Part shown: piece after piece, positions 1-64,000 of the stretch | Layout: each line of letters begins with the position of its first letter | How positions within the stretch are numbered: position 1 is the first letter of the stretch | Source of the DNA: Candidatus Magasanikiibacteriota bacterium | GTDB lineage: Bacteria; Patescibacteriota; Patescibacteriia; Magasanikbacterales; GWA2-37-8 | Assembly: GCA_963802255.1 (NCBI GenBank) | Contig: CAWDHY010000002.1 | Location: 4,867 to 68,866, forward strand | DNA length: 64,000 nucleotides | Direction: 5' to 3' | Translations under genes and position numbers: made by a program | The notes under the pieces: model-generated | The model's input: only the letters and a program-made list of their open reading frames with translations | Database searches by the model: none | Told to the model about the DNA's origin: nothing

Positions 1-323
1 TTAGCGCCGTATTTCTCACGATAAAACGCCTGCACTTGTGATATTTTAGCCCGGCTGAATTCCACTTCCATATCGTGCACGCGGTCACTGTCGCTTTCAA
101 CGTCTTCGGCTGAATAGAGTTCGCCGGCATAACCTGCCATATTGAGCGAGCCGTCGGAATGCAAAAATTTACGCAGGCCGTGTTTTGCCAGTGTTTCCTT
201 GTTTACCCGCTCGGAAATTTCCCGCATCATAACAGAAAGCTTTTCAGTGTAATTTTCACGGGCCTTGGGTTTTTCGCGCGGTTTCAGGCGACTAAGCGGG
301 ACGAATTCCCTTTTTCCTTCCAT
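1..323 (-). CDS. Partial hypothetical protein (N-terminal 107 codons; the 3-prime end runs past the window edge)
   Basis: Hand translation of the minus strand from the ATG at 323-321 is open to position 1 (MEGKREFVPLSRLKPREKPKARENYTEKLSVMMREISERVNKETLAKHGLRKFLHSDGSL...). The six-frame track does not list it because no stop lies inside the window. No recognisable domain. Confidence 0.35.
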   Translation of the reverse strand, partial: MEGKREFVPLSRLKPREKPKARENYTEKLSVMMREISERVNKETLAKHGLRKFLHSDGSLNMAGYAGELYSAEDVESDSDRVHDMEVEFSRAKISQVQAFYREKYGA

Positions 324-514
324 AATAGAGGTTTTTATCCGAAATTAACTGTAAAACGTGACATTATTATACCTCTTTTTTGCCTGTGGAGTCAAAAGAA
401 TCAGACCCTCTACATATCACGATAATACCATTGATAAAAAGCCAATATCGTGCTATGGTAACAGCCGAGTTCTCTGACAATTAAAGCAACAAATGCCTGC
501 AAAAGGAGTAGCGC

Positions 515-1411
515 ATGGGAAACGAGATGCCCGTATGGTTAGAGGCGATCGTCGCTGAATGGACGAAGTTCCTCAAGAAGCTTTTCAAGTTTTTGGTAAA
601 GGCGGCCATCGTCATATTCATCTTGCTCGTCATCGCCTGGACCGTGATCTATTTCGTCGGCAAATCTTTTTCGGACAAAATCATGGATCCGGCGAACGGT
701 GAACTCGTGACCATCGCGAGTGCTCTGCCGCTCGCATGCTCCATTGAAGAAGCGGAAAACAGCGAGGACGATTTTGATGAGCTGGCGCAGTTCATCTCGG
801 TCGTTGAGGAACAGAAGGCGAAATGCGGCAGTTCGATGGCGAAAGCCCTCGGCTGTTACCAGGATGCGATGAAAGAGTTCGACGAACCAATGACCTACGT
901 GGAAATCGCGAAAAAGGGCAAACGGCTCTATTCCGCCCAGAAGAAACTGAAAAATCTCCTGGCGCGCACTGTCGCGAGGCTGAAAGCGATAGAAACATAC
1001 GACGACCACAGCGCGGCGCTCAAGAAGGAAATCGTATCGCTCGCATCCTACATAAACAACCATGCCGATATTTTTAGTATGATAACCAACGGCGAAAAGA
1101 TGTCGGAGGAAGTGGAACGGCGGTACACGGAGATAGCGGAGGGAGAAAATCTGAAGGCCGTATCCGACGACCTGAGCGAAAAGTATCCGGACGCGATTGT
1201 CTTTATCTTTCCCACATTCCTCTCTTTCCCCGCTTTCCTCGCCATGGATAAGGGTGTGGAAGAAGCGATGCTGGAACGGTCTGAAGTGTACAGAAAGGCA
1301 AAAACCGAAGGATGCCTGAAAGACGACGACTCAGAAGGTATCTACCTGGTTCCTGCCATTGCTATCGCCATAAACAACGCGTTCAATATTGTTATCAACG
1401 CGGAAGATTGA
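515..1411 (+). CDS. Hypothetical membrane-anchored protein (one N-terminal TM helix, acidic/coiled-coil-like body)
   Basis: 298-aa ORF with a hydrophobic stretch AAIVIFILLVIAWTVIYFV near the N-terminus. GC-richer than most of the window. No recognisable catalytic motif. Confidence 0.5.
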   Translation: MGNEMPVWLEAIVAEWTKFLKKLFKFLVKAAIVIFILLVIAWTVIYFVGKSFSDKIMDPANGELVTIASALPLACSIEEAENSEDDFDELAQFISVVEEQKAKCGSSMAKALGCYQDAMKEFDEPMTYVEIAKKGKRLYSAQKKLKNLLARTVARLKAIETYDDHSAALKKEIVSLASYINNHADIFSMITNGEKMSEEVERRYTEIAEGENLKAVSDDLSEKYPDAIVFIFPTFLSFPAFLAMDKGVEEAMLERSEVYRKAKTEGCLKDDDSEGIYLVPAIAIAINNAFNIVINAED

Positions 1412-1436
1412 ACGGCGCCCGGTTACGGGAGGACAA

Positions 1437-1646
1437 ATGAAGGAAAAGGATAGTACAGTCAGGAGGTACTTGATTACCTGCACGAAATGCGGAGCGAGTG
1501 GCGTTGTTTACGCCTTGGATCTGGACGATGTGAGAAAACAAGCCGAGCAGATGCACGCTAATTTTCTGAGAATTTACGAAGTGAAATGCACCACAAAGGC
1601 TGTTTTCCGTGTGTGTTGCCCCCTAGGCTCATTTATAGAGCTTTAG
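1437..1646 (+). CDS. Small Cys-containing hypothetical protein (~69 aa)
   Basis: Internal ATG of ORF 1389..1646 preceded by GGGAGG 6 nt upstream. Contains CTKC ... C ... CC, possibly metal-binding. Weak call. Confidence 0.3.
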   Translation: MKEKDSTVRRYLITCTKCGASGVVYALDLDDVRKQAEQMHANFLRIYEVKCTTKAVFRVCCPLGSFIEL

Positions 1647-1801
1647 CGCGGATATGGAAACCGCGACCAATAATAATAGTACCTTGATTCCCCCGTCACT
1701 TGTTATGGCGGGGGTTTTCTTTTTTAAAAAAATAAAAACGCCTGCGAGATTCAGTTTTTTGGAGGAAAGTCAATGTTACCAGCATATCTCCGACACACGC
1801 T

Positions 1802-1830
1802 CTTGACAAAACCTCTATTTTATGCTATAC
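1802..1830 (+). promoter_or_regulatory. Consensus sigma70-type promoter (TTGACA-17-TATACT) upstream of the cold-shock gene
   Basis: TTGACA at 1802-1807, 17-nt spacer, TATACT at 1825-1830. The csp ATG is ~88 nt downstream, giving the long leader typical of csp genes. Confidence 0.6.
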
Positions 1831-1917
1831 TATCTATCTAAAAAGTTAGTCTCCAAGTAGAAACTAGTCGAATTTCTGCAGAGGCCACTTTGCAGATTTA
1901 TTCACTATTTTCTATCT

Positions 1918-2121
1918 ATGAACGGAAAAATTCAAAGATTGACAGATAAGGGTTTTGGTTTCATTGCTCCTGAAGGGAGCACTGATGGGAAGGATCTTTT
2001 CTTCCACTCCACCGCCCTTGTAGGCGTTACCTTCGACGAATTACGCGAAGGCGATGCCGTGACCTTTGAGACCGAGCAATCGGATAAAGGTCCTCGCGCG
2101 ATCAACGTGACCCGCGTCTAA
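1918..2121 (+). CDS. cspA: Cold-shock protein, CspA family
   Basis: 67 aa; KGFGFI and FFH RNP-like motifs (MNGKIQRLTDKGFGFIAPEG...DLFFHSTAL). Confidence 0.9.
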   Translation: MNGKIQRLTDKGFGFIAPEGSTDGKDLFFHSTALVGVTFDELREGDAVTFETEQSDKGPRAINVTRV

Positions 2122-2130
2122 CCATCTGTT

Positions 2131-2166
2131 ACTAAAAAACTCCGCTGAAAAGCGGAGTTTTTGTTT
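2131..2166. terminator. Rho-independent terminator, bidirectional (between convergent csp and helicase genes)
   Basis: A-run, hairpin CTCCGCTGAAAAGCGGAG, then a T-run. Confidence 0.6.
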
Positions 2167-2179
2167 ACCCAATTAAATT

Positions 2180-3571
2180 TTAATCCCGCAAAAACTCGGA
2201 CACGACCGGGTCGGTAATAATATGCCGGGGCATAAGCGGTTGAATAAGGATAATTCCTTCAAGCGAAGTACAACGCGACAAAGCGACATATAGCTGGCCG
2301 GAAGCAAACATCCCCCGCCCGATATCCAAGACCACGCGGTCAAATGTTTTACCCTGCGCTTTGTGAATCGTCACCGCCCAGGCAAGTTTGAGAGGCAGTT
2401 GGGTGAAGGCGCCGATTTCTTCCGCTTCAATTTTTTGTTGTGAAACATTGAAATGATAATGGTGTGCCTTCCAGGTGTATGGTTCAACTTCCACCACTTC
2501 CCCATCCGACAGTTTTACACTTACGCCCGGGGAGCCGTAATTACTTTTTTTAAAATCAACCACGCGCCCGATTGTGCCATTGACCCAGCGTTTGGCGGAA
2601 TCGTTATTGATAAGCATCACCTGCGCGCCGACTTTGAGTTGCAATATTTCATCAGTCGGATAAGCGCGGTCGTCAAAATGTCCGTATGAGCTAGCTTTGA
2701 ATGATTGAGGTTTGCCGGACAAGCGGTTTAAACGTGCGCCGTTTATTTCCGCCGCCGCCTGATTGGTGGCAGTGAGATATATGCGATAGTCCTCATCACT
2801 CAATTGAAAATTTTGGTCGTGTCGTTCATTAAGCTCGGCCAGATCTTCGGCAGTCGCCTCGTTATCGCGCACACGATTCAGTAAACGGATAAAGTTCGCG
2901 TCTTTCTGACGGTGAACTTCATTGAGTTCAAATTTTATAAAATCATTGGATGGTCCGACCAACTGCCGGTCGCGCAAAACATTGGCGGAAAAAAAATATG
3001 GCGTGCGGTACAAAGAGAAAAAAGCTTCGCGCTCGGCTTCGGTGATAACCGGTGGTAATTGACACATGTCGCCAAAGACAACGAGCCGGGCACCGCCAAA
3101 CGCCCGGCCGCGTTCACGGCCGTTCAGACGCATAAATTTATCCACGCAATCGAGCAGGTCGGCGCGCACCATGGAAACTTCATCAATCACAATGGACTCA
3201 ATTTTTTTATACATATTTTCCGCGCCCTCTTTAATATAATGGCGCCGGATATCGGCCGGAGTAATGCCCGGATGAAAACCGAAAAACGAATGTATAGTCT
3301 GACCGCGGACATTAAGCGCGGCCACGCCGGTCGGCGCGAGTACAACAATATTTTGTTTGGTTTTAGCACGCCAATAATCGAGTAAAGTGGATTTTCCTGT
3401 ACCGGCCCGTCCGGTGATAAAAATATTTTCCGGATTGTTTTCAAGCGCATCAAGCACGGTCCGCCATTCATCATTTATGGTTAGGTGATCAAAACGGCCG
3501 GCGTCTTCTTTGACCGGACGCACGGCGTATGCTTTTTCTTTTTTCTTTTTCTTGGCGTATTTTTTGTACAT
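2180..3571 (-). CDS. PIF1/RecD-family ATP-dependent DNA helicase
   Basis: Walker A GRAGTGKSTLL, DEVSMV Walker B-like, C-terminal TIHKAQGKTFDRVVLD motif typical of RecD/PIF1 helicases. Confidence 0.8.
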   Translation of the reverse strand: MYKKYAKKKKKEKAYAVRPVKEDAGRFDHLTINDEWRTVLDALENNPENIFITGRAGTGKSTLLDYWRAKTKQNIVVLAPTGVAALNVRGQTIHSFFGFHPGITPADIRRHYIKEGAENMYKKIESIVIDEVSMVRADLLDCVDKFMRLNGRERGRAFGGARLVVFGDMCQLPPVITEAEREAFFSLYRTPYFFSANVLRDRQLVGPSNDFIKFELNEVHRQKDANFIRLLNRVRDNEATAEDLAELNERHDQNFQLSDEDYRIYLTATNQAAAEINGARLNRLSGKPQSFKASSYGHFDDRAYPTDEILQLKVGAQVMLINNDSAKRWVNGTIGRVVDFKKSNYGSPGVSVKLSDGEVVEVEPYTWKAHHYHFNVSQQKIEAEEIGAFTQLPLKLAWAVTIHKAQGKTFDRVVLDIGRGMFASGQLYVALSRCTSLEGIILIQPLMPRHIITDPVVSEFLRD

Positions 3572-3607
3572 AATTTTTGGGCATTTAACAGGGTGAAGTT
3601 ATCCACA

Positions 3608-3637
3608 TTGACAAGGTGAACACTTGTTCACTATACT
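3608..3637 (+). promoter_or_regulatory. lexA promoter (TTGACA-18-TATACT) with an embedded Cheo-type LexA box GAAC-N4-GTTC
   Basis: TTGACA 3608-3613; the palindrome gtGAACacttGTTCac (GAAC 3618-3621, GTTC 3626-3629) lies inside the spacer; TATACT 3632-3637. Confidence 0.6.
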
Positions 3638-3768
3638 ACCACATAGAGGATAGGTGGACAATATTACTTATACACAAGCTAAAATCGTCATTCCGAACTT
3701 GTTTCGGAATCTTAGATCCTGAAATAAATTCAGGATGACAACAAACATTATACACAACTATTATCTAT

Positions 3769-4341
3769 ATGGGAAAAAACTACCTGGGGTTTTTCAACAA
3801 ATTCTATAAAAGCAAACGGCGACTACCGAGCTACCGCGAATTTATGGCACTCTCCGGACTCAAGTCAACCAATGCGGTGCATAAAATCGTAGCGAAACTG
3901 GTTGACGAAGGTTTTTTGCGCCGTGATGACGGTGGACGATTGGCGCCGGGACGCAGATTTTTGGAATTGCCTCTTTTAGGCGATATTGCCGCCGGCTTCC
4001 CTACTCCGGCCGAAGAAGAATTGTGCGACACCATGAGTTTGGACGAATACTTAATCGGACGCAAAGAAGCAACATATATGCTCAAAGTCAGCGGCGATTC
4101 CATGATTGAAGCCGGAATAATGCCGGGCGATTTGGTTCTGGTGGAACGCGGACGCCAACCGCGCGACGGAGATGTGGTAGTAGCCGAAGTGGACCACGCC
4201 TGGACTTTAAAATATTTTAAAAAAACCGGAGAAAAAATTACGCTCATGCCGGCTAACCGCCGTTATCAGCCAATTGTGCCGACCGAAGAATTAAATATCG
4301 CGGCAGTGGTGGTGGGAGCGGTACGCAAATACAAAGTTTAA
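3769..4341 (+). CDS. lexA: LexA repressor (S24 peptidase)
   Basis: N-terminal winged-helix region, AAG cleavage-site context, and the Ser/Lys dyad motifs VSGDSM and TLKYF. Confidence 0.85.
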   Translation: MGKNYLGFFNKFYKSKRRLPSYREFMALSGLKSTNAVHKIVAKLVDEGFLRRDDGGRLAPGRRFLELPLLGDIAAGFPTPAEEELCDTMSLDEYLIGRKEATYMLKVSGDSMIEAGIMPGDLVLVERGRQPRDGDVVVAEVDHAWTLKYFKKTGEKITLMPANRRYQPIVPTEELNIAAVVVGAVRKYKV

Positions 4342-4343
4342 GT

Positions 4344-5642
4344 ATGTTCGCCATTTCTTCATTCCCCAAAGCAATACTGCACGTCGATGGCGACGCGTTT
4401 TTTGCTTCATGCGAACAATCGCGCCATCCCGAACTTAAAGGCAAACCGGTGGTAACCGGCAAAGAACGCGGAATCGCTTCGTCTATGAGTTATGAAGCCA
4501 AGGCGCGTGGAGTAACCCGCGGTATGCCTCTGTTTCAAATCCGCCGGGTTTGCCCTGACGCGGTTATTTTGCCGTCTGACTATGAAACCTATTCCCTGCT
4601 CTCCCGCCGTTTGTACGCCATTGTACGGCGCTACACGCATGCTGTAGAAGAATATGGAATAGACGAATGCTTTGCCGACCTTACCGGTTATGGCAACAAG
4701 CACGGCTCGGGATACACGCAAATAGCGGAAAAAATTAAACAAAATTTAGACAGTGAGCTGGGGTTCACTTTTTCTGTGGGGCTGGCGCCAAGCAAAGTGC
4801 TGGCTAAAGTCGGTTCCAAATGGAAAAAACCGTCCGGCCTGACTGTTATATCCACGCGCGACCGCTGGAGATTTTTGGATAAATGGCCGGCGGAAAAAGT
4901 TTGGGGTATCGGTCCGGCCACTGCCACTTTTTTAAAAAGACATAATTTTTTTATGGCCGGTGATTTTGCCCGTGCTAACGAATGGTGGGTAAAAAATAAT
5001 CTTTCCCGGCCGTTTTGGGAAATCTGGCAGGAATTAAACGGTGCTTCAGTAATGCCTTTGCATATGGAAGAAAAGTCATCATATTATTCAGTTCAAAAAT
5101 TTAAGACATTCACTCCGCCGAGCACTGATCCTGATTTTATTTTTTCACAGCTTTCCAAAAATATTGAAAACGCCTGTATCAAAGCACGACGGCATAAACT
5201 GATCGCCGGAACCATGGCTATAGTTTTAAGGACGCAGGACTTCCGTCATTTTGGCGCTGAGTTTAAATTATCGCGTCCGTCGGCCATGCCACAAGAAATT
5301 ATTGCGTCATCGCGCGATGTTTTTTCTTCTCTACTCCGGCGAGGCGTTCAGTACCGCGCCACCGGTATCATACTGGCAGATTTAAATCCGGCTGTAATCC
5401 AACCTGACTTGTTTACTTCGGGCGCGCAAATGCAAAAAATGGTGAAGCTATATGAAAGCGTAGATGAGCTGGCAAAAAAATACGGCAAGCATGCTATTTT
5501 TTTGGGCTCCAGTTTTGAAGCGCAGAAATTCGGAGCACATCTCGGCGACCGCGGTGACACGCCGGTACGACACAGCGACAAACTTTTCGGTGAAACCAAA
5601 CGTAAACGGCTGGGTATTCCGATGCTGTTTGCAGAAGTATAA
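4344..5642 (+). CDS. Y-family translesion DNA polymerase (DinB/UmuC-like)
   Basis: ILHVDGDAFFASCE N-terminal motif of Y-family polymerases. Starts 3 nt after the lexA stop (lexA-polY operon). The 432 aa length is closer to UmuC/Pol V-like than to a short DinB. Confidence 0.85.
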   Translation: MFAISSFPKAILHVDGDAFFASCEQSRHPELKGKPVVTGKERGIASSMSYEAKARGVTRGMPLFQIRRVCPDAVILPSDYETYSLLSRRLYAIVRRYTHAVEEYGIDECFADLTGYGNKHGSGYTQIAEKIKQNLDSELGFTFSVGLAPSKVLAKVGSKWKKPSGLTVISTRDRWRFLDKWPAEKVWGIGPATATFLKRHNFFMAGDFARANEWWVKNNLSRPFWEIWQELNGASVMPLHMEEKSSYYSVQKFKTFTPPSTDPDFIFSQLSKNIENACIKARRHKLIAGTMAIVLRTQDFRHFGAEFKLSRPSAMPQEIIASSRDVFSSLLRRGVQYRATGIILADLNPAVIQPDLFTSGAQMQKMVKLYESVDELAKKYGKHAIFLGSSFEAQKFGAHLGDRGDTPVRHSDKLFGETKRKRLGIPMLFAEV

Positions 5643-5682
5643 AAAAACGCCGGCGATTAAATCACCGGCGCGGGAAGGAACG
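5642..5682. terminator. Hairpin terminator (A-run / GC hairpin) between convergent genes
   Basis: aaaaaaaCGCCGGCGATTaaATCACCGGCGcgg. It reads as stem then T-run on the minus strand, terminating the 5709..6146 gene. Confidence 0.45.
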
Positions 5683-5708
5683 CTTGAACAATATTTAATG
5701 AACGATGG

Positions 5709-6146
5709 TCAGTTAAGAATGAACTTGCCTTTGGCGGGCGGTGTCTCAGGGGTGGATGTCAGAATATCTACGCATTCAAAGTACACGTTGAGTGGCTTGA
5801 ACATTGCAGCAACGGCATCATCACTAATTGCCTGCTTGGTGGTAGTCTTCAAAATCACCGCTGAAATTTTTTCGGTAATATTTGATACGGTCCTGAAACG
5901 TGTCAAAACCCGATCCAAAGCATCTCCTACTTCCTGTAGATCTGACATCTCCAATGCTGAATGTAAAAACTTGGTCTCTTCAGCATTAAGATTGAATGTA
6001 CTATTTACCATGGCGATAGCGACCTTGCCAATTTGCTTGGAAAAAAATGGCTGGCTGATAAATCCTTTTCCACGAATAAATCCACAGGGCTTCCTAAAGG
6101 TATCGGCGTCGTAAATAAACCAGGCACGCGCGATAAACAACCCCAT
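5709..6146 (-). CDS. Hypothetical protein (145 aa)
   Basis: Strong RBS on the minus strand (taAGGAGGtgcgacATG). Chosen over the overlapping plus-strand ORF 5464..6114. Confidence 0.5.
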   Translation of the reverse strand: MGLFIARAWFIYDADTFRKPCGFIRGKGFISQPFFSKQIGKVAIAMVNSTFNLNAEETKFLHSALEMSDLQEVGDALDRVLTRFRTVSNITEKISAVILKTTTKQAISDDAVAAMFKPLNVYFECVDILTSTPETPPAKGKFILN

Positions 6147-6300
6147 GTCGCACCTCCTTATTATTTTTTTACAGAATGTTACAACAGAATATCAGTTTTT
6201 TTGTCATTTGTCAATATTACACCTGCTAATCTTGACAAAAAGACTTAAAAAATCGTACAATGCAAAAAACAAAAACTATAGAATAAAGAAGGAGGAAAAA

Positions 6301-6762
6301 ATGAGTTTGCATGAAATGGCAATGTTCTACGCAGAATGCATGGCCGGCCTAAAAAAACAGATGCGCATCCCTCCAAAACGGCACGTCCGCGTACTCCTGA
6401 TCGATGACTGCGAAATCGCGATTGCCGGAGTACGCACCCTTCTCGGCCACTGGAACAACCTCGGGCTTCTCACCGTCATCCAGACCGCTGGAAAGATGCC
6501 CTATTACGACCTGGACAGCGATATTGCTTTGGTCGATGAGGATTTGGACGGCACCACCGGCACGGTCGTTGCCGAAGATCTGCGCAATAAGATGCTCTAC
6601 GGCCCCATCGCTTCGATCGGGCAGAGCGAGGAAAAACCGCAGGGATTCAAGTATCATTTCAACCGCAAGATTCGTGTCGGTCTTTTCCTTCCGGATACGA
6701 AAGAGTTCATCGAGTTCATGAATTTGCTCATTGAAGAGGTTTTGCGCAACCGGATGGAATAA
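6301..6762 (+). CDS. Stand-alone CheY-like receiver-domain protein (possibly atypical)
   Basis: Start moved to the internal ATG preceded by gaAGGAGGaaaaaATG. RVLLIDDCEIA and IALVDEDLDG resemble the DD pair and phospho-acceptor Asp region of receiver domains. A TTGACA-18-TACAAT promoter lies at ~6231-6260. Confidence 0.5.
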   Translation: MSLHEMAMFYAECMAGLKKQMRIPPKRHVRVLLIDDCEIAIAGVRTLLGHWNNLGLLTVIQTAGKMPYYDLDSDIALVDEDLDGTTGTVVAEDLRNKMLYGPIASIGQSEEKPQGFKYHFNRKIRVGLFLPDTKEFIEFMNLLIEEVLRNRME

Positions 6763-6810
6763 CCGGCACGTGCGCAAAATTTAATTTCCGTTCCTTGGAT
6801 TTTATCCAAC

Positions 6811-6850
6811 AAGCCCCTACGCGACATTTGCGTCGGGGCTTTTTTATTTT
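6811..6850 (+). terminator. Rho-independent terminator
   Basis: Hairpin AGCCCCTACGCGAC-ATTT-GCGTCGGGGCT followed by TTTTTTATTTT. Confidence 0.6.
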
Positions 6851-6856
6851 CGTATA

Positions 6857-6885
6857 TTGAAAAAATTTTAAAATCATGTTATACT
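6857..6885 (+). promoter_or_regulatory. Sigma70-like promoter TTGAAA-17-TATACT
   Basis: TTGAAA 6857-6862, TATACT 6880-6885; ~100 nt upstream of the GNAT-like gene. Confidence 0.4.
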
Positions 6886-6982
6886 TTTTACGCTTTTAGG
6901 CAAAAAACGTTCATTGAACAATTCAAAGGCGACATACTATGAAAACAACGCATTTTCAACCTGATGTAAATGGAGGGCTCAG

Positions 6983-7729
6983 ATGAGTGAAAGGTCAAAA
7001 ATTGTTATCCGGCACGGCGTTGAAGGCGACGTCCCGGCTATCGTGTCGATTGAACAGCAGGCTTACGAGGGCACCGGCTGCGCGCCCTTTACCCGGGAAC
7101 ATGTCCATTGCTGGTTGGAAACTCATCCGGACGGATTCCTGGTGGCAGAAAAGAACGGAGAAGTAAAAGCATTCTGTTATCTTCAACTGATTGATTTCGA
7201 TCCCGGACATCAGATGACCTCCAAGACCTACGACGACCTCACCGACCACGGCTACTCGCGTTCCACACATAAACCGAATGGAAATTCGTTTTGCATGATT
7301 ACATTGGATTCCCTTTCACCGGGAGTCGGGCTGACTCTCATCAAAAACCTCGGCAAACACATTACAAGCCGTGGAAAACCGTATGCCGTAGGCACGTCAC
7401 GCATATCCGGCTTCGCCGCCTACTTGGAAAAGATCCATAATCTTGGTATAATAAACAAGAATCTTTTGGACAAAGATGCCGAGGTTAAGATCGCTCTCTG
7501 GTATGCGGCTCAAACTGTGAAACGGACTCGCGGCACATTTGACAGTACGTGCCCGCCAATTCCGAACATTGACCTGCCGGCGCCCGGAAAGTCTGATCCT
7601 GTTCTCGGTTTCTACACAGGGAACGGTCTTTCCATGCATTCTGTGTTCCCCGATTTCCTCGAAGACGCGCAAAGCCGCAACTTTTCGGTAATCGTTGTCT
7701 ACCGCAGCCCGTGTTGTTACCAACTCTGA
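6983..7729 (+). CDS. GNAT-family N-acetyltransferase-like protein
   Basis: N-terminal IRHGVEGDVPAIVSIEQQAYEG pattern typical of GNAT folds. GC-rich relative to its neighbours. Confidence 0.5.
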   Translation: MSERSKIVIRHGVEGDVPAIVSIEQQAYEGTGCAPFTREHVHCWLETHPDGFLVAEKNGEVKAFCYLQLIDFDPGHQMTSKTYDDLTDHGYSRSTHKPNGNSFCMITLDSLSPGVGLTLIKNLGKHITSRGKPYAVGTSRISGFAAYLEKIHNLGIINKNLLDKDAEVKIALWYAAQTVKRTRGTFDSTCPPIPNIDLPAPGKSDPVLGFYTGNGLSMHSVFPDFLEDAQSRNFSVIVVYRSPCCYQL

Positions 7730-7747
7730 CCTACCATATATCAAACT

Positions 7748-9076
7748 ATGTTTGCCTTTACCTACTCAGCCGCAATTCTTGCAATCATCAATCTGGGATT
7801 TGCGGCTTTTCTTATTATCAAAAAACGGGAAATAAGACTTGCAAAATATTTAGCTGCTCTTTTGGCAGCCAGCACGATTTGTTTATTGGCAAACGCGTTA
7901 GCTGATGTTTCTTATACGGAAAAATCTCTTATTTTTTGGGCTGGCACGGCGTTAATTGGAGCTATTTTTGCAATGGCTATCTACGCTCATCTGATTGAAG
8001 TTTTTACCGGTCATCAAAATACTGTCCGTAAAATTATTTTTATATACTTTCCGGCAATTATTTTATCTTCTTTTGCTTATTCTAAATTCAGCATTGCATC
8101 AACAAACTTTCCGTTTAACAAAGTAGCTGAATCGACTATAGGTCCTTTGTACTTGTTCGTTCTCAGTTATACGGTAATTCTGTGGATTTTCAGTTTAGCG
8201 CGGGTAGTTCAAATGAGGAGAAACGCAACTGTAGTACAAAGAGCGCAAATAAGTTATATTTTCCTTGGCTTCGCGATAACTTCACTTGGTACAATGATTT
8301 TTAATGCCGTACTTCCGCTTTTTGGCAATATCACTTTTTTTACTCTTGGCCCTCAATGTATAGTATTTTTAAACGCAGCTCTTGCCTATTCCATCCTCAA
8401 ACATGGCTTGCTGAATTTTAAAATAATCATTCAAAAGTCAATAATTTACTCTGTCATAATAGGCGCGGTAATTGGTTTTTATCTCCTGATAATAAATACA
8501 GCATTAATCTGGCTAAATTTATCAAAATCAATATCATATCCTGCCGCTTCGCTTTTAGCTGCCATAGTGGGCGCAGTTAGTATTCCGCCGATAAACAAAT
8601 TTCTGCAGAAAATAACCGACAAAATATTTTTTAAGGACCACATTTCATATTCGGAGGCGATGTATAATCTAAGCTTAGTGCTAAATATAAATATTGGGTT
8701 GAACTCACTGCTAGAAAATACAACAAAAGAATTATATAAAACTTTTAAACCAACAAACCTTAAAATTTATTTGGTAAGAGAAAAATTACTTTTTGAAAGA
8801 AACAGCCTGGCAAGGGTTGCGAATGTTAGCCACGAAGATTCATTTGAAATAATGCAAAGTGAAAACGACGATACTTTATTCGTCAATGCCGAACATGACG
8901 GAGCTAATTTGGCTCAAATTTTGATTGGCGAAAAAATAACCGGTGAAATATATTTACCGGAGGATCGTGATATATTAAATACTTTTTCTTTTCAGTTTGC
9001 ACTGGCTTTAGAAAAAACATTTCTTTTTGAGAGACTTAGAAGTAAAATTGGCGACATAAAAAAAGAAGCGGTATAA
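7748..9076 (+). CDS. Polytopic membrane protein (~9 TM helices) with a soluble C-terminal domain; sensor-like
   Basis: Successive hydrophobic helices over the first ~290 aa and a ~150-aa hydrophilic tail. Very AT-rich (~30% GC). Confidence 0.6.
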   Translation: MFAFTYSAAILAIINLGFAAFLIIKKREIRLAKYLAALLAASTICLLANALADVSYTEKSLIFWAGTALIGAIFAMAIYAHLIEVFTGHQNTVRKIIFIYFPAIILSSFAYSKFSIASTNFPFNKVAESTIGPLYLFVLSYTVILWIFSLARVVQMRRNATVVQRAQISYIFLGFAITSLGTMIFNAVLPLFGNITFFTLGPQCIVFLNAALAYSILKHGLLNFKIIIQKSIIYSVIIGAVIGFYLLIINTALIWLNLSKSISYPAASLLAAIVGAVSIPPINKFLQKITDKIFFKDHISYSEAMYNLSLVLNINIGLNSLLENTTKELYKTFKPTNLKIYLVREKLLFERNSLARVANVSHEDSFEIMQSENDDTLFVNAEHDGANLAQILIGEKITGEIYLPEDRDILNTFSFQFALALEKTFLFERLRSKIGDIKKEAV

Positions 9077-9091
9077 GCCGCTTCTTTTTTA
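9062..9091 (+). terminator. Rho-independent terminator
   Basis: AGAAGCGG-TATAA-GCCGCTTCT followed by TTTTTTATTTT; the stop codon lies in the loop. Confidence 0.6.
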
Positions 9092-9097
9092 TTTTAT

Positions 9098-9472
9098 TTA
9101 TTTTTTCCAGAGCCCGTGGATATTACAGTACGCTCTCACTTCAACAATCTCCTCTTCAGTGAAAAAAACCGCTTCCGGTTCCGCACCGGAATTTAATGCT
9201 TCACGGCATACTCCTGTTTTTGTGATTATCTCAATCCACTCAATGTAATGCTCTTCCATCATCGGATGCGGCACGGAGCCAATTTTTATTTTAATACCCT
9301 TGTCCATTTTCTCAATTACCGGTACATGCTTTTCCGCTCCGGCATCATCTGTTTTCTCGATTTGTAATTCCATCGGCTTTCCGCAACAAACCAACTCCCC
9401 TACGCCGGCATGCAAAACCTCCGTGATATTACCGCAAACATTACATTTATAAACTTGCCTTAATTCAGTCAT
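9098..9472 (-). CDS. dfx: Desulfoferrodoxin (two-domain superoxide reductase)
   Basis: N-terminal desulforedoxin-like CNVCGN...CCG Cys cluster and the EKHVPVIE superoxide-reductase signature; 124 aa. Confidence 0.85.
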
Positions 9473-9525
9473 ACAAATATATATTAATATTTAACAGAGT
9501 CCATTATACCATATATTATTTGAAT

Positions 9526-9557
9526 AAAAAAAGGCCGCGGTGAGCGCGGCTTTTTTA
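9526..9557. terminator. Bidirectional hairpin terminator
   Basis: aaaaaaaGGCCGCGG-TGA-GCGCGGCtttttt. Confidence 0.55.
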
Positions 9558-9560
9558 AGT

Positions 9561-10196
9561 TTATTCCTGGCTGCCCGATGCGGTTGATGTTGATATTTGG
9601 GGATGAAATGGCGGTGTTGAAGTTGGTGCATTAAATATCTCCGTCTTTTCGGAATAAAAAACAATTTTTGAACCATTGTCGGCTATCTGCAGCACCAGAC
9701 TGGTTTCGTCCATTTTCATAATTTCACCGGTAATGCGTGCTTGTCCGGACATTCGTGCTGTTCTTTGTTGACCGGAACCATTAGGACCGTTCCATTGACC
9801 GTCAGTACTTCGGCGTTGAAATTGTTCACCCTGCGGCGGTTGTTGAAAATTTTGTTGATTATCATCTTCTTGCTTCGGCATAGTGCCGGTGGCAAAATAT
9901 TGTGTACTTGATCTCATACCCAGGCCGAATCCTGGCATCTCACCAATAATAATATTTGTAGCACTAACTGTACCATCCGCATTACTCGTGCCCATCACAG
10001 TTATCTTCTTGCCAATTTTCAAATCTTGAATTGAAGCCGGTGTGCCAAAATTAATTTTCATTGTTGTACTTACACCTTCATTATTCTGACCCAACGCGTT
10101 ACTATTTTTTCGATCCGGTGCATTTTTAACAGCACAGCCGGTGGCAATTAACGCCACTGCGGAAAATATTGCAATAATTATAATTGTTTTGCGCAT
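9561..10196 (-). CDS. Lipoprotein, Q/N/G-rich low-complexity
   Basis: Signal peptide with lipobox ATGC; QQ/NN-rich repeats. Confidence 0.55.
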   Translation of the reverse strand: MRKTIIIIAIFSAVALIATGCAVKNAPDRKNSNALGQNNEGVSTTMKINFGTPASIQDLKIGKKITVMGTSNADGTVSATNIIIGEMPGFGLGMRSSTQYFATGTMPKQEDDNQQNFQQPPQGEQFQRRSTDGQWNGPNGSGQQRTARMSGQARITGEIMKMDETSLVLQIADNGSKIVFYSEKTEIFNAPTSTPPFHPQISTSTASGSQE

Positions 10197-10212
10197 AAAT
10201 ATATATTATTAT

Positions 10213-11436
10213 TTACTGATAACGTAAAGCGTCAATTGGATCTAATTTTGCTGCCCGGCGCGACGGATAATAACCAAAAATTACACCAACCAAAGTTGAT
10301 ACGCCAACAGATAAAAAAATTGACCATGAAGTGATGACAGTGGTTAAACCGCCAACTTTGCCGATTAACAGTGATGCGCCCCATCCGATTCCGATACCTA
10401 TAATACCGCCAATAAACGTCAATGATACGGACTCGGCTAAAAATTGGTTGCTAATATCATTGCGTGTTGCACCAAGTGATTTGCGCAAACCAATTTCTCT
10501 TGTACGCTCTGTCACTGTTGTTAGCATCATATTCATAATGCCAATTCCTCCGACTATAAGTGAAATTCCGGCAATAGCGGCCAGAAGCAAGGTTAAAGTG
10601 TCGGCCACCGAAGACATTGCGCTAAGCATGTCAGCTTGATTTACAATGCTAAAATCCGCTTGTGTGGAATCAGCAATACGATGTCTTTGAAGTAGTAATT
10701 CCTGAATTTGCGCTTGGACAAAACTCATCAAATCAGCTTCTGTTACCTGAATATTTATATTGCTGACAGATTGATTGCCGGTAACATATTGTTGAGCGGT
10801 AGAAAGAGGAATGTATATCAAGTCATCGGAACTCCCCATACCTGTTCCACCTTTTGCCACTGTGACACCTACAACCGAAAACTCCTGACTGTTAATCTTA
10901 ATTTTTTGACCAACCGGATTTGTACTTGTGCCGAATAAATCATCGCGCGTCGTCGGTCCGAGAATGGCAACTTTCGCTCTGGATTGAATTTGTTGTTCGG
11001 TTATCTGACTGCCTAATTCCATTTCTATGCTTTTAATTCCAAAATATGCTGTATCAATACCATAGATGCTTGTATTTGTATTCTGACCTTTGGTTGTCAC
11101 TTGTTTGCGCGAACTAACAGTAGGAGCGACATCGGTAATATCCGTAACGCTTTCTTTAATTGCTTCGGCGTCTTCAATTGTTAAAGTTTGCGATGTGCCA
11201 CTACCTCCGCGCACGATATTGCCGGCCTGTCTCTGTGAACCCGGCATGACCACAAGTAAATTTGTGCCTAAAGATTCAATACTGTCAGTAATTCCTTTTG
11301 ATGTCCCCTGACCAACAGAAATCATTGCGATAACCGAAGCAATACCGATGACGATTCCTAGAATAGTCAAAGCAGAACGTGATCTGTTTGATGACATTGA
11401 AAATATTGTTTCTTCAAATAAGTCTGAAAAAATCAT
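10213..11436 (-). CDS. ABC transporter permease, FtsX/MacB family
   Basis: N-terminal TM, large periplasmic domain, three C-terminal TM helices. Overlaps the upstream ATPase gene by 4 nt. Confidence 0.8.
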   Translation of the reverse strand: MIFSDLFEETIFSMSSNRSRSALTILGIVIGIASVIAMISVGQGTSKGITDSIESLGTNLLVVMPGSQRQAGNIVRGGSGTSQTLTIEDAEAIKESVTDITDVAPTVSSRKQVTTKGQNTNTSIYGIDTAYFGIKSIEMELGSQITEQQIQSRAKVAILGPTTRDDLFGTSTNPVGQKIKINSQEFSVVGVTVAKGGTGMGSSDDLIYIPLSTAQQYVTGNQSVSNINIQVTEADLMSFVQAQIQELLLQRHRIADSTQADFSIVNQADMLSAMSSVADTLTLLLAAIAGISLIVGGIGIMNMMLTTVTERTREIGLRKSLGATRNDISNQFLAESVSLTFIGGIIGIGIGWGASLLIGKVGGLTTVITSWSIFLSVGVSTLVGVIFGYYPSRRAAKLDPIDALRYQ

Positions 11437-12119
11437 AAATTCTTTTTATCAGAAATAATCTCTCCATCTTTTATTTCTATCGTTCTTTTGGCGTATTCCG
11501 CAACATGCTTATCGTGAGTAATTAAAATAATCGTATGACCGCTTTCTTTGTTCAATTTTCCAAAAGTCTCTAATACAATCGCACCGGTTTTTGAATCAAG
11601 ATTTCCAGTCGGTTCATCCGCCAAAATAATGCTCGGTTCATTAACCAAAGCGCGGGCAATAGCCACACGCTGCATCTGGCCACCTGATAATTGATTTGAG
11701 AGGTGCATCCAATGATCAACATCCAAACCGACTGCTTTAAGAACCTTTTCTGCTTTGGCCCGTCGCGTCGATTTAGGCACATGATTATTATAAATTAATG
11801 GGAGCATCACATTACGTATAACCGTTGAACGAGGTAAGAGGTTAAACGACTGAAAAACAAAACCGATTTTTTCCGAACGTATTGCAGCCATTTCCTCTTC
11901 CGATAGATCAAACACGTCTTTTCCATCAAGAAAATATTTTCCGGCCGTGGGACGATCGAGTGCCCCAAGAATATGCATCAGAGTTGATTTGCCTGAACCG
12001 GATGGACCAATTATTGCGACAAATTCCCCTTCTCCAATTTCAAAATTCACATTCTTTAATACAGTTGTTTCATTATTGCCGGAATTGTAACTTTTTGTAA
12101 TGTTTACACACTTAATCAT
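11433..12119 (-). CDS. ABC transporter ATP-binding protein (MacB/LolD-like)
   Basis: Walker [13 protein letters not shown] signature [15 protein letters not shown], Walker [12 protein letters not shown]. Confidence 0.9.
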
Positions 12120-12132
12120 AACTGATTATCGT

Positions 12133-13875
12133 TTACCGAAGGAACATCATTCCTCCTGCTCCTGCGGGGCCGGATTGCCTATTTGTTGCTGATACAGCGC
12201 TTGTGGCAGCAACACCACTGTTAATTGTCTGAACCACGATTTCATCACCCTCATTTAAACCGCTGATAATTTCAGTCATCAGATCATTTGAATCACCAAC
12301 TGTTATTGTTGCCATTTGAGGTGTTCCACTAGCCATAATTTCAACATAATTTGAACCATTTTGAGTTTTAATAGCAGAATTGGAAACAAGAAGGACGTCC
12401 GGTTTGCTACTCAATATAATACTGACGCTTACACTCATTCCCGGTTTGACACGCTCGTCCTGAATATCAAAAGCAATTTTAACATTATAACTTACAACAC
12501 CCTGACTAACAGTGCCAATGGTATCAACTTCAGCCACTTCACCCGTAATATTCAAATCCTCAATTGCGTCAAAAGTTATTGTAGCTCTTTGCCCGACTTT
12601 AACTTTTGCCACGTCAACTTCATTTAAAGCGATGGTGGCTATACGCTGTTTCGTAATAATTGTACAAACCGCCGAACCGGACGATGCTGAATCGCCTTTT
12701 TTAACATTTACCGCGGCGATCACTCCATCAAACGGAGCTCTTACAGAATAATTTGACAACGTTTCCCTGGCATCTACCAGAGAATTTTGGCGTTGTTTGA
12801 GAGTTATCTGTTGTGCTTTAAGATCAAGCGGGTCGGTACCGGCTTTCAAATCTGCGAGCGATGCTGTTTTTTCGGCAATAGTGCGGCTTGAACCGATAAT
12901 CGACTCTTTGCTTGTCTGAATAGTTCGTTTTTGGCTAAGAAGGGATAACAACTGTGAGTTTGTTGTGCCCGTATAACTGTTTAAACTTGATAAGTGAGAA
13001 GATGATTGCGATTGCACTCGCGCCTTTTTTTCAGTCAAAACATCAATATAGTACTGAATCAGGTTGTTCGCGTTTTTTACCGCTTCGGCTATCAATTTTG
13101 TTGTGTCATACGATTCGTCGATGAGTGACTCTATTGTTGATGTGCTGGAAAATCTGCTGGCCGACTTATAATTATCAAAATTTATATCATAAGCATTTTT
13201 TGCGGCACTAAATGAAAGCGAAGCGCTATCTCTGTATTTTTCCGCTCTTTCTTCATCCTCAAAAATCATCGCATTATTCGCGTAATATTCTATATTTGGA
13301 ATACTGTAATCAAATGTATATCCATATAAAATATCATATAAACCGGACATTAAGCTTGGTAGCTCCAAAAAAGTATCCGCTACATTATTAAACCCATCTT
13401 CGTATGCTTTTTTTAAATCATCTTCGGCCTTAATTTTTGTTTCCTCCGCCTGCGCTAAAGAATTTTCATATTGAAGTAGGGTCAAAGGATCTGTCGCCTG
13501 AGTTAATTTCTCCATTGATAATTTTGCGGACTCAAGATTCGCCGTCGCGTCTCTCACTGATTTCAATGCAGTGGCGGCGTTTAATTGTATTAACAAAGCA
13601 CCGGATTTTACTTCTTGTCCGGTTTTAACTAATACACTTGTCACATCACCTGACGCTTTGGGTTGAATATCAACCTGACTCGATGCTGAAACCTGTCCGC
13701 TACCACTTATTGACGAAGCTAAAACGCCACGTTCAACTTTTGCAGTGACGTATCGTGTTACCGTTTCAGGTGCAAATAATCTTTTATAACCGAAGTATCC
13801 GCCAACGCCAATTATGGCAATAATAATTAGAGTATATATTTTATGTTTCCAGATGAAGCTAAATACTTTTTTCAT
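12133..13875 (-). CDS. HlyD/MacA-family periplasmic adaptor (membrane fusion protein)
   Basis: N-terminal TM anchor, long coiled-coil hairpin region, beta-barrel/lipoyl-like segments, C-terminal Gly-rich tail. Confidence 0.75.
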   Translation of the reverse strand: MKKVFSFIWKHKIYTLIIIAIIGVGGYFGYKRLFAPETVTRYVTAKVERGVLASSISGSGQVSASSQVDIQPKASGDVTSVLVKTGQEVKSGALLIQLNAATALKSVRDATANLESAKLSMEKLTQATDPLTLLQYENSLAQAEETKIKAEDDLKKAYEDGFNNVADTFLELPSLMSGLYDILYGYTFDYSIPNIEYYANNAMIFEDEERAEKYRDSASLSFSAAKNAYDINFDNYKSASRFSSTSTIESLIDESYDTTKLIAEAVKNANNLIQYYIDVLTEKKARVQSQSSSHLSSLNSYTGTTNSQLLSLLSQKRTIQTSKESIIGSSRTIAEKTASLADLKAGTDPLDLKAQQITLKQRQNSLVDARETLSNYSVRAPFDGVIAAVNVKKGDSASSGSAVCTIITKQRIATIALNEVDVAKVKVGQRATITFDAIEDLNITGEVAEVDTIGTVSQGVVSYNVKIAFDIQDERVKPGMSVSVSIILSSKPDVLLVSNSAIKTQNGSNYVEIMASGTPQMATITVGDSNDLMTEIISGLNEGDEIVVQTINSGVAATSAVSATNRQSGPAGAGGMMFLR

Positions 13876-13896
13876 AAATGAATTTTAGTAAATATA

Positions 13897-14766
13897 TTAT
13901 TGAGGCAAACAATCAACTCCACAAGGAACGGATGGCATGTCTTTAACAGGACACCCCGCCATAGAACAGTCTTCAAAAACATCGCCCTTAGGAGGCAGTG
14001 GCATCGGAGGCATGGGGTCTGTTGACGATCCAAAACGGCGGTGCACGCCACGGCGTATCATCATCATTTCATCGTTTTTAACAACATGAATATTTTCCGG
14101 CTCAAAAACCCCACTTTTCTTTTCGCCGATAGCCACAATAAATGATCCTTCTTTTAGTTCCTGTTCCGGAAGGCTTTTTAGTTTACTGATATCAATTTTT
14201 TCAATACCACGCGGCGTCTGAATACTGATCATAGCGCCGTCTAACTTTACTATCCGACCGGCCATGCCGCGATTGCGATCGTCCAGACCGCGATTAAATA
14301 ACGGACGAAAAATCATACCCGTTGGATTTGGCCCAAAAGCATGGCGTTCTATCCGTTCAGCCAGGCTGGTATATGTCAAAATTATTCCAAGTACCATTAT
14401 AAAAATAACGAGACCGACGGCTATTCTGCCAAAAGGCTTCTCATAGAGAAAACCACTTTTCTTAATGATAAACGCAGATACCAATACAAGGGCTATTAAA
14501 CCGGCGGCAAGCGCAAAGGGAAAAGATTCCAAAAAAGCATAAAAACCACGACTGCCAAAACTTAAGTAGTCCAGATTATCGGAAGTTTTTAAATAAAAAA
14601 GCACCAAATTAAAAAATAATACGGCTAATAGAACACTGAGCGCCACCGCACTGCCCAAACCCAATTTTTCGGCAAGAAAAATATATTTTGAGCGCAATTT
14701 AATACGGCCAGTTTTTATCTGCGACATCACCTTTTCTTCAAGATTATTTTTATTATTCTCCTCCAT
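13897..14766 (-). CDS. Membrane protein co-transcribed with the ECF sigma factor (possible anti-sigma factor)
   Basis: Overlaps the sigma gene by 14 nt. Multiple TM segments and a Cys-rich C-terminus (CSMAGCPVKDMPSVPCGVDC). Confidence 0.45.
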   Translation of the reverse strand: MEENNKNNLEEKVMSQIKTGRIKLRSKYIFLAEKLGLGSAVALSVLLAVLFFNLVLFYLKTSDNLDYLSFGSRGFYAFLESFPFALAAGLIALVLVSAFIIKKSGFLYEKPFGRIAVGLVIFIMVLGIILTYTSLAERIERHAFGPNPTGMIFRPLFNRGLDDRNRGMAGRIVKLDGAMISIQTPRGIEKIDISKLKSLPEQELKEGSFIVAIGEKKSGVFEPENIHVVKNDEMMMIRRGVHRRFGSSTDPMPPMPLPPKGDVFEDCSMAGCPVKDMPSVPCGVDCLPQ

Positions 14767-15319
14767 ATTGTTCAGTTGTTAAAAATTTTTTTAGTATTTT
14801 TTTTCCGCGTAGCACCAGCGTGCCGACAGTATTGCGCGGCAAATGCAAAATATCACCGATTTCTTCATAGGTCTTTTGCTCAAAAAAATATAAAATTACC
14901 GGTTCGCGATATTTATCTTTCAACTTTGAAAGAGCGGCTTCAATTTTTTTCTTTAATATTGACCTGTCTATTTTATCCTTAACATCAATGTCGTCATCAA
15001 TCACATCAATCTCCTGGTCATCCAAAGACACTGACTCTTTACGGTATTTTTTTATATTATTTAATGCTTCATTATGGGCAATGCGGTATATCCAAGGTGA
15101 AAATTTCTTATTTTCGTCAAAATTGAATAAATTACGATAAGCTTTAATAAAAACTTCCTGAAGGACATCTTCAAGCTCGTCGTCGCTTTTAATAAATTTT
15201 CTTAAATAATGAGACAGTTTTGTTTGGTAGCGCCGGATAATCTCGCTGTATAGTTCTTTGTCCTTTTCTCTAACAACTACAACCAACTGTTCATCGCTTA
15301 AATTCTCGGGAACAGGCAT
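14753..15319 (-). CDS. ECF-type RNA polymerase sigma-70 factor
   Basis: 188 aa with sigma region 2 (YRNLFNF...PWIYRIAHNEALN) and region 4 HTH (EQKTYEEIGDILHLPRNTVGTLVLRGKK). Confidence 0.8.
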   Translation of the reverse strand: MPVPENLSDEQLVVVVREKDKELYSEIIRRYQTKLSHYLRKFIKSDDELEDVLQEVFIKAYRNLFNFDENKKFSPWIYRIAHNEALNNIKKYRKESVSLDDQEIDVIDDDIDVKDKIDRSILKKKIEAALSKLKDKYREPVILYFFEQKTYEEIGDILHLPRNTVGTLVLRGKKILKKFLTTEQYGGE

Positions 15320-15467
15320 ATATTATATATACAACTGAAGTTGCATAAATATTTCAATTTGGGCTGTACTCTAACTTAAATATCAAAAAAATGCCATTTT
15401 TAATGAAAAAGCCACTTTTAAATAGTGATTTTTTGACTAATTGGTAATTTCCGAATCAATAATATTT

Positions 15468-16592
15468 CTAAATTTTTTTCTTATTCTTTAGCCACAAAGT
15501 AGCTAATAAAGTAGAAATAGGCATAGACAAGGCCACGCCGATACTTCCAACAAGTGTTCGCACAATTTCAGTCGCAATCATTTCGTTATTTATTGCCTGT
15601 GACAAAGAAGCGGTTTCAGCGGGATTCAGATAAAAAAGCAGTAAGAGAGGCAAGCTCGCACCGGCATAAGTCAAAAATAATGTATTCACAATCGCACCTA
15701 AATGCGTATTACCAACTTCATAAGCGGATTTGTAAACCTGATGATTTGTAAGATCAGCGTTAGCTAATCTAATTTGATTTACCGATTCAACCTGACCAAC
15801 AATTACATCATCTAAAACTCCAACTGTTCCAATTAGAATTCCCGCTAAAAGCAATCCTTGAAAATCAATCATCCCATTATTTGCACCCAGTAAAAAAGTC
15901 GCTTCTTCTTGGCCTAACCCGGTTAAGCGAGTTAAATTTGTAAAAATCCATGACAGAATAAATGTAATAACTAATGAAAAAAATACGCTGGCCACTGCAA
16001 TGTGTGATTTTTTTGTCCAACCTTCTGTCAAATATATTATAATTGCTAATATCATTAGCGCGCCAGATACGCCTATAAACAAAGGATTGGCACCATGTAA
16101 AATATTCGGAACAATAAATTTAATTATAATAAAGAAACTTACCACCAAGCTGATCAACGATTTAACACCCTTTTTTTTGCCAATAATTACAATTATTACT
16201 GCAAAAATAAAGGCGAGCCAATATAAATATCCGCTTCGCACAAAATCGACGATGTAATAATCAACTGTGCCATCAAAATTTTTAACCTCACTAACCAGAA
16301 CTTTATCTCCAACCTTATAAATATTTGCGCTGGCCATATCGATATCAGAAATTCCATTATGCCTAATTTCCTTGTTTTTCCAGTCCTTTTCCAACCCCAA
16401 TAAAAGAATATCTTGCTGTAGCGTTTTTGAGCCGTCCTCTCGAACAATATTTTTTTCTTCTATAATTTTTATCACCTTAGCTTTGAAGACTTCATCAATA
16501 GACGGGCCATCAGAATTTTCTGACTGCGCAAAAACAAAAGATGGAAATAATAAGATAACTAAAAAAATTAACGTAAATAACTTATTTAACAT
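15468..16592 (-). CDS. YibE/F-like polytopic membrane protein
   Basis: Signal peptide, ~120-aa extracytoplasmic domain, then ~7 TM helices; the architecture resembles YibE/F. Assignment by resemblance only. Confidence 0.45.
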   Translation of the reverse strand: MLNKLFTLIFLVILLFPSFVFAQSENSDGPSIDEVFKAKVIKIIEEKNIVREDGSKTLQQDILLLGLEKDWKNKEIRHNGISDIDMASANIYKVGDKVLVSEVKNFDGTVDYYIVDFVRSGYLYWLAFIFAVIIVIIGKKKGVKSLISLVVSFFIIIKFIVPNILHGANPLFIGVSGALMILAIIIYLTEGWTKKSHIAVASVFFSLVITFILSWIFTNLTRLTGLGQEEATFLLGANNGMIDFQGLLLAGILIGTVGVLDDVIVGQVESVNQIRLANADLTNHQVYKSAYEVGNTHLGAIVNTLFLTYAGASLPLLLLFYLNPAETASLSQAINNEMIATEIVRTLVGSIGVALSMPISTLLATLWLKNKKKI

Positions 16593-16597
16593 AGATA

Positions 16598-16879
16598 CTA
16601 ATTTTTAATAATTCTTATAGCTTTTCCGTTCACAAGTGCATCTGTAATTTTTTTATACGCAGAGTCTAAAATTCTTTGAAATGTACTTTGTGATGTATCC
16701 ATTTGTTTAGCACACTTGGTCTGATCTAGATCCTTGATATTATGTAGCCTCATCGATTCTAATTCTTCAAAAGTTAAATTGACAATTTTTAAATCTGGCA
16801 TTGGAATACCCTGCGGTTTAAAATATGTAATATTAGGATTAATTCTCACGCGCCGGCATCCTCTTGGTCTGGGAGACAT
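16598..16879 (-). CDS. DUF134/UPF0251-family putative DNA-binding protein
   Basis: N-terminal MSPRPRGCRRVRINP motif characteristic of DUF134. Confidence 0.7.
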   Translation of the reverse strand: MSPRPRGCRRVRINPNITYFKPQGIPMPDLKIVNLTFEELESMRLHNIKDLDQTKCAKQMDTSQSTFQRILDSAYKKITDALVNGKAIRIIKN

Positions 16880-16974
16880 AAATTTTATATTATATGTAAC
16901 ACTGGTATCAATTATATCACGAAAAAATCTAACCGTCCCAACATACTGCCGGGACGGTAAACGTGGCCATTCAT

Positions 16975-17217
16975 CTATTTATGGGAATTAATAGCTTGAA
17001 TTTCTTCTTGAACGGCTTCCAGTTCATTCTTAAGAAATTGCTCTTCATCTTGTAGGGAGATTAATTCATTCTTAGGTGAACGAATTTGTCGTCCCCCGCC
17101 AAAGAAGCCGGGGCTACCACATGAACCCCTACGAGCGCCTCCTCCGCCACAATTTCCCATGCCACGTCCGCTTCTCGGGCCATTTCCCATTGGTCCGTTT
17201 CCATCAAATTTAGGCAT
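16975..17217 (-). CDS. DUF5320-like small protein (Gly-rich N-terminus, coiled-coil C-terminus)
   Basis: MPKFDGNGPMGNGPRSGRGMGNCGGGG... pattern. This family is commonly encoded next to DUF134. Confidence 0.55.
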   Translation of the reverse strand: MPKFDGNGPMGNGPRSGRGMGNCGGGGARRGSCGSPGFFGGGRQIRSPKNELISLQDEEQFLKNELEAVQEEIQAINSHK

Positions 17218-17278
17218 ATATTTATTTATTACTTTCCTTAATTAATAGGTAATACGACCTTTATACTTACCTATTATG

Positions 17279-17307
17279 AGTATATACCCAATACTGTATT
17301 TTGTCAA
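17279..17307 (-). promoter_or_regulatory. Sigma70 consensus promoter TTGACA-17-TATACT driving the DUF5320/DUF134/YibE-F operon
   Basis: On the minus strand: TTGACA (plus 17302-17307), 17-nt spacer, TATACT (plus 17279-17284). Confidence 0.55.
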
Positions 17308-17385
17308 GCTAGTTGCATAAAATGAAAAAATATTAAAAAATGAACCTTCTCCCTAATTATTTATTCTTCATTCAATTTCTGCCGC

Positions 17386-17416
17386 AATAAAAAAAACCAG
17401 CCATTTTGTTGACTGG
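17386..17416 (-). terminator. Rho-independent terminator downstream of tRNA-Trp
   Basis: Minus strand: CCAGTC-AACAAAAT-GGCTGG followed by TTTTTTTT. Confidence 0.55.
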
Positions 17417-17425
17417 ATTATTGTG

Positions 17426-17496
17426 CAGGGGGTGTAAGAATCGAACTCACGCGAACGGTTTTGGAGACCGTCGTACTACCACTATACGAACCCCCC
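17426..17496 (-). tRNA. tRNA-Trp (anticodon CCA)
   Basis: Hand-folded cloverleaf: acceptor GGGGGGT/ACCCCCT, anticodon loop CTCCAAA, T-arm GTGAG-TTCGATT-CTTAC. Confidence 0.75.
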
Positions 17497-17536
17497 GTGT
17501 TTAAAAGGCAGGACAAGAGTCCTGCCCTTAATATTA

Positions 17537-17701
17537 TTACTTCGTTTCCTTGTGCGCTACATGCTTTTTACAATGACGGCAATATTTCTTTATCTCTAAG
17601 CGGTTCTTCAGGAGTTTTTTATTCTTGCGGCTGAAGTAATTTACACGTTTGCACTCGGAACACTCCATTTTTATCATGTTTTCTCTTTCTTTTGAAGGCA
17701 T
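17537..17701 (-). CDS. rpmG: 50S ribosomal protein L33
   Basis: 54-aa [57 protein letters not shown] with the CxxC...CxxC zinc ribbon and the KETK C-terminus typical of L33. Below the 60-aa cutoff of the ORF track. Confidence 0.85.
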
Positions 17702-17726
17702 ATATTCAATTAATTAATTTACTATG

Positions 17727-17808
17727 TGGATGGGGAAGGATTCGAACCTTCGAAGGCGGAGCCAACAGATTTACAGTCTGTCCCCTTTGACCGCTCGGGA
17801 ACCCATCC
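17727..17808 (-). tRNA. tRNA-Tyr (anticodon GTA), long variable arm
   Basis: Acceptor GGATGGG/CCCATCC; anticodon arm ACAGA-CTGTAAA-TCTGT; T-arm GAAGG-TTCGAAT-CCTTC. Confidence 0.75.
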
Positions 17809-17823
17809 AACTTTGATACTGCG

Positions 17824-17896
17824 AGCCACCTGTCGGGCTCGGACCGACGACCTACGGTTTACAAAACCGTTGCTCTACCAGCTGAGCTAAGGTGGC
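17824..17896 (-). tRNA. tRNA-Thr (anticodon TGT)
   Basis: GCCACCT...AGGTGGC acceptor; anticodon arm ACGGT-TTTGTAA-ACCGT. Confidence 0.75.
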
Positions 17897-17922
17897 GAAT
17901 ATGGGCTTACTTTGTAAACCAG

Positions 17923-17995
17923 AGCCGTTGCGCGGATTTGAACCGCGGACCTACTCCTTACCATGGAGTTGCTCTACCAACTGAGCTACAACGGC
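17923..17995 (-). tRNA. tRNA-Thr (anticodon GGT)
   Basis: GCCGTTG/CAACGGC acceptor; anticodon arm ACTCC-ATGGTAA-GGAGT; T-loop TTCAAAT. Confidence 0.75.
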
Positions 17996-18018
17996 ATCCT
18001 TAAAGCCGGGCAATTATA

Positions 18019-18927
18019 TCATATCTGCTCAATTTTTTCAATCCTTTCCTTAAACTCAACCAATTTATGATTATCGGGATTTACCAATCTTAATTCTTCA
18101 AATCCCTTATTTGCGGCCTGCCGATCGCCACATACTATAGCAATTTCTATGAATAAGTCAAGGTATTTGGGATTCTTCGGCTCAAGTTCAACAGCCTGGG
18201 AAACAGCTTCCAAGGCTACTTCCGGCTGTTCTACTTTTTGCAACAGCTCGGCTAAGTGATAAAAACGCGGAGAGAGCGAATCATTGATGGAAACGGCATT
18301 TTCCAGATAATTAATCGCTTCATTTATCTTGCCCCGTTCCTCGGAAAGCTCGGACAACTTTACCAGCAAAGCATCATCCGCTGGCGTAAGACGACTCAAG
18401 AAATCATAAGTTTGCAGAGCCTCTTCAGCCGCGCCTTTAGCCATATAGGTGTCAGCAAGCCCGCGATACGCCGGGGCCAGCTTCTTGTCAAACTTGATGG
18501 CGGCAATAAAAAATTCTTCAGCCTTGTCGTAGTTTCCTTCGTGAAATTTATTTTCTCCCTGCTGCAAAAGTTCACTAATCTGTTTCTCACGGTCCATTGA
18601 CGATAAATCCCGGTTTTTCTGCCTATTTTTTATCAGTTCTTCATAGTGTAATAATTTTTCAATTTTCCCCACATACATTCTGAATTTTTGCTGTAAAATA
18701 TTCCATAAGCGTTTAAGCGGCGTCATCTTTTCTTGAAACTGTTTTCGTGCTTCATTACTCTTCTCCGAAAGACGATTTTCCAAAATTGACCGTTTTTTCT
18801 TTGATTCTTGTTCTTCCGCCAAATTCTCAAGGTCTAGATTGGCCACTATCGGAAATTTGCGAATTATAATAACGGCAATCACAACCAGTGCCAAAACAAT
18901 TAAAGAAATAAAGATTGTATTAATCAT
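18019..18927 (-). CDS. TPR-repeat protein with an N-terminal TM anchor
   Basis: N-terminal hydrophobic helix, then repeated A..Y...G / AL..Y TPR-like 34-mers. Confidence 0.7.
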   Translation of the reverse strand: MINTIFISLIVLALVVIAVIIIRKFPIVANLDLENLAEEQESKKKRSILENRLSEKSNEARKQFQEKMTPLKRLWNILQQKFRMYVGKIEKLLHYEELIKNRQKNRDLSSMDREKQISELLQQGENKFHEGNYDKAEEFFIAAIKFDKKLAPAYRGLADTYMAKGAAEEALQTYDFLSRLTPADDALLVKLSELSEERGKINEAINYLENAVSINDSLSPRFYHLAELLQKVEQPEVALEAVSQAVELEPKNPKYLDLFIEIAIVCGDRQAANKGFEELRLVNPDNHKLVEFKERIEKIEQI

Positions 18928-18933
18928 AAAATA

Positions 18934-19698
18934 TTATTTTGCCGAAAAACCCGCCGCTTTTTCCATTATATCTATAAAGGTCTCCAGTTTGGCGGAAGCA
19001 TTACCAATTAAAACACCATCCGTGTGTGCGCCTGACAAGTAATCTGTAACATTTTCTGCGCGGACACTTCCGCCGTAAAGAATTCGAAAATCGACACCCG
19101 GCAAAAGTGATTTGGCAATTACCGATATCTTTTCCTGCATCCTTTCAGCTTCTTTTGGATCGCAAGCATCCCCTGTACCGATCGCCCAAACCGGCTCATA
19201 AGCGATAAAAAAATCCGTACCGGACGGCAAATCCAAATTTTCAAATGCAGCTCTGAGTTGAATTTCCACGATTTCTTCGGCCTTGCCGGCGCGGCGTTCC
19301 TCCTGTGTTTCGCCTACGCAAATAACAGGTGTTATTTTTTCCGCAAAAGCCGCTTCAATTTTCTGCCTGACATCATGATTTGTTTCATGGAACACATGGC
19401 GTCTTTCCGAATGTCCGACAAGCACATACTTGCAACCGGCCTCTTTAAACATACCAATGGAGATTTCACCGGTGTAACCTCCTCTATCCACCCAATATGA
19501 ATTCTGCGCGCCAATATCGATATTGGTCTCTTTAAGATTCAAAGCTATTGAATATATAGCCAACGCGCTGGGAAATAAAGCAATGTGGACAGACGGTGGC
19601 ATTTTTCTGGCTTCTCCAATTAAAGCATTGGCCAAAATATTGCTTTCGTCATAGCCAAGATACATTTTCCAGTTAGCAAATAAAAATATTTTTTTCAT
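18934..19698 (-). CDS. tpiA: Triosephosphate isomerase
   Basis: FANWKMY N-terminus, VGHSERR catalytic motif, AYEPVWAIGTG; 254 aa. Confidence 0.9.
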   Translation of the reverse strand: MKKIFLFANWKMYLGYDESNILANALIGEARKMPPSVHIALFPSALAIYSIALNLKETNIDIGAQNSYWVDRGGYTGEISIGMFKEAGCKYVLVGHSERRHVFHETNHDVRQKIEAAFAEKITPVICVGETQEERRAGKAEEIVEIQLRAAFENLDLPSGTDFFIAYEPVWAIGTGDACDPKEAERMQEKISVIAKSLLPGVDFRILYGGSVRAENVTDYLSGAHTDGVLIGNASAKLETFIDIMEKAAGFSAK

Positions 19699-19704
19699 AT
19701 CAGA

Positions 19705-20976
19705 TTATATCAATTTAAGAATTTGCTTTTTATTTTTAGAGCTGATGACGGTGACTCTCATTTCACTCTTCTTAAATATATCAGCAGCCAAATTTAATAC
19801 TTGTTTCGCGGTAACTTTTTTAATATTTATAATTTCTTGCTTATAATCTTCAATTTTATTGCCAAACCAAAAATGGCCGGCAAACCACTCTGCTTGTATA
19901 TGGGAATTTTCCATCATCAATGTCAAACTGCCGGCTAAATTATTTTTCGCGCCAATAAGTTCTTTGCCACTTACTAGCTCGCGCGAAATACGTTTTAATT
20001 CGTTCTGAATAACTGAAAATGCCTCCGGTAAACGATTTTGGTCCAAACCTGAGACGATATGAACCGCTCCGGTATCACGATAACTCGCGGCTTCAACCCG
20101 TACACGATATGCCAGCCCTCGTTTTTCTCTCACTTCCACAAATAAACGTGAACTCATGCCTCCTCCCAGTATGTTAAGCAATACCGACAACGCGTAACGC
20201 TTCGGGTCAGTTCTCTTTAAACCGGGAAATGTAAAAAATACATGAGCCTGATCAATTTTTCTTTTTTGCACGGTTAATCTGCGGTTTAAAGGCACGTTCC
20301 GGGGGATGGTTATTTTTTCAAAATTATTCTTATTAATTTTCGCACGGCTTTGTACTTGTCCAAAATATTTTGCCGCAAGTTTTTTTGTATTTTCCCCGAC
20401 TGACCCGGCGACAACTAAAACCATATTTTCCGGCGCGTAGGCAGACTTGTAATAATGCCACAGATCGTTGCGGCTCATGTCTTTAATATTTTGAATTGTA
20501 CCGGCGATGTTGCGTCCGAGCGGATGATCGCCGAAAATAGTCAATTCCGCAAGATCTTCAACCGCCGCCATCGGGTTATCTTCATACATCTTTATCTCTT
20601 CAATTATCACCCCTTTTTCTTTATCAATTTCTTCGGTTTCAAACAAGGAGTTGAATAACATATCGGAAAGAACATCCATAGCTAACTCTTCCTTACGAGA
20701 ATCAATTTTAATATAATAACCGGTATATTCTTTATGAGTCATGGCGTTGTAATGTGCGCCAACCGCATCTAACGCCCGGGAAATATCCAAATTTGAAGGC
20801 CGTTTTTTTGTCCCCTTAAACATCAGGTGTTCTACAAAATGAGAAGCCCCGCCAAGTTTCTTATTTTCATAACGCGAGCCAACCGGCACAAGTATCATAA
20901 TAGTGACCGCCTTAGTGCCGGACAAGGGAACAAAAATAGTATTTAACCCGTTTTTCAGCTTTGATTGACGATGCAT
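19705..20976 (-). CDS. M16-family zinc peptidase (insulinase/pitrilysin-like)
   Basis: Inverted zinc motif HFVEHLMFKGT (HxxEH); two-domain ~420-aa architecture. Confidence 0.85.
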   Translation of the reverse strand: MHRQSKLKNGLNTIFVPLSGTKAVTIMILVPVGSRYENKKLGGASHFVEHLMFKGTKKRPSNLDISRALDAVGAHYNAMTHKEYTGYYIKIDSRKEELAMDVLSDMLFNSLFETEEIDKEKGVIIEEIKMYEDNPMAAVEDLAELTIFGDHPLGRNIAGTIQNIKDMSRNDLWHYYKSAYAPENMVLVVAGSVGENTKKLAAKYFGQVQSRAKINKNNFEKITIPRNVPLNRRLTVQKRKIDQAHVFFTFPGLKRTDPKRYALSVLLNILGGGMSSRLFVEVREKRGLAYRVRVEAASYRDTGAVHIVSGLDQNRLPEAFSVIQNELKRISRELVSGKELIGAKNNLAGSLTLMMENSHIQAEWFAGHFWFGNKIEDYKQEIINIKKVTAKQVLNLAADIFKKSEMRVTVISSKNKKQILKLI

Positions 20977-20979
20977 AAA

Positions 20980-21213
20980 TTATTTTGCCAAATCCTGGCG
21001 GGATTGCAGGTCTTTTCTGAGTTCAGTTAATCGGTCCCGGGCTTCCTGAAGTTCTTTCGGATCAACATTCTCTCCGGACCGCGTCATATTTTCAATAAGG
21101 GTCTGATAACCAGAAATTTCCTTTTCTAACTGCTCAAGCGTTTTAACCGGCGGGTCGACTTCCGCAGATAAATTTCCGCTTGACTCCCCTCCCGGATTTT
21201 TTTCTGTATACAT
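20980..21213 (-). CDS. Small hypothetical coiled-coil protein (77 aa)
   Basis: ORF tightly packed between two genes on the same strand. No motif. Confidence 0.4.
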   Translation of the reverse strand: MYTEKNPGGESSGNLSAEVDPPVKTLEQLEKEISGYQTLIENMTRSGENVDPKELQEARDRLTELRKDLQSRQDLAK

Positions 21214-21219
21214 ATAAAT

Positions 21220-22587
21220 TTAATTAAATTTTTCTTTTAAAAAATTTGTTAATTCAGTAATTTCAACTCTGTCCTGTTTCATCGTGTCGCGGTCGCGCAC
21301 GGTAACTTTTTTGTCTTCAAGCGAATCAAAATCGACGGTAACGCAATATGGCGTGCCGATCTCATCTTCACGTCGGTAACGCTTACCGATGCTTTGTGTC
21401 TCATCGTAATCCACCGAGAAATTCTTACGCAATTCCGCGGCTAAAGATTTAGAAACATTTGACAGTTCTTCTTTTTTGGAAAGCGGTAAAACCGCCACCT
21501 GATACGGCGATAAATATTTTGGAAATTTCATTACAATACGTTTTTCTGTTTCTCCATCTTCAGCAGTTGGCACATCTTCCTCATGATACGCTTCAAGCAA
21601 AGCGACCAATAACATCCGATCAATACCAAAAGTCGGCTCAATCACGTGCGGTAAAAATTTTTCATTTGTTTCCGGGTCGGTATAATGCAAATCCTGACCG
21701 CTAATTTTTTCATGGCGCGATAAATCAAAATCGGTACGATATGCAATCCCATGAAGCTCTTTAACTCCGAACGGATATTTATATTCAATATCTACCGTCC
21801 GTTTACTGTAATGAGCGCGCTCATCTCCAGGAATTTCATGCCAAATTAAATTATCCATGTTCACCTGCATCACATCTTTCCACCAGCGTTTTATTTCATC
21901 CAACCACATTTCAAAAACTTTTTTCCAATCTTTTGGGTTGATAAAATATTCAAATTCGCCGATCTCAAACTCGCGGGTGCGAAAAATAAAATTACCCGGT
22001 GTAATTTCGTTGCGGAAGCATTTACCTATCTGCGCAATGCCGAAAGGCAGTTTTCTGCGGGTTACTGTCTGAATATTTTTAAAATTAACAAACATCCCAC
22101 CGGCTGTTTCAGGACGCAAATACGCCACTGTGGTATTATCATCCGTTGTGCCGAGAAAAGTCTTAAACATAAGGTTAAACGCCTTTGGCTCAGTCAAGAC
22201 ACCATCGCAATCGGGGCAAAAAACCTCAGACGGTATTTTAACTTTTTCTTTATCAAATTTTGGAGTTATTCCCTTGGCCTCAAGCAGATGGTCAATACGG
22301 AAACGATGATGGCACTCTTTACACTCAACCAATTCATCGCTAAAATTTTCCAAATGGCCGGACGCTTCCCAAACCTTCGGGTTCATAATAATAGCCGAAT
22401 CAAACGGCACCATGTCATCCCGCTCGGTTACGAAAAATTTCCACCAGGCCTTTTTAATATTTTGCTTAAGCAAATGACCCAGTGGTCCATAATCCCAGCT
22501 GTTCGCTAAGCCTCCATATATTTCCGATCCCGGAAAAACAAATCCCCTCCTTTTACAAAGTGAAACAATTATATCAAGATCTGGCAT
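21220..22587 (-). CDS. glyQS: Glycine--tRNA ligase, alpha2 (eukaryote/archaeal-like) type
   Basis: N-terminal KRRGFVFPGSEIYGGLANSWDYGPLG motif of dimeric class II GlyRS; 455 aa. Confidence 0.85.
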   Translation of the reverse strand: MPDLDIIVSLCKRRGFVFPGSEIYGGLANSWDYGPLGHLLKQNIKKAWWKFFVTERDDMVPFDSAIIMNPKVWEASGHLENFSDELVECKECHHRFRIDHLLEAKGITPKFDKEKVKIPSEVFCPDCDGVLTEPKAFNLMFKTFLGTTDDNTTVAYLRPETAGGMFVNFKNIQTVTRRKLPFGIAQIGKCFRNEITPGNFIFRTREFEIGEFEYFINPKDWKKVFEMWLDEIKRWWKDVMQVNMDNLIWHEIPGDERAHYSKRTVDIEYKYPFGVKELHGIAYRTDFDLSRHEKISGQDLHYTDPETNEKFLPHVIEPTFGIDRMLLVALLEAYHEEDVPTAEDGETEKRIVMKFPKYLSPYQVAVLPLSKKEELSNVSKSLAAELRKNFSVDYDETQSIGKRYRREDEIGTPYCVTVDFDSLEDKKVTVRDRDTMKQDRVEITELTNFLKEKFN

Positions 22588-22589
22588 AA

Positions 22590-23240
22590 TTATTCTTTAA
22601 ATTTAAAGCTGGATAATACTTGTAAAAATATTTTTTCCATTTCCGCCGGATCATAGGCAAGCGGACGGATACTCTCGTCATACACTTCGGGGTTGCTTGA
22701 CACTAAATACAAATTCATTGAAATAGTATTTTCACCGCGTTGTGTAATATAGACGAGCGAATCAGCCACATGCGACATCGCGGCATCACTGCATTTTAAA
22801 CGTCTGAATTCCAGACCGTTGATAACAATCTTATCTGTAAAATCTTTACTTGGCACCGGTGTTTTTGCATAATGCCAAATTACCGTTTTGTCTTCACCGC
22901 TGCCAAAATCCTGACAGGATGATTTATTTATGTCCAAACGAATTTGTGCTACGCCTAAATTTGTTCCCGTGGTAAAACTCTCCGGAAAATTTAATATCAA
23001 TTTTGAATCCGGACTTGAAAAATCAGAAATAAGATCGACAGGGTATTTGACGCCAAATTGATATACAGGATTGCCGTACTCAATATATTGGCCCGGCAGA
23101 AATGGTTCGGCTATTTCTTTTATCACGTCTTTAGCGTCGCCTTCAGGCTGCCGTTGCAGGCCACAGCCTGCGAACAGCAAAAGCGCTAAACTCAAACTTG
23201 CGCCGCAAACTACTACAATTTTTAATGCCCGTACCCGCAT
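22590..23240 (-). CDS. Hypothetical lipoprotein
   Basis: Signal peptide with lipobox FAGC. Confidence 0.5.
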   Translation of the reverse strand: MRVRALKIVVVCGASLSLALLLFAGCGLQRQPEGDAKDVIKEIAEPFLPGQYIEYGNPVYQFGVKYPVDLISDFSSPDSKLILNFPESFTTGTNLGVAQIRLDINKSSCQDFGSGEDKTVIWHYAKTPVPSKDFTDKIVINGLEFRRLKCSDAAMSHVADSLVYITQRGENTISMNLYLVSSNPEVYDESIRPLAYDPAEMEKIFLQVLSSFKFKE

Positions 23241-23242
23241 AA

Positions 23243-23791
23243 TTATACTCCGTTAATTTCAATTTCTTTCTTTTCACCAATCTGTTTAATCTGTTCATTA
23301 TACTCCTTTACCATCTTATCCAAATTATCCTGCAAGCTATATTTTTCATCTTCTGTTATTCCACCATCTTTTTCACCCTCATTTATCATATCTCTTACAT
23401 CTTCACGCACCTGGCGCACTGAAATCCGGGCGTTCTCCAATTTTTGATGCAATATTTTTGTCAGCTCTGACCGGCGTTCAACGGTTAATTCAGGCAAAGA
23501 TATGCGGATCATCCTGCCATCGTTTACCGGATTAATTCCCAAACCCGAATCCCTGATACCCTTTTCAATCGCCGACATCAGGCCCTTGTCCCATGGTTCA
23601 ACATTCAATGTTTTTGGATCAGCCACAGAAATGCTGGCCACCGCTTTCAGCGGCTGTCTGGTGCCATAGGCCTCAACTTGGATATCTTCAACCATGGCCG
23701 TGGAAGCGCGGCCTGTCCGCAGACCGGTAATATCCTGCTTTAAAAAATCAATCGTCTTGTTAAAATCTTCTTTGTGTTCATTAATGTTCAT
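23243..23791 (-). CDS. frr: Ribosome recycling factor
   Basis: 182 aa; LRTGRAS..., RQVREDVRDMI, and coiled-coil architecture typical of RRF. Confidence 0.9.
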   Translation of the reverse strand: MNINEHKEDFNKTIDFLKQDITGLRTGRASTAMVEDIQVEAYGTRQPLKAVASISVADPKTLNVEPWDKGLMSAIEKGIRDSGLGINPVNDGRMIRISLPELTVERRSELTKILHQKLENARISVRQVREDVRDMINEGEKDGGITEDEKYSLQDNLDKMVKEYNEQIKQIGEKKEIEINGV

Positions 23792-23801
23792 AATATTGGT
23801 C

Positions 23802-24881
23802 TTAATTTAGCAACGCAAAACCCATTAAGATCATGGCGTCATTAACCGAGTGAATTTTAATTACTACCGGAATGGTATTTGTCGGCAATTTTTGCGTTAC
23901 CCATGTAGCGCCGCCGTCTACACTCTTGTAGAAAGTTGAACGCACGTGACTGTTGTTTTCTCCGAGAATTGTGCCGGTGTAATAGATTTCATTGGGATTT
24001 TTCTCGTTTACCGCGAAACCGTAGATTGTGACTGCTCCCGGTGGCGTCAAAAGTTTAAGTTCCGTCCATGTGACTCCGGCATCATTTGACCGCAATATAC
24101 CATACTTGCTGATCCAATATAATGTGTCCTTTTGATTTTTGCTCACATACAAGCGGTAATACACCTTGCTGTCATTAAATTTTTTAAAATTATCGCGCAA
24201 ATCAATCCATGTGGCGCCGGAATCATCAGACCGAACCATATTCGACCGCTGTGAAGCGATATAAATACGGCCAGGCACTGATTTATCAATAAATACATCC
24301 TGTAAAGCAAAACTAAACCGCTTTATCACCTGCCAGCTTCTGCCTCCGTCCCGGCTTATTAAAAGATCACCGCCGATTTCAGTACTGTAAATTGAACCGT
24401 CGGAAGGATCAATGTCCATTGAAGATACTCTTTCACCTGAGCGTTCTTCAGTAAACATTAAATTCCAAGTACGTGCACAATCCTCTGATTTATAGATATG
24501 CGCGCCATCGCTCGCGTAGATAGTGCATTTATCAGCAGGATCAACAGCAGCGGTGTAAACAAATTTTCCGTTGAAAAAAGAGACGGCAGTCCATGAATCG
24601 CCGTTATCATAAGTATAATAAAGACCCTGCCCGCGGCTGGCCAGATAAAAAGCGTTGGGATCGCTCGGGTCATCAAATATCCGGTATACTTTTACAGAGC
24701 TGATACTCTTCACTCCTTGCGCTGTCGGCAGGGCCATTGCGGCGGTCCATTCTTCACCGCGGTCAATGGACTTAAAAATACCCATCGGTCCCACTTCCGT
24801 TGATTTATTGCTGCTGATACAGCTGGCGCCGGTGAATATAAACACCACCAGCAGTAGAAATACGAGTATTTTTTTAGACAT
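23802..24881 (-). CDS. Secreted BNR/Asp-box repeat (beta-propeller) protein
   Basis: Signal peptide; repeated S-x-D-x-G-x-T-W boxes (SDDSGATW, SRDGGRSW, SNDAGVTW, SVDGGATW). Confidence 0.7.
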   Translation of the reverse strand: MSKKILVFLLLVVFIFTGASCISSNKSTEVGPMGIFKSIDRGEEWTAAMALPTAQGVKSISSVKVYRIFDDPSDPNAFYLASRGQGLYYTYDNGDSWTAVSFFNGKFVYTAAVDPADKCTIYASDGAHIYKSEDCARTWNLMFTEERSGERVSSMDIDPSDGSIYSTEIGGDLLISRDGGRSWQVIKRFSFALQDVFIDKSVPGRIYIASQRSNMVRSDDSGATWIDLRDNFKKFNDSKVYYRLYVSKNQKDTLYWISKYGILRSNDAGVTWTELKLLTPPGAVTIYGFAVNEKNPNEIYYTGTILGENNSHVRSTFYKSVDGGATWVTQKLPTNTIPVVIKIHSVNDAMILMGFALLN

Positions 24882-24906
24882 ATTATCTGTTAAATTAAAA
24901 TTTTTT

Positions 24907-25818
24907 TTAAATTATTAATAAAATTCTCTCAATTAATAATCTGGGGTGAACATTGCGGCCAAGTAATTCCCGTGCCTTTCTTATTTCATCAATTATTTTC
25001 AGTGTTTGAACCGGCGAAAAATATTTACCGGCTACGGGCTGACCCAAAAAAGAGTTTCTCCAAAGCATTGTCCAAAGATCCAAAATATTTTTTAATTTAT
25101 CGCGTCCTCGCACTGCGTCATCCTTATCGCCGAACAATTCTTCGGTCGCTGAAATTTTTTCAAAAAACGGCCTACCAACAATTTTTCCCAAGCGCTCAAT
25201 CTCTAAAACATATTCGCTCATTTTTTCCTTGTCCTTCAAAAATTTCACCGCCCGCCCCGGCCTGCCCCACGATGCTTCAGCCGCCAGATTAACCGCTTCC
25301 GGAGCGTCGTCAAATTTCATCAGAGCGTCTGCTATTTCTTTTTCAGGAACGAGAGAAAAATTTATATGCTGGCAACGTGAAAGAACAGTTTCCGGCAAAT
25401 CTCTTTCATTTTCTGTAAGCAAAAAAATTAAACTATTTTCCACCGATTCTTCAAGAGTTTTTAAAAGCGCATTGGCGGCTTCAATATTTATTTTCTCCGC
25501 TTCATCAATTATGACAATCTTTTTTCCGCCCAGCCACGACCTGTTTTGTAAAAAATTCCCAACTGTTTTCGCCTGACTGACAATAATATCTTTTTTTAAT
25601 TTTCCTGTTTTTTCTTCGACAGAACGTTCAATATATAAATAATCGGCATGAATTGCCAGTTTGTCGAACTCCGTATTCAATGCTTTTGCCGCAATATATT
25701 TTGCCACTGTACGCTTACCCACATGGCCCGGCCCGGAAAAACAATAGGCATGGGACAACATATCGTTCTCAAGTGCGTGGGTCAAAAATTGCAGGTTTTT
25801 TTGGTGTCCGATTATCAT
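24907..25818 (-). CDS. holB: DNA polymerase III delta-prime subunit
   Basis: HAYCFSGPGHVGK P-loop-like motif, IIDEAEKINIEAANALLKTLEE clamp-loader box; 303 aa. Confidence 0.75.
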   Translation of the reverse strand: MIIGHQKNLQFLTHALENDMLSHAYCFSGPGHVGKRTVAKYIAAKALNTEFDKLAIHADYLYIERSVEEKTGKLKKDIIVSQAKTVGNFLQNRSWLGGKKIVIIDEAEKINIEAANALLKTLEESVENSLIFLLTENERDLPETVLSRCQHINFSLVPEKEIADALMKFDDAPEAVNLAAEASWGRPGRAVKFLKDKEKMSEYVLEIERLGKIVGRPFFEKISATEELFGDKDDAVRGRDKLKNILDLWTMLWRNSFLGQPVAGKYFSPVQTLKIIDEIRKARELLGRNVHPRLLIERILLII

Positions 25819-25874
25819 GAATAGCAGGTAATATAAAATAATCCCCCTTACGCGTTTACATTCATTATATTAGC

Positions 25875-26990
25875 CTATTTTCCAGCTTCCCGCAAGACCT
25901 GCCAGGTAAGTTTTGCTGTATTTTCCCATGAAAACATTCCAGCTCTGGCAATCCCGGATTCTACATATTTATTTCGCAAATCCCGATTTAAGGCCATCTG
26001 TATGGCAGAGGCAGCAATATCATCTGTTGATTCAGGCTCAACGATTATAGCGGCATTTTCAGCCACCTCTGTCAGACTATTCCCCTTTGACACAATCACC
26101 GGACAGCCTGATGCCATGGCTTCAAGAACAGGCAAACCAAACCCTTCATAATTTGACGGAAAAATCATGGCTTCGGCAAAATTATATAATTTTGCAATCA
26201 TTTCAGAATCAAGCCAGCCGGACAAAATTATATCATTTTTATTCTGGCTATTCTTAATCACCTCTTCCACTTCCTTGTAACCGCAGCCGGGCATGCCAAC
26301 AAGCACCAAAGCGCAATCATATTGTTTTTTTATTTTATCAAATGCCCGGACAATATTAGCCACATTCTTTTTTTGTTCAAGCCGTCCGACAAAAATAAAA
26401 AAAGGCTTTGTTATTTCGAATTTTTTTAAAATTTCATTTTTTTCCTCAAAATTCATCGGAATCTTTTTATATATTGCCTTGTTAAAACCCAGCGGTGTTA
26501 CTGAAACACGGTTCGTGTCAAAATTATACAAACGTTTTAGCTCGCGCCGGCTAAATTCAGACGGAGTGAGAATCATCCGTGATTTATTTAACACCATTCT
26601 GTTCATGAAGCGTAGATATAGTCGGCTGAAAAAACGATATGCTTTTGGAAAAACCATAAAAGCGCTGTCATGAACCGTGGCAACCGTATTTTTTGGCGCG
26701 ATTGCCGGAACCAGTTGCCCGGGAGCAAAAAAAACATCCGGCGGATGTTTCCATAGCTCTATAGACAACCTGATCTGACTCCACAATTTCCACGGCCATG
26801 GCAAGACACGCGACTGCCAATTTTCCGGTAAATCGCCGAGATCTCCCGTAAGCGGCGTTTGGCTATACAAAATTACCCGCACATCGGCGGGTATAATTTG
26901 TTTGAGATGATTAATAATCTGCCACGAATACTCGTCCACGCCAGTGCGGAGCAATTTGTTAGCGTGTGATGCTTCAATGCCGACTATCAT
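25875..26990 (-). CDS. Glycosyltransferase family 4 (GT-B, GT1/GT4 clan)
   Basis: C-terminal EGFGLPVLEAMASGCPVIVS motif. Start moved to the internal Met (MIVGIEASHAN) to remove the 38-nt overlap with mreB. Confidence 0.8.
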   Translation of the reverse strand: MIVGIEASHANKLLRTGVDEYSWQIINHLKQIIPADVRVILYSQTPLTGDLGDLPENWQSRVLPWPWKLWSQIRLSIELWKHPPDVFFAPGQLVPAIAPKNTVATVHDSAFMVFPKAYRFFSRLYLRFMNRMVLNKSRMILTPSEFSRRELKRLYNFDTNRVSVTPLGFNKAIYKKIPMNFEEKNEILKKFEITKPFFIFVGRLEQKKNVANIVRAFDKIKKQYDCALVLVGMPGCGYKEVEEVIKNSQNKNDIILSGWLDSEMIAKLYNFAEAMIFPSNYEGFGLPVLEAMASGCPVIVSKGNSLTEVAENAAIIVEPESTDDIAASAIQMALNRDLRNKYVESGIARAGMFSWENTAKLTWQVLREAGK

Positions 26991-26991
26991 A

Positions 26992-27999
26992 TTAACGGGT
27001 GGCCAAAATACTGCGCTTATAGCTATCAATATTTTCCAAAGCCGTACCAGTACCTTTCACAGCGCAAAACAACGGGTCTTCAGCCACATAAGTCGGTACG
27101 CCGGTTGTTTCAGTAATTAAATCAGACAAATGACGTAATTTTGCCGAACCGCCGGTTAGCACAATACCCTTGTCCATCACATCAGCCGATAACTCGGGCG
27201 GAGTTTCATGCAAAACGTCTTTAATCGCTTTCATTAATAATTCCAAATCATGTTGTAAAGCTTCTGTTACATCATCAGAAGTGACAGTGACAATGCGTGG
27301 CAGTCCGGAAACCATATCCTGGCCTTTTATTTCAGCAGTAATCGGTTTTCCTATAAACATGGCTGAACCGACGCTGGTTTTTATTTCTTCAGCTGTATGC
27401 ACACCAACAGCCAAATTATATTTGCGTCGGATAAATTCAGCGATGGCTTGGTCGAATTTATTTCCGCCGATTCTCACCGAACCGCTGGCCACAATTCCGC
27501 CGAGCGATATTACCGCAATTTCGGATGTACCTCCACCAACATCAATCACCATATGTCCGGAAGCGGCACCAATAGGGATGTCGGCACCAATGGCGGCGAC
27601 AAGAGGAGCCTTGATAAGATAAGCGGCTCGGGCGCCGGCGGCAATGGTTGCGTCAATTACGGCGCGCCGTTCTGTTGAAGTAATTCCGCTCGGCACTGCA
27701 ACCATTACTTCCGGCCTGAACAAATGCACGCCACCCAGAGCCTTGTTGATAAAATATCTAAGCATCGCTTCTGTGGTTTTGTAATTAGCAATTACTCCTT
27801 CCTTAAGCGGGTGCTCAGCTGAAATCGAATCCGGAGTGCGGCCAAGCATGTCTTTTGCTTCCAAACCGACGGCCAAAATTTTACCGTCTCCTTTTGAGAT
27901 GGCCACTACCGAAGGCTCGTTGATTACCACGCCTTTTTTAGGCACGTAAACACGCACATTATTCGTACCGAGATCTATGCCTACTTTTTTTATAAACAT
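26992..27999 (-). CDS. mreB: Rod shape-determining protein MreB (actin homolog)
   Basis: GIDLGTNNVRVYV phosphate-1 motif, DVGGGTSEIAVISLGG, GGSAKL adenosine motif; 335 aa. Confidence 0.9.
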   Translation of the reverse strand: MFIKKVGIDLGTNNVRVYVPKKGVVINEPSVVAISKGDGKILAVGLEAKDMLGRTPDSISAEHPLKEGVIANYKTTEAMLRYFINKALGGVHLFRPEVMVAVPSGITSTERRAVIDATIAAGARAAYLIKAPLVAAIGADIPIGAASGHMVIDVGGGTSEIAVISLGGIVASGSVRIGGNKFDQAIAEFIRRKYNLAVGVHTAEEIKTSVGSAMFIGKPITAEIKGQDMVSGLPRIVTVTSDDVTEALQHDLELLMKAIKDVLHETPPELSADVMDKGIVLTGGSAKLRHLSDLITETTGVPTYVAEDPLFCAVKGTGTALENIDSYKRSILATR

Positions 28000-28000
28000 A

Positions 28001-29488
28001 TTATTTAGTTCTTACTTCCACTTCAATATCTTTTTTAAGGCTAATACTTGTTTCATATTTATTATCACCGTGTCTTCCGGCCGGCTCTCCCGGAGAAGCA
28101 AACGCCAGACTATTGGCAAAATTCAATTTTAACGTCAATTTCACATTATTCGTTCCCAATTGCTTTTGCACGAGCAGACGATAATCATTTGCTTTCAACC
28201 TTTTCACAACTTCCGGAGATACATAAAATTCAAAAGATAACTCTCCCGTATGGCCCGGCTCAATGGAAATAAAAGTGCCGTACCACTGACGACCATTTTC
28301 AACACCTTGGTCGATAACGCCGGATTCAGAACTTTTGTCGGTTTTCATGGAACCGCTTGTTTTGATCAATTTACTTCCAATCGGTACGTAAACCCGCGCA
28401 TAGTCACGATATCTGGTTGTACGCCAGTCAAATTTGCCGCGATGATTAAATGTCATCTTCGCTTTTGCGACATATTCACCGTCACTTGTTTGATACAGCT
28501 CATAGGTAAGCTCTCTTTCAATCGCTACATCGGTTTTTAACGCTCCTAAGTTGGCATCGACCCACAGTAAATAGTCATAGCTGACTCCGGACATCTCACC
28601 GGCCCAATTTTTGCTTTCAAAAATTTGCTGAAAATCATTATTAGGCGAATATAGCATCATTTGTTTTTCAGCCAGCATTTTTTCGACCAATTCTTTATAT
28701 TCACCCCAGTGCATGAAGGCATTTTTTGCGGTATTAACAATTACCATTTTTGCCAAATCAACCAGCATTTTTTTACGCTGTTCAAATGGTACGTTACTCT
28801 TGGCAAAACCATACTCAACTTCATATTCCAATTTCTCGGTAAAATTATCCGCGGTAAATTCCATTCCATTTACCGTAATCGGTCCGGTTATGCGCAACAG
28901 GTCTTCAACTAAATTAGGTGTGAAACCAATGACCGCGTCAATATCTTCGGCCAATACGCCTTTTTCTTTTCGATAAAGATCAAGTGATTTTGCGGCGGAA
29001 ATCTTAAAATCAGGCGACCAGTTTGAGTCCCGGAAATACCAGCGGTCAAGACCAAGATACTCACGGATAGGTGCCGGCGGTTCGGATGGAAAATTCTTCG
29101 GAGACAAATTATCAAGCACTTCAGTACCCTCCACTTTTGCAATGTTTGGATTTGCCTTATCCATTGTTACAACCGCATAGGTTCCAATAAATCCGCCGCC
29201 GGGCCGGAGTTCAGTATTATTTAAAAACATTATCAAATATGTCTGCGGTTCGTTTAAGCCGAAAAATTCTTGAACAAAATTTGATGCGGCGGCGCTGGTT
29301 TGCGTGTTGGAGGACCCATCTTCCGGTGGTGTTGTGACGTCAATTGATAAAAACTGCTTTCCTATTTCTTTGATTACCGTCTGCTGTAAACCACCGGAAC
29401 GGTACCAGAAAAAAATAAAAGTACTGCCGGCAACAAACAGGGCCAGAATCGTTAACAATGCAATTTTTACAAACCTTTTGAATGTCAT
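28001..29488 (-). CDS. Hypothetical secreted/membrane-anchored protein (495 aa)
   Basis: N-terminal TM/signal anchor. Sits between mreB and a processive GT2. No catalytic motif recognised. Confidence 0.5.
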   Translation of the reverse strand: MTFKRFVKIALLTILALFVAGSTFIFFWYRSGGLQQTVIKEIGKQFLSIDVTTPPEDGSSNTQTSAAASNFVQEFFGLNEPQTYLIMFLNNTELRPGGGFIGTYAVVTMDKANPNIAKVEGTEVLDNLSPKNFPSEPPAPIREYLGLDRWYFRDSNWSPDFKISAAKSLDLYRKEKGVLAEDIDAVIGFTPNLVEDLLRITGPITVNGMEFTADNFTEKLEYEVEYGFAKSNVPFEQRKKMLVDLAKMVIVNTAKNAFMHWGEYKELVEKMLAEKQMMLYSPNNDFQQIFESKNWAGEMSGVSYDYLLWVDANLGALKTDVAIERELTYELYQTSDGEYVAKAKMTFNHRGKFDWRTTRYRDYARVYVPIGSKLIKTSGSMKTDKSSESGVIDQGVENGRQWYGTFISIEPGHTGELSFEFYVSPEVVKRLKANDYRLLVQKQLGTNNVKLTLKLNFANSLAFASPGEPAGRHGDNKYETSISLKKDIEVEVRTK

Positions 29489-29528
29489 ATTTACCCTGTT
29501 AAATTAACTGCCAAACATCTTAATTAAA

Positions 29529-31022
29529 TTATACCGCTGATCTCTTTTTTGCGGAAACGTTAAAACCGAGATATTTTCCAAACATTAAATGCGTAACGGC
29601 ATCAATACAAGGAATTGCTGAGAATACTATCAATGATACCGGCAATAACGCCCACTGCAAAATCATTATCAGATATTTATACCGCGAATGCCCCGCAGGA
29701 CGACGAGGTAATAAAAGCATGGATAAAATCGCCGAGATAAAAAGACCGAGCATGGCAATTGTCATCATTATTTCCAATACGTGGGGCGTGTTGAAAAACA
29801 ATGCGCTTTGTCTCACTTCTTCCTGCGCTACCCACAGAGGCAGACGGCCAAGCAAAGTGATAAGTATCGCCACCAAAGCCCAACTCCATTTTCCCTCCCA
29901 TTCGTGAAATATCATGGCAAATTTTCTCAACCGGCTGATTTGCGGAAATTTCTTCCATTGCCAAATCAGGTACGGCACATGCTCCACCCCCCATGCCCAG
30001 CGCCGTTGCTGATAATATAAATTTTTTAAACTTTTAAATAATTTATCATCACGCGCCGTATCCATAGAAACCGGAATGTATAAAGGCGTCACTTCATAAT
30101 CACCCTGATAATGAAACCAGCATTGATAAAAAATACGCGAATCTTCACTTACGATATCTTTGGCATGTCCGCCGCAATCTACAAGCGCCTTAAAGCTCAT
30201 GCTATGCGATGAAAATGTAACCATATTATCCAATCGTGCAAGAGAAAACATGGTCCAGAAAGTCGTGCCAAACGCCATAATACGCAAAACCGACGGCGAC
30301 TCCCAGAGATTGTTGTTGTATAAAGTGACAGGTTGAAAAGAGCTGTGGTCCGGCCTGGGATGCCGGCAATACATATAGTTTAAATGAGCAAAATACTGCG
30401 GATGAACAATCGTATCTACATCAAAAGCTGAAACAATAATATCGACATACTGCCACCCGCGCTGATCAGCGTATTTTTTAAACTCTTTTTCAATCCAATT
30501 TAGATGTGAACCTTTGCCGCGTATTTCACCCGGTAGTCCATCGGGGTGTTCATAAAAAATTAAATCAGCAAACTTGCTCCTGTATTCTTCTTGTACAGCG
30601 TCTCTGACTTTCACCCAATGGTCATGCTTTCTCGCTTCTCCGGAAATCACAATGTATATTTTTTCCGCCGGATAAGTTGAATTTAAAATCGCGTTTAAAG
30701 TTGTCGCCACCACTGAAAAACCTTCGTTTAAAAGCGGTAAAAAAATTACATTTTTTTTATTCTCCCAGTCCGGAAAATCATCTTTTAACTTTTTCAACCA
30801 ATCTGTTTTTAACGAGCGGCGGAACCTTCTCCATGACATTATGAGATAAAAAGAAAAATATACCACCCTCAACACCCAATATACATCAAAAACAATAATA
30901 AAATATATCATCCATAACGGCTTAACAAATGACAGTACTACCGCGAATATCAGAGTCAGCCAAATGCTTAATCCGGGGAGCATTTCAAATAAACGGTATT
31001 TGTTAAAATCGGAAACCAACAT
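29529..31022 (-). CDS. Membrane-embedded processive family-2 glycosyltransferase (cellulose/chitin-synthase-like)
   Basis: Two N-terminal TMs, a GT-A domain with D,D motifs, the QQRRWAWG (QxxRW) motif of processive beta-glycan synthases, and C-terminal TM helices. Confidence 0.75.
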   Translation of the reverse strand: MLVSDFNKYRLFEMLPGLSIWLTLIFAVVLSFVKPLWMIYFIIVFDVYWVLRVVYFSFYLIMSWRRFRRSLKTDWLKKLKDDFPDWENKKNVIFLPLLNEGFSVVATTLNAILNSTYPAEKIYIVISGEARKHDHWVKVRDAVQEEYRSKFADLIFYEHPDGLPGEIRGKGSHLNWIEKEFKKYADQRGWQYVDIIVSAFDVDTIVHPQYFAHLNYMYCRHPRPDHSSFQPVTLYNNNLWESPSVLRIMAFGTTFWTMFSLARLDNMVTFSSHSMSFKALVDCGGHAKDIVSEDSRIFYQCWFHYQGDYEVTPLYIPVSMDTARDDKLFKSLKNLYYQQRRWAWGVEHVPYLIWQWKKFPQISRLRKFAMIFHEWEGKWSWALVAILITLLGRLPLWVAQEEVRQSALFFNTPHVLEIMMTIAMLGLFISAILSMLLLPRRPAGHSRYKYLIMILQWALLPVSLIVFSAIPCIDAVTHLMFGKYLGFNVSAKKRSAV

Positions 31023-31025
31023 AAT

Positions 31026-31403
31026 TTATTTTTTATTCTTACCGCCGATATGCGCTTCACCACTGTATTTTGCACTAATATAAACACCGGACTTAGCAGA
31101 TAAAAATTTCTTATCAGCCAACGATGTACTGGTGTCAGAAATGGCAACGACCGGTATATTAAGCGATAATGCCATAGCGTTCGCCACGGTGACGGCGATT
31201 CTTTCAGCTGTAAATCTGCCGGCTCCCACCACCACGGCGACTCCGGTAAGATCATCAATTTTCTTATTATTTTTTTTAAGAACGGCTTCCAAACATGCTA
31301 AAAGAGGTTTTTTACAGCTCGTTTCTTTTTTTACCCAATTATTTTTTTCTTTCAGATAAAAAATAATTTGCTCATTCCGGGAATTGTCAATGATTAATTT
31401 CAT
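31026..31403 (-). CDS. tsaB: TsaB/YeaZ-like protein, minimal (~125 aa)
   Basis: MKLIIDNS...GVAVVVGAGRFTAERIAVTVANAMALSLNIPVV matches the TsaB/YeaZ N-terminal domain. Start moved to the internal Met to avoid overlapping the next gene. Confidence 0.55.
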   Translation of the reverse strand: MKLIIDNSRNEQIIFYLKEKNNWVKKETSCKKPLLACLEAVLKKNNKKIDDLTGVAVVVGAGRFTAERIAVTVANAMALSLNIPVVAISDTSTSLADKKFLSAKSGVYISAKYSGEAHIGGKNKK

Positions 31404-31410
31404 AACAAAA

Positions 31411-32004
31411 TTAACTGACCAAACGGTATTCATCCACTGCGGTAATGTGTTTTGCTTCAAGCAGACCGTACAAAAACTTATCTCCTATTTCACGTCTGTC
31501 AGAAAATTCGCTATGAGACATCACCGTATAGCGCAATTCTCGGCAGATATTTTTTTCAAATTCGCGAACCAATTTAGCTACTACTGCCGGCTTCAATTCA
31601 CCGACTATAAGCATATCCGATTCAACATCTTTCGCTCCGGTAAAATATCCTGTTAAAATTAAAAACTTAATTTTGCCGGCACGTTTTTTTAATTGCTCCA
31701 CAAATTCTCGTTCCTCCAAAATCTGGACTTTAGAAATCAATTCCTTAATCTCCGGGTACAACATACTGTCGCTCTGCATGCGATAATATTTACACCTCTC
31801 CCCGCCTTCCGGATAATCTGACTTTAAAGTCGTGGGTGCGATAAGTCCTATTCGCTCTAAATTGGCGATCTCACGCCGAACGGCATTCATCTGGACACCA
31901 ATCAATCTGGCCAGTTCACGCACGTAATACGCTTTGTCAGGGTGAGCCAAAAAAAGCTGTAAAAGCTTTAATCTGGTTCTTGAACCAAAAATGTGTTCAA
32001 GCAT
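31411..32004 (-). CDS. Winged-helix regulator-like protein with a nucleotidyltransferase-like C-terminal domain
   Basis: N-terminal HTH (YVRELARLIGVQMNAVRREIANLERIGLI); C-terminal KFLILTGYFTGAKDVESDMLIVGE resembles minimal nucleotidyltransferase folds. Weak. Confidence 0.4.
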   Translation of the reverse strand: MLEHIFGSRTRLKLLQLFLAHPDKAYYVRELARLIGVQMNAVRREIANLERIGLIAPTTLKSDYPEGGERCKYYRMQSDSMLYPEIKELISKVQILEEREFVEQLKKRAGKIKFLILTGYFTGAKDVESDMLIVGELKPAVVAKLVREFEKNICRELRYTVMSHSEFSDRREIGDKFLYGLLEAKHITAVDEYRLVS

Positions 32005-32136
32005 ATATTTCTACTAATTCATTATATTTAACCAATTTATATCCATAAAACCGGCGTAATAAATATCCACTGTTTTATGGACGCCTTTTCGCATATATAG
32101 TATAATAAAAAAGGCTTATTTAGTCAAAGAGGTCTT

Positions 32137-34383
32137 ATGAACCCTGCACTCCAATTAAACGAGTTTTTTGTTGAAGGCGACAATCAGGAGCTTTCGCATG
32201 TTTTATTGCATATCATACAGCCTTCTACTCCGGAAGAGGAAAAAGAAAAAGGCTATTTTTTTGTTGCTTGTGAAATAAATAACGGAGACAAAGAGGATGT
32301 ATTTAACTTGCAGGCTCTTATGGACCGGGTGGAAAATGACTATTACGAGATTCCGAATGAGCCAAATAAAGATTCATTGGAGATAATATTAGATAAAATC
32401 AATCACGACAATTTCGCATTAAACAGCCCTGATTCCGAATTGCATTGTCTGGTGGGGGCATTGCGCGGCAATGAATTGGTATTTTCTTTCTGCGGCCGGC
32501 CGGAAGCGATTCTGTTCTACAAAAATAAATCCGGCCAATTCCAAAAAATGGATTTGGTGGCTGCCAACGAAGAAGACGCCGATGAGGAGAAGCTTTTTTC
32601 ACAAATAATTCAGGGTCACGTCAGCTCAGGCGATTATTTTTTTGCCGGCACTTCACATATAGCGAGCTGTTTCAACCACGACCGTCTTCAAAAAATTGTA
32701 ACCGGCGGAAGAACCACCGAACAAAGCGCCGAACACTTTGAAAAAGTGCTTGCCGGTATAAAAAACGGTTATTCATTTGGCGGTCTGATAATGCATTTCG
32801 AACCGGACGTAAATATAGAAAAGGCTGATAAGATTTCCAGAGTTGCGAGTGAAAATACGATATTTAACGCTGAACAAAAAACCGCGCGTACCCTATCCCC
32901 TTCCCTTTTTGACAATTTGAACAATAAAGTAAATGAATCGGAAGATGACGAAAATAAAGATTCTACTGAAGAACATGAAAAAACCGCGATTCAAATTGCA
33001 TCCGCTCACCTTAGACAAAGACCAGTAGTAAAAACAGCTGAACCTATCGGAGAAAAAATATTTGTCATCTTAAAAATCATCGGAAAAGGTTTGCGCTATA
33101 TCGGATATGGTATATATTATTTTTTCTTCATTTTAGCGAAACTGGTTATCAATTTCGGCAGATTGATTATAATGCTCTTTCTTGTGGCCACCAATATTCA
33201 GAACCGACGCCGGGCCATTCTTGAATCATGGGGAGACAGTATAAAAACGTTTAAAAAGCGAATCCATCAGTTGCCCCTAATTACGAAGATTTTAGCTATT
33301 GCGTCAGTTATTTTTGCCATTGTTTTTGTTGGAAGTGTTTTGTATCTTCAGGCGCAAAAAAATCAGGCGGAAGAAAATAGGACTTACCTTGAAGGTCTTC
33401 AACTGGTAAAAAATAAAACTGATGCGGCAGAAAGCGCACTGATATATGGGGATGAAAATAGTGCAAAACAGCAGGCAAATGACGCAAAAAATTTAATGGC
33501 TACATTTGCATGCCAACCAACTGATACGCAAATTTGTGACGAAATATCCGAGCGTTTGTCCGCTCTCTCACAAAAGCTAAGCCGAATGGATATTGTTGAT
33601 ACAGCTATTATAGTCGATTGGGGGGCGCTTGGATTTAACGTAAGCGAAAAAATTCTTAAGGTAGAAAGTAAAATTATCGGTTTTTCTTCAAATACCTCAA
33701 CTATCGCGGTATATGATCTCTTAACCAAAGAAAGTAAATTTATCACTGCGTCGGAAAATATTTTTAGCGGATTCATTGCCGGCGCCGTGCCGAAAGAAAA
33801 TGATTATGCGGTTCTTCTCGCTTCAGATAAAAAATCAATTGCAATATTTGATCCAAAAACTTCAACCGTAAAAAAAGGCGAAATCAGCTACAGCGGAAAT
33901 CCTGAAATTAAAGCATTACTCATTTATAACAGACGCTTATATTCTTTGGACACTTTATCAAATCAGATTTACCGGCACGACAATATTAAAGACGGCTTCG
34001 GACAAGGAAAAAACTGGCTACAGGAGGCCGGTACCAATGTCCGCGAGGGTGTGGATATTGCCATAGATGGAGACCTTTATGTTCTTAAGTCAACCGGAGA
34101 ACTTATGAAGTTTGCCCAAGGAATACCACAACTGCTGAATCTTGAAACGCCGGAACCGCCGCTTGATTCGGCAAATGAAATTTGGACTTACACCGATTTT
34201 AATAGTATTTATTTGCTCGATGCAAAAAATAAGAGGATAATTATCTATGATAAAACCGGCAAGTTTTTAAGGCAGATGACAGCCGATGATTTTACCGGCC
34301 CAACATCTTTTGTTGTTGAAGAAGCTAAAAAAGATATTTTTGCGCTTGACTCGAACAAAGTATTACTGATTGAATTGAAATAA
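32137..34383 (+). CDS. Large membrane protein (748 aa): cytoplasmic N-domain, central TM helices, C-terminal beta-propeller-like (NHL/YVTN-like) repeat domain
   Basis: Hydrophobic segments at ~aa 305-350 and 380-405. The C-terminal ~300 aa contains repeated hydrophobic-x-IYD-like strands, e.g. SIYLLDAKNKRIIIYDKTGKFLRQM, KALLIYNRRLYSLD, DIAIDGDLYVLKS. Confidence 0.55.
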   Translation: MNPALQLNEFFVEGDNQELSHVLLHIIQPSTPEEEKEKGYFFVACEINNGDKEDVFNLQALMDRVENDYYEIPNEPNKDSLEIILDKINHDNFALNSPDSELHCLVGALRGNELVFSFCGRPEAILFYKNKSGQFQKMDLVAANEEDADEEKLFSQIIQGHVSSGDYFFAGTSHIASCFNHDRLQKIVTGGRTTEQSAEHFEKVLAGIKNGYSFGGLIMHFEPDVNIEKADKISRVASENTIFNAEQKTARTLSPSLFDNLNNKVNESEDDENKDSTEEHEKTAIQIASAHLRQRPVVKTAEPIGEKIFVILKIIGKGLRYIGYGIYYFFFILAKLVINFGRLIIMLFLVATNIQNRRRAILESWGDSIKTFKKRIHQLPLITKILAIASVIFAIVFVGSVLYLQAQKNQAEENRTYLEGLQLVKNKTDAAESALIYGDENSAKQQANDAKNLMATFACQPTDTQICDEISERLSALSQKLSRMDIVDTAIIVDWGALGFNVSEKILKVESKIIGFSSNTSTIAVYDLLTKESKFITASENIFSGFIAGAVPKENDYAVLLASDKKSIAIFDPKTSTVKKGEISYSGNPEIKALLIYNRRLYSLDTLSNQIYRHDNIKDGFGQGKNWLQEAGTNVREGVDIAIDGDLYVLKSTGELMKFAQGIPQLLNLETPEPPLDSANEIWTYTDFNSIYLLDAKNKRIIIYDKTGKFLRQMTADDFTGPTSFVVEEAKKDIFALDSNKVLLIELK

Positions 34384-34451
34384 TTTTAAAAAAAAATCCG
34401 CTTGCGGCGGATTGTGGTGAAAAAAATACTCAGCCCGGAAGCTGGGTATTT

Positions 34452-35381
34452 TTACATCCAATTTTTCTTTTTAAAAATTGCCACCATCGTTATAACTTCC
34501 AAAGCCATCAAGCCGCAAATAATCCAAAAACCGTAAGGCAAATCAACAAAAGGCCGACCATTGGCATCTATGGCAAATATGGTAGCAATCAAGGTTAGAG
34601 GAAAAGTGATTACTGAAATAATAGTCAATGTCTTCATTACGTCGTTTGTGCGCAAGGAAAGAATCGACTCGTTGGTTTCGTGCAAAGCATTTATGCTTTC
34701 TTTTTGACTTTCAAGCATGTGCCAAATTTCATTTGTGAACTCCCGTAAATTATTTATGTAATTTTGATAATTCATCAAATCCAGCTCTCTGCCGCTGTAC
34801 ATAATAAGCCGTTCAAGAACGGTGCGGTGTCCCTGCATGGTACGCCGAAAAGTGACAATATTGGTTTTTAATCTAAGAATCTCCTCGGCCATTTCACGGC
34901 CGCTAATTTTTCCAAACAGCTTTTTATCTACCGCATTAATATCTTCATTTACATGAAGAAGTATCGGAAATATCGCATCGAGCAGACGGCTTAATAATTC
35001 AAAAAGGATATGGACTGATGTACCCTGAAAAAAGTCTTTTCTGCGTTCAGGGTATTTTTTACATTCATTAAAAAATTGCTCAAGTATCGGCAGTTGAGAA
35101 TCGTGTGCCGTAATCAGACAATTTGCACTAAGAAAAAAATCGACTTCAGTAAAACCAAGACGCATGGTATCGCGGTTAAACACCGGAAAATGCAAAACCA
35201 TGAAATAATAATTGGGCCGTTTTATAATTTTAGCCCGCTGATAAGGAGGCAAGCTTTCTTTAATGTCCTGATCCGCTAAACCAAAACGTTTCTGGATCTG
35301 ACCTAAATCCTTTACGGTTTGCTTCGCGACATTGACCCAAAGAAGGCCATTCTGTTCAATTTCTCTGATATGTTGTTGCAT
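34452..35381 (-). CDS. CorA-family divalent cation transporter homolog with a non-canonical selectivity motif
   Basis: Overall length, two C-terminal TMs and the MKTLTIISVITFPLTLIATIF...FKKKNWM tail closely parallel CorA, but the position of the conserved YGMNF motif reads FAIDA. Confidence 0.65.
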   Translation of the reverse strand: MQQHIREIEQNGLLWVNVAKQTVKDLGQIQKRFGLADQDIKESLPPYQRAKIIKRPNYYFMVLHFPVFNRDTMRLGFTEVDFFLSANCLITAHDSQLPILEQFFNECKKYPERRKDFFQGTSVHILFELLSRLLDAIFPILLHVNEDINAVDKKLFGKISGREMAEEILRLKTNIVTFRRTMQGHRTVLERLIMYSGRELDLMNYQNYINNLREFTNEIWHMLESQKESINALHETNESILSLRTNDVMKTLTIISVITFPLTLIATIFAIDANGRPFVDLPYGFWIICGLMALEVITMVAIFKKKNWM

Positions 35382-35474
35382 AATGCAATTATTATATCAT
35401 ATTTTTATTGTCAAGCAAAATACCCTCAAATATGATTGTCTGGGGATAGATTATTGTGATATAATAATGTTGAT

Positions 35475-35999
35475 ATGAATCAAAATATAGCTGAAAAAAA
35501 CCTAACCCCGGGCCCAGAACCGGAGAATTTGTTAAAGCGTTCAGAAACGCCCGCTATTCATATGGAAGAAGAACCGTTAAAAGAGGCGGTTGAGGAACAG
35601 GAAAGTCTGGAAGAAATAAAGCAAACTGAAATAAAAGAAGGAGGAATTTTACCAAAACCTAAACAGCGCCGCCGAACATCTGTCACTCCGCCCACCCCTC
35701 GTGATGCGCTTACTGTCCAAGTTGAGGGTATTCTTGCCGCGGGGTTGAAAGATACTTATGAAAAATTACCGCCGATCGCCCAGCAGGAGTTTAAACTCAA
35801 GGGAGAAGAAACCGCTGGAAAAATCCGCGAGCTATTACGGTCAACCAAGATAAAAGTAAAAAAAATATTCCGCTTAATAATTGAATGGCTGATGCTTTTA
35901 CCAAGTGTAAATCATTTTTTTCTTGAACAGGAAGCAAAAATTAAAACCGATAAAATTATTGAACTTAAAAAGCTCGACAATGAAGGACCCCATAAATAA
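35475..35999 (+). CDS. Hypothetical protein (174 aa); acidic N-terminus, one C-terminal hydrophobic segment
   Basis: Extended -10 (TGaTATAAT) and a TTGTCA-17-TATGAT promoter directly upstream. Its stop is 9 nt before the coupling-protein-like gene. Confidence 0.45.
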   Translation: MNQNIAEKNLTPGPEPENLLKRSETPAIHMEEEPLKEAVEEQESLEEIKQTEIKEGGILPKPKQRRRTSVTPPTPRDALTVQVEGILAAGLKDTYEKLPPIAQQEFKLKGEETAGKIRELLRSTKIKVKKIFRLIIEWLMLLPSVNHFFLEQEAKIKTDKIIELKKLDNEGPHK

Positions 36000-36007
36000 A
36001 TAACATT

Positions 36008-38548
36008 ATGGACCAGATTGACTATTCAACTTTAGTTGCATCAAATTCTGATCTTATATTAATCCTGGCAGCCGCCGTTGGATCCATTTTAACTTTTATC
36101 ATTTTTTTAAATGTAATCAGAAAGATACTGCATGCTAAGGCTAAGACGAGCAAAGCATTTCACCGGACAGTTTTATTAATAAAAATTCCAAAGGAACGCG
36201 GCGGAGAAAAACAAGAATCCGGACAGGAAGATAATATCAATCAAATTCGCGAGCAGATAGCCATGGCCGAAACGCTTTTTTCCACCATTGCCGGATTATC
36301 TGCGGAAAAAGGTTTTATGGCCTGGTTAAGAGGAAGAAACGACCATTTGGCATTTGAGATCGTGGTTTCCAATGGAAAAATATCATTTTATGCGGCCATC
36401 CCCGACAAGTTAAAAGATTTTATTGGACAACAAATTCATGCCCAATATCCCCATTCGCAAATTACGGAGGAGTCCGATTACAATATTTTTAAACCCGACA
36501 GCCATATTGTCGGTGCATATCTGCATTTCAAATCACGCTCCGCCTTTCCGCTAAAGACATACAAACAACTGGAGAGCGATCCCCTACTCTCCCTTTTAAA
36601 TCCGCTGAGCAAATTATCCGAAAATGAAGGAGCGCTTATTCAATATGTAATCCGCCCGGCTCCGCCTGCATGGCGAAGCCAAGGAGTAAGCATGATAAGA
36701 GAAATTCGCGGAGGACAAAAATTTGAAAATGTTGCGAGCAGAAGCGGCGTGTCAAAATCCTTAAATAAATGGAAGAAATTTTTTTCAAGTGGAAAAAAAG
36801 ATAATTCAAAACAAGGGCCTGGCGCCACAGAGCCCTATCGCCTAACTCAGCAGGAAGAAGAAATGGTGAAAAGCATGGAAGAAAAATTAAGTTTAGGCGG
36901 ACTGGAGTTGACGATACGACTGGTCAGTTCAGCCCCAACTCGCGAAAAAGCAAAACTAATTTTAGAAAATTCTCTTAACTCTTTCAGTCAGTATAGCATC
37001 TACCGCTATGGTAACGCCCTAGGAGCATCAGTGCCTGCCAAACCGGGAAAACTTATCCGTGAATCAATTTATCGCTCACCACAGGAAAAGTATAATATGG
37101 TGGCAAGCACAGCTGAAATGGCAGGTTTTTGGCATTTGCCGCTACCTTCCACCGAAACACCTCATATCGACTGGCTAGGAGCACGAAAGGCCCCACCGCC
37201 GTTAAATATGCCGACTGAAGGCATTATCTTAGGCAGAACGCTTTACAGGGGCGAAGAAACGATTATCCGCATGACTCGATCCGACCGGCGTCGACATCTT
37301 TACACAATCGGTAAATCCGGCTCGGGCAAATCGGTATTTATACAGAATTTAGCGGTGCAGGACGTCCTAAATGGCGAAGGAGTTTGCGTTATTGACCCAC
37401 ATGGCGATTTTGCAGAGTACGTTTTGCAACATGTTCCCAAGGAACGGGCGGAAGATGTAATTTATTTTAATCCATCCGATGTTGATCGTCCGGTCGGCAT
37501 GAATATGCTTGAAATTAAAACCGAGGATCAAAAAGATTTCGCCACTCAAGAAATGATTTCAATTTTTTATAAAATGGTAACAGACCCCTCGATGATCGGC
37601 CCGATGTTCGAGCATAATATGCGCAACGTTATGCTGACATTAATGTCAGATATGGAAATGCCGGGAACGATCGCTGAAATTCCGCGTATGTTTACGGACG
37701 ACGCATTTGTTGAGTCATGGAAAAAGAAATTGAAAGACCCGGTGGTAATGTCATTCTGGGAAAAGGAAATGGCCAAAACATCCGACTTTCATAAATCGGA
37801 AATGCTTGGCTATCTCATTTCTAAAGTCGGACGCTTTACTGAAAATGCCATGATCCGAAATATTATCGGCCAATCACATTCGGGCTTTAATTTCCGCGAC
37901 GTCATGGACCAAAAAAAGATACTTTTGGTAAATCTGGCAAAGGGCTTGGTCGGCGAAATTAACGCCAATCTTCTCGGAATGATTATCGTATCAAAATTAC
38001 AAATGGCGGCCTTGGAACGCGCTTCATTGCCCGAAGAAGAACGACATGATTTTTATCTGTACATCGACGAGTTCCAAAACTTTATAACAGACTCGATCGC
38101 CACAATCCTTTCTGAAGCACGAAAATACCGTTTAGAGTTAATCATCGCCCATCAGTATATGAAACAACTGGAAGATAATAAAGGCAAAACAACAGTCCGC
38201 GACGCTGTGCTGGGTAATGCCGGTACATTGGTTTCATTCCGTATCGGAATTGAAGATGCAGAAATACTTCAAAAAGAATTTGCCCCGGTATTTTCAGCAT
38301 ATGATTTAATTAACGTAGAGCAATATACGGCCTATGTTAAATTGCTTATTGACAACACGGCAGCAAAACCGTTTAATATGATGACTTATCCGCCTCAGCC
38401 GGGAAACAAGGAGCTGGCTGCTGCCATTAAGGAGTTATCGAGGCTTAAATATGGCCGGCCGCGCGAAATTGTGGAAGCAGAAATACTTGAGAGATCCCAG
38501 CTCGGATCAGCTGTGCCTCAAAACACGATAAGCGAACAATCACTCTAA
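36008..38548 (+). CDS. TraD/TrwB/VirD4-family (type IV secretion coupling-protein-like) ATPase with an extra ~420-aa N-terminal domain
   Basis: Walker A GKSGSGKS (nt ~37311-37334), followed by VIDPHGDF and FNPSDVDRP (TrwB_AAD-like). Walker B YIDEFQNF. C-terminal HQYMKQL...GNAGTLVSFRIG matches the TraG/TraD C-terminal pattern. N-terminal TM helix (aa 15-35). Confidence 0.7.
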   Translation: MDQIDYSTLVASNSDLILILAAAVGSILTFIIFLNVIRKILHAKAKTSKAFHRTVLLIKIPKERGGEKQESGQEDNINQIREQIAMAETLFSTIAGLSAEKGFMAWLRGRNDHLAFEIVVSNGKISFYAAIPDKLKDFIGQQIHAQYPHSQITEESDYNIFKPDSHIVGAYLHFKSRSAFPLKTYKQLESDPLLSLLNPLSKLSENEGALIQYVIRPAPPAWRSQGVSMIREIRGGQKFENVASRSGVSKSLNKWKKFFSSGKKDNSKQGPGATEPYRLTQQEEEMVKSMEEKLSLGGLELTIRLVSSAPTREKAKLILENSLNSFSQYSIYRYGNALGASVPAKPGKLIRESIYRSPQEKYNMVASTAEMAGFWHLPLPSTETPHIDWLGARKAPPPLNMPTEGIILGRTLYRGEETIIRMTRSDRRRHLYTIGKSGSGKSVFIQNLAVQDVLNGEGVCVIDPHGDFAEYVLQHVPKERAEDVIYFNPSDVDRPVGMNMLEIKTEDQKDFATQEMISIFYKMVTDPSMIGPMFEHNMRNVMLTLMSDMEMPGTIAEIPRMFTDDAFVESWKKKLKDPVVMSFWEKEMAKTSDFHKSEMLGYLISKVGRFTENAMIRNIIGQSHSGFNFRDVMDQKKILLVNLAKGLVGEINANLLGMIIVSKLQMAALERASLPEEERHDFYLYIDEFQNFITDSIATILSEARKYRLELIIAHQYMKQLEDNKGKTTVRDAVLGNAGTLVSFRIGIEDAEILQKEFAPVFSAYDLINVEQYTAYVKLLIDNTAAKPFNMMTYPPQPGNKELAAAIKELSRLKYGRPREIVEAEILERSQLGSAVPQNTISEQSL

Positions 38549-38557
38549 ATATAAATT

Positions 38558-40117
38558 ATGGCAACATTATACCGAAAATACCGTCCGCAAAAATTTGCCG
38601 ATCTTGTCGGTCAGGAACATCTGGTGCAAACTCTGACTAACGAAATCAGCTCGGGTAAAATTGCCCATGCTTATTTATTCTCCGGGCCTCGTGGCATCGG
38701 CAAAACAACAATGGCACGTCTTTTAGCTAAAGCGATTAATTGCGAAAATCATCGTGACGGTAAATTTGAGCCATGCGACGACTGTACATCATGCAAAGAA
38801 ATATCCGTTGCGCGTAATATTGACGTAATAGAAATTGATGCCGCCTCAAATACCGGCGTCGATAATGTAAGAGAAAATATTATTGACAATGCACAATTTA
38901 AACCGACAAAATCAAAATATAAAGTGTTTATCATTGACGAGGTTCACATGCTTTCCAGCAGTTCCTTCAATGCTCTGCTTAAAACCCTCGAAGAACCACC
39001 GGCTCACGTCATTTTTGTTCTGGCAACCACTGAACTTCAAAAGTTGCCCGCTACAATAATATCACGCTGCCAAAGATTTAACTTCAAAAAAATTCCTGAA
39101 GAAATAATGATGAAAAGGCTTGTCGAAATAGCTGAAGGCGAAAAAATTAAAATTGAAAAAGATGTTTTAAAACGGGTAATAACAAAAAGTGACGGTTGCA
39201 TGCGCGATGCGGAAAGTTTGCTGGGACAAATAATGTCGTTAAATCTGAAAAAAATCGGATCTGAAGACGCGGCCCAAATATTACCCACTGCCGATATTGA
39301 ATCTGCCCTTAATTATATTCAAGCTATTGCTGAAAAAAATCCTGGCAGAGCAATTTCAATTTTGGAAGAATTAGCGAAAGATGGCATGTCAATTGATCAA
39401 TTTGCCTTGGATGTAATTGATGTTTTACGGGCAACAATGATTGCCGAAACGGGAAGTACGGCATACGGTCTGGACTATACGGAAAAAGACAGAAAACAAC
39501 TGATGCCGCTGGCAAAAAAGTTAGGCAACCAATTATTAATCCCCCTTATCGATGCTGCATTAAAGCGTAAATCAGAAATTAAACAATCAACCGTTCCACA
39601 GTTGCCGATGGAACTTTTGGCGGTTGAATTCGGATCAGACAATGATGATGAGACGCCGAAAAATCCGCCGATAATTAAGCACATCGCGTCAGATGAGACG
39701 CCGGAAAATAGCGCGGAAAGTCAGCCGGGCATTTCAAATTCAAAAATTCACGAGCCGGAGAAGACTACAAGCACAACTTCAGCTTCTGAATCATTAACTA
39801 TTGAACAAATTTCAGAAAAATGGCAGGATGCAATAAGAATCCTATCGGAGAACTTTCCTTCACTTGTTTTCGTTCTAAAAATGGCAGAAATTTCAAGCGC
39901 CGGAAAGAATAAATTCAATCTTATGTTCCCTTACTCTTTTCACAAAGAAAAAGTAGAAGACAAAAAATGTCGGAGAGCGATTGAAGAAATAATGTCCGAT
40001 TTATTAAAACAAAAAATATCTTTTTCCTGTAGTGTAAGTGAACAGGAGGTAAAATCCGTTGAGGAAACGGATCTGTCAGGCATAGCTGCGCAATTTGGCG
40101 GTGAAGTTATCTCGTAA
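38558..40117 (+). CDS. dnaX: DNA polymerase III subunit gamma/tau
   Basis: HAYLFSGPRGIGKTT Walker A, zinc-binding CENHRDGKFEPCDDCTSC, clamp-loader sensor motifs; 519 aa. Confidence 0.9.
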   Translation: MATLYRKYRPQKFADLVGQEHLVQTLTNEISSGKIAHAYLFSGPRGIGKTTMARLLAKAINCENHRDGKFEPCDDCTSCKEISVARNIDVIEIDAASNTGVDNVRENIIDNAQFKPTKSKYKVFIIDEVHMLSSSSFNALLKTLEEPPAHVIFVLATTELQKLPATIISRCQRFNFKKIPEEIMMKRLVEIAEGEKIKIEKDVLKRVITKSDGCMRDAESLLGQIMSLNLKKIGSEDAAQILPTADIESALNYIQAIAEKNPGRAISILEELAKDGMSIDQFALDVIDVLRATMIAETGSTAYGLDYTEKDRKQLMPLAKKLGNQLLIPLIDAALKRKSEIKQSTVPQLPMELLAVEFGSDNDDETPKNPPIIKHIASDETPENSAESQPGISNSKIHEPEKTTSTTSASESLTIEQISEKWQDAIRILSENFPSLVFVLKMAEISSAGKNKFNLMFPYSFHKEKVEDKKCRRAIEEIMSDLLKQKISFSCSVSEQEVKSVEETDLSGIAAQFGGEVIS

Positions 40118-40125
40118 ATTAATCT

Positions 40126-40950
40126 ATGAATACAATGAATATCTTAATTACAATGGCTTTGGGCATTGCTTTTCCCACGACTCCGATTATCACTCCACCG
40201 GAGATGGTTGACCTCGATGTTCCTTTTGTAACAGAAATTCCTGACGGACAATGGACGGCTCCTTGGAACAACGCCTGTGAAGAAGCGTCTGTCACTATGG
40301 TTGACCAATATTATTTAGGAGTTAAAGAAATCTCAAGAGCTGAATCAAAAAAACTGATGTGGCCGCTCTTTGCCGCAGAGATCAAACTTTTTGGCTATAA
40401 CGCGGACACAAATGCTGAAGAAACAGCGGAATTGGCGGAAAACATGCTTGATTTTGCGATCACAATTAAGGATAACCCGACTCTTGAAGATATAAAAAAT
40501 GAGCTTCGCAATAAACGGCCGGTAATTTCCATGCATTATGGCTTTGCATTAAACAACCCTGCTTTACGCTTTCGCAGAGAAGGATCCTCATTCCACATGA
40601 TGGTTATCAGCGGTTTTGATGATAAGACGCAAGAATTTATAGTTGAAGACCCGGGAAATCCTAACGGGGTTGACTTTCGCTATAAATATGATAACATCAT
40701 GAGCACTCTGCATGATTTCAATCACAAAGACAAAAAGGCTGACGGACCAGCCAGGGTACTTTTCACTTCAGAAAAAATGTTGGCAAAAGCCGCTGGTGGT
40801 ACAAGAATATTCCTGATAAAAGACAATAAAAAACACTACATAGCTCATCCTGATCTATTCAAAAAATACGGATGGAGCTGGACAAAAGTAAAATCAGTGG
40901 ATAAATCTTTTCTTGACAACCTGGAAAACGGCGAGGCAATACGTAATTGA
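40126..40950 (+). CDS. Secreted protein with a C39-like (papain-fold) peptidase domain
   Basis: Signal peptide; candidate Cys (WNNACEEASVTM), His (SSFHMMVISGFDD) and Asp (VEDPGN) spaced as in the Peptidase_C39_2 family. Resemblance only. Confidence 0.45.
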   Translation: MNTMNILITMALGIAFPTTPIITPPEMVDLDVPFVTEIPDGQWTAPWNNACEEASVTMVDQYYLGVKEISRAESKKLMWPLFAAEIKLFGYNADTNAEETAELAENMLDFAITIKDNPTLEDIKNELRNKRPVISMHYGFALNNPALRFRREGSSFHMMVISGFDDKTQEFIVEDPGNPNGVDFRYKYDNIMSTLHDFNHKDKKADGPARVLFTSEKMLAKAAGGTRIFLIKDNKKHYIAHPDLFKKYGWSWTKVKSVDKSFLDNLENGEAIRN

Positions 40951-40960
40951 TATTTCACTA

Positions 40961-41034
40961 TCCGGGATCGTCTAATGGCAGGACTGCAGACTCTGAATCT
41001 GCATATCTTGGTTCGAATCCAAGTCCCGGAACCA
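40961..41034 (+). tRNA. tRNA-Gln (anticodon CTG) with encoded CCA
   Basis: Acceptor TCCGGGA/TCCCGGA, anticodon arm GCAGA-CTCTGAA-TCTGC, T-arm CTTGG-TTCGAAT-CCAAG, then ACCA and a T-run. Confidence 0.75.
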
Positions 41035-41141
41035 TTTTTTATATCATCGCCATCTGACAATAATTAGATTTTATTAAATTAAAAAATCCTCCGCTATCTG
41101 GCGAAGGATTTTTTTATTTATTTCCATTCAGAACTGCCCAA

Positions 41142-41774
41142 TTATTTTTTCGGAGCACCCGCTTTTTTTGCCGGTGTTTTTTTCTTAGCAACAGTTTTTT
41201 TTGCCAATGACTTAGGCTTTGCCGTCACTTTATTATTTTTTTTGATTTCATTTTTTTCTTCAACAATTTTCGTTGCTTCTTTTTCCTTTTTTCCGCCTCC
41301 CAATGCCTGCAAAATTTGATCGAGCTTAACGTTTAATACAGCAAACTGCTGTTTAATATTTTCACCGCCTTTTTCTTGTGATCCTCCGGCGCTATTCTTT
41401 CCAAAACAAGCATCACAAAATACCGACTTTCCCGGCATTGGTTTAAAAGGTACTCGACACTTTGTTCCGCATTTAGCGCAAACTGTCTCGTGCATTTGTT
41501 TATCATCACGTGGTCTTCCCTGTCTTTCACCGCCAAATCTACTATTTGACCTATCATTGCTGCCACCACCTTGTCTGTCAAAACAAGCACTGCAAAAAAC
41601 AGGCCTATCACCTGTTGGCTTAAAAGGAATTTCACATTCTTTACCGCATTTACTGCAGATTGCCTGATGCATTTGCGTCCTACCGCCGCCAAAACCGCCT
41701 CTATTACCCCCGCCGAATGGCCTTCCGCCAAATCTGCTTCCTCCCGGTCTATTACTTCGGTTAAAATCTCCCAT
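41142..41774 (-). CDS. Nucleic-acid-binding-like protein: RGG/FGG-rich N-terminus, two tandem CxxC-x12-CxxC zinc ribbons, Lys-rich histone-H1-like tail
   Basis: Start at the internal Met (MGDFNRSNRPGG...). Repeats QAICSKCGKECEIPFKPTGDRPVFCSACF and ETVCAKCGTKCRVPFKPMPGKSVFCDACF. Tail KKTVAKKKTPAKKAGAPKK. Confidence 0.6.
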   Translation of the reverse strand: MGDFNRSNRPGGSRFGGRPFGGGNRGGFGGGRTQMHQAICSKCGKECEIPFKPTGDRPVFCSACFDRQGGGSNDRSNSRFGGERQGRPRDDKQMHETVCAKCGTKCRVPFKPMPGKSVFCDACFGKNSAGGSQEKGGENIKQQFAVLNVKLDQILQALGGGKKEKEATKIVEEKNEIKKNNKVTAKPKSLAKKTVAKKKTPAKKAGAPKK

Positions 41775-41903
41775 ATATTTGTATAAATGAGTTATAAATA
41801 CTGTAAATCGTAGTCTATCACAGTTTATATAAAAAATCAATGGTCAGCCTTGTTCATGGAGAATATTGCTTTCCCTGCATCCAACATGATATTCTATATT
41901 CAT

Positions 41904-42599
41904 ATGCAAAAAATAGCCATTATTATTCCCACCTATCACGAAAAAGTGAATATCCGGCCGCTAGTCGAGAGAATTTTTGCCCAAAAAATTCCGAATTTAA
42001 CAATCATTTTTGTCGACGATAATTCATCTGACGGCACACCAGAAGAAATACATGAATTATCAAAACAATATCAGATAGAAATAATCAGGAGGGCCAACAA
42101 ACTGGGAATCGGCTCCGCTTATATTTGCGGTTTTCGTAAAGCATTAAATGAACAATATGATTTGATTATGGAAATGGACGCTGATTTATCGCATGCACCC
42201 GAAGATATTCCAAAAATTTTGACGGCAATTTATAACGGAGCGGACATGGTTATCGGTTCCAGAAAAATTCCCGGCGGTGAAATTGTCGGATGGAATTGGA
42301 GAAGGCACTTAATGAGCAACGGGGCGATGATTATTTCCAGATTAATGCTTAAACTAAAAACAAAAGATGTGACAGCCGGATTTAGATGTTACAAAAGAAA
42401 AGTTTTAGAAAAAATTGATTTAGAAAAAATAAAAAGCAATGGCTATGCTTTTCAGGAAGAGATGCTTTTTTGGGCGGAAAAGCTAGGTTTTAAAGTTGTT
42501 GAAGTACCGGTAAAATTTATTGATCGAAAAATGGGACACTCAAAACTGTCAGGCAAGGACATAGTGGAGTTTTTTAAAGTGATGATAAAATTGTTTTAA
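41904..42599 (+). CDS. GT2 polyprenol-phosphate glycosyltransferase (dolichyl-phosphate mannose synthase-like)
   Basis: IIIPTYHEKVNI...FVDDNSSDGT (GT-A DxD region). Start set at MQKIAII. Confidence 0.8.
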   Translation: MQKIAIIIPTYHEKVNIRPLVERIFAQKIPNLTIIFVDDNSSDGTPEEIHELSKQYQIEIIRRANKLGIGSAYICGFRKALNEQYDLIMEMDADLSHAPEDIPKILTAIYNGADMVIGSRKIPGGEIVGWNWRRHLMSNGAMIISRLMLKLKTKDVTAGFRCYKRKVLEKIDLEKIKSNGYAFQEEMLFWAEKLGFKVVEVPVKFIDRKMGHSKLSGKDIVEFFKVMIKLF

Positions 42600-43503
42600 G
42601 CTCATCCAAAGTATTTACCCGCACTAATTTAGCGCGTAGTTTTTTTATACCGAAAATTTCATTGATCCGGTCTCCATGAAAATACCACGCGAGATGTTTT
42701 CTGAAGGACGTCATTCCCCTCTCACCGTAATGTTTAACATGAAGCTCAGCATGACGAATTACGGTGTCAATTATTTGGCTCATTTCTGCGTGATTATTAT
42801 TTGTATTCAATATCCATGGATTGCCAAGCGCCCCTCTGCCTATCATCACACCATCAGCACCGGTTATTTGCAGACAATTAAGAATATCTTCTTTAGTTCG
42901 AATATCACCGTTTGCCAATAGAGGTATTGAAAGCGTTTTTTTAACTTCTGCGATTCTCCGCCAATTGGCCTGTCCTGAATATCCTTGAATTTTTGTTCTG
43001 CCATGAACAGCAATCAAATCAATACCGGCATTTTCTAATCGTTTAGAAAAATCAAAAATTTCATCATCCCGGCTCCAGCCAAGACGCGTCTTTGCGGAAA
43101 GTGGCACACCGATATTTTCTTTTTTTATAGCCTCGACAATTTTTATCGCTAAATCCGGATGACGCATCAAAGACGCTCCGGCTTTTGTTTTATGTGCAAC
43201 TTTTGGTACCGGACATCCCATGTTAATATCAATACCATCTGGTTTAAAACTATCGACAATTAATCGCGCGGCTTTAGCCATTGTCAAAGGATCATCGCCA
43301 AATATCTGAATAATAACAGGATGCTCTTTCCCCATGATTTCGCACATGCGTAATGTTTTTTCATTACATCGCACTATCGCCGCAGAGCTCACCATTTCAC
43401 GGTAAATTACAAAATCATTACCGCTGATTTCACGGCATAATAAACCAAAAGGCCGATCGGTATAGTCGGCCATTGGAGCAAGGGCAATAATAGATTTAGG
43501 CAT
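42574..43503 (-). CDS. dusB: tRNA-dihydrouridine synthase
   Basis: ALAPMADYTDRPFGLLCRE, NMGCPVPKV FMN/TIM-barrel motifs. Start set at MPKSII to remove the poly-Arg N-terminal read-through. Confidence 0.85.
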   Translation of the reverse strand: MPKSIIALAPMADYTDRPFGLLCREISGNDFVIYREMVSSAAIVRCNEKTLRMCEIMGKEHPVIIQIFGDDPLTMAKAARLIVDSFKPDGIDINMGCPVPKVAHKTKAGASLMRHPDLAIKIVEAIKKENIGVPLSAKTRLGWSRDDEIFDFSKRLENAGIDLIAVHGRTKIQGYSGQANWRRIAEVKKTLSIPLLANGDIRTKEDILNCLQITGADGVMIGRGALGNPWILNTNNNHAEMSQIIDTVIRHAELHVKHYGERGMTSFRKHLAWYFHGDRINEIFGIKKLRAKLVRVNTLDELKTILSSL

Positions 43504-44875
43504 AAGGTAAATCTTCCGGCGCCGGCGCCTTCGGCTTTTCTTCTTTATTTTGATCAACCGCCTTTGATTTTAAAGGCATGGTAAAATGCTCTACCGGTAA
43601 ATTTATTGGTGGTTCGCCACGTTTAATATTTGCTTTCTGGATCAACGGAGTTTTAACCAGCGGTAATGGAAAATGCCAGATAGTAGCCAGTTCTTCAATG
43701 TTAAGAATATACGGGTCATTGGTAAATTTTAGCGCACGATTTTTATAAGCTGATACGATGTTTTGACCGCTAATTATCTTCGCCTTAAAACCATTGCGGT
43801 TGTTTATATAAAATTGATTCATGGCACCGATTAAACCCTGGACGCATTTATGCGGTTTGAATAATTCATTTTTCGCGGCATATAAGACGCGTACTCTGGA
43901 TTTAAACCCAAGTTTTGATATTTTATCTTCAATAGATTCAATTACCGCTCTTGCTCCCGGCGTTAAGTCGGATACTTTTCCCACAGTTTCTTCCTTCTTT
44001 TTTTTCTCTTCTTCGGCGCTAAAATCATATTTCCATGCCTGGATAGCTGTTTTTAACACCCATTCCGGCGCACTCCCAACCATACTAACTAAGCCGTTTT
44101 TCTTCGGCTCTTTTTTATTGGCAACTATTTTCTTAACCAAATCAATACCATCTTTTTTCCAGCTATTATCAACCGGTAAGACAACAATTTGCATCCATAA
44201 ATGTTCACCCGGCCCAATGCGGGAAAAATTTTCCAATATGGCGGCCATAGGATCGGTAAATACGACATCTTTGGAAATAGTATACTCGAATTCAGAATAA
44301 ACCCGGATTGGATATACGTCACTTTCCGCTAAACTAAACTCCGCGCCTTGCGCATCATATTCGGAATTGGGAAATGTCTCCGGTATCATTGAAACATAAT
44401 CTTCAACTTCAGTAATTTCCGCTTCCGAATACTGGGCATAAATTGCCGCTTCAACTAAATCTCGAAAAGATACTTCGGTGCGCACAACAAATTGTATATA
44501 CCCTTCGACACTGATAATTTCGAAACTAAACCATTTCGGCAGTTTCCCCTCAAAGTACCTTTCATAAACATTATAATTTACTTGTGCGCCACTCAAATGT
44601 ACAAAAATTTGTTCAACCGCTTTTGGCGATTGGACAAACTCTGCCGGAATATCCACCGCAAGCACGGTCCATTGCCAAGTTTTTAAGTACTCCTTCTGTT
44701 TAAACAACATCCATTCGTCAAGCGCTTTTTTAAATAAAAAAATTGCGATTAGCCACCATACTAAAATCGCAAAAATTGCTTTTGCCATTTCAAAAGGAGG
44801 CAATGACAAAAATGTCTGCCAAAAAGACAAATTAATACTGAAGCCAAACGGTGTTTCAAAAAGCCACGGCTCCAT
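43496..44875 (-). CDS. Stand-alone paralog of the N-terminal domain of the 36008..38548 coupling-protein-like gene (no ATPase domain)
   Basis: Two N-terminal TMs, then a body colinear with aa 1-420 of the 846-aa protein, e.g. IWHFPLPLVKTPLIQKANIKRGEPPINLP versus FWHLPLPSTETPHIDWLGARKAPPPLNMP, and FEIISVEGYIQFVV versus FEIVVSNGKISFYAA. Confidence 0.6.
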   Translation of the reverse strand: MEPWLFETPFGFSINLSFWQTFLSLPPFEMAKAIFAILVWWLIAIFLFKKALDEWMLFKQKEYLKTWQWTVLAVDIPAEFVQSPKAVEQIFVHLSGAQVNYNVYERYFEGKLPKWFSFEIISVEGYIQFVVRTEVSFRDLVEAAIYAQYSEAEITEVEDYVSMIPETFPNSEYDAQGAEFSLAESDVYPIRVYSEFEYTISKDVVFTDPMAAILENFSRIGPGEHLWMQIVVLPVDNSWKKDGIDLVKKIVANKKEPKKNGLVSMVGSAPEWVLKTAIQAWKYDFSAEEEKKKKEETVGKVSDLTPGARAVIESIEDKISKLGFKSRVRVLYAAKNELFKPHKCVQGLIGAMNQFYINNRNGFKAKIISGQNIVSAYKNRALKFTNDPYILNIEELATIWHFPLPLVKTPLIQKANIKRGEPPINLPVEHFTMPLKSKAVDQNKEEKPKAPAPEDLPYA

Positions 44876-45085
44876 AACAACATTATTTTAAGGCGTTGAA
44901 AATGCCGCCATAAACAATAAGAACGGCAAAGCCCGTCCACCACCAACTAAAACCGGCGGAAAAATAACCGCCAAGATATGCTAACAAAGCAATCATAGTG
45001 ATGATGAATGCCACAAAATGACGAGTGGAATTATCGCTCATAATACAATATTTTTAATGATGTTATTATACCACAATTCTAAAAA

Positions 45086-45117
45086 CAAAAAAACCGCCCA
45101 AAAGGGCGGCTTTTTTA
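45086..45117. terminator. Bidirectional hairpin terminator downstream of secF
   Basis: aaaaaaaCCGCCC-AAAA-GGGCGGctttttt. Confidence 0.6.
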
Positions 45118-45123
45118 AGAAAA

Positions 45124-46038
45124 TTAAGCTTTCTTTCTCTGCCAGCGTTCGACATAAACCAATAACGGAGAAGCGATAAAAATGGATGAATATGCTCCGG
45201 AAGTAATACCTACAAGTAAAGCCAGGGTAAAATTGTGAATAGTGACCCCACCAAAGAAAAATAAGGCTAATAGAGGAATAAGAGTGGTTAACGTCGTATT
45301 TATAGAACGCATTATCGTCTGATTCAAACCGACATTTACCATATCCTCAAACGATTCGGATGTTCGGCGTAACAATCTTTCACGGATTCTGTCATAAACA
45401 ACGATACAGTCATTTACCGAGTAGCCCAATATCGTTAAAACAGCAACAATAAAGGCGACATCGATTTCTGTGCCATAATAATGACCGAGAAGTGAAAATA
45501 AACCGATTACGATCAAAATATCATGTGCCATGGCAATCACACATAAAGCCCCGTATTTCCAGCTTGCCACAGGACGCGATACGCCCCGGAAAGCATAAGC
45601 AATGTACGCAATAATACCAATACACACTAAAATGAAGGCCCAAACTGAACGCTGACGCAATTGCTGGCTGACTGATGGCCCGATCATTTCAAAACGTGAC
45701 TCTAATATTGTATTTTCTTCGCTCTCAAATTCACTCTTTATCACACTAAATGTTTTTTGATGGGATTCTTCTGTCATAGTGGCGGTACGAATAATAACAC
45801 CACTATCCCCTGTTTTCTGGATAATAACATTTTTTATGTCTGATTTTTCCAGCACTGAGACAATCTGATTATTTTCAGGCCGGACCTTGGAAAACTCAAG
45901 TTCCATCAATGAACCGCCGGTAAAATCAATACCGAATTTTAAACCCCATACGGCTATGACGGCAATACTTAATGCCGCTAAAGCAGCGCTGAAAAAAAGC
46001 CAAATTTTTGAATACTTAATAAACGGTATATATTTCAT
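45124..46038 (-). CDS. secF: Protein translocase subunit SecF
   Basis: 304 aa; six TM helices with a periplasmic domain; immediately downstream of secD. Confidence 0.85.
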   Translation of the reverse strand: MKYIPFIKYSKIWLFFSAALAALSIAVIAVWGLKFGIDFTGGSLMELEFSKVRPENNQIVSVLEKSDIKNVIIQKTGDSGVIIRTATMTEESHQKTFSVIKSEFESEENTILESRFEMIGPSVSQQLRQRSVWAFILVCIGIIAYIAYAFRGVSRPVASWKYGALCVIAMAHDILIVIGLFSLLGHYYGTEIDVAFIVAVLTILGYSVNDCIVVYDRIRERLLRRTSESFEDMVNVGLNQTIMRSINTTLTTLIPLLALFFFGGVTIHNFTLALLVGITSGAYSSIFIASPLLVYVERWQRKKA

Positions 46039-46047
46039 ATGAAAATA

Positions 46048-48111
46048 TTACAATTTTTTTACTTCTTCCGACTTAACACCGCCCAAAAATAACCAGTTGG
46101 CTTCATCGTGCTTAAAGAATCCAAAAATCCAGCGCATTATATTTCGTGTAATAATTATTGCCGTAAACATTGATACAACAACGCCGATAAACAGAGTTAC
46201 GGCAAAACCCTGAACAAATCCGGTACCGATCCAAATGAGAAATACGCAGGATAAAAGCGTAGTAATGTTTGAATCGCGAATTGATGTCCATGCGCGTAAA
46301 AAAGCTTCCTCGGTCGCTGACCGTAAACTTTTTCCCGCCCGCAATTCCTCTTTAAGACGCTCAAATACCAATACATTTGCGTCAACAGCCATGCCGATAG
46401 ATAATATGAAACCGGCAATACCTGAAAGAGTCAATGTCGCATTAATCGTCTTGAAAACGGCCAAAGTTAACGCACTGTAGATGGTTAAAGTAATAACTGA
46501 TAATAAACCGGGGAGACGATAATAGAGAATCATAAAAAGCATAACCAACAACAATCCGACCACACCAGCTTTATAACTTGATTTCATTGAATCGGCTCCT
46601 AAAGTTGCATCAACTTTTTGCTGTCCAATCAACTCAATCGGCACCGGCAATGCACCGGAATTTAAACGCTGGGCAAGCAATTTAGCTTCATCCCACTTGA
46701 AACCTCCGGAAATAACCGCACTTCCGTCAAGAATCGGCTCGTTTACGCGAGGAATACTGATTGCTTCACCGTCTAAAAATATAGCGACAAGCTTATCAAC
46801 ATTTCTCGTTGTGATATCGGAAAATAATTTTGCCCCTTCATCATTAAACTGAAGGTTAACCTGAACCTCGCCGTTGCGGGTATCTTGTGTCACTTCGGCC
46901 TTTTTCAGCTGCTTGCCGGTTAGGCCGGTAAATTTCCATTGATCATTTGGAGGTAAAATATCTGTAACACTTTTTGTTTTAACAAAAATTCTCGCCATTT
47001 CATATTCCTTGGGTGTCTCTTCTCCTCTTTTAAGTATCAGATGATAGCCGAATTTTGTTTCAACCGGTCCGATGATTTGATTTACCGGAGCATCATAAAC
47101 CGCCTGTTCAAACTCCGGCACAACGACACCCTTTCCAAAAGTGCCCAAGTCTCCTCCACTCTCACTTACGCCCGGTTCAGTAGAATTCTGCTGTGCCATT
47201 TCTGAAAAGTTATCAACAGTAACATCTTGTTTTAACGCTTCTATCTTTGCCTTGGCGTCTTCTTTGCTGAGTGTACTGCCGCAAAGTTCCGCTCCTTTAT
47301 AACAAATTAGTATATGCGCGGCGGTTACCTGTTTTTCACCATCACGGACGCTTAATCTTTTAACTACATTCAAACCATCCGGGGTTATGACAACTTCTTT
47401 GGAGACATCTCCATCATTATGTTTAGCCGCCCAATCATAAATTTCAGGATAAATACTGTTATTTATAAACCCAAGATTTCCACCATCCCGCTTGTTGCTT
47501 TCATCTTCACTATACTTAATGGCAGTGGCGGAAAAATCCGCTTTATTGTTAATCTCTTTTTGAACCTCTTTAATTTTTTTATCGGCTTTAGCGTTAAAAT
47601 CATTCATTTCTTTTGTTTCTTCAGCCGTTAATTCTCGCGGAGGTTCGTTGTTTTCTTCTTTAAATTCCAGTACCGGCGTTTCACCGATCATTTTAATCGC
47701 ATCTGTAACATTGGCTACGCCCGGAAGTTCTATGATTAATCTGTATTCCTCTCCTACTCTGGTCGTTTGCACCAATGGTTCGGCTACCCCAAGGCCACCT
47801 CGAACACGGCGTTCGATTACATCGCGCACACCTTCAACTGCCGCCGCTCTTTCTGTGGGCGGTATACTGTCAATTTTTGCGACATACTGCAAATGGGCTC
47901 CGCCTTGAAGGTCTAATCCTAAATTAAAGCCGCTGGCGGGTAAATTTGGTATCCCAAGGCTGACTTTTGAATTAACCCAGCCGATCGCTTTATTAAAATG
48001 TCCAGGCAAAATTATTATCAGACAAACAATAAAAAGTGCCATAATACCGGCCATCCTCCATTTTATCTGTGAGCGTGTCGCGGTTTTAACAACGTTCTTA
48101 GTTTTAGCCAT
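46048..48111 (-). CDS. secD: Protein translocase subunit SecD with a parvulin-type PPIase domain inserted in the periplasmic P1 head
   Basis: SecD TM1, conserved P1 base (LVAIFLDGEAISIPRV) and C-terminal six-TM core. Between them (aa ~250-365, nt ~47020-47345) lies AAHILICYKG...GGDLGTFGKGVVVPEFEQAVY...FGYHLILKRGE, a PpiC/parvulin rotamase signature. Confidence 0.85.
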   Translation of the reverse strand: MAKTKNVVKTATRSQIKWRMAGIMALFIVCLIIILPGHFNKAIGWVNSKVSLGIPNLPASGFNLGLDLQGGAHLQYVAKIDSIPPTERAAAVEGVRDVIERRVRGGLGVAEPLVQTTRVGEEYRLIIELPGVANVTDAIKMIGETPVLEFKEENNEPPRELTAEETKEMNDFNAKADKKIKEVQKEINNKADFSATAIKYSEDESNKRDGGNLGFINNSIYPEIYDWAAKHNDGDVSKEVVITPDGLNVVKRLSVRDGEKQVTAAHILICYKGAELCGSTLSKEDAKAKIEALKQDVTVDNFSEMAQQNSTEPGVSESGGDLGTFGKGVVVPEFEQAVYDAPVNQIIGPVETKFGYHLILKRGEETPKEYEMARIFVKTKSVTDILPPNDQWKFTGLTGKQLKKAEVTQDTRNGEVQVNLQFNDEGAKLFSDITTRNVDKLVAIFLDGEAISIPRVNEPILDGSAVISGGFKWDEAKLLAQRLNSGALPVPIELIGQQKVDATLGADSMKSSYKAGVVGLLLVMLFMILYYRLPGLLSVITLTIYSALTLAVFKTINATLTLSGIAGFILSIGMAVDANVLVFERLKEELRAGKSLRSATEEAFLRAWTSIRDSNITTLLSCVFLIWIGTGFVQGFAVTLFIGVVVSMFTAIIITRNIMRWIFGFFKHDEANWLFLGGVKSEEVKKL

Positions 48112-48190
48112 ATTTTAGATAAAAAAATAGATTGATTTGTGCAAAAATATTACTAAATATAAGGAAAAAAGGCAAGTGGACAGATTGTGC

Positions 48191-50956
48191 CTACTTTCCG
48201 TGGCAATTCTTAAATTTAACCGGCCGTCCGTCAGGATGTTTCGCGCCACAAGGACAAGGATCGTTTCTTCCAACTTCATTACCCTCTTTATCTCGCGGCT
48301 TTCCGCTTGAAACCACATCACCCGCCTCTTTGGCCGCTCCTTGTAATATCAAGTTACCTTTCTGCATAATACTCGGGGCGAACTTGATGCCGATACCCAT
48401 TTTATAAATTGAGTACACAACTTCTTTCTGAATAAGAGAGAGAAGTTCGTTAAACATGTGATAGGTCTCCTTTTTATATTCCACAAGCGGATCACGCTGT
48501 CCGTAGCCACGCAGTCCAATACCGGTCCGTAAATAATCAATTGCTACGAGATGATCTATCCAGAGGTTATCAATTGATCTTAATAGCATCTGCTTTTCAA
48601 TCTCTAAAAGCAAAATCGGATCACTCGCCTGTTTAACCAGCATTTCATCATATCTATTTTTTGCAAGCACTGTCAGATATTCAATAATTTTTGTGCGAGT
48701 TTCCACAGCGGCTAATTTTTCCTTACCCTCTCCGCCCAACTGCGATATTTCCTTTTTTTCCGTATCGGAAAGAGGAAACACGGTTTGCATGGTCTCTGTA
48801 ATTTCCTTTAAATTCCAATTGTCCATTTCTTCAGCATTGGTATGAAAAGATACCACTGCTTCAATTTCTTCTTCCACCATTTCCAAAATCATTTGTCTCA
48901 GTGTCTGCTCGCCTTCGACCAATGAATTTGTTTTCTCTTTTTCATAATGTTCCAAAATTTTGCGTCGCTTGCCGTAAACCACTTCACGATGCTTATTTAA
49001 CACATCATCATATTCAATCAAGTGTTTACGCATGTCAAAGTGAAATCCTTCAACCTTACGTTGAGCCGATTCAATAATTTTAGTGATTGATTTTTGTTCA
49101 ATCGGCATATCGTCAGGAACTCTCAATGTCTGCATTACGGCGCGGATTCTATCGCCGGCAAAAATACGCATTAAGTCGTCTTCCGTGGAAAGATAAAATT
49201 GAGATTCTCCCGAATCTCCCTGTCGGGCGGCGCGCCCTCTCAGCTGATTGTCAATCCGGCGTGATTCATGACGCTCAGAACCGATCACAAAAAGACCGCC
49301 TGCTTCACGTGCTTTTGCACCAAGCTCTTTGTCCGGCGGATTTCCACCCATAATAATGTCGACACCGCGGCCGGCCATGTTTGTTGCAAGTGTCACAGCG
49401 CCAGGACGGCCGGCTTGAGCGATGATTTCACCTTCACGCTCATGATTCTTCGCATTCAAAATTTCATGTTGAACGCCTTCACGCTCCAGATATATTGACA
49501 ATTGCTCGTTTTTTTCCACTGAAATGGTACCAATCAACACAGGCTGGCCTTTTGCCTGCAACTCTTTGCATTTATTGGCAATAGCCAAATTTTTTATCTC
49601 CTCAGTCCGATAGATCCTATCCGGATGGTCTTTTCTAAGATTTTTTTTGTTTGTGGGAATAACTACCACTTCCAATTTGTAAATTTTCCCGAATTCTTCG
49701 GCTTCAGTCACAGCCGTACCGGTCATACCGGATAATTTTTCATACATCCGGAAATAATTCTGAAAAGTTACGGTAGCCATGGTTCTGCTCTCACGCTGAA
49801 TTTTGACCCGCTCTTTGGCCTCAATCGCCTGATGTAAGCCCTCGCTATATCGGCGTCCGGCCATTTTACGACCGGTAAATTCGTCCACTATCACTACTTC
49901 GCCTTCTTCCACCACATAATCGCGGTCACGCTTAAAAAGCGCCATGGCACGCAGAGCCTGTTCTACATGATGGACAATACTGATATCACCTTCGGCGTAA
50001 ATATTGTTCACACCAAGCCATTTTTCCATTTTTTGGATACCTGCCTCCGTCAAGGTTGAGGAACGCATTTTTTCATCAATATTATAATCAACATTTTCTT
50101 CCAGCCGTTCAACTAGTTCAGCAAATTTGTAATACATATCTGCCGCTTCTTCAGCAGGAGCGGATATAATAAGCGGTGTGCGGGCTTCGTCAATTAATAT
50201 TGAGTCAACTTCATCGACAATGGCAAAACTCAATTTTCGTTGAACCATATCTTCAAGAGATTGCACCATGTTATCGCGCAAATAATCAAAACCGTATTCA
50301 TTGTTTGTGCCGTAAATAATGTCGCACTGATAGGCCTCGGCGCGAGAACATGGTTCCAAATAGTCGTATTCAATTTTGAACATGCCTTTTGCGTCACGCT
50401 CTTTATCGGTAATGCTTCCCTCATCAAGATTTTCGTCAGGAACCGCGGCGCGCACTTGTGAATTGTATTTATAGGACACTCCCATCTGCTGAATCACGCC
50501 GATTGAAAGACCGAGCGCATCATAAATTTGGCCCATCCAAACAGCATCTCGTTTTGCCAGGTAATCATTGACGGTCACCAAATGCACTCCTTTTCCGGCT
50601 AGCGCGTTTAAATACACAGGCAAAGTTGCTACCAATGTTTTTCCTTCACCGGTTCTCATTTCCGCAATCTGTCCTCTATGAAGAACGACGCCGCCAATAA
50701 GCTGTACGTCAAAATGGCGCATGCCGGTCAAACGCCTGGACATTTCCCTTACAACCGCGAAGGCCTCCGGTAAAATGTCATCGAGCGTTTCCCCTCTTGT
50801 AAGACGCTCTTTAAATTCAATCGTTTTATTTTTGAGATCTGCTACTGATAATTCCTGAATTTCCAGCTCTTTTGAGTTAATCTGTGCGATAATCGGTTCA
50901 ATGCTTTTTAGTACTTTAGCGTTCGGATCCCCAAAAATTTTAGTGAGAAATGACAT
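48191..50956 (-). CDS. secA: Preprotein translocase ATPase SecA
   Basis: 921 aa; DEAD-like motor motifs; C-terminal zinc-binding CPCGAKHPDGRPVKFKNCHGK. Confidence 0.95.
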   Translation of the reverse strand: MSFLTKIFGDPNAKVLKSIEPIIAQINSKELEIQELSVADLKNKTIEFKERLTRGETLDDILPEAFAVVREMSRRLTGMRHFDVQLIGGVVLHRGQIAEMRTGEGKTLVATLPVYLNALAGKGVHLVTVNDYLAKRDAVWMGQIYDALGLSIGVIQQMGVSYKYNSQVRAAVPDENLDEGSITDKERDAKGMFKIEYDYLEPCSRAEAYQCDIIYGTNNEYGFDYLRDNMVQSLEDMVQRKLSFAIVDEVDSILIDEARTPLIISAPAEEAADMYYKFAELVERLEENVDYNIDEKMRSSTLTEAGIQKMEKWLGVNNIYAEGDISIVHHVEQALRAMALFKRDRDYVVEEGEVVIVDEFTGRKMAGRRYSEGLHQAIEAKERVKIQRESRTMATVTFQNYFRMYEKLSGMTGTAVTEAEEFGKIYKLEVVVIPTNKKNLRKDHPDRIYRTEEIKNLAIANKCKELQAKGQPVLIGTISVEKNEQLSIYLEREGVQHEILNAKNHEREGEIIAQAGRPGAVTLATNMAGRGVDIIMGGNPPDKELGAKAREAGGLFVIGSERHESRRIDNQLRGRAARQGDSGESQFYLSTEDDLMRIFAGDRIRAVMQTLRVPDDMPIEQKSITKIIESAQRKVEGFHFDMRKHLIEYDDVLNKHREVVYGKRRKILEHYEKEKTNSLVEGEQTLRQMILEMVEEEIEAVVSFHTNAEEMDNWNLKEITETMQTVFPLSDTEKKEISQLGGEGKEKLAAVETRTKIIEYLTVLAKNRYDEMLVKQASDPILLLEIEKQMLLRSIDNLWIDHLVAIDYLRTGIGLRGYGQRDPLVEYKKETYHMFNELLSLIQKEVVYSIYKMGIGIKFAPSIMQKGNLILQGAAKEAGDVVSSGKPRDKEGNEVGRNDPCPCGAKHPDGRPVKFKNCHGK

Positions 50957-51030
50957 GTTATTTGAATATGAAAATTAAGCCCAAAAATGGGCTTAATTAT
51001 TCTAACATAAGCGAAAATAAATGGCAAGAA

Positions 51031-53070
51031 TCAGCGTTTAACCATAATTCTGACATCCACAATATCAGCGCCGTCCGGCCTGGCCATAACAGGGTTAAAA
51101 TCAATTTCCATTATATTTCTATGTTTCTCCGCTATTTTTGATATTGCCACGATAATCTTTGCCAGATAGCGCGTGTCAACCGGCTGTTCACCCCGCACCC
51201 CTTGTAAAATCGCATTGGCCTTTATTTCACTAATCATGGCCAACGCGTCAACCTCATTTACCGGTGAAATACGCATTGAAGCGTCTTTTAGCGTTTCCAC
51301 GAAAATACCGCCTAAGCCAAAAACAATTACCGGACCAAATGACGGATCACGCTTCATTCCAATAATCACTTCCCTGCCCGACGACATCGGCTGAATAATA
51401 AAACCGTCAATTTTAACTCCGGGCATTTTTTTTGTAACAGCAGACGAAATTTCCAGCCAGGCCTTTTCCGATTCAGCCAGACTATTTATATTAACTCGCA
51501 CCCCGCCTAAATCTGATTTATGTATGATCTGTTCTGAAACCACCTTCATCGCCCAAGGAAATCTGATTTTATCCGAGCATCTTCGGAGATTTTCTTTTTT
51601 GGTCACAAAATCACCTGATATTTTTAGACCCTGCTGATAAAGGATGGCGGCACATTCATTAAAACGCAGCTGACGCGTCGATGGGGCCGCAAATGTTGAA
51701 ATATTTTCATTTATATTTATTTTCTTTTTAACTGCTGTTGCTAATAGAGAAACTGCTTCAACCGCGGCATGAGGATCAATAAAATTAATTAAACCATGTT
51801 TTGCAAATATTTTTTCAGCTTCATCAGCTGACGCCCCGCCGATAAAAATCGGAATAATTGGAATTTTTTTGGCGTATTTTGCCACTACAGCCGCGGTTTC
51901 TTTAACTTGTGTCATTTTTTGCGGAGTTAGAATAACCATTATTCCTTTAACATTTTTATCGGCTGATAAAATTTTCAAGGCCGCTTCGTAACGGTCAGCT
52001 AACGCATCTCCAATTATATCCACGGGGTTATTCAGCGCCGCCGTAACCGGTAATACTTTACTTAATTTATTTTTTAGAGAGTCGTTCGGAGAATATAAGC
52101 CTAAATTTGAGGTAGCTTCAATTAAATCAGCGGTAACAATTGACGGCCCGCCGCCATTTGTCAGCACTACCCATTCATTGGGGGCCCGGAACAAACCGGT
52201 ATTTAACAACTTTGCTAAATTAAACATGGATCCCAGCGAATCCACAAGGATAGCACCGCTCTGACGGCAAGCAGTTCGAAAAATTTCATGAGATGGAGCC
52301 AGCGAACCGGTATGAGACGATACTGCTTTTACGCCCCTTTCGGATAAACCGGCTTTTAAAATTATAACGGGTTTTTTCGAGGAAATTCTTTTTACCTGTC
52401 GCATAAATTTTTTCCCATCTGTAATGCCTTCCAGATACATAAGAATTGCCGAAGTATCCCGGTCCTTGCTAAGATATGCCAAAAAATCATTCTCTGTCAC
52501 GCCGGCTTCATTACCAATGGAAACAAATTTTGAAAATCCGACATTATTTTTCATTGCCCAATCAAGCATGGCCGTACCAACCGCTCCCGATTGGGAAACA
52601 AAAGCCATATCGCCTTTTTTGGGCATCGTCTCACTGCCAAAAGTGGCATTCAAATTACTTGCCGTGTCTAATACTCCAAGACAATTTGGACCGACGATAT
52701 TAATTTTATACTTTTTTGCGATGACCTTCAGTTCTTTTTCCCGTTCCACGCCCACCCCGCCAATTTCCTTAAAACCCGCCGTAATAATAATAACATTAAA
52801 AATTTTTTTCTCACCGCAATCTTTTAATACTAAAGGTACAATTTCCGGTTTGACCGCTATGATGGCGAGATCAATTTTGCCTTTAACCTTTAAAACCGAA
52901 GAAAAACAATGAAGACCCATGACTTTCTTGAAAGACGGGTTTACCGGTATGACTTTCCGTTTTTTATTCTGAAGTAAATTGTTTACAATCGCGTATCCGA
53001 GTTTTTTAGGATCATCGGCCGCGCCGATTACCGCTACCGCCCTCGGATTAAAAAGATATTTTAAATTCAT
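51031..53070 (-). CDS. Acetyl-CoA synthetase (ADP-forming), fused alpha-beta (acetate--CoA ligase family)
   Basis: N-terminal CoA-binding (AVAVIGAADDPKKLGY), succinyl-CoA-synthetase-like and ATP-grasp regions; 679 aa. Confidence 0.8.
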   Translation of the reverse strand: MNLKYLFNPRAVAVIGAADDPKKLGYAIVNNLLQNKKRKVIPVNPSFKKVMGLHCFSSVLKVKGKIDLAIIAVKPEIVPLVLKDCGEKKIFNVIIITAGFKEIGGVGVEREKELKVIAKKYKINIVGPNCLGVLDTASNLNATFGSETMPKKGDMAFVSQSGAVGTAMLDWAMKNNVGFSKFVSIGNEAGVTENDFLAYLSKDRDTSAILMYLEGITDGKKFMRQVKRISSKKPVIILKAGLSERGVKAVSSHTGSLAPSHEIFRTACRQSGAILVDSLGSMFNLAKLLNTGLFRAPNEWVVLTNGGGPSIVTADLIEATSNLGLYSPNDSLKNKLSKVLPVTAALNNPVDIIGDALADRYEAALKILSADKNVKGIMVILTPQKMTQVKETAAVVAKYAKKIPIIPIFIGGASADEAEKIFAKHGLINFIDPHAAVEAVSLLATAVKKKININENISTFAAPSTRQLRFNECAAILYQQGLKISGDFVTKKENLRRCSDKIRFPWAMKVVSEQIIHKSDLGGVRVNINSLAESEKAWLEISSAVTKKMPGVKIDGFIIQPMSSGREVIIGMKRDPSFGPVIVFGLGGIFVETLKDASMRISPVNEVDALAMISEIKANAILQGVRGEQPVDTRYLAKIIVAISKIAEKHRNIMEIDFNPVMARPDGADIVDVRIMVKR

Positions 53071-53837
53071 ATTTGTTCTTCAAATACCGGTTTATCGGTT
53101 TCATAAATTACACCAAGCGGAATCTTCCCGGAATTTTCGCGAATTTTTTGCATTGCTTTGTTCCAATCATTTGTCGGCCAATTCTGGTCAAGATAAAAAA
53201 CTTTGTCTTTAAAATCTGCCCTGGTGTCGCTGAAAGTAATACAGGGCTGAATAATATCCACGATAGAAAAACCTTTGTGTTTTATTGCGCGCTTCATTAT
53301 CCCCCCTAGCTTATCAGTGTCCAGTGCCCATGCGCGCGCAATAAATGTTGCGCCAGAAGCGAGCATTATCGCAAGCGGATTAAGAGGTTCTTCATGACTG
53401 CCGAACGGAGTGGAACGGCCTCGGTATCCCTTGGGGCTGGTTGGGGTAACTTGCCCAGTGGTCAAACCAAAAACTTGATTATTATGTACAAATAAAGTGA
53501 CATTGGTATTTCGCTTTGCCGCGTGCACCAGATGTTCCATTCCTTCTGCATAGGCATCACCATCTCCGGCAAAAGAAATTACTGTTAAATTGGGGTTGCC
53601 TGCTTTAATACCTTCGGCTGAAGCAACATCGCGGCCATGCAAAGACATAAAACTGTTAATATTTACGAAGTCGGGAATTTTCCCATGGCAGCCAATGCCT
53701 GCAACCATGACAAAATTATCTTTTGAATAGCCTTCTATCACTAAATCGTTTAGCGCATTTTTAAAGGCGGCTAAAATAGAAAAATTAGTGCAACCGGGAC
53801 ACCATGTATTTTTTGCTTTTGTGGAAAAATCTATCAT
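53067..53837 (-). CDS. 2-oxoacid:ferredoxin oxidoreductase, beta (TPP-binding) subunit
   Basis: TPP-binding GDGD...N motif region ([43 protein letters not shown]). Overlaps the downstream ACD gene by 4 nt. Confidence 0.8.
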   Translation of the reverse strand: [256 protein letters not shown]

Positions 53838-53875
53838 ATTTAACCTAATATTAAAAATTTAATTAACAGGAAGAA

Positions 53876-55564
53876 TTAAAATATCTGGTCAAATTTCTTT
53901 GCTAATTCCACGGGTTCAAAAGGCAAGGAATCATATTTTAATATCCGGTTCTTTATTTCCACTCCGGTTTTCTCCCGGATAAGCTTAGCCAGCTGGCCGG
54001 TAAAATTATTTTCCGCAATTATCATTTTTTTCATACCTTTAATTTCTTTCAAAAAAAGATCTGTGTCAAAGGGTTCCAACCAGACAATCTGAACTGCCTT
54101 AAACGGCCGTTTGACCGCACACATCGATTCAAGGACCGGTCCTTTAACCGAACCCCAAAATATTACGGCGTTCTTCGCCTTCCTATCGCCATAAATTTTT
54201 ATTGAATCATATTTTTTTCTTTCCGCAATGATACCTTTCATTTTAGCAAACCGCTTCTCACACATTTTTTTTGCATTTTTTACGTCATCACAAATATATC
54301 CGTCTTCATCATGCTCATAGCTGGAGATTTTTATAACTTTGTCTTTTTCTCCCGGAAATGCCAACGCCGACACGCCATCAGGCACGAATGCATAACGGCG
54401 ATAAACAGAGCTACCAGTTGTTTTCTTTACGCTTTCAATTTTAATTTTGTTTAACGGTAAATCAACTGTAGAAACACTCTCGGATAGATGTTTGTCAAGC
54501 AATACCACCGCGGGCGATTGATATTTCCACGCCAAATTCATTGCCGTTCCGGCAATAAGACACGCCTCTTCCGCGTCGCCCGGAGCCAGAACAATTTTGG
54601 GATATTCACCGGGAATATTGCGGGAAAAATCAAGATCATTTTGTCCGGTACGGGTAGGCACGCCCGTTGAAGTGGAAGCGCGTTGTGCATTGGCAACAAC
54701 GATTGGAATTTCAGCTACTCCGGCAAAGGCCATAGCTTCAAGCATGAGGGCAAAACCGCCGCCAGTAGACGCTACAGCCGTCCGGTTGCCGGCGTATGAC
54801 GCGCCGAGCGCCATGTTTATCACACTAATTTCATTCTCCGGTTGTATTACTTTCAGTTTATATTCGCCGGCTTTCTTTGCAAGATAATGCAAGATGGAAG
54901 AAGAAGGCGTCATGGGGTAAGCAAAATAATTTTTCAGACCCGCTTTCACCAAACCTTCAGAAAAAGCTTCATTTCCATCACACACTTTCTTCTCAGCTGA
55001 TTTAAGGCGAGGCAGTGCAACTTGGGGAATATTTTTACTGCGTAAAAAATCATATCCTTTTTTTGCAAGCAAAATATTAGGATCTGCTTTTTCGCCAAAA
55101 ATTTCCTTAAAAATTTTATTTAACTGACTAATGTCAAAATTAAAATATTGGCAAACGGCTCCGAGTAAAGCGCTGGCCCGAAAAAGGCGCGAAAGACCTT
55201 CCTCTTTTACCCAAATGCTCGCCGGAATATTAATTACTCCTTTTCTCCCTGATTGCCCGTCGCCGTCAAAAAAAATCAGACCACCGCTTAATACTTCAGA
55301 AAAATGCTTTTCAACCGTCTCCTCATTGAGAGCCAAAACAACATTAATTTCTGACGAATCACTGTGTACTTTTTCATCTGAAATGCTTACCCGCGCAAAA
55401 TTATGCCCGCCCCTGATAAGCGAGGGATACTCTACCGTTAAAAAAAAGTTATAGCCATGTTTCGCCGCCAACCGGCCAAAGTTAATTGCAGCCTCCTTCG
55501 CGCCATCTCCAGCCGCTCCCCCAGCCAACAAAGTATATATCATTTTTTTCTTCTCTTTTGGCAT
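53876..55564 (-). CDS. 2-oxoacid:ferredoxin oxidoreductase, fused gamma/alpha subunit
   Basis: N-terminal gamma-like domain (LLAGGAAGDGAKEAA) followed by an alpha/pyrimidine-binding domain (YPMTPSS); 562 aa. No delta (ferredoxin) subunit seen. Confidence 0.8.
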   Translation of the reverse strand: MPKEKKKMIYTLLAGGAAGDGAKEAAINFGRLAAKHGYNFFLTVEYPSLIRGGHNFARVSISDEKVHSDSSEINVVLALNEETVEKHFSEVLSGGLIFFDGDGQSGRKGVINIPASIWVKEEGLSRLFRASALLGAVCQYFNFDISQLNKIFKEIFGEKADPNILLAKKGYDFLRSKNIPQVALPRLKSAEKKVCDGNEAFSEGLVKAGLKNYFAYPMTPSSSILHYLAKKAGEYKLKVIQPENEISVINMALGASYAGNRTAVASTGGGFALMLEAMAFAGVAEIPIVVANAQRASTSTGVPTRTGQNDLDFSRNIPGEYPKIVLAPGDAEEACLIAGTAMNLAWKYQSPAVVLLDKHLSESVSTVDLPLNKIKIESVKKTTGSSVYRRYAFVPDGVSALAFPGEKDKVIKISSYEHDEDGYICDDVKNAKKMCEKRFAKMKGIIAERKKYDSIKIYGDRKAKNAVIFWGSVKGPVLESMCAVKRPFKAVQIVWLEPFDTDLFLKEIKGMKKMIIAENNFTGQLAKLIREKTGVEIKNRILKYDSLPFEPVELAKKFDQIF

Positions 55565-55574
55565 AAAATATCAA

Positions 55575-57374
55575 TTACTTTTTATATTTATTACTTTGCA
55601 AAGCACCATCCGCCTTTACACGGCGCCTGACTAATATTTTACTTTTATTTTTTGGATAAAATTTTGTATGCAATATCGAATGTTTTTTACCGATATTTTT
55701 AAAATACTTATCATAGGCTTCAATTACGGAAGGGTTTTCATGTGCCATCCGAATTTTTTTCTCACCATCAATTATATATAGCGACGAAGCACGCCGTTCA
55801 CGTATGGCGTTATCAACCGGCATTGATTGACCACCTCCTCCGATACATCCGCCCGGACAAGCCATCACCTCTATAAAGTCATACGCCGCAGGATCCTTCT
55901 TTAATTCGTCTAAAATTATTCGTGCGTTTTTTATCATATTGGTCACAACAACTCTAAGTTCGGTACGCACTCCTTTCGCGGTTTTTAACGGTTCCGGAAG
56001 CTTTATTACCGCCCGCTTTATCCCGTCTAAGCCACGGACATTTTTAAACAAATTATAATTTTTTAAATTCTTTCCGGTTAAAATCCAATAGGCTGTTCTT
56101 AAGGCTGACTCCATCACTCCGCCTGATGCGCCATAAATTACGCCGGCGCCGGAAGGATCACCAAACGGATTATCGGCTGGTAACTGCTTAATTTTCTTCA
56201 GATCAATTTTTTTATTTAATAGCCAACGCGACAATTCGCGGGTCGTAATTACAATATCTACCGGCTTCAGTCCGTTTATTTTAAACTCCGGCCTTTCAAT
56301 CTCATATTTTTTTGATGTGCAGGGCATAACAGACACTGAAACAATTTTTTTCGGATCGATTTTAGCTTTCTCGGCCCAATATGTCTTCACCAATCCCCCA
56401 AGCATAATTTCCGGCGAACGTGCCGTGCTCAAGTGTTTTACATAATTCGGATGGTTAAATTCCATAAACATTACCCAAGACGGACAACAAGATGTAAATA
56501 TCGGTAAATTTTCCCCTTTCCTGATTCTTTCAACCGCCTCTGCCGCCTCTTCCATTGTGGTAAAATCTGCTGCCGATGATGTATCAAAAACATAATTAAA
56601 CCCCAAAGAACGCAATCCGGCGGTTAATTGGCCTGTGGCCGCGGCGCCATATGGCAAGCCAAGCTCTTCACCAATTGAAACCCTGATTGAAGGGGCAAAT
56701 TGCACGATAACAATATTATCTTTTTGTTTCAATAATTTTTCCAATTTTTCAATATTTTTATATTCACCGGCGGACTTAATCGCGCCGGCCGGGCAATGAA
56801 CTATGCATTGGCCACAGGCAATGCAATCTCTATTCTTATCCATCGAAGGCTTGATACCAATTTCAGAGCCCTTATTGTCTATCTCCAAATATTCAACCGG
56901 ACATACTTCCACACAATTTCGGCAGTCAATACACTTTGTCTGATCAAAAACAATCGGGCCAAACTCATAAATCGGACGCTTAATTTTACGGTCCTCAAAG
57001 CGAAGCATTTTTGAATTTAGCTCTTTTCGATACTTGAGCAAATCACAACGTGAATTCCACACGCATACAGAACAATCTTCAACATGTTCGCCAAAAATTA
57101 ATTCCAAATTAAATTTACGCGACCTTTTTATAGCCGGTGAATTAGTGATAATTTCCATCTCCGGCACAACATAAGTTGAACAGGCCGTAACAAGCGAACG
57201 CATGCCCTTCACACTGACCACGCACATCCGGCAGTTCGCACGCACATCCAGGTCCGGATGCTGACAAAGATGTGGAATGTCAATATTGGCCCGTAAAGCC
57301 GATTGTAAAATAGTTTCACCTTCAAAGGCATCAATTTTTTTCCCATCAATTTTAATTTGGAATTTTTTCGGCAT
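55575..57374 (-). CDS. hydA: [FeFe]-hydrogenase catalytic subunit
   Basis: N-terminal 2Fe-2S and 4Fe-4S Cys clusters plus the H-cluster motifs L1 TSCCPSW, L2 MPCTSKKYE and L3 EVMACPGGCIGGGGQ; 599 aa. Confidence 0.85.
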   Translation of the reverse strand: MPKKFQIKIDGKKIDAFEGETILQSALRANIDIPHLCQHPDLDVRANCRMCVVSVKGMRSLVTACSTYVVPEMEIITNSPAIKRSRKFNLELIFGEHVEDCSVCVWNSRCDLLKYRKELNSKMLRFEDRKIKRPIYEFGPIVFDQTKCIDCRNCVEVCPVEYLEIDNKGSEIGIKPSMDKNRDCIACGQCIVHCPAGAIKSAGEYKNIEKLEKLLKQKDNIVIVQFAPSIRVSIGEELGLPYGAAATGQLTAGLRSLGFNYVFDTSSAADFTTMEEAAEAVERIRKGENLPIFTSCCPSWVMFMEFNHPNYVKHLSTARSPEIMLGGLVKTYWAEKAKIDPKKIVSVSVMPCTSKKYEIERPEFKINGLKPVDIVITTRELSRWLLNKKIDLKKIKQLPADNPFGDPSGAGVIYGASGGVMESALRTAYWILTGKNLKNYNLFKNVRGLDGIKRAVIKLPEPLKTAKGVRTELRVVVTNMIKNARIILDELKKDPAAYDFIEVMACPGGCIGGGGQSMPVDNAIRERRASSLYIIDGEKKIRMAHENPSVIEAYDKYFKNIGKKHSILHTKFYPKNKSKILVRRRVKADGALQSNKYKK

Positions 57375-57378
57375 AATT

Positions 57379-57897
57379 CTATATACGCTTAATCGTTTTT
57401 AAAAATATAAAAGCGATCAGACTGCCGGCGGCAGCTGAATAAAGCTGATTCCAGGACATCATTAAGGCCATAGCCCCGGCAAGCGTTTGGCCGAGGAAAA
57501 AAACAAACATAATTTTGCTGGCTGTGAAAAGAAAAATAAATTTCACCACACTGCCCACACCTGCCCCCAGCCAATAATTTTTTTGCCTTAAATAATGAAA
57601 TAAAGTGACTAAAATAATATTTCCCGCCATAATAAACGGTAAAAAAGGCAAAAAAACCATAGGCAGAAGACCTCCAAACAAAGCCATCACACTCGGCAAA
57701 AAAGACATTAGGATGCCGCTGCGCAAGCCTAACATAACAGTCACAATAATCAGTATAGCGTTGACAATCGGACCGGAAATAAATTGATTGGGAAATAACG
57801 GCGCAAGCATTATGCCGCCAAGTAAAACTAAAAAAACTCCCACCGCGTAAGCTGATTTTTCTTTTGGCACTGCCCCAACTTGTTCATTGATTGGCAT
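57379..57897 (-). CDS. Small integral membrane protein (5-6 TM; ECF S-component-like?) embedded between hydrogenase genes
   Basis: 172 aa, almost entirely hydrophobic helices. No motif recognised. Confidence 0.4.
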   Translation of the reverse strand: MPINEQVGAVPKEKSAYAVGVFLVLLGGIMLAPLFPNQFISGPIVNAILIIVTVMLGLRSGILMSFLPSVMALFGGLLPMVFLPFLPFIMAGNIILVTLFHYLRQKNYWLGAGVGSVVKFIFLFTASKIMFVFFLGQTLAGAMALMMSWNQLYSAAAGSLIAFIFLKTIKRI

Positions 57898-57903
57898 AAA
57901 AAA

Positions 57904-58890
57904 TTATTTAATACCTACTTTTTCAATAAAACTCATCATTGGCTCATACACACTTTTACCCAACGGACAAAAACTGGAATCTCTCATTGTTTCCAATATG
58001 GCACGCATGATAAGCCAATCTGGTTTTGCTTTAAGCAACTCTTCTTTTAAGCGATAAAGACCCTCGCGACACGGTGCGCATTTACCGCATGTTGACTGAT
58101 TAAAAAAATCAATCCAGCGCTTCATCAATTTACGGCCATCAGTTTTTTTAGTTCCATAAATAATTAGCGATCCGGCACCTTTCAACGGAACATCCAATTC
58201 ATCGGGTAAAAAAATTCCTCCCGCGGCACCGCCTCCAACTTGAACGAAATAGTTAAACCGTGGAACGTTTTTTGTTTTATATAAAACATGTTCGATTGTA
58301 GCCGTGCATGGTATTTCGAAAACTCCGGGATTACGAATGTCTCCACGGACAGACACAAGCCTCTTATTTTCATATTCTCCCTTTAATATTTTTGAGACGT
58401 AATAAAAAGTCTCGGCATTATTAATAAGCGTCGGGCAGCCAAATAAACCTTTCTCGGTGGGAAATGGCGGTTTTATTCTTGGTTCTGTTCTCTTTCGCTC
58501 AATCGTTTCAATTAAGGATGTCTCTTCCCCGCCAAGATACCCCCGATTTTCCGGATATAGCACTATCGGCAATTTTTTAATATAACGGCTTAGTCGTGTT
58601 TTAATTTTTTTAAAATTGTGGCTTTGAAAAAAAATATAAGCCTTCTCAGCTCCTAAAGTTTCAACTGCAGCCCGTATACCAATAATTAAATCCTCAGGAA
58701 AAAAATCTACAATATACATATCTTTTTCCACACCCGGCTCCCCTTCACTTAAATTACAGATAACATAAACCGGCTTTTTGGAATTTTCTTTTTTAGAGTT
58801 CAAAACAGATTGCCACTTTTGATAAGTCGGAAATTCAGCGCCTCCCCGGCCGGTCAGGCCGGCGGATTTAATCTTACTAATAATATCCAT
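57904..58890 (-). CDS. NuoF/HydB-like NAD(P)H-binding flavoprotein subunit, minimal form
   Basis: GLTGRGGAEFPTYQKW (NAD/FMN-site Gly-rich motif), GGEETSLIETIERKRTEPRIKPPFP, and the 4Fe-4S motif CGKCAPCREG; only 328 aa. Confidence 0.75.
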   Translation of the reverse strand: MDIISKIKSAGLTGRGGAEFPTYQKWQSVLNSKKENSKKPVYVICNLSEGEPGVEKDMYIVDFFPEDLIIGIRAAVETLGAEKAYIFFQSHNFKKIKTRLSRYIKKLPIVLYPENRGYLGGEETSLIETIERKRTEPRIKPPFPTEKGLFGCPTLINNAETFYYVSKILKGEYENKRLVSVRGDIRNPGVFEIPCTATIEHVLYKTKNVPRFNYFVQVGGGAAGGIFLPDELDVPLKGAGSLIIYGTKKTDGRKLMKRWIDFFNQSTCGKCAPCREGLYRLKEELLKAKPDWLIMRAILETMRDSSFCPLGKSVYEPMMSFIEKVGIK

Positions 58891-58978
58891 AAAATAAGTT
58901 ATATTTGTGCTTTAATTCTATCAAATTTTGGCGTTTGGAGCAAAATTTGTTTGTGCATAAAAGATGCAAACAGCATAT

Positions 58979-59008
58979 CTTGACATAAAACCGTTTTTAT
59001 GCTATTAT
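58979..59008 (+). promoter_or_regulatory. Sigma70-like promoter TTGACA-17-TATTAT with downstream AAGGAG RBS
   Basis: TTGACAtaaaaccgtttttatgcTATTAT upstream of the 59052 gene. Confidence 0.45.
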
Positions 59009-59051
59009 TTGGCGTGTTTACATCAAAACAATCAAAATCCAAGGAGAAAAA

Positions 59052-59579
59052 ATGATAGAGGAAGAACGGAATAATTGTTTCTGGCATAAATGGATCATTG
59101 TTTTCTTCGGGCTAATGGCGCTGCCTATTACCGTTAATATATCCGCCAGCGTATGGGCAAATGATTTCGGTATGACAGCACCGGAACTAATGAAAGAGTT
59201 CTACATGGTAGCGCTCTACATCATTTCAAGTTTTGTATTGTTCTTTCTCATCGGACACCTCAAGTTCCTGCCAGAAATAATTAAATTTTCTTTGCGGCTT
59301 CTGCTGGTCGTAATCGCAATTTCAGCATGTTATAATCAGATACGAATATCATACGAACTGGCGGGGGCCAAAAAGGAATTCAGCGCTGCCGCGATAATGT
59401 GCAGCGAAAAATCAAACAGGCAATTGGGGTGTCACGGAAAAATCGAACGGGTCATCGCCGAGCGTCAGTCGAAGCTTACGGCGCTCAATGCAATTGTCGT
59501 TGATGACTGGCAAGTAAAAACATCCCATGACTTAAAAGAAGTCGAGACCAGCGCCATCTACTTTTACCGTCCTTTCTAG
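59052..59579 (+). CDS. Hypothetical membrane protein (175 aa)
   Basis: AAGGAG RBS; 3-4 predicted TM helices. Confidence 0.45.
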   Translation: MIEEERNNCFWHKWIIVFFGLMALPITVNISASVWANDFGMTAPELMKEFYMVALYIISSFVLFFLIGHLKFLPEIIKFSLRLLLVVIAISACYNQIRISYELAGAKKEFSAAAIMCSEKSNRQLGCHGKIERVIAERQSKLTALNAIVVDDWQVKTSHDLKEVETSAIYFYRPF

Positions 59580-59611
59580 CCAAAACAACCAACCCGCTCT
59601 TTCACAAGACA

Positions 59612-59668
59612 GCCAACCGGCTGTCGTTTTATTTAAAACGGCACTCATGGTAGAGTGCCGTTTATTAA
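59612..59668. terminator. Two tandem hairpins between convergent genes (bidirectional termination)
   Basis: GACAGCC-AACC-GGCTGTC then AAACGGCACTC-ATGGTAG-AGTGCCGTTT. Confidence 0.55.
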
Positions 59669-59695
59669 TATTTCTCAAATACTTCGCCGTATCCT

Positions 59696-60295
59696 CTATT
59701 CTAGAATCCCATCGAGATTGACATCATATAAAATCTCTTCCGAAACAAGACGATATTTAATCAACTCATTATCATTAAACCAAATTTTAATTTCTCTTTC
59801 CGCCTCTTCGGGCTTGTCGGAGCAATGAACCAGATTTCTTACTGCCCTGTCATCCATACCGGACAAATCATATGAGTCCAGCGTTAAATCTCCGCGAATA
59901 GTGCCGACATCGGAAGTTAGCGGTTCTGTGCCGCCAACCAATTTTTTAACGATACCCACTGATTCGTTCCCCTGCCATACCATTGCAACCACCGGACCGC
60001 AAGTCATAAAATTGACTAAAGCTCGCACAATATCCTTGCCGTATTCCTTCGCCGGTTTATCAGCCGGCAATCCATTGGCCTTGCGGCTTTCAATCATCCT
60101 GGCACCTTTGCTTTCAAACCAGGCTTCGTCCTTATTATAGTGAGTCCAACACTGGTCTTCAGTCGGTATAATTAGCTTTACACCAATTAATTTAAGACCG
60201 ACATTCTCAATCCGACGAACTATCTCGCCAATCAGCGACCTCTGTACGCCGTCCGGCTTGACAATCACAAAAGTTCTTTCATTTTTATTAGCCAT
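59696..60295 (-). CDS. ndk: Nucleoside diphosphate kinase with a C-terminal extension
   Basis: TFVIVKPDGVQR, NLVHCSD(K) active-site His region; 199 aa versus ~140-150 typical. Confidence 0.85.
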   Translation of the reverse strand: MANKNERTFVIVKPDGVQRSLIGEIVRRIENVGLKLIGVKLIIPTEDQCWTHYNKDEAWFESKGARMIESRKANGLPADKPAKEYGKDIVRALVNFMTCGPVVAMVWQGNESVGIVKKLVGGTEPLTSDVGTIRGDLTLDSYDLSGMDDRAVRNLVHCSDKPEEAEREIKIWFNDNELIKYRLVSEEILYDVNLDGILE

Positions 60296-60382
60296 ATATT
60301 TAATTATTAGTTTAATGAGATTATATACGAAAACGGATAATTTATCAATAGATACGCCTGATATCTGATAATTAAGAGAAAG

Positions 60383-60742
60383 CTAATTACGTAATATTAC
60401 CCACCTGATTTTTACCGTTTTCTTTTGCCTGTCCGGCAAAATAATTATTCCGGCGGTAATTATTCCGACACCGGCTATATTTCTACGATAACAATATTCT
60501 TTTATTGCTTTTGACAGACGGTATTGTTTTAACGGGTGAATCGCGAGGTCGGTTGCCAGCTCAATATTTATGCGTGTTTTAACTTCGACAAAATAATAAT
60601 CGCCGCTTTTTTTAGCGACGATATCAATTTCACCTTGAGTTGTATGAAAATTACGGTCAATGACTGAAAAACCGCGACGCCGTAAAAAACCCACAGCCAA
60701 ATTTTCTCCCCAGTCGCCGATATTTTTATTGTGCCGCGTCAT
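60383..60742 (-). CDS. YraN/UPF0102-family predicted endonuclease
   Basis: GDWGENLAVGFLRRRGFSVIDRNF...GEIDIVA...FVEVKTR pattern. Confidence 0.75.
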   Translation of the reverse strand: MTRHNKNIGDWGENLAVGFLRRRGFSVIDRNFHTTQGEIDIVAKKSGDYYFVEVKTRINIELATDLAIHPLKQYRLSKAIKEYCYRRNIAGVGIITAGIIILPDRQKKTVKIRWVILRN

Positions 60743-60745
60743 GTT

Positions 60746-61144
60746 TTACTTAGGCAGATATTTTTCCTTTTGCGCCCTTTCGGCGTGCTCAGCCCGAATT
60801 TTTGGCAGACGAGTAATAATAAACTTCAAATTTTTTACTATCACATACAACGCGTAAGCCACAAAAAATAAGAGCCAAAATCGCCAGGCTAAAAAAGGTA
60901 CCCGCTCCTGCCGAAAAAAAAGCCACAACAAACCGAGCAGGCCGGAGGTCAATCCAACATTAGAAAAACTATTCACGATTTTCTTTTGATATTTTTCCGA
61001 CAATTGCTGCTGGATGAATTTCAAAATCAAACCGCTAAAAATGGCCACTAAAAAAATAATCACCCAAATCCACATTGTACTGCCGCGGGCAATAAAGGGC
61101 TGGTGAAACCAATAGGACCAATCAAGAATATTAGTAATATTCAT
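60746..61144 (-). CDS. Hypothetical membrane protein (132 aa, 3-4 TM)
   Basis: ORF with hydrophobic helices, tightly packed in a same-strand array. Confidence 0.45.
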   Translation of the reverse strand: MNITNILDWSYWFHQPFIARGSTMWIWVIIFLVAIFSGLILKFIQQQLSEKYQKKIVNSFSNVGLTSGLLGLLWLFFRQERVPFLAWRFWLLFFVAYALYVIVKNLKFIITRLPKIRAEHAERAQKEKYLPK

Positions 61145-61146
61145 AT

Positions 61147-61698
61147 CTATTTTTTCTTTTTAAATATTATACAAAAATGGTAGTCTCCGAGCGGCATCCG
61201 GCCGACCATCTGCAGGTTCTCTTTTAAACCCGTACTAACCAGTGCTTCTTGATCGATCATTTGTTCCGGTGTCGGGCCAATTGGTCCGACGCGCTTTAAC
61301 CAATCAATAATTATTAAATAACCGCCATCCCTGATAAGTCTCAAAGATTCTTTGATGGCTTCCGGACGTTTTTTTATCATAAACATCACATTGACAAAAA
61401 AACCGGCATCTAAACTACCCTCCGGAATTGGCGTCGCACCGACGCTTTCCAGATCCGACCAGACCACCTGAACATTATTAAAACCCTCTGAAACAGAACG
61501 GCTTTTAATGCTTTCCAGAATATCTTTCATTATGTCAATTGCGTATATTACGCCCTTGTCTCCAATAATCGGCGACATTGAAAAGATAAAATGGCCGGTT
61601 CGTCCACAGCCAAAATCAGCTACGCGCATTCCGGCGCTTAGGCCAATTTTATTAAATATCTCTGACGGATCTATTAGCGCCGTACCTGAAGTGGACAT
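61147..61698 (-). CDS. Class I SAM-dependent methyltransferase
   Basis: Motif I VADFGCGRTG and a downstream acidic motif II region. Confidence 0.7.
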   Translation of the reverse strand: MSTSGTALIDPSEIFNKIGLSAGMRVADFGCGRTGHFIFSMSPIIGDKGVIYAIDIMKDILESIKSRSVSEGFNNVQVVWSDLESVGATPIPEGSLDAGFFVNVMFMIKKRPEAIKESLRLIRDGGYLIIIDWLKRVGPIGPTPEQMIDQEALVSTGLKENLQMVGRMPLGDYHFCIIFKKKK

Positions 61699-61702
61699 AC
61701 AA

Positions 61703-61948
61703 TTATCTGATAAGCAATTTACCGATCGTACCCATTAAAAAACCGGTCATCAAATTGGTAGCGACCAGCATGCCGACAAAAATTAAAGCTAAACCAAGAA
61801 GCTTATAAAACAAACGGCTGCCACCGCTCGTACCGAGATTATTTTCTGCCCAGGCGATAGTGCCAAAATTCTGAATAAACCATTCAGTTTTGAAGATGAG
61901 CACGGTACCGGCTGCCACAAGCAGTAAACCGATAATTATGTGAAACAT
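61703..61948 (-). CDS. Small membrane protein (~81 aa, 2-3 TM)
   Basis: Start moved to the internal Met (MFHIIIGLLL) so it does not run into the tRNA-Leu gene. Confidence 0.35.
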   Translation of the reverse strand: MFHIIIGLLLVAAGTVLIFKTEWFIQNFGTIAWAENNLGTSGGSRLFYKLLGLALIFVGMLVATNLMTGFLMGTIGKLLIR

Positions 61949-61961
61949 ATTTTTTCGCTCG

Positions 61962-62045
61962 TGGGCGGGAGAGGAATTGAACCTCCATGGTCTTGCGACC
62001 GCTACCACCTCAAAGTAGTGCGTCTACCAGTTTCGCCACCCGCCC
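61962..62045 (-). tRNA. tRNA-Leu (anticodon GAG), long variable arm
   Basis: Acceptor GGGCGGG/CCCGCCC, D-arm GCG-AAACTGGTAGA-CGC, anticodon arm CTACT-TTGAGGT-GGTAG, extra arm, T-loop TTCAATT. Confidence 0.75.
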
Positions 62046-62052
62046 AAATAAT

Positions 62053-62817
62053 TTAAAACTTTCTGTCTTTTCCGACAATCATGTCTATTTTATTTTTTGC
62101 CAGTTTAATTTTTACTTTTATCTCCTTAGTGGCTTTACCATCGGCCTCAACCACAAAAGGGCTATCTCCGATTATCTCCATTTCTTCAAAGGGAAATATG
62201 CTCGGGTCTTCATATTTATACCCGAATATGCCGGTTTTTGTCAACGGCCGCAGAAATGCTTCTAATTTACCATCTTGCGGATGAACCACAAATTCTTCAG
62301 CATCTTTTTTATGACGTTTCCAATAAAAAGGCTGAAAATTACAGACTACCACTTCCATTTTGAATGGCGTTGAGACTTGAAAACGTTCGTCATAAATCAC
62401 CCTTACTTTAGCGGGTACCACATGAAGCTGTGAAACAAAATATCGATTGTTAAACCATCCGACATCAAGCTTCTGTTTGCGCCTTCTGGCCAATATACCT
62501 GAGGATTCCACTCCTTCGGGGATGCCAAGTACGTCAGCAATGGTATTATCCGGCCCAATCGGTAAAAAACCAAAAACGCAGTCGCAAGTAGCGCCGCGCG
62601 AAAGAACATGACCGAATGTCCGGTCATTTCCTACGATCACGATATTTTTAGCGCCGCGTTTAATTTCATCCTCAATTATCGGTTTCACATCAACATAATT
62701 GTTGAGACGCAGAATTTTTCCGGCTATTCCATAGTCCACCAAACGGATCTCTATTTGCTTTAATATCGATTGAAACTTTTTGCTATTTAAATAATTGTCG
62801 TAGAGGTAGACATACAT
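62053..62817 (-). CDS. Diacylglycerol-kinase-catalytic-domain lipid kinase (YegS/DagK-like)
   Basis: IVIVGNDRTFGHVL (GGDGT-like) and GFLPIGPDNTIA motifs of the DAGK_cat family. Confidence 0.7.
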   Translation of the reverse strand: MYVYLYDNYLNSKKFQSILKQIEIRLVDYGIAGKILRLNNYVDVKPIIEDEIKRGAKNIVIVGNDRTFGHVLSRGATCDCVFGFLPIGPDNTIADVLGIPEGVESSGILARRRKQKLDVGWFNNRYFVSQLHVVPAKVRVIYDERFQVSTPFKMEVVVCNFQPFYWKRHKKDAEEFVVHPQDGKLEAFLRPLTKTGIFGYKYEDPSIFPFEEMEIIGDSPFVVEADGKATKEIKVKIKLAKNKIDMIVGKDRKF

Positions 62818-62839
62818 AGCGGAGATATTTTACCTCTTT

Positions 62840-63316
62840 CTATTCTCTGCCGATTTCCATGGATAAATCATCAGTTTTTCTGGACCGGCCGGATCGCCGC
62901 GGTTCGCTGGCTTCAAGCCCCGGCATTAATACTTTTCCACAAAGCAAAGATCCTGCTTCCATAGCAATCGTTTTAGCTTCAATGTCTCCAACTACCCGGG
63001 CTGTGGCGGTTAATTCCAAATAATCTTTTATTTTCATATTTCCGCGCACTTCGCCGGCGATGGTTGCACTGCCCGCTTTGACATTTGCAATAATTTTAGC
63101 GCCCGGTTCAACCAATAAATTTTTACTCGTGTGCACGCTGCCGGTAACAGTACCTTTAACAACAATATTGCCTTCGGAAGCAAAATCTCCTTCTACATTT
63201 ACCGATGGGCCCACCACAGTATCAACATTATCGTCTGTTTGACCGGTGTCCTCATAAACTTCTTCCGCTATTTCTTCCATTTCTTCAACCGGAGCGCTTT
63301 GTCTTTTAAAAATCAT
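62840..63316 (-). CDS. Bactofilin-family cytoskeletal protein
   Basis: Repetitive beta-helix pattern (VKGTVTGSVHTSKNLLVEPGAKIIANVKAGSATIAGEVRGNMKIKD...) flanked by disordered termini. Confidence 0.75.
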   Translation of the reverse strand: MIFKRQSAPVEEMEEIAEEVYEDTGQTDDNVDTVVGPSVNVEGDFASEGNIVVKGTVTGSVHTSKNLLVEPGAKIIANVKAGSATIAGEVRGNMKIKDYLELTATARVVGDIEAKTIAMEAGSLLCGKVLMPGLEASEPRRSGRSRKTDDLSMEIGRE

Positions 63317-63414
63317 ATTTAATATATTTATATATTAGGGTTATTAATATAATACACCTTTTTAGCATTTATTAGAAGTGGCGACCCGATAATAATAAGT
63401 GGATAAATACAGAA

Positions 63415-64000
63415 TTACATTTCTTCAACTGTCTGAATATTCAATAATTCCGCGGCTTTTTCCAGGGTTTCCTTGGTGTGTAAAGAAAGAATTAAACGGG
63501 CCATTTTTTGATTGGAATTTTCCGCGTTGAGGATAGCGCATTTACTGTAGAAATCATTAAATATTTTTGCCAAATCAAAAGAATACCGAGCCAGGACTGA
63601 CGGATCGAGTTCTTCAGTGGCTGATTTTACCGCACGATCAAATTGACTTATTTTTATTATCAAACTTTTTTCCTGAATCATAGAAAGCGCTGAAAAATAT
63701 TTTTCAGAAACCGAAACTTTTTTCCCAAATTTTTTCAATATGCTGTTAATCCGCGCGATGGTATATAAAATATAAGGTCCGGTATAGCCGTCAAACGATA
63801 TTGCTTCTTTTATGTCAAATTCAACAACCTTGTCAATCGGATGCTTCAACATATCAAACTTAATAGCCGAGAGCGCTATGGTGCTGGCAACAAAATCTTT
63901 TTTAGATAATTTCCAGTCGGCGTGGCGAGCATCTATTTCATTTTGTATTTTACTAAAAACATCATTATAAATATCTTCAAATAAAATTACATTCCCGCGG
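63415..64000 (-). CDS. argS: Arginine--tRNA ligase, C-terminal (DALR anticodon-binding) portion; the 5-prime part lies beyond the window
   Basis: The reading frame is open to the window edge. The C-terminal alpha-helical domain ends ...LNIQTVEEM, as ArgRS does. Confidence 0.65.
   Translation of the reverse strand, partial: RGNVILFEDIYNDVFSKIQNEIDARHADWKLSKKDFVASTIALSAIKFDMLKHPIDKVVEFDIKEAISFDGYTGPYILYTIARINSILKKFGKKVSVSEKYFSALSMIQEKSLIIKISQFDRAVKSATEELDPSVLARYSFDLAKIFNDFYSKCAILNAENSNQKMARLILSLHTKETLEKAAELLNIQTVEEM

What the first reader, a model, noticed from the sequence alone, without database searches (positions are those of the whole stretch)
36008..38548. Coupling-protein-like (TraD/TrwB/VirD4 family) ATPase fused to a large N-terminal domain, with no other T4SS genes nearby
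The C-terminal half carries a Walker A (GKSGSGKS) followed by VIDPHGDF and FNPSDVDRP, and the C-terminal HQYMKQL...GTLVSFRIG block. These are the hallmarks of type IV secretion coupling proteins. Its Walker A sits at about residue 435, far later than in canonical VirD4/TraD proteins, which have two short N-terminal TMs and the P-loop at ~150-200. An extra ~400-aa module therefore precedes the ATPase. Within this window no VirB4, VirB6, relaxase, pilin or other T4SS component is recognisable. The flanking genes are dnaX, a CorA-like transporter, a 174-aa unknown and a 748-aa beta-propeller membrane protein. This could be an orphan or repurposed coupling ATPase (DNA or protein translocation, or surface-structure export) in a reduced genome. 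A remote VirB3-VirB4-type fusion is the alternative reading, since VirB4 proteins do have Walker A near residue 440.
Basis: partly seen in the sequence, partly recalled or inferred. Interest (0 to 1): 0.72.

Follow-up and report, generated by a model that had tools for sequence, protein, structure and literature searches.

The report
Coupling ATPase with VirB4-like N-domain
This gene encodes a membrane-anchored type IV secretion 'coupling' ATPase whose extra front half folds like the front half of the other secretion ATPase, VirB4. It is a conserved core gene of the tiny symbiotic Patescibacteria, and its apparent counterpart in the one genetically tractable species cannot be disrupted.

Summary
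ORF 36008-38548 (+) encodes 846 aa with every quoted motif, and no T4SS gene lies in the window.

- **C-terminal half (about 411-755):** a T4CP (VirD4/TrwB) ATPase by sequence, not a VirB4.
- **Distribution:** at least 598 species-representative genomes across all major Patescibacteria lineages, inherited vertically. It is never next to virB4. A small, fast-evolving ORF usually sits just upstream.
- **Outside the phylum:** the same DUF8128 + T4CP pair sits inside real T4SS clusters, fused on an actinobacterial plasmid and split on haloarchaeal plasmids.
- **T4SS elsewhere:** close relatives carry a VirB3-TrsD-VirB4 cluster elsewhere, so 'orphan' describes position, not the genome.
- **Essentiality:** by eight-gene synteny the Southlakia counterpart is SEML1_0142, scored essential in published Tn-seq. 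The paralogue SEML1_0293 is dispensable.

Most likely it is the detached coupling/motor ATPase of the domesticated monoderm-type T4SS. The orphan T4CP was already noted in 2025. I found no report of the VirB4-like fold of DUF8128 or of the link to essentiality.

The parts
36008..38548 (+). Complete gene for the 846-aa TM-DUF8128-T4CP-like ATPase
   Evidence: ORF. Domain hits. Homologues with the same architecture.
36053..36115 (+). Single N-terminal transmembrane helix (residues about 16-36). Basic residues follow it, which implies that the rest of the protein is cytoplasmic.
   Evidence: Kyte-Doolittle scan finds one hydrophobic segment, 9-42, peak 2.88. The AF2 model shows a helix at 14-50. 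The topology is inferred from the positive-inside rule.
36155..37222 (+). DUF8128 (PF26449) domain, residues about 50-405. It is two ferredoxin-like alpha+beta units with a helical insert and has a VirB4 N-terminal-domain-like fold. It ends in the conserved W-H-x-P-L-P motif (residues 375-380).
37238..38272 (+). T4CP-type nucleotide-binding domain with an all-alpha insert (residues about 411-755)
   Evidence: Pfam T4SS-DNA_transf at 411-754 and TrwB_AAD_bind at 422-745. hhalign to TrwB residues 115-393, probability 96.2, E 2e-9.
37310..37333 (+). Walker A, GKSGSGKS (residues 435-442)
   Evidence: G435, G438, G440 and K441 are invariant in 26 diverse members.
38054..38128 (+). Walker B, YLYIDEFQNF (683-692), and the SEARKY motif (702-707)
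   Evidence: D687, E688, Q690, E703, A704, R705 and K706 are invariant. The region aligns with the TrwB Walker B / GRK region.
35475..35999 (+). 174-aa ORF ending 8 nt before the ATPase gene: a putative partner. It has a disordered acidic N-part and a conserved helical C-part of about 95 aa.
   Evidence: Conserved in Magasanikbacteria relatives. A same-strand small ORF sits directly upstream in most related loci, in lineage-specific sequence clusters. No Pfam match.
35436..35465 (+). Promoter-like site, TTGTCT-18-TATAAT with an upstream TG, in front of the 174-aa ORF
   Evidence: This is a consensus match only.
38558..40117 (+). dnaX (DNA polymerase III tau/gamma), starting 9 nt after the ATPase stop codon and probably co-transcribed. 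It is a syntenic neighbour, not a functional part.
   Evidence: A dnaX homologue was found in 31 of 84 related loci, usually directly or a few genes downstream.
43496..44875 (-). Stand-alone DUF8128 paralogue (459 aa, one TM helix, no ATPase), directly downstream of secA-secD-secF
   Evidence: BLASTP 8e-23 over residues 19-404 of the fused protein. PF26449 only, 1,671 homologues. The same position after secD-secF in L004.

Best explanation
The gene encodes a single-pass, membrane-anchored ATPase of the FtsK/HerA superfamily. Its C-terminal motor is a type IV coupling protein (VirD4/TrwB type: nucleotide-binding domain plus all-alpha domain). Its cytoplasmic N-terminal domain (DUF8128) has the fold of the VirB4 N-terminal domain.

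In VirB4 that domain joins protomers into dimers, embeds in the membrane and contacts VirB3 and VirB8. My inference is that DUF8128 takes the place of the usual two-helix T4CP anchor as an oligomerisation and docking module. It would attach an ATP-driven, presumably hexameric, motor to the inner-membrane platform of the chromosomal monoderm-type (MPF-FATA-derived) T4SS of Patescibacteria.

The small protein encoded just upstream would act as an adaptor or regulator. In this lineage the stand-alone DUF8128 paralogue may be a further partner.

The gene has been separated from the virB4 cluster, is inherited vertically as a phylum-wide core gene, and appears to be required for growth.

- **Shown:** the domain identities, the fold match, the taxonomic distribution, the synteny, and membership of T4SS clusters in Actinobacteria and haloarchaea.
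- **Inferred:** hexamer formation, docking through the N-domain, cooperation with the Patescibacterial T4SS, and the nature of the substrate.
For: **1. T4CP identity of the motor**
- Pfam TrwB_AAD_bind, T4SS-DNA_transf and TraG-D_C score above the gathering threshold. TrwB_AAD_bind matches 26 of 26 diverse family members and CagE_TrbE_VirB matches none.
- A PDB sequence search returns TrwB at 6.4e-9 and DotL at 2.2e-5, and no VirB4.
- hhalign to TrwB gives probability 96.2 over 273 columns; hhalign to TrwK gives 8.9.
- Walker A, Walker B and the EARK motif are invariant.

**2. N-domain fold**
- The model has pLDDT 87.9.
- The top 14 Foldseek hits are all TrwK chains.
- No P-loop ATPase (TrwB, FtsK, VirB4 C-terminal domain) appears among the hits, so the match is to the VirB4 N-terminal domain and not to its ATPase domain.

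**3. The same architecture inside real T4SS clusters**
- An Embleya plasmid carries PrgI, a VirB4-like ATPase, an 812-aa TM-DUF8128-T4CP, Replic_Relax and NlpC/P60 in a row. BLASTP to the window protein is 4e-70 over residues 90-816. hhalign of its N-part to the DUF8128 profile gives probability 98.4.
- A haloarchaeal plasmid carries a VirB6-like gene, a 1,105-aa conjugal transfer ATPase, a stand-alone DUF8128 (probability 99.2) and a T4CP-like gene in a row.

**4. A phylum-wide, vertically inherited orthogroup**
- At least 598 species genomes hold it. The neighbour-joining tree follows the lineages.

**5. A T4SS elsewhere in relatives**
- Close relatives have VirB4/TrsD/VirB3 elsewhere (PMC12102498 Tables S1 and S3).
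- The Southlakia T4SS cluster lacks a recognisable coupling protein (PMC10633639).

**6. Essentiality**
- Saccharimonadia family members share eight-gene synteny with SEML1_0138-0146.
- SEML1_0142 is scored ES/ES/ES and its upstream 139-aa gene SEML1_0141 GD/ES/ES.
- The window protein is closer to this clade (601 bits) than to the clade I equate with the dispensable SEML1_0293 (471-501 bits).
Against: - No T4SS gene lies in the window or was seen in the 84 related loci. The only direct test was phmmer with TrwK, which found nothing, and that is a weak test for divergent VirB4.
- The survey found T4CP homologues in more genomes (2,918) than VirB4 (2,417 of 3,035), and only 148 of 5,713 lie near virB4. 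MAG incompleteness blurs these numbers.
- Relaxases are nearly absent from the phylum (109 in 103 genomes). The classical T4CP job of coupling a relaxosome to the channel therefore cannot apply as such.
- The syntenic neighbours are DNA-replication genes (dnaX, gyrB/gyrA), which would also suit a DNA-handling role independent of the T4SS.
- The ATPase half of the full-length AF2 model is of low confidence (pLDDT about 45). No structural statement about the motor is possible.
- The link to SEML1_0142 rests on synteny and gene sizes, not on its sequence.
- The presence of virB4 in this particular genome could not be checked.
Confidence: 0.55

Rival explanations
1. A DNA translocase that works without the T4SS, or only loosely with it. 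It would import DNA, for example host DNA as a source of nucleotides, or handle chromosomal DNA at the membrane. The analogy is the archaeal Ced import ATPases CedB and CedD, which are built as TM, VirB4-NTD-like domain and HerA/VirB4-type ATPase.
For: [quoted passage not shown]
- NCBIfam gives weak local CedD and CedB hits at 2.6e-5 and 4.7e-4.
- The neighbours are conserved DNA-replication genes: dnaX in 31 of 84 loci, and gyrB/gyrA in Saccharimonadia.
- T4CP homologues occur in more genomes than VirB4 does.
- Patescibacteria lack nucleotide synthesis, and ComEC-dependent uptake is dispensable in Southlakia, so another import route has been postulated.
Against: - The NCBIfam scores for CedD and CedB lie far below their cut-offs and cover only the P-loop region.
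- The motor is T4CP-like, not HerA/CedB-like.
- Outside the phylum the same architecture sits in conjugation-type clusters with a relaxase-like gene.
- A canonical, essential FtsK exists in Southlakia, so this is not a replacement for the segregation translocase.
- Gene neighbourhood in reduced genomes is weak evidence.
Confidence: 0.2
2. A VirB4-like assembly ATPase. The protein would use its VirB4-type N-domain to energise assembly of a surface filament (VirB2-like pili) or extraction or insertion of envelope proteins. It would not recruit substrates. The stand-alone DUF8128 paralogue would serve as a non-catalytic outer-ring subunit.
For: - The N-domain fold equals the VirB4 NTD, which mediates VirB4 dimerisation and membrane contacts (PMC12857230).
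- Patescibacterial T4SS loci carry arrays of VirB2-like pilins.
- The stand-alone DUF8128 gene sits right after secA-secD-secF, here and in L004.
- In relatives, type IV pilus genes (PilM, a pilin, prepilin peptidase) lie 5-8 kb upstream.
Against: - The ATPase half fails every VirB4 profile test.
- The same genomes already encode a separate VirB4 plus TrsD.
- Sec adjacency was seen only in this lineage.
- No direct evidence exists for any substrate.
Confidence: 0.12
3. An ordinary coupling protein left behind by an integrated conjugative element or plasmid: a mobile-element remnant with no host function.
For: - Its closest characterised relatives are plasmid and ICE T4CPs.
- The first 8 kb of the window has a different G+C content (0.47 against 0.40), so foreign DNA is present on the contig.
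Against: - The gene's G+C (0.43) is close to that of its flanks (0.39).
- There is no integrase, relaxase or MPF gene nearby.
- Homologues within the candidate class are 72-90% identical, and synteny with CorA and dnaX is conserved.
- The phylogeny follows the lineages across the phylum.
- The catalytic motifs are invariant.
- The apparent Southlakia counterpart is essential.
Confidence: 0.03

Closest known systems
Type IV coupling proteins (VirD4 / TrwB of R388 / TraD / DotL; Pfam PF10412, PF02534, PF12696)
   Same: - The nucleotide-binding domain with Walker A and B, the 'RH-x5-G-x-G-x-GKS ... DP-x-GD' signature, the E-A/G-RK motif and an all-alpha insert.
- Profile-level homology across about 270-300 columns.
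- Membrane anchoring at the N-terminus.
   Different: - One TM helix instead of two.
- A 370-aa cytoplasmic DUF8128 domain lies between the anchor and the motor, so Walker A is at residue 435 rather than about 130-200.
- The gene is chromosomal, vertically inherited and distant from MPF and relaxase genes.
- The phylum almost entirely lacks relaxases.
VirB4 (TrwK of R388; PDB 7o42, 7o41, 8rtd)
   Same: - The overall two-part plan: an N-terminal alpha+beta domain of about 400 aa followed by a FtsK/HerA-superfamily ATPase of about 420 aa.
   Different: - Only 7-9% sequence identity in the N-domain. No hit to PF03135 or PF11130 and none to TrwK by hhalign.
- The ATPase half is T4CP-like, not VirB4-like.
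- It has its own TM helix rather than relying on VirB3.
DUF8128-T4CP proteins of monoderm and archaeal conjugation-type clusters (Embleya sp. plasmid NZ_CP108778.1, WP_331738717.1; haloarchaeal plasmids such as Halomontanus rarus NZ_CP135526.1)
   Same: - Embleya: the same TM-DUF8128-T4CP architecture, with Walker A at residue 428, and full-length homology (4e-70).
- Haloarchaea: DUF8128 and a T4CP-like ATPase as adjacent, overlapping genes.
   Different: - Those genes lie next to VirB4-like, VirB3/PrgI-like or VirB6-like genes, a relaxase-like gene and a cell-wall hydrolase gene on plasmids.
- The window gene is detached and chromosomal.
- None of these proteins has, to my knowledge, been characterised experimentally.
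CedB / CedD of the crenarchaeal Ced DNA-import system
   Same: The architecture TM + VirB4-NTD-like domain + FtsK/HerA-superfamily ATPase, in a T4SS-derived machine that is not used for plasmid conjugation (PMC11868833).
   Different: - The Ced ATPase domains belong to the HerA/VirB4 side of the superfamily, whereas this one is T4CP-like.
- NCBIfam scores of 23 and 19 bits are far below the cut-offs of 600 and 700.
- CedB and CedD each cover only part of the VirB4 NTD.
TrsD/TraD of pGO1/pSK41 and Patescibacterial TrsD (PF11130-type, encoded next to virB4)
   Same: A protein related to the VirB4 N-terminal portion and encoded separately from an ATPase. This parallels the stand-alone DUF8128 paralogue.
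   Different: - No detectable sequence relationship: hhalign of the DUF8128 profile against pSK41 TrsD gives probability 0.2.
- TrsD sits beside virB4; the DUF8128 paralogue sits beside secDF.

Membership tests
Type IV coupling protein (VirD4/TrwB/TraD) | Nucleotide-binding domain matched by curated T4CP profiles above threshold | tested here: met
   PF10412 40.3 bits (GA 20.5), PF02534 38.9 bits (GA 20.1), PF12696 28.2 bits (GA 22). PF10412 matches 26 of 26 family members. TrwB is the best PDB sequence match.
Type IV coupling protein (VirD4/TrwB/TraD) | All-alpha domain inserted between Walker A and Walker B | tested here: inconclusive
   The sequence alignment spans TrwB residues 115-393, which include its all-alpha domain. 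Residues 506-671 are predicted helical. That part of the AF2 model has pLDDT about 45, so the fold itself is not confirmed.
Type IV coupling protein (VirD4/TrwB/TraD) | Short N-terminal anchor of two TM helices directly before the NBD | tested here: not met
   One hydrophobic segment only, followed by a 370-aa DUF8128 domain.
Type IV coupling protein (VirD4/TrwB/TraD) | Encoded with MPF or relaxase genes and working with them | tested here: not met
   None seen in the window or in the 84 related Patescibacteria loci. The feature is met for the actinobacterial and haloarchaeal homologues. Functional coupling cannot be tested with these tools.
Type IV coupling protein (VirD4/TrwB/TraD) | Hexameric, DNA-stimulated ATPase | not testable with these tools
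   Only the conservation of the catalytic motifs can be shown.
VirB4 (CagE/TrbE/TraC) | N-terminal domain with the VirB4 NTD fold | tested here: met
VirB4 (CagE/TrbE/TraC) | Sequence match to VirB4 profiles (PF03135, PF12846/PF19044, TIGR00929) | tested here: not met
   PF03135 matches 0 of 26 members. AAA_10 scores 13.5 bits (GA 27.5), P-loop_TraG 12.6 bits and TIGR00929 14.3 bits (cut-off 643). hhalign to TrwK gives probability 8.9.
VirB3-VirB4 fusion | VirB3-like segment with two TM helices fused in front of VirB4 | tested here: not met
   A single TM helix. No PrgI or VirB3 Pfam hit. The upstream 174-aa ORF has no TM segment (maximum KD 1.33).
DUF8128 (Pfam PF26449) | Match to the PF26449 model | tested here: met
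   The identical protein P0001 and all 120 listed homologues carry PF26449.1 in the precomputed annotation. The name DUF8128 appears. The model is absent from the local Pfam copy, so I did not rescore it.
CedB/CedD (Ced DNA import) | Score above the NCBIfam equivalog cut-off | tested here: not met
   CedD 23.1 bits (cut-off 600) and CedB 18.9 bits (cut-off 700), local to the P-loop. Only the architecture is shared.
FtsK/SpoIIIE | FtsK motor profile plus a gamma domain | tested here: not met
   PF01580 14 bits (GA 24) and no gamma domain. Southlakia has a separate canonical FtsK.
TrsD/TraD (pGO1/pSK41) | Sequence homology to TrsD | tested here: not met
   hhalign of the DUF8128 profile against pSK41 TrsD gives probability 0.2.

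The most novel reading that the evidence does not exclude
The DUF8128-T4CP would be the missing, essential motor of the Patescibacterial T4SS. It would run the system in a non-conjugative mode, for instance pulling host DNA or other macromolecules into the epibiont, as Ced does, to supply nucleotides.

In evolutionary terms it could be a surviving intermediate between VirB4 and VirD4: a T4CP-type motor that still carries the VirB4-type N-domain. That would imply that canonical T4CPs arose from a VirB4-like ancestor by losing this domain.
Probability: 0.15. Interest if true: 0.85.

Novelty: new variant of a known kind. Interest (0 to 1): 0.58.

Why it matters
Patescibacteria make up a large share of bacterial diversity and live attached to other microbes. 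Their chromosomal T4SS is the first T4SS shown to be essential for its bearer, yet its substrate and its coupling protein are unknown.

- **A concrete candidate for the missing motor.** This protein family is conserved across the phylum. Homologues in Actinobacteria and haloarchaea sit inside T4SS clusters. Its apparent Southlakia counterpart (SEML1_0142) is scored essential together with its small upstream gene.
- **A possible correction to the literature.** The published remark that the Southlakia t4cp is dispensable fits the paralogue SEML1_0293, not this clade.
- **A structural assignment for a domain of unknown function.** DUF8128 has the fold of the VirB4 N-terminal domain. This suggests how a coupling ATPase could dock on a monoderm or archaeal T4SS platform, and it bears on how VirB4 and VirD4 diverged.

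All functional statements remain computational inferences.

Tried and rejected
1. **Full-length AlphaFold model.** Only residues 10-390 were confident. The ATPase half (pLDDT about 45) was unusable, so I made no structural VirB4-versus-VirD4 comparison of the motor.
2. **afdb50 fold library.** It was not available.
3. **Sequence-level link between DUF8128 and the VirB4 NTD.** I found none. Pfam at E up to 10 on 23 members gave nothing. hhalign to TrwK and to pSK41 TrsD gave nothing. The relationship rests on predicted structure only.
4. **Scan of genome contigs with the diverse DUF8128 alignment A4.** It failed because no stretch was conserved enough. I repeated the scan with the full-length alignment A5.
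5. **Unifying the small upstream ORFs of different lineages.** jackhmmer and hhalign between clusters 2, 5, 18 and the Microgenomatia set found no homology. They are positional analogues or have diverged beyond detection.
6. **Looking up the source contig.** No DNA was returned, so I could not check virB4 in this genome. I used relatives from the published tables instead.
7. **Southlakia rows in the T4SS survey.** They are not in the stored part of the supplement, so which t4cp those authors meant is inferred.
8. **Considered and rejected:**
   - FtsK replacement: a canonical essential FtsK exists.
   - Mobile-element remnant: vertical inheritance and conserved synteny argue against it.
   - True VirB4: the profile tests fail.
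9. **First neighbour-joining tree run.** It timed out and I redid it with faster MAFFT settings. The tree is a quick distance tree, not a rigorous phylogeny.


Full report
**1. The observation**

The window holds a single ATG-to-stop ORF at 36008-38548 (+) of 846 aa. Walker A (GKSGSGKS) is at 435-442, VIDPHGDF at 461-468, FNPSDVDRP at 487-495, HQYMKQL at 715-721 and GTLVSFRIG at 739-747. A Walker B (YLYIDE) is at 683-688.

Pfam places TrwB_AAD_bind (2.5e-10), T4SS-DNA_transf (6.5e-10), DUF87 and TraG-D_C on residues 411-755, all above their gathering scores. Nothing in the local Pfam copy matches residues 1-405. NCBIfam's best hits are T4CP families (SXT_TraD, CD1115). VirB4 families score only locally at the P-loop.

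There is one hydrophobic segment, at about residues 16-36, followed by basic residues. By the positive-inside rule the rest of the protein should be cytoplasmic.

The neighbours are as described: CorA-like, a 174-aa unknown, dnaX, and a 748-aa membrane/beta-propeller protein. I recognised no T4SS component among the ORFs of the 64-kb window.

**2. The organism and the family**

An identical protein is on record on a 255-kb contig. The 119 next-best homologues are 72-90% identical, 805-857 aa long, and come from Candidatus Magasanikbacteria / Patescibacteria. [quoted passage not shown]

All of them carry a newer Pfam family, PF26449, in front of the T4CP domains. Gene tables from related contigs name it DUF8128.

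The 80 loci kept span these groups:
- Magasanik-, Uhr-, Falkow-, Komeili-, Buchanan- and Doudnabacteria
- Staskawicz-, Portnoy-, Berkel- and Moranbacteria
- Saccharibacteria
- Levy-, Davies-, Curtiss- and Woesebacteria
- Peregrini-/Peribacteria

These relatives are 38-67% identical over residues about 15-835.

An exhaustive search with the N-domain alone found 1,746 clusters at 50% identity. Most hits long enough to judge continue into the same ATPase. Some have long unknown C-terminal extensions, up to 1,842 aa.

The ATPase half is better conserved (50-65% identity) than the N-domain (28-40%). Walker A, Walker B, the EARK motif and a Q are invariant in 26 diverse members. A quick neighbour-joining tree follows the organismal lineages, which indicates vertical inheritance.

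**3. The C-terminal half is a T4CP, not a VirB4**

| Test | T4CP result | VirB4 result |
|---|---|---|
| Family profile against PDB sequences | TrwB 6.4e-9, DotL 2.2e-5 (then weak HerA hits) | none |
| hhalign, R388 proteins | TrwB probability 96.2, E 2e-9, 273 columns (TrwB residues 115-393, NBD plus all-alpha domain) | TrwK probability 8.9 |
| hhalign, pSK41 proteins | TrsK matched over 297 columns | TrsE matched over 108 columns, around Walker B only |
| Pfam on 26 diverse members | TrwB_AAD_bind 26, TraG-D_C 25, T4SS-DNA_transf 17 | CagE_TrbE_VirB 0 |

**4. The N-terminal half folds like the VirB4 N-terminal domain**

An AlphaFold model of residues 1-408 was built on an alignment of fused and stand-alone DUF8128 proteins. 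It has pLDDT 87.9 and pTM 0.85. It shows a long TM helix followed by two ferredoxin-like alpha+beta units with a helical insert.

- Foldseek's top 14 hits are all TrwK chains, with probability 1.00 and E from 1.9e-5 to 1.9e-3.
- No P-loop ATPase appears in either list (no TrwB, FtsK or VirB4 C-terminal domain). A match to TrwK's ATPase domain would have brought those in. The match is therefore to the VirB4 N-terminal domain.
- No sequence method recovers this relationship. It rests on a predicted structure.

According to a recent review, the VirB4 NTDs join the two protomers of each dimer, embed in the membrane, and contact VirB3 and VirB8 (PMC12857230).

The protein is architecturally VirB4-like, with a T4CP-type ATPase.

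**5. The architecture is not confined to Patescibacteria**

tblastn of the ATPase half against plasmids found 594 records.

*Embleya sp. (Actinomycetota) plasmid.* The hit is an 812-aa protein with one TM helix and Walker A at residue 428. It aligns with the window protein over residues 90-816 (BLASTP 4e-70, 27% identity). Its N-part matches the DUF8128 profile (hhalign probability 98.4, E 7.7e-15). It sits in this cluster:
- a PrgI-family (VirB3-like) protein
- an XF1762-family protein
- a VirB4-like ATPase (P-loop_TraG, AAA_10, TraC_F_IV)
- this T4CP
- a Replic_Relax protein
- an NlpC/P60 hydrolase

*Haloarchaeal plasmids.* DUF8128 is a separate gene overlapping the start of a T4CP-like gene. 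In Halomontanus rarus the order is:
- TrbL/VirB6-like
- a 1,105-aa 'conjugal transfer protein'
- DUF8128, 391 aa (hhalign probability 99.2, E 2.5e-19)
- T4CP-like, 1,026 aa

DUF8128 + T4CP is therefore a module of monoderm and archaeal conjugation-type T4SS clusters. This fits the published conclusion that the Patescibacterial T4SS derives from the MPF-FATA class (PMC12102498).

**6. Context in Patescibacteria**

Phmmer with TrwK found no VirB4 in any of 84 related loci, and no other T4SS gene stood out.

Recurrent neighbours:
- dnaX, found in 31 of the 84 loci, usually directly or a few genes downstream.
- In the ABY1-type loci, an unknown protein of about 210 aa.
- In most loci, a same-strand ORF of 120-200 aa directly upstream.

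The gap to that upstream ORF is often only a few nucleotides, and the two genes sometimes overlap by 4 nt.

These small proteins fall into lineage-specific sequence clusters with no detectable mutual homology. They share a plan: a disordered acidic or proline-rich N-part and a conserved helical C-part. None has a Pfam match.

In the window, a promoter-like site (35436-35465) precedes the 174-aa ORF. The 174-aa ORF, the ATPase gene, dnaX, a C39-like peptidase gene and tRNA-Gln then follow with gaps of about 8-10 nt. This suggests one transcription unit.

The published survey found 5,713 T4CP homologues in 2,918 of 3,035 genomes. Only 148 were near virB4, and the authors noted possible exaptation. 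Its tables score the genome of locus L004 as VirB4-positive; that genome shares the window's synteny and its orthologue is about 75% identical. They also show Magasanikbacteria with a VirB3-TrsD-VirB4 cluster elsewhere and two T4CP homologues each.

A T4SS elsewhere in this genome is therefore likely, though I could not test it.

**7. Essentiality**

The Tn-seq tables for Southlakia epibionticum (PMC10633639) list two T4CP-like proteins with N-extensions of about 400 aa.

| Protein | Length | Tn-seq call | Insertion data | Notes |
|---|---|---|---|---|
| SEML1_0142 | 1,019 aa | ES/ES/ES | 114 input insertions, 11/11/9 recovered | Upstream 139-aa SEML1_0141 is GD/ES/ES |
| SEML1_0293 | 921 aa | NE/NE/NE | Normalised reads fall 5817 to 1372 | PF10412 at residues 402-719 |

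Neither protein is discussed in the paper's text.

The Saccharimonadia family members from my scan (L068, L072, L076) have exactly the neighbourhood of SEML1_0138-0146:
- YifB (-)
- a gene of about 117 aa (+)
- a gene of about 139 aa (+)
- the target (+)
- a gene of about 190 aa (-)
- a gene of about 600 aa (-)
- gyrB (+)
- gyrA (+)

They carry PF26449.

A divergent clade B (L039_7, L043_13, L053_2) is preceded by a 346-aa protein that looks sigma-factor-like. That assignment comes from reading its sequence; I ran no Pfam scan on it. The arrangement resembles SEML1_0294/0293.

The window protein scores 601 bits against the SEML1_0142-type clade and 471-501 bits against clade B. I therefore infer that the window protein belongs to the orthogroup whose Southlakia member is essential. 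I also infer that the 'non-essential t4cp' cited in the survey is the paralogue.

Southlakia also has a canonical essential FtsK. Its T4SS cluster lacks a recognisable coupling protein.

**8. Mechanism**

Best supported: a membrane-anchored, presumably hexameric, T4CP-type motor whose DUF8128 domain serves as the oligomerisation and docking module on the inner-membrane platform of the domesticated T4SS. The small upstream protein would be an adaptor. In this lineage the stand-alone DUF8128 paralogue (43496-44875, beside secDF) would be a possible extra subunit.

- **Shown:** domain identities, the fold match, distribution, synteny, and membership of T4SS clusters outside the phylum.
- **Inferred:** docking, hexamer formation, cooperation with the T4SS, and the substrate.

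Rivals:
- A Ced-like DNA-import or DNA-handling motor. CedB and CedD share the TM + VirB4-NTD-like + ATPase plan (PMC11868833).
- A VirB4-like assembly ATPase.
- A mobile-element remnant, which the evidence contradicts.

**9. Novelty and verdict**

Already on record:
- The family is annotated (PGAP names, Pfam DUF8128).
- Its orphan position in Patescibacteria was published in 2025.

Not found in the papers I searched and read:
- the VirB4-NTD-like fold of DUF8128
- the presence of the same module in actinobacterial and haloarchaeal T4SS clusters
- the two-clade structure of the family
- the link of clade A to an essential Southlakia gene

I rate it a new variant of a known kind, of moderate to good interest to T4SS and CPR specialists. 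All functional claims still need experiment.

Noticed in passing
window 43496-44875 (-): A stand-alone 459-aa DUF8128 protein with one TM helix and no ATPase. It is a paralogue of the N-half of the finding (22% identity, 8e-23) and lies directly downstream of secA-secD-secF and upstream of a dus gene. The same placement after secD-secF occurs in L004. It has 1,671 homologues, all annotated 'hypothetical'.
   Followed up: partly
window 35475-35999 (+); related loci L006-L085, ORF directly upstream of the target: A small ORF (120-200 aa), often only a few nt upstream or overlapping by 4 nt, precedes the ATPase gene in most lineages. These ORFs fall into sequence clusters with no detectable mutual homology. 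All have a disordered acidic or Pro-rich N-part and a conserved helical C-part. The Southlakia positional equivalent, SEML1_0141, is scored essential.
   Followed up: partly
L039 12223-15444, L043 13624-16551, L053 3587-6163, L060 10328-11146: A second, divergent DUF8128-T4CP paralogue (clade B, 858-1,073 aa) is encoded in tandem or a few genes downstream of the main copy in some lineages. In L039 and L043 it is preceded by a 346-aa protein that looks sigma-factor-like by eye. This probably corresponds to the dispensable SEML1_0293.
   Followed up: partly
proteins P0341, P0355, P0375, P0378, P0383 (1,694-1,842 aa) and L082 (1,568 aa): Some family members carry C-terminal extensions of 200 to 1,000 residues beyond the ATPase. 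These extensions have no Pfam match.
   Followed up: no
window 1-8000: The first 8 kb has G+C 0.46-0.47 against about 0.40 for the rest. By reading the translations, it encodes a PIF1/RecD-like helicase (2180-3571, -), a LexA-like repressor (3769-4341, +) and a DinB-like Y-family polymerase (4344-5642, +). Many overlapping spurious ORFs are also present. It may be an acquired island or a join to foreign DNA.
   Followed up: no
window 32137-34383 (+); L054, L055 (cluster 33): A 748-aa protein with central TM segments and a C-terminal beta-propeller (DUF5128, 1.6e-5). Homologues were detected in 8 of the 84 related loci. In L054 and L055 a related protein of about 800 aa on the opposite strand lies right next to the ATPase gene.
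   Followed up: no
window 17425-17995 (-), 40961-41034 (+), 61961-62045 (-): A tRNA cluster (Trp, Tyr, Thr-TGT, Thr-GGT). A tRNA-Gln lies directly after the C39-like peptidase gene, closing the putative operon. A tRNA-Leu overlaps the annotated start of a 101-aa ORF.
   Followed up: no
window 41142-41840 (-): A 232-aa Gly/Arg-rich protein with two treble-clef zinc fingers (PF23477, 1.4e-30) and a lysine-rich tail.
   Followed up: no
loci L006, L009, L019, L020, L024, L051, L054 and others: Many TPA MAG records titled 'uncultured Gammaproteobacteria', 'Bdellovibrionales' or 'Candidatus Saccharibacteria' carry orthologues that cluster inside ABY1- or Paceibacteria-type clades with the matching synteny. 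Those record titles look like placeholder or wrong taxonomy.
   Followed up: partly
window 51031-58890 (-): By reading the translations, a run of fermentative energy genes: ADP-forming acetyl-CoA synthetase-like (51031-53070), two 2-oxoacid:ferredoxin oxidoreductase subunits (53067-55564), an [FeFe]-hydrogenase-like protein (55575-57374) and a NuoF-like protein (57904-58890).
   Followed up: no

Follow-up and report, generated by a model that had tools for sequence, protein, structure and literature searches.

Within the window, that is, the whole 64-kb stretch of a 255-kb contig analysed here, a gene for a 459-aa protein of the DUF8128 family was found which, judging from sequence and gene order, is a positional orthologue of the N-subunit of a split system and not a recent offshoot of the gene for the 846-aa protein located 5 kb away, where the same domain is fused to an ATPase. 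In relatives the N-subunit is followed by a separate gene for an ATPase resembling type IV coupling proteins (T4CPs), and in the clade holding this genome that ATPase gene is missing from the locus. With moderate confidence we propose that the free protein represents the N-subunit of the split module, kept in this lineage, and would act as an ATPase-less membrane adaptor or scaffold for a T4CP-like motor. Coordinates are collected in Table 1.

Table 1. Features of the window around the fused and the free DUF8128 genes.
Feature	Coordinates	Strand	Basis or remark
174-aa protein, conserved companion	35475..35999	+	directly upstream of A-type gene
A-type fused paralogue, 846 aa	36008..38548	+	TM, DUF8128 36008..37237, then T4CP-like FtsK/HerA-superfamily ATPase 37238..38548
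dnaX	38558..40117	+	syntenic with A-type gene across clade
C39-like peptidase	40126..40950	+	syntenic with A-type gene across clade
Free DUF8128 protein, 459 aa	43496..44875	-	intact ORF; identical database protein with PF26449; AF2 pLDDT 83.7
Linker (residues 430-453) and tip EDLPYA (residues 454-459)	43499..43588, tip 43499..43516	-	pLDDT, conservation
DUF8128 core, residues ~65-429	43589..44683	-	homologous to residues ~50-404 of 846-aa protein
Predicted TM segment of free protein, residues 30-48	44732..44788	-	hydropathy peak 2.39
52-aa two-TM protein, conserved partner gene	44883..45041	-	stop 7 nt before DUF8128 start codon
secF terminator hairpin (45117..45086), then promoter-like site (45057..45030)	45030..45117	-	consensus scan, pattern matches only

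Pairwise comparison of the free and the 846-aa protein by BLASTP gave E = 6e-20 (22% identity, 417 columns), residues 34-429 of the former being paired with residues 19-404 of the latter, which bears out the colinearity proposed in the preliminary description of this DNA; the three sequence blocks quoted there all lie within the alignment (FSFEIISVEGYIQF/LAFEIVVSNGKISF; IYAQYSEAEITE/IHAQYPHSQITE; IWHFPLP..TP..GEPPINLP/FWHLPLP..TP..APPPLNMP), and the existence of the module in both free and fused form is confirmed. N-terminal hydrophobicity was rightly ascribed to both proteins, but the plural “helices” overstated it, since each possesses a single segment (residues 30-48 in the free protein and 9-27 in the fused one). 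The free copy had also been said to stop exactly where the P-loop domain would begin. This is only approximately so: homology ends at residue 429, some 20-30 residues short of the position of the ATPase domain, Pfam matches to which begin at residues 411-428 of the fused protein, and the last 30 residues of the free protein comprise a linker modelled with low confidence (pLDDT <50 for residues 424-447 in the AF2 model) and the conserved tip EDLPYA. The predicted layout is accordingly an N-terminal TM helix, a cytoplasmic DUF8128 domain, the linker and the tip; in the AF2 model the TM segment sits inside a long helix (residues 26-64), and its C-terminal side is flanked by a Lys-rich stretch. 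Neither a P-loop nor any match to an ATPase family was detected in the 459 residues, so that the Walker-motif domain of a T4CP is absent.

The domain had been thought to belong to no known Pfam family, which turned out to be incorrect: a database protein 100% identical to the free copy (P0001) carries PF26449 (DUF8128), as do, in precomputed annotation, all but one of its 119 other best matches, our own Pfam scans having remained blank for this domain because the copy of Pfam used did not include the PF26449 model. The family encompasses 4,303 representative clusters, most of them patescibacterial, with Bacillus phages represented too; 13 columns are invariant across its free and fused types, and 37 are near-invariant. 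Phage family phrog_5156 matches the free copy over DUF8128 (E = 4.4e-15) and the 846-aa protein from end to end (E = 8.5e-89). Its members gp156 of Bacillus phage G (1e-44 by tblastn, 2e-19 by Foldseek) and gp150 of phage JL share the fused DUF8128-ATPase architecture; they differ in being phage-encoded and have no assigned function, and a free copy lacking the ATPase was not found in phages. The fold of the free model also matches gp155 of phage G, which is VirB4-like by sequence; it was considered as an independent free ATPase-less DUF8128 protein next to a fused one and rejected, having a VirB4-type P-loop of its own.

In the 846-aa protein, referred to here as A-type, the Pfam domains TrwB_AAD_bind, T4SS-DNA_transf, DUF87 and TraG-D_C occupy residues 411-755, the Walker motif GKSGSGKS is present, TrwB_AAD_bind scores 40.3 bits against a cut-off of 20.5, and TrwB itself is matched at 4e-9 (phmmer). 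Every NCBIfam model of T4CPs remains far under its cut-off (e.g., TIGR03743, 47.5 vs 366 bits), as does the VirB4 family model TIGR00929 (14.3 bits vs 643), and annotation of defence systems yielded weak HerA/mad8 matches alone, to the ATPase half. Fusion of the module to a T4CP-like ATPase recurs beyond this genome, the orthologues of the 846-aa protein carrying PF26449 together with ATPase domains; a database search with its N-terminal half returned mostly contig-end fragments. The 174-aa companion precedes the A-type gene in 13 loci found by tblastn (including L001, L002, L014, L019, L020, L026-L028, L036, L044 and L047) and gave no match in Pfam, PHROG and PADLOC searches.

The designation of the module as that of a coupling protein appears to be misplaced, because the predicted fold resembles the N-terminal domain of VirB4, which is absent from canonical VirD4/TrwB coupling proteins. 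VirB4/TrwK chains are the only significant PDB fold matches of the free AF2 model (Foldseek E 1e-5 to 7e-4, TM-score 0.33-0.38), and the 846-aa model has full-length TrwK chains as its best matches (E = 3e-9, ~790 columns, TM-score 0.22). These matches suggest that the 846-aa protein is laid out like VirB4, with a motor whose sequence is T4CP-like, the model being colinear with VirB4/TrwK of R388 (PDB 7O42, 7O43, 8RTB, 8RTD) over an N-domain of ~400 residues and the P-loop C-domain. The resemblance is nevertheless bounded by low TM-scores (0.22-0.38) between predicted models, by the lack of sequence matches to VirB4 family models (TIGR00929, CagE_TrbE_VirB, TraC_F_IV) and by the N-terminal TM helix that DUF8128 proteins bring themselves. 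At the sequence level all comparisons of DUF8128 were negative, namely with PDB chains, with VirB4 N-terminal Pfam families (0/87 family members match even at E <= 10) and, by hhalign of the family profile, with TrsE (VirB4) and TrsD of pGO1, so that sequence homology to any of these was rejected. In canonical T4CPs the nucleotide-binding domain follows the TM segment directly, as in the structure of TrwB. In the 846-aa protein, by contrast, a DUF8128 domain of ~350 residues intervenes between the two. Among T4CPs (TrwB, VirD4, TraD, DotL, Cagbeta), TrwB and DotL are the best PDB sequence matches of the A-type ATPase half and of the separate B-type ATPases described below; unlike T4CPs, the window genes have no relaxase or T4SS near them, and the free copy lacks the ATPase altogether.

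In relatives, free-type proteins belong to what is defined here as the split module: a small two-TM protein, a DUF8128 subunit and a separate zinc-finger T4CP-like ATPase (B-type). Orthologues of the free protein were found at 80 species-level loci. A separate ORF of 462-511 aa encodes the free-type protein at 17 loci, with a separate ATPase gene following after -65 to +79 nt, and two more DUF8128/ATPase pairs found from the ATPase side bring the total to 19; the B-type ATPase lies directly behind the DUF8128 gene in 19/19 B-type contexts examined. TrwB_AAD_bind, T4SS-DNA_transf and TraG-D_C exceed their Pfam thresholds in the A-type ATPase half as well as in the B-type ATPases. In the window the small two-TM ORF of ~53 aa is found directly upstream of the DUF8128 gene, whereas the gene next to the latter is dusB and not an ATPase. 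A homologue of the small ORF precedes the gene in most ATPase-less loci and in L055, L061, L063 and L069, and is duplicated in L089, the gene order of which (secD-secF-[small-unit duplicate]-DUF8128-ATPase) places its pair in the same secDF-adjacent position as DUF8128 in the window (secD-secF-small-DUF8128-dusB). Sequence distances are at odds with a view of the free copy as a spin-off of the 846-aa gene, identity being 22% to its N-half vs 37-42% to the N-subunits of two-gene systems; in an NJ tree without support values the two N-domains separated before the radiation of these lineages.

Rooted on A-type N-domains, this tree (NJ, without support values) gathers all truly ATPase-less copies into one clade, comprising ~60 species-level representatives that are 38-88% identical at full length. 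The C-terminal tip follows this division: every ATPase-adjacent locus has PPxNLPh, and most others have acidic-LP[YF][AG] or aromatic-[GA]. A recognisable tip ends ~90% of the 337 free-type proteins, after tails of 26-276 residues, and the acidic-LP[YF][AG] class, to which EDLPYA of the window belongs, accounts for 108 of them. An A-type cluster lies within 10 kb at 16/33 ATPase-less loci vs 0/11 ATPase-adjacent ones (raw locus counts, kinship ignored). In the ATPase-less clade the N-subunit and the small membrane protein appear to have been kept and the tip changed, the gene being often near the fused paralogue.

According to the explanation we favour, the split module in its complete three-gene form would be the ancestral state, from which the ATPase gene would have gone once, from this locus, in the clade holding this genome, the N-subunit and the small membrane protein being retained under purifying selection and the C-terminal tip altered. 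The free protein may be anchored in the membrane alongside the 52-aa protein and may bind a hexameric T4CP-like motor by contacts between DUF8128 domains and/or by way of the tethered C-terminal peptide, the most likely motor in this genome being the 846-aa paralogue; docking onto an ATPase-bearing partner, already suggested in the preliminary description, seems a reasonable idea. In R388 the N-terminal domain of VirB4 makes NTD-NTD dimer contacts and is wrapped by the small membrane protein VirB3 (PMC9259494). A switch of partner to the 846-aa protein, or competition with it, would have indirect support at most, from the altered C-terminal tip and the closeness of the genes. The zinc-finger tails of B-type ATPases and the synteny with dnaX hint at nucleic acid as a substrate. 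A bolder generalization, speculative and on the whole rather unlikely, would be a widespread, possibly housekeeping chromosomal translocation machine of Patescibacteria built from DUF8128, the two-TM partner and T4CP-like motors, distinct from canonical T4SS and similar to the VirB4 inner membrane complex, where the ATPase-less N-subunit would have switched to the A-type motor in the manner of the VirB4central/VirB4outside hexamer of dimers, with the outer ring catalytically empty.

Relocation of the B-type ATPase gene instead of its loss is possible, if clearly less probable, in which case the free protein would serve its own split ATPase encoded elsewhere and be unconnected with the 846-aa protein. 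The extreme conservation of B-type ATPases (71-92% identity in the best 120 of >8,000 matches) suggests an important function not easily lost, and about two T4CP homologues per Patescibacteria genome have been counted (5,713 in 2,918; PMC12102498), entries of Table S3 of that work giving two T4CP matches for one Magasanikbacteria assembly. For another Magasanikbacteria assembly, however, a single T4CP match is found among 8 of its ~9 rows in the same table. Relocation is likewise hard to reconcile with the strict placement of B-type ATPase genes directly behind DUF8128 in 19/19 examined cases and with their absence from the 64-kb window and within 10 kb of every ATPase-less locus, nor would it predict a change of tip class precisely in the ATPase-less clade. 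A weaker indication in the same direction is that none of the best 120 of >8,000 B-type matches lies on a contig equal in length to one with an ATPase-less copy.

The free protein might otherwise be a negative regulator or competitor, capping or poisoning the N-domain ring of the 846-aa protein. The DUF8128 fold and the membrane anchor are common to both proteins, about half of the loci have the two genes close together, and in R388 VirB4 the NTD-NTD contacts mediate oligomer building (PMC9259494). We regard such antagonism as improbable: the N-domains, only ~22% identical, have long been separate, the genes form separate, divergently transcribed units and nothing points to their co-regulation, and the free type has a conserved small TM partner and, ancestrally, an ATPase of its own, pointing to a constructive subunit and not to an inhibitor.

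Much less credit still is given to the free protein being a TrsD-like part of a canonical Patescibacteria T4SS that works with a VirB4 encoded elsewhere, despite a tempting parallel. In MPF-FATA systems (pGO1; VirB3-TrsD-VirB4 triplets of Patescibacteria), TrsD and VirB4 (TrsE) follow the same order as the small-TM, DUF8128 and ATPase-B genes, with a free protein like the VirB4 N-terminal part encoded between a small membrane-protein gene and an ATPase gene, as virB3 precedes trsD/virB4; TrsD is described as a free-standing, distant relative of the VirB4 N-terminus that is abundant in Patescibacteria (PMC12102498), and VirB4 is the only PDB fold matched by the free model. Profile comparison with TrsD of pGO1 is nevertheless negative (hhalign probability 0.1%, E = 0.52). 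Patescibacterial TrsD in that source belongs to PF11130 and lies beside virB4 (e.g., GCA_000990355.1, GCA_000992085.1), whereas the free protein belongs to PF26449 and ancestrally lay beside an ATPase that is T4CP-like by sequence, not VirB4-like, and in the window is not adjacent at all. No relaxase, VirB4, VirB3, VirB6 or TrsD is encoded among the 40 larger ORFs scanned in the window, nor do VirB3, VirB6 or VirB8 genes occur near its DUF8128 genes. Decay of a gene that was once fused or paired, for which the missing ATPase might speak, is effectively refuted by the unbroken frame starting from ATG, the ~60 conserved representatives with their invariant columns, the conserved tip and upstream partner ORF, and the absence of any frameshifted ATPase continuation or remnant downstream, ATPase queries matching the window at 37.2-38.5 kb only.

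The genomic setting was correctly judged not to be obviously mobile, the neighbours being housekeeping genes (dnaX, secDF, dusB and corA). The 459-aa gene itself is flanked by dusB (42574..43557) and the 52-aa two-TM ORF, the latter following secF, and the predicted secF terminator hairpin and promoter-like site, both pattern matches, suggest a separate transcription unit of the small ORF, DUF8128 and possibly dusB. A 232-aa zinc-finger protein of the window was considered as a leftover of the ATPase-B tail and rejected, its likeness being limited to the fingers and its position not conserved.

Patescibacteria genomes abound in “orphan coupling-protein” genes, 5,713 of which were counted and proposed to be possibly exapted, DUF8128-type motor proteins being included among these T4CP homologues (PMC12102498). 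Our comparison shows that at least two orphan-T4CP lineages are DUF8128-plus-motor proteins and not classical coupling proteins, with a layout that is VirB4-like in predicted models, existing in fused and split forms and having both a tethered C-terminal peptide and a small, conserved partner protein in the membrane. The clade that keeps the N-subunit without an adjacent motor represents a natural separation-of-function experiment, and it provides testable binding predictions for a DUF family without literature, in organisms where genetics is scarce.

The free gene opens with ATG and runs through 459 codons in an uninterrupted frame. Its product matches the 846-aa protein by BLASTP at E = 6e-20 (22% identity over 417 columns), well below 0.01, free residues 34-429 pairing with fused residues 19-404; the colinearity with the N-terminal half proposed in the preliminary description is thereby borne out, and all the shared sequence blocks named there appear in the alignment. 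The N-terminal TM helices ascribed to both proteins reduce to one hydrophobic segment in each, and the product, said to stop exactly at the ATPase boundary, does so only approximately: similarity ends a little ahead of the start of the fused protein's ATPase domain, and the free protein continues for 30 residues past the end of homology as a low-confidence linker with the terminal peptide (tip) EDLPYA. ATPase-query matches are confined to 37.2-38.5 kb of the window, which rules out a frameshifted ATPase behind the free gene, and with its frame intact the gene is not pseudogenised. The setting was rightly considered non-mobile: the window contains no T4SS parts (larger ORFs scanned), defence-system signature or mobile context. 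Pfam and NCBIfam scans gave no match for the free protein, the Pfam copy being scanned without the PF26449 model; this family, DUF8128 in gene tables, is tagged in precomputed annotation on an identical protein and on nearly all of the 120 best matches from a 5.8-billion-protein collection, and the domain, left without a Pfam assignment in the preliminary description, thus has one. In orthologues of the 846-aa protein, PF26449 stands ahead of TrwB_AAD_bind, T4SS-DNA_transf, DUF87 and TraG-D_C, and an exhaustive profile search returned 4,303 DUF8128 clusters (50% identity) at E <= 1e-3 and 1,289 at E <= 1e-30.

Features of the window and of related loci (positions within each locus)
Source	Coordinates	Strand	Feature
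Window	1..8000		GC 0.46-0.47 (~0.40 elsewhere); PIF1-like helicase, S24 (LexA/UmuD-like) peptidase, ImpB/UmuC-type Y-family polymerase
Window	24907..25818	-	Shorter holB-like DNA_pol3_delta2, clamp-loader type
Window	32137..34383	+	748-aa protein; two central hydrophobic segments, weak beta-propeller-like C-terminus
Window	35475..35999	+	174-aa protein
Window	36008..38548	+	846-aa fused (A-type) protein
Window	38558..40117	+	dnaX, clamp-loader type, directly after the A-type gene
Window	41142..41840	-	~210-aa protein, probable start M23 (41774), encoded between the free and the fused DUF8128 gene; N-part rich in Gly and Arg, a pair of treble-clef zf_Tbcl_2 fingers (CxxC-x17-CxxC), Lys-rich tail
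Window	43496..44875	-	Free DUF8128 protein
Window	44883..45041	-	52-aa two-TM ORF
Window	46048..48111	-	SecD; P1 N-terminal and head subdomains separated by an insertion of two PPIase (rotamase) domains
L002	12762..14179		Diversity-generating retroelement (bAvd + RVT_1 reverse transcriptase) between free DUF8128 gene and dus; relative 51% identical
L089	6219..6590		123-aa ORF
L089	8001..9740		B-type ATPase
L090	8001..10124		B-type ATPase
L091, Bacillus phage G	3243..7385		gp155, a short VirB4-type ATPase, immediately precedes the fused DUF8128-ATPase gp156
L092, phage JL	2823..8314		gp155-gp149; fused homologue gp150 flanked by StbA/ParM-like and Replic_Relax genes

Among species-representative genomes the scan confirmed 440 relatives, and the best 80 loci, which were analysed, fall into two gene arrangements. 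In 17 ATPase-adjacent loci the free-type protein (37-42% identical to that of the window, a separate ORF of 462-511 aa) is encoded next to a separate, B-type ATPase gene that begins between -65 and +79 nt past its end, and the product of this gene shares 40-46% identity with the C-terminal half of the 846-aa protein and in many cases bears a C-terminal zf_Tbcl_2 zinc finger; searching from the ATPase side added two more B-type ATPases, both directly behind a DUF8128 gene. The rest of the analysed loci, the window among them, are ATPase-less, with no ATPase gene behind DUF8128. The locus L089, labelled Magasanikbacteria (members of class ABY1 according to passages of PMC12102498), has the order secA...secD-secF-[123 aa]-DUF8128-ATPase, and the window has secA-secD-secF-52 aa-DUF8128-dusB at the same chromosomal position; the 123-aa ORF is the 52-aa two-TM unit duplicated in tandem and looks four-TM-like. 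When 82 DUF8128 domains are placed in a neighbour-joining tree with A-type N-domains as the root, ATPase-adjacent subunits are basal and every genuinely ATPase-less copy falls within a single clade. Given this tree and the secDF-adjacent synteny with L089, the window's free gene is the positional orthologue of the split-system N-subunit. The N-subunit gene seems to have been uncoupled from its ATPase gene only once, with the subunit kept in many species afterwards.

Motor and adaptor differ strongly in evolutionary rate among the matches listed: B-type ATPases are 71-92% identical (among the top 120 matches), their adjacent DUF8128 N-subunits ~40%. The window itself belongs to a member of Patescibacteria close to Magasanikbacteria MAGs. 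Many MAGs behind loci L005-L082 are titled "uncultured Gammaproteobacteria bacterium" despite a Patescibacteria-type locus, which looks like a labelling artefact, judging by gene content and similarity.

Signals of partnership accompany the free gene. A ~53-aa two-TM ORF lies directly 5' of it in nearly all ATPase-less loci and several ATPase-adjacent ones; in the window, a promoter-like site and, behind secF, a terminator-like hairpin both lie ahead of this ORF. The tip is recognisable in ~90% of 337 free-type proteins, as PxNLPh (107), acidic-LP[YF][AG] (108), aromatic-[GA] (59) or other xLPh (28); PPxNLPh is present in all ATPase-adjacent loci, and acidic and aromatic tips are restricted to the ATPase-less clade. 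In the PxNLPh class the tail ahead of the tip varies from 26 to 276 residues, and a constant tip behind a variable tail is, at the sequence level, the signature of a putative tethered docking peptide. A related PPxxLP motif closes DUF8128 itself in 302 of the 337 free and 16/16 fused proteins, in the latter at the junction with the ATPase.

Modelled with AlphaFold2 (pLDDT 83.7, pTM 0.75), the free protein has significant PDB matches to TrwK/VirB4 only: thirteen chains of the R388 type IV secretion system, with E = 1e-5 to 2e-3, probability 0.98-1.0 and ~430 aligned columns. For the 846-aa model (pLDDT 77, N-domain > 90) the best match is full-length TrwK (~790 columns, E = 3e-9), alignments with the coupling proteins DotL and Cagbeta and with HerA being restricted to the ATPase half, to which TrwB is nearest by sequence. 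TM-scores of the predicted models against TrwK/VirB4 are low (0.22-0.38) and sequence-level comparisons with VirB4 or TrsD were negative in every case; therefore the modelling supports a resemblance of DUF8128 to the VirB4 N-terminal domain at fold level, homology being not proven. The free model also matches those of phage G gp156 (E = 2e-19) and gp155 (E = 6e-8), the latter by sequence a VirB4-type ATPase with domains PF19044 and PF12846, and these viral models lend independent support to a predicted VirB4-like fold.

In R388, according to passages of PMC9259494, no part of VirB4 other than its N-terminal domain (residues 15-400) contributes to the VirB4central-VirB4outside dimer interface, and the two-TM protein VirB3 wraps around this domain; passages of PMC12102498 write the canonical T4SS loci of Patescibacteria as VirB3-TrsD-VirB4, including a free N-domain-like protein. 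By analogy with both, the free DUF8128 protein would be an ATPase-less, membrane-anchored adaptor or scaffold subunit, held with the 52-aa protein, and would join a hexameric T4CP-like motor via DUF8128-DUF8128 contacts, the C-terminal peptide or both. We infer its adaptor role and binding partner on these grounds. The 846-aa paralogue, encoded 5 kb from the free gene, is the sole T4CP-like motor in view in the 64-kb window, and the A-type cluster (174-aa ORF, 846-aa gene, dnaX, C39 peptidase) occurs within 10 kb in 16/33 ATPase-less versus 0/11 ATPase-adjacent loci with full flanks (Fisher p = 0.003, ignoring phylogeny); the main rival explanation places the motor in a B-type ATPase still encoded elsewhere in the genome. 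Nucleic acid as substrate is hinted at by the B-type zinc finger, the A-type synteny with dnaX and the Replic_Relax and ParM-like genes that flank the homologue in phage JL.

Several neighbouring genes deserve description. The 748-aa and 174-aa proteins, for which no family assignment was found, are encoded upstream of the A-type gene, syntenically in relatives, and may also belong to the A-type system. Adjacency of dnaX to the A-type gene is conserved across the clade. The ~210-aa protein bears the finger that many B-type ATPases have as their C-terminal tail; the likeness is limited to the fingers, and its gene is not at that position in close relatives. SecD with two PPIase insertions recurs in the related loci L001 and L085, and with one such domain in L089. 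The GC-richer first 8 kb may be an acquired island or SOS-type mutagenesis cassette.

We found in the literature no mention of DUF8128 or PF26449, nor any account of a DUF8128/VirB4-like layout, fused and split forms, small membrane partner, C-terminal tip or ATPase-less clade. Passages of PMC12102498 count these ATPases as orphan "T4CP homologues", seldom near virB4 and possibly exapted. The family, catalogued so far only as a DUF, is read here as belonging to a putative machine of the VirB4/VirD4 family in which the N-subunit is detachable.

What the first reader, a model, noticed from the sequence alone, without database searches (positions are those of the whole stretch)
47020..47345. Parvulin-type peptidyl-prolyl isomerase domain inserted inside SecD
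SecD (46048..48111) has normal TM1, P1-base and 6-TM core segments. The periplasmic head region contains a complete PpiC/parvulin signature (AAHILICYKG ... GGDLGTFGKGVVVPEFEQAVYDAPVNQIIGPVETKFGYHLILK), as seen in PrsA/SurA/PpiD chaperones. A foldase built into the translocon motor subunit would put prolyl isomerisation directly at the exit of the Sec channel. That is plausible for an organism with few periplasmic chaperones. It could instead be a degenerate, non-catalytic domain used as a substrate clamp.
Basis: seen in the sequence. Interest (0 to 1): 0.6.

Follow-up and report, generated by a model that had tools for sequence, protein, structure and literature searches.

The report
SecD with built-in tandem parvulin foldase
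In this candidate-phyla-radiation bacterium, the membrane motor protein SecD, which pulls exported proteins out of the Sec channel, carries two inserted prolyl-isomerase-type domains (one degenerate, one with an intact active site), so a folding helper that other bacteria recruit as a separate protein is here part of the export machine itself.

Summary
The 687-aa ORF at 46048..48111 (minus strand) lies between secA and secF. It is a bona fide SecD (TIGR01129: 374 bits, cutoff 244). A parvulin domain sits exactly at the reported coordinates (aa 256-364; Pfam Rotamase/Rotamase_3, E~1e-34).

- Parvulin-1 (aa ~161-258) is degenerate. The second catalytic His is Asn, and no N-terminal His strand is present.
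- Parvulin-2 (aa 259-365) keeps the full tetrad H266/E312/T352/H357, equivalent to Pin1 H59/C113/T152/H157, plus the hydrophobic proline pocket.

Deleting aa 161-365 in silico leaves a P1 domain collinear with T. thermophilus SecDF. The module is therefore a clean insertion just after the base-to-head connector strand.

It is not an assembly artefact. More than 100 independent homologs carry it, as do 24 of the best 150 50%-identity representatives. Named sources are Magasanik-, Falkow-, Uhr- and Parcubacteria MAGs. The module is under strong purifying selection.

The most likely function is a cis-acting PrsA/SurA/PpiD-like holdase plus prolyl isomerase that rides on the PMF-driven P1 head. 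Enzymatic activity is untested. I found no paper describing this architecture, and databases call the protein just "SecD". Verdict: a new variant of a known kind, of moderate interest, and Rosetta-stone support for SecDF-head/parvulin coupling.

The parts
46048..48111 (-). secD ORF, 687 aa (SecD with an inserted tandem parvulin module)
   Evidence: ORF. TIGR01129 secD scores 374 bits against a cutoff of 244. Pfam architecture. N-terminal residues upstream of the database-annotated start (M24, P0001, 664 aa) are conserved in 109 homologs (consensus TRSQxxWR), which supports the longer start.
47992..48054 (-). TM1 (aa ~20-40). The K/R-rich N-terminus is predicted to be cytoplasmic, which places everything up to TM2 outside the cell membrane.
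   Evidence: Hydropathy scan. AF2 helices at 13-34 and 36-50.
47650..47940 (-). P1 base, N-terminal part (aa 58-154): Sec_GG motif plus SecD_1st, ending in the LEFKEE connector strand (aa 148-153)
   Evidence: Pfam Sec_GG 58-76 and SecD_1st 93-154. Aligns to T. thermophilus SecDF 33-116. L148 and F150 are invariant.
47338..47631 (-). Parvulin-1 (aa ~161-258): a degenerate, presumably non-catalytic parvulin-like domain. It retains the acid residue D203, but the second His is replaced by N248 and there is no N-terminal His strand.
   Evidence: hhalign of aa 161-259 against aa 281-368 gives probability 97%, E 8e-11. SurA P1-P2 aligns across query 174-359. A second Rotamase stretch is reported. 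AF2 pLDDT is 95-98. Position 248 is N, S, E, V, A or Y, and His in only 2 of 39 sequences.
47017..47337 (-). Parvulin-2 (aa 259-365): a complete parvulin PPIase domain. It has the tetrad H266/E312/T352/H357, the pocket residues L322, V330 (Met in most homologs) and F334, and a conserved C270-x6-C277 pair.
   Evidence: Pfam Rotamase_3 and Rotamase, E~1e-34. HMM alignment to Pin1 and Par10. Conservation data. Foldseek rmsd of 1.9-3.0 A to Pin1, PrsA and Ess1 PPIase domains.
46927..47016 (-). Return segment (aa 366-395): a long beta-strand at 368-378 (KEYEMARIFVK) plus a short helix, leading into the P1 head. The strand may also complete the sheet of parvulin-1; this is unresolved.
   Evidence: AF2 secondary structure, with pLDDT ~97 in the insert-only model. 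Aligns to T. thermophilus ~128-147 once the insert is deleted. Y370 and R374 are nearly invariant.
46636..46926 (-). P1 head core (aa 396-492), the preprotein-binding mobile subdomain of SecD
   Evidence: Pfam SecDF_P1_head 396-490, E 2e-27. Aligns to T. thermophilus SecDF 148-262.
46117..46635 (-). TM2-TM6 (aa 493-665), including the invariant D577 in GMAVDANVL. This aligns with the Asp of GAAVDGNVL in TM4 of T. thermophilus SecDF, the proton-pathway Asp called esAspIV.
   Evidence: Pfam SecD_SecF_C. Alignment to 3AQP. D577 is invariant. The role of esAspIV is taken from PMC5974789.
45124..46038 (-). secF (304 aa), the partner subunit. It starts 9 nt after the secD stop codon.
   Evidence: ORF. 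Pfam SecD_SecF_C E 7.8e-58 and Sec_GG.
48191..50956 (-). secA (921 aa), immediately upstream on the same strand, with a 79-nt gap to secD
   Evidence: ORF and translation, with SecA motifs visible. A SecA gene with SecA Pfam domains also lies upstream of the divergent fusion P0157.

Best explanation
This is a genuine, lineage-wide variant of the translocon motor subunit SecD, found in Patescibacteria/CPR bacteria (Magasanikbacteria and relatives). A ~205-residue tandem parvulin module has been inserted into the extracytoplasmic P1 domain, directly after the beta-strand that connects the P1 base to the mobile P1 head.

Parvulin-1 has lost its catalytic histidines. It most likely acts as a scaffold or peptide-binding (holdase) surface, like SurA P1 or the PpiD parvulin. 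Parvulin-2 keeps the complete parvulin active site and most likely catalyses cis/trans isomerisation of Xaa-Pro bonds.

The module hangs on the head side of the hinge. It should therefore travel with the head as SecDF cycles between membrane-facing and intermediate forms, driven by proton flow through the intact TM core. The polypeptide captured by the head as it leaves SecYEG would be presented in cis to a chaperone/isomerase.

In effect, this hard-wires the SecDF-PrsA/SurA/PpiD hand-over that other bacteria achieve with separate proteins.

Shown: the architecture, the insertion point, the fold, residue conservation, purifying selection and the phyletic spread. Inferred: catalytic activity, movement with the head and action on emerging substrates.
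For: Architecture and significance:
- Pfam and NCBIfam hits.
- The insert replaces T. thermophilus residues ~117-147.
- After in-silico deletion of aa 161-365, the P1 domain aligns collinearly to T. thermophilus SecDF 34-275 in one HMMER domain (E 1e-28).

Tandem nature:
- hhalign gives 97% probability that the two halves are paralogous.
- SurA P1-P2 aligns across both halves.

Fold:
- The insert-only AF2 model has pLDDT 93.1 and pTM 0.77.
- Foldseek superposes it at 1.9-3.0 A on Pin1, PrsA and Ess1, and SurA is the top two-domain hit.

Active site:
- H266, E312, T352 and H357 align with Pin1 H59, C113, T152 and H157. L322, M/V330 and F334 align with L122, M130 and F134.
- Among 109 close homologs these are 109/109 H, 103 E + 6 D, 105 T + 4 S, and 109/109 H.
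- Among 39 divergent fusions (query included) they are 38, 37, 38 and 37 of 39.
- The equivalent His position in parvulin-1 is almost never His.

Selection: dN/dS is ~0.03-0.05 in parvulin-2, similar to the base and head.

Intact motor: D577 is invariant.

Not an artefact.

Independent recurrence of the pairing: a small family of TM-anchored proteins combines a P1-head domain with the same Cys-x6-Cys parvulin subtype.

Precedent for the function in trans:
- SurA P1/P2 parvulins are predicted to bind the SecDF P1 head (PMC9987972).
- PpiD contacts the SecD periplasmic domain (PMC9643414).
- In Mycoplasma, the PrsA-like PPIC domain of Mdp444 contacts the SecDF head and base and the substrate density (10.1101/2025.04.25.650208; 10.1101/2024.09.05.611430).
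Against: - No enzymatic or genetic data exist, and fold plus conserved residues do not prove activity.
- The residue at the Cys/Asp position is mostly Glu, which is unusual for characterised parvulins.
- This particular protein has Val at the Met130-equivalent pocket position.
- The full-length model has pTM 0.40. The orientation of the module relative to the head and to SecYEG is therefore unknown, and the active site could be occluded or face away from the channel exit.
- I could not inspect coordinates, so rigid coupling to the head is inferred only from the insertion point.
- The chaperone inventory of the genome could not be surveyed, because only 64 kb were available. No second parvulin was found in the window.
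Confidence: 0.6

Rival explanations
1. The whole module is a non-catalytic substrate clamp or holdase. Both parvulin domains only bind unfolded chains, like the PpiD parvulin domain or SurA P1. The conserved 'catalytic' residues of parvulin-2 serve fold stability or peptide binding rather than isomerisation.
For: Parvulin-1 has clearly lost the histidines. Inactive parvulin domains are common in translocon-associated chaperones: the functional importance of the PpiD parvulin domain is questioned in PMC9643414, and two of the three Mycoplasma Mdp proteins lack the catalytic residues. Glu in place of Cys/Asp, and Val at the M130 position in this protein, could reduce activity.
Against: Within the same protein, one paralogous domain lost the tetrad while the other kept all four positions plus the L/M/F pocket across divergent lineages. 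That is the pattern expected if catalysis is selected in parvulin-2. The E/D interchange at position 312 preserves the acid function.
Confidence: 0.25
2. The module is a docking or architectural element. It could tether SecDF to another envelope component (SecYEG/YidC, cell wall, S-layer or pilus machinery) or regulate the head's swing (autoinhibition or gating), without acting on substrates.
For: The insert-only model is a compact, apparently rigid two-domain unit (pTM 0.77), placed right at the hinge, where it could restrict or bias head rotation. A conserved DUF8128 membrane protein follows secF in two divergent contexts and could be a partner.
Against: This does not explain the specific retention of the catalytic tetrad and proline pocket. 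Every known extracytoplasmic bacterial parvulin module (PrsA, SurA, PpiD, Mdp444) is substrate-directed.
Confidence: 0.1
3. It is an artefact: a misassembly, frameshift or chimeric contig that joined a separate prsA-like gene to secD.
For: None found.
Against: The frame is continuous and there is no compositional break. The insert interrupts SecD internally, with SecD sequence on both sides collinear to T. thermophilus SecDF. The same architecture appears in 120 of the 120 best homologs from many independent samples and sources, in 24 GTDB species genomes and in divergent representatives. Purifying selection acts on the insert.
Confidence: 0.01

Closest known systems
Canonical SecD/SecDF (T. 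thermophilus SecDF, PDB 3AQP/5YHF; D. radiodurans 5XAN/5XAP)
   Same: It has TM1, the P1 base, the P1 head and TM2-6, with the essential TM4 Asp. A separate SecF lies downstream. The P1 domain is collinear once the insert is removed.
   Different: It carries ~205 extra residues (two parvulin domains) between the base-to-head connector strand and the head core. No solved SecD/SecDF chain that matched the query (3AQP/5YHF, 5XAM/5XAN/5XAP, 5MG3) shows such a domain in the alignments.
SurA (E. coli, PDB 1M5Y): tandem P1-P2 parvulin domains
   Same: It is the best two-domain match by both sequence and structure. Query 174-359 aligns to SurA 173-358. The first domain is inactive-like and the second is active-like, as in SurA. 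AlphaFold predicted that the SurA parvulins bind the SecDF P1 head (PMC9987972).
   Different: There is no SurA N- or C-terminal chaperone core. The relative orientation of the two domains differs (rmsd 11-12 A). NCBIfam SurA scores 63 bits against a cutoff of 394. The module is covalently part of SecD, and the host is a CPR bacterium, a group generally thought to lack an outer membrane and therefore OMP cargo (general knowledge, not tested here).
PrsA (Bacillus/Staphylococcus lipoprotein foldase)
   Same: It is an extracytoplasmic, membrane-tethered parvulin that acts on Sec substrates after translocation. PrsA is the best single-domain sequence match (PDB 6VJ6/6VJ4/6XD8, E 1e-12 to 1e-14; Foldseek rmsd 2.1-3.0 A).
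   Different: There is no lipobox and no NC chaperone domain. NCBIfam PrsA models score ~79 bits against cutoffs of 343-361. The anchor is SecD itself. The acid residue is Glu, and a Cys-x6-Cys pair is present.
PpiD-YfgM bound to SecYEG/SecDF (E. coli, PDB 8ZHT)
   Same: It is a membrane-anchored parvulin-containing chaperone at the Sec exit that contacts the SecD periplasmic domain (PMC9643414). It appears as a weak structural hit.
   Different: PpiD is a separate protein with one inactive parvulin plus SurA-like domains. Here the parvulins are in SecD, and one retains the catalytic residues.
Mycoplasma pneumoniae dome complex (Mdp444/436/489 with SecDF-SecYEG-SecA)
   Same: In a wall-less or monoderm, genome-reduced bacterium, a PrsA-like PPIC domain sits on the SecDF head and base and touches the emerging substrate. 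One catalytic PPIC domain is combined with degenerate ones.
   Different: That complex is non-covalent and built from very large lipoproteins forming a chamber. Here a compact tandem parvulin is fused in cis, with no dome proteins.
Free-standing TM-P1head-parvulin proteins (P0176, P0225, P0264, P0278-P0283, P0285)
   Same: They have the same parvulin subtype (HLLICYxGxxxC ... NSTEPG ... FGYHLIYK; up to ~56-61% identity to the SecD inserts), combined with a SecDF_P1_head domain.
   Different: The domain order is reversed (head, then parvulin). There is a single parvulin, no SecD base or TM2-6, and no sec operon context. In L029/L030 the gene lies near a serine recombinase and a TPR-trypsin gene.

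Membership tests
SecD (protein translocase subunit, RND superfamily) | Matches the curated SecD equivalog model above its cutoff | tested here: met
   TIGR01129 secD scores 374.4 bits against a cutoff of 244.4. TIGR00916 scores 227.9 against 148.6.
SecD (protein translocase subunit, RND superfamily) | TM1, large extracytoplasmic P1 (base plus head), then five further TMs, with the conserved TM4 Asp; secF adjacent | tested here: met
   Pfam SecD_1st, SecDF_P1_head and SecD_SecF_C. D577 aligns with the TM4 Asp of T. thermophilus and is invariant. secF lies 9 nt downstream.
SecD (protein translocase subunit, RND superfamily) | PMF-dependent stimulation of protein export | not testable with these tools
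   Requires biochemistry or genetics.
Parvulin-type PPIase domain (PF00639 / PF13616) | Profile match above the gathering threshold | tested here: met
   Rotamase_3 scores 118.9 bits (cutoff 22.5) and Rotamase 117.7 bits (cutoff 21.7), with two stretches each.
Parvulin-type PPIase domain (PF00639 / PF13616) | beta-alpha3-beta-alpha-beta2 parvulin fold | tested here: met
   AF2 pLDDT is 93. Foldseek superposes it on Pin1, PrsA, Ess1 and SurA-P2 with TMt ~0.8 and rmsd 1.9-3.0 A.
Parvulin-type PPIase domain (PF00639 / PF13616) | Catalytic tetrad His / Cys-or-Asp / Thr(Ser) / His and the Leu/Met/Phe proline pocket | tested here: met
   Parvulin-2 has H266, E312 (an acid; Glu or Asp across the family), T352 and H357, plus L322, M/V330 and F334. 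Parvulin-1 does not meet this: N248 replaces the His, and no first His is present.
Parvulin-type PPIase domain (PF00639 / PF13616) | Measured prolyl cis/trans isomerase activity | not testable with these tools
PrsA foldase family | Lipoprotein anchor plus an N/C chaperone domain flanking a single parvulin; match to the PrsA equivalog models | tested here: not met
   NF002846 and NF002827 score 78-79 bits against cutoffs of 343-361, and only the parvulin part aligns. No SurA_N-type domain appears in Pfam.
SurA | N-terminal chaperone domain, P1, P2 and a C-terminal strand; match to the SurA equivalog | tested here: not met
   NF008038 scores 63 bits against a cutoff of 394. Only the P1-P2 region aligns (query 174-359).
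PpiD | N-terminal TM anchor, SurA-like domains and one inactive parvulin, in complex with YfgM | tested here: not met
   No SurA_N/PpiD-type domain hits appear in Pfam. There is only a weak structural hit to 8ZHT (TMt 0.13).

The most novel reading that the evidence does not exclude
The SecD-embedded parvulin-2 is an active prolyl isomerase that is swung by the proton-driven P1 head. SecDF in these CPR bacteria would then be a combined PMF-powered 'pull-and-fold' machine, the first case of a folding catalyst covalently built into a translocon motor. The fusion would also be Rosetta-stone evidence that the SecDF P1 head is the ancestral, general docking and hand-over site for parvulin chaperones (PrsA, SurA, PpiD, Mdp444) in all bacteria. 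The free-standing P1-head-parvulin proteins would be a second, independent use of the same functional pair.
Probability: 0.45. Interest if true: 0.7.

Novelty: new variant of a known kind. Interest (0 to 1): 0.55.

Why it matters
How polypeptides leaving SecYEG are handed from the SecDF head to extracytoplasmic chaperones is an open and currently active question. So far the evidence is indirect: AlphaFold models and low-resolution EM for SurA-SecDF, cross-links for PpiD-SecD, and in-cell tomography for the Mycoplasma dome.

A conserved natural fusion places a tandem parvulin exactly at the P1 base/head hinge. This is independent evolutionary evidence that the head and parvulin chaperones work as one unit.

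It also offers a compact two-gene (secD-secF) system in which coupling of PMF-driven pulling to prolyl isomerisation could be tested structurally and biochemically. For CPR biology, it illustrates how genome-reduced bacteria consolidate envelope proteostasis into core machinery.

For annotation, these proteins are currently named only 'SecD', which hides the foldase module.

Tried and rejected
1. Misassembly or frameshift hypothesis: rejected.
2. Filing the insert as PrsA, SurA or PpiD: rejected. Only the parvulin parts align, and the equivalog scores are far below their cutoffs.
I replaced it with a local phmmer classification using the five regions of the query.
4. AFDB50 fold search, to find annotated proteins with the same tandem arrangement: the library was not available.
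5. The listing of cluster members, for taxonomic names of the divergent fusion representatives: it returned almost no names. The phyletic range therefore rests on GTDB record titles and a few NCBI names.
6. The genome-contig scan used exact peptide patterns from a single sequence, so it under-samples distant lineages. Several hits titled 'uncultured Gammaproteobacteria' are evidently mislabelled MAGs.
7. Which strand supplies beta1 of parvulin-1 (SecD strand 148-153, or strand 368-378 after parvulin-2): hhalign did not cover it and no model coordinates are accessible. This is left unresolved. In the insert-only model the 368-378 strand has pLDDT ~97, whereas only 151-153 is strand at the N-terminal side, which mildly favours 368-378.
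8. dN/dS: synonymous sites are near saturation against the closest relative (pS 0.6-0.84), so the ratios are only rough.
9. Tsukazaki et al. 2011 (PMC3697915) is not held. I used the 2018 review instead.
10. The idea that E. coli SecD carries an insertion at the same site: not supported. Its extra residues lie N-terminal to the GG motif (one search aligns query 12-250 to E. coli 212-460).
11. Five literature searches found no description of a SecD-parvulin fusion. Absence from this library is not proof of absence.
Full report

Yes. A single 687-codon ORF runs from 48111 to 46048 on the minus strand. secA (48191..50956) lies 79 nt upstream and secF (45124..46038) lies 9 nt downstream, both on the same strand.

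Pfam gives, in order:

| Domain | Residues | Score |
|---|---|---|
| Sec_GG | 58-76 | E 5e-05 |
| SecD_1st | 93-154 | E 9.6e-12 |
| Rotamase_3 | 249-359 | E 2.2e-34; 118.9 bits against a cutoff of 22.5 |
| Rotamase | 266-360 | E 4.6e-34 |
| SecDF_P1_head | 396-490 | E 2e-27 |
| SecD_SecF_C | 493-662 | E 7.3e-15 |

The curated SecD equivalog TIGR01129 is passed, at 374 bits against a cutoff of 244. GC content shows no step at the insert.

**2. What is actually there: a tandem, not a single domain**

Pfam reported two Rotamase stretches, and the precomputed annotation of the identical database protein also lists Rotamase twice. E. coli SurA aligns across query 174-359 to its residues 173-358, which covers both of its parvulin domains.

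A profile-profile comparison of aa 140-262 against aa 255-385, built from 109 homologs, aligns aa 161-259 with aa 281-368. The probability is 97% and E is 8e-11. The insert therefore consists of two parts:
- Parvulin-1 (aa ~161-258). It retains the acid residue (D203, equivalent to E312). N248 stands where the second catalytic His should be, and there is no recognisable N-terminal 'HIL' strand.
- Parvulin-2 (aa 259-365). It is complete.

**3. Where it is inserted**

T. thermophilus SecDF residues 33-116 align with query 62-151, and residues 148-423 align with query 384-660. I then deleted aa 161-365 in silico. The remaining P1 domain aligned collinearly with T. thermophilus SecDF 34-275 as a single HMMER domain (E 1e-28), and the junction fell at T. 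thermophilus ~120-128.

The module is therefore a clean insertion immediately after the 'LEFK' strand that leads from the P1 base into the mobile P1 head. It is not a replacement of SecD parts. The N-terminus is K/R-rich and is followed by TM1, so the whole P1 domain, including the insert, is extracytoplasmic.

The TM core looks functional. D577 in GMAVDANVL aligns with the TM4 Asp of T. thermophilus (GAAVDGNVL) and is invariant in 109 homologs. That Asp is one of the essential proton-pathway residues (PMC5974789).

**4. Fold**

The full-length AF2 model has pLDDT 78.8 but pTM 0.40, so the inter-domain geometry is unreliable. Even so, the insert itself reaches pLDDT 85-92.

Modelling aa 138-395 alone gave pLDDT 93.1 and pTM 0.77. 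That suggests the two parvulins pack as a fairly rigid unit.

In the Foldseek search against the PDB, SurA came first, with 211-222 aligned columns covering both domains. The rmsd was 11-12 A, so the relative orientation differs. Single PPIase domains followed: Pin1, S. aureus and Bacillus PrsA, Ess1, SurA-P2 and Par14, at rmsd 1.9-3.0 A and target TM ~0.8.

**5. Is the active site intact?**

I aligned Pin1 and E. coli Par10 to an HMM of parvulin-2. The equivalences are as follows:

| Parvulin-2 | Pin1 |
|---|---|
| H266 | H59 |
| S310 | S111 |
| E312 | C113 (Par10 C40) |
| L322 | L122 |
| V330 (Met in most homologs) | M130 |
| F334 | F134 |
| T352 | T152 |
| H357 | H157 |

Conservation among the 109 close homologs (60-78% identity):
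- H266 in 109/109
- E312 as 103 E plus 6 D
- T352 as 105 T plus 4 S
- H357 in 109/109
- L322 in 108
- M330 in 101
- F334 in 109

Among 39 more divergent fusion proteins (the query, 50%-identity cluster representatives and GTDB loci), the tetrad is kept in 38, 37, 38 and 37 of 39. Position 248 of parvulin-1 is N, S, E, V, A or Y, and His only twice. So one paralogous domain has been allowed to lose catalysis while the other has not.

There is no Pin1-type basic phosphate loop. By that criterion this is a non-phospho-specific parvulin (inference from the alignment).

C270 and C277 (C-x6-C, at the end of beta1 and in the following loop) are invariant in the close set. In the divergent set they are lost only together, in 4 of 39 sequences. 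This points to a disulfide, which fits an extracytoplasmic location. It is an inference, because I could not inspect coordinates.

**6. Selection**

Mean identity to the query, by region:

| Region | Close set | Divergent set |
|---|---|---|
| P1 base | 77% | 66% |
| P1 head | 74% | 64% |
| TM2-6 | 72% | 64% |
| Parvulin-2 | 57% | 50% |
| Parvulin-1 | 48% | 37% |

Against the closest GTDB relative (L001), dN/dS is about 0.05 for parvulin-2, 0.03 for the base and 0.05 for the head. Synonymous sites are near saturation, so these numbers are rough. Even so, the insert is clearly under purifying selection.

**7. Distribution and artefact test**

All 120 best database hits carry SecD plus Rotamase Pfam domains. 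They come from many independent samples and sources. Where named, they are 'protein translocase subunit SecD' from Candidatus Magasanikbacteria or the Patescibacteria group. Some are SecD-SecF fusions of ~990 aa that also contain the insert.

A pattern scan of GTDB species representatives found 24 loci with the insert, in MAGs labelled Magasanikiibacteriota, Falkowbacteria, Uhrbacteria and Parcubacteria. Insert identity ranges from 43% to 88%. NCBI places Magasanikiibacteriota in the Parcubacteria group of the Patescibacteria group.

An exhaustive HMMER search with the insert alone, against 1.84 billion 50%-identity representatives, gave 20,529 hits at E≤1e-3. These are parvulins in general. 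Among the best 150, 24 are SecD proteins or fragments with the same order: base, parvulin-1, parvulin-2, head, TM. Most of the rest are free-standing proteins with two or three tandem parvulins.

A divergent fusion, P0157, sits in a similar gene neighbourhood, with secA upstream and secF and DUF8128 downstream. Misassembly is therefore excluded.

**8. Independent recurrence of the pairing**

Three of the 150 representatives, and about ten clusters in a follow-up search, are 270-297-aa proteins. Each has an N-terminal TM anchor, a SecDF_P1_head domain (E~1e-16) and one parvulin. That parvulin carries the same HLLICYxGxxxC / NSTEPG / FGYHLIYK signature as the SecD insert.

The C-x6-C motif occurs as follows:
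- in 14 of 21 SecD-fusion representatives
- in 3 of 3 head-parvulin proteins
- in only 5 of the 126 other parvulin proteins, several of which look like fragments

So the P1 head and this parvulin subtype have been combined at least twice, in opposite orders. One such gene lies away from the sec genes, next to a serine recombinase, HTH regulators, zinc-ribbon proteins and a TPR-trypsin protein.

**9. How it most likely works**

The following is established knowledge from the literature:
- SecDF uses the PMF to drive large swings of the P1 head between membrane-facing and intermediate forms.
- The periplasmic region binds unfolded preprotein (PMC5974789).

Parvulin chaperones meet SecDF in trans in several systems:
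- AlphaFold consistently docks the SurA P1/P2 parvulins on the SecDF P1 head, and SurA binds the holotranslocon (PMC9987972).
- PpiD contacts the SecD periplasmic domain and cooperates with SecDF (PMC9643414).
- In M. pneumoniae, the catalytically competent PPIC domain of the PrsA-like Mdp444 contacts the SecDF head and base and the emerging substrate density. Head-Mdp444 contact is proposed to mediate hand-over (10.1101/2025.04.25.650208; 10.1101/2024.09.05.611430).

My inference is that in this lineage the partner has been fused in cis at the hinge. The head would capture the chain, the degenerate parvulin-1 would provide a scaffold or holdase surface, and parvulin-2 would isomerise prolyl bonds as the chain is pulled out.

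I put about 0.6 on this reading. I put about 0.25 on a purely non-catalytic clamp, and about 0.1 on a docking or regulatory role.

**10. Comparison with known families, and novelty**

The protein is a member of SecD and contains bona fide parvulin domains. It is not a member of PrsA, SurA or PpiD: the equivalog scores are far below their cutoffs, and the chaperone core domains are absent.

Five full-text searches found no description of a SecD-parvulin fusion. Public records name these proteins simply 'SecD', although automated Pfam hits to both domain types are on record.

I classify it as a new variant of a known kind. It is not mechanistically revolutionary. It is a neat natural fusion that bears directly on a current question, translocon-to-chaperone hand-over, and it is easy to test.

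**11. Limits**

- No coordinates could be inspected.
- The module's orientation relative to the head and to SecYEG is unknown.
- Activity is untested.
- The organism's remaining chaperone inventory is unknown. No other parvulin lies in the 64-kb window.
- The phyletic range outside the named Parcubacteria-group lineages was not determined.

Noticed in passing
L029:8001-8846 (GCA_964526325.1, CAZGKM010000001.1) and L030:603-1448; proteins P0176, P0225, P0264, P0278-P0283, P0285: This is a rare family (~10 clusters) of 270-297-aa proteins: an N-terminal TM anchor, a SecDF_P1_head domain and one parvulin of the same Cys-x6-Cys subtype as the SecD insert. It has no SecD base or TM core. The gene lies next to a serine recombinase, HTH_3 regulators, zinc-ribbon membrane proteins and a 694-aa TPR-trypsin protein, so it may sit on an island.
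   Followed up: partly
window 47281-47304 (aa 270-277 of SecD): The two cysteines C270 and C277 (HILICYKGAELC) are invariant in 109 homologs. In divergent fusions they are lost only together (Q..A three times, A..S once). This suggests a disulfide in the beta1-alpha1 loop of the parvulin. The motif is strongly enriched in SecD-associated parvulins compared with other parvulins.
   Followed up: partly
window 43496-44875 (-): A 459-aa DUF8128 (PF26449) membrane protein directly follows secF. The same family lies one gene after secF next to the divergent fusion P0157, where it is followed by a VirD4/TraG-like coupling protein carrying zf_Tbcl_2. In the window's own contig, a zf_Tbcl_2 protein lies three genes beyond DUF8128, after a Dus gene and a glycosyltransferase gene. 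This may be a conserved sec-linked gene of unknown function in CPR bacteria.
   Followed up: partly
window 48043-48111 (-): The database copy of this protein (P0001, 664 aa) starts at M24. However, the 23 upstream codons of the longer ORF are conserved across 109 homologs (consensus MAxK...TRSQxxWR). The annotated start is probably too short.
   Followed up: partly
L010 (MFQZ01000010.1); proteins P0034 (990 aa) and P0061 (996 aa): Some Magasanikbacteria encode a single fused SecDF polypeptide (~990-1030 aa) that also contains the tandem parvulin insert. The secD-secF fusion state therefore varies within the clade that carries the insert.
   Followed up: no
L002, L005, L008, L012, L016, L019, L020, L023: GTDB or TPA MAG records titled 'uncultured Gammaproteobacteria bacterium' carry the CPR-type SecD-parvulin gene at 44-60% insert identity to the window. 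The organism labels of these records look wrong.
   Followed up: no
SecD aa 288-663: The NCBIfam SecDF subfamily model NF009583 (PRK13024.1-3) aligns nearly one-to-one with query 288-663 (model positions 60-432). That range begins inside parvulin-2, and the score is 408 bits against a cutoff of 721. It is unclear whether this is an envelope artefact or whether the model's seed includes parvulin-like sequence.
   Followed up: no
window 17425-17995 (-): A cluster of four tRNA genes (Trp-CCA, Tyr-GTA, Thr-TGT, Thr-GGT) lies within 570 nt. This is ordinary and is noted only for completeness.
   Followed up: no
protein P0229 (504 aa, NCBI name 'Candidatus Woesearchaeota archaeon'): This protein is attributed to an archaeal MAG. 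It carries a parvulin with the same HILICYEGALNC motif (49-50% identity to the SecD-associated parvulins) together with SurA_N-type and thioredoxin-like Pfam hits. It could reflect transfer between DPANN archaea and CPR bacteria, or a binning error.
   Followed up: no
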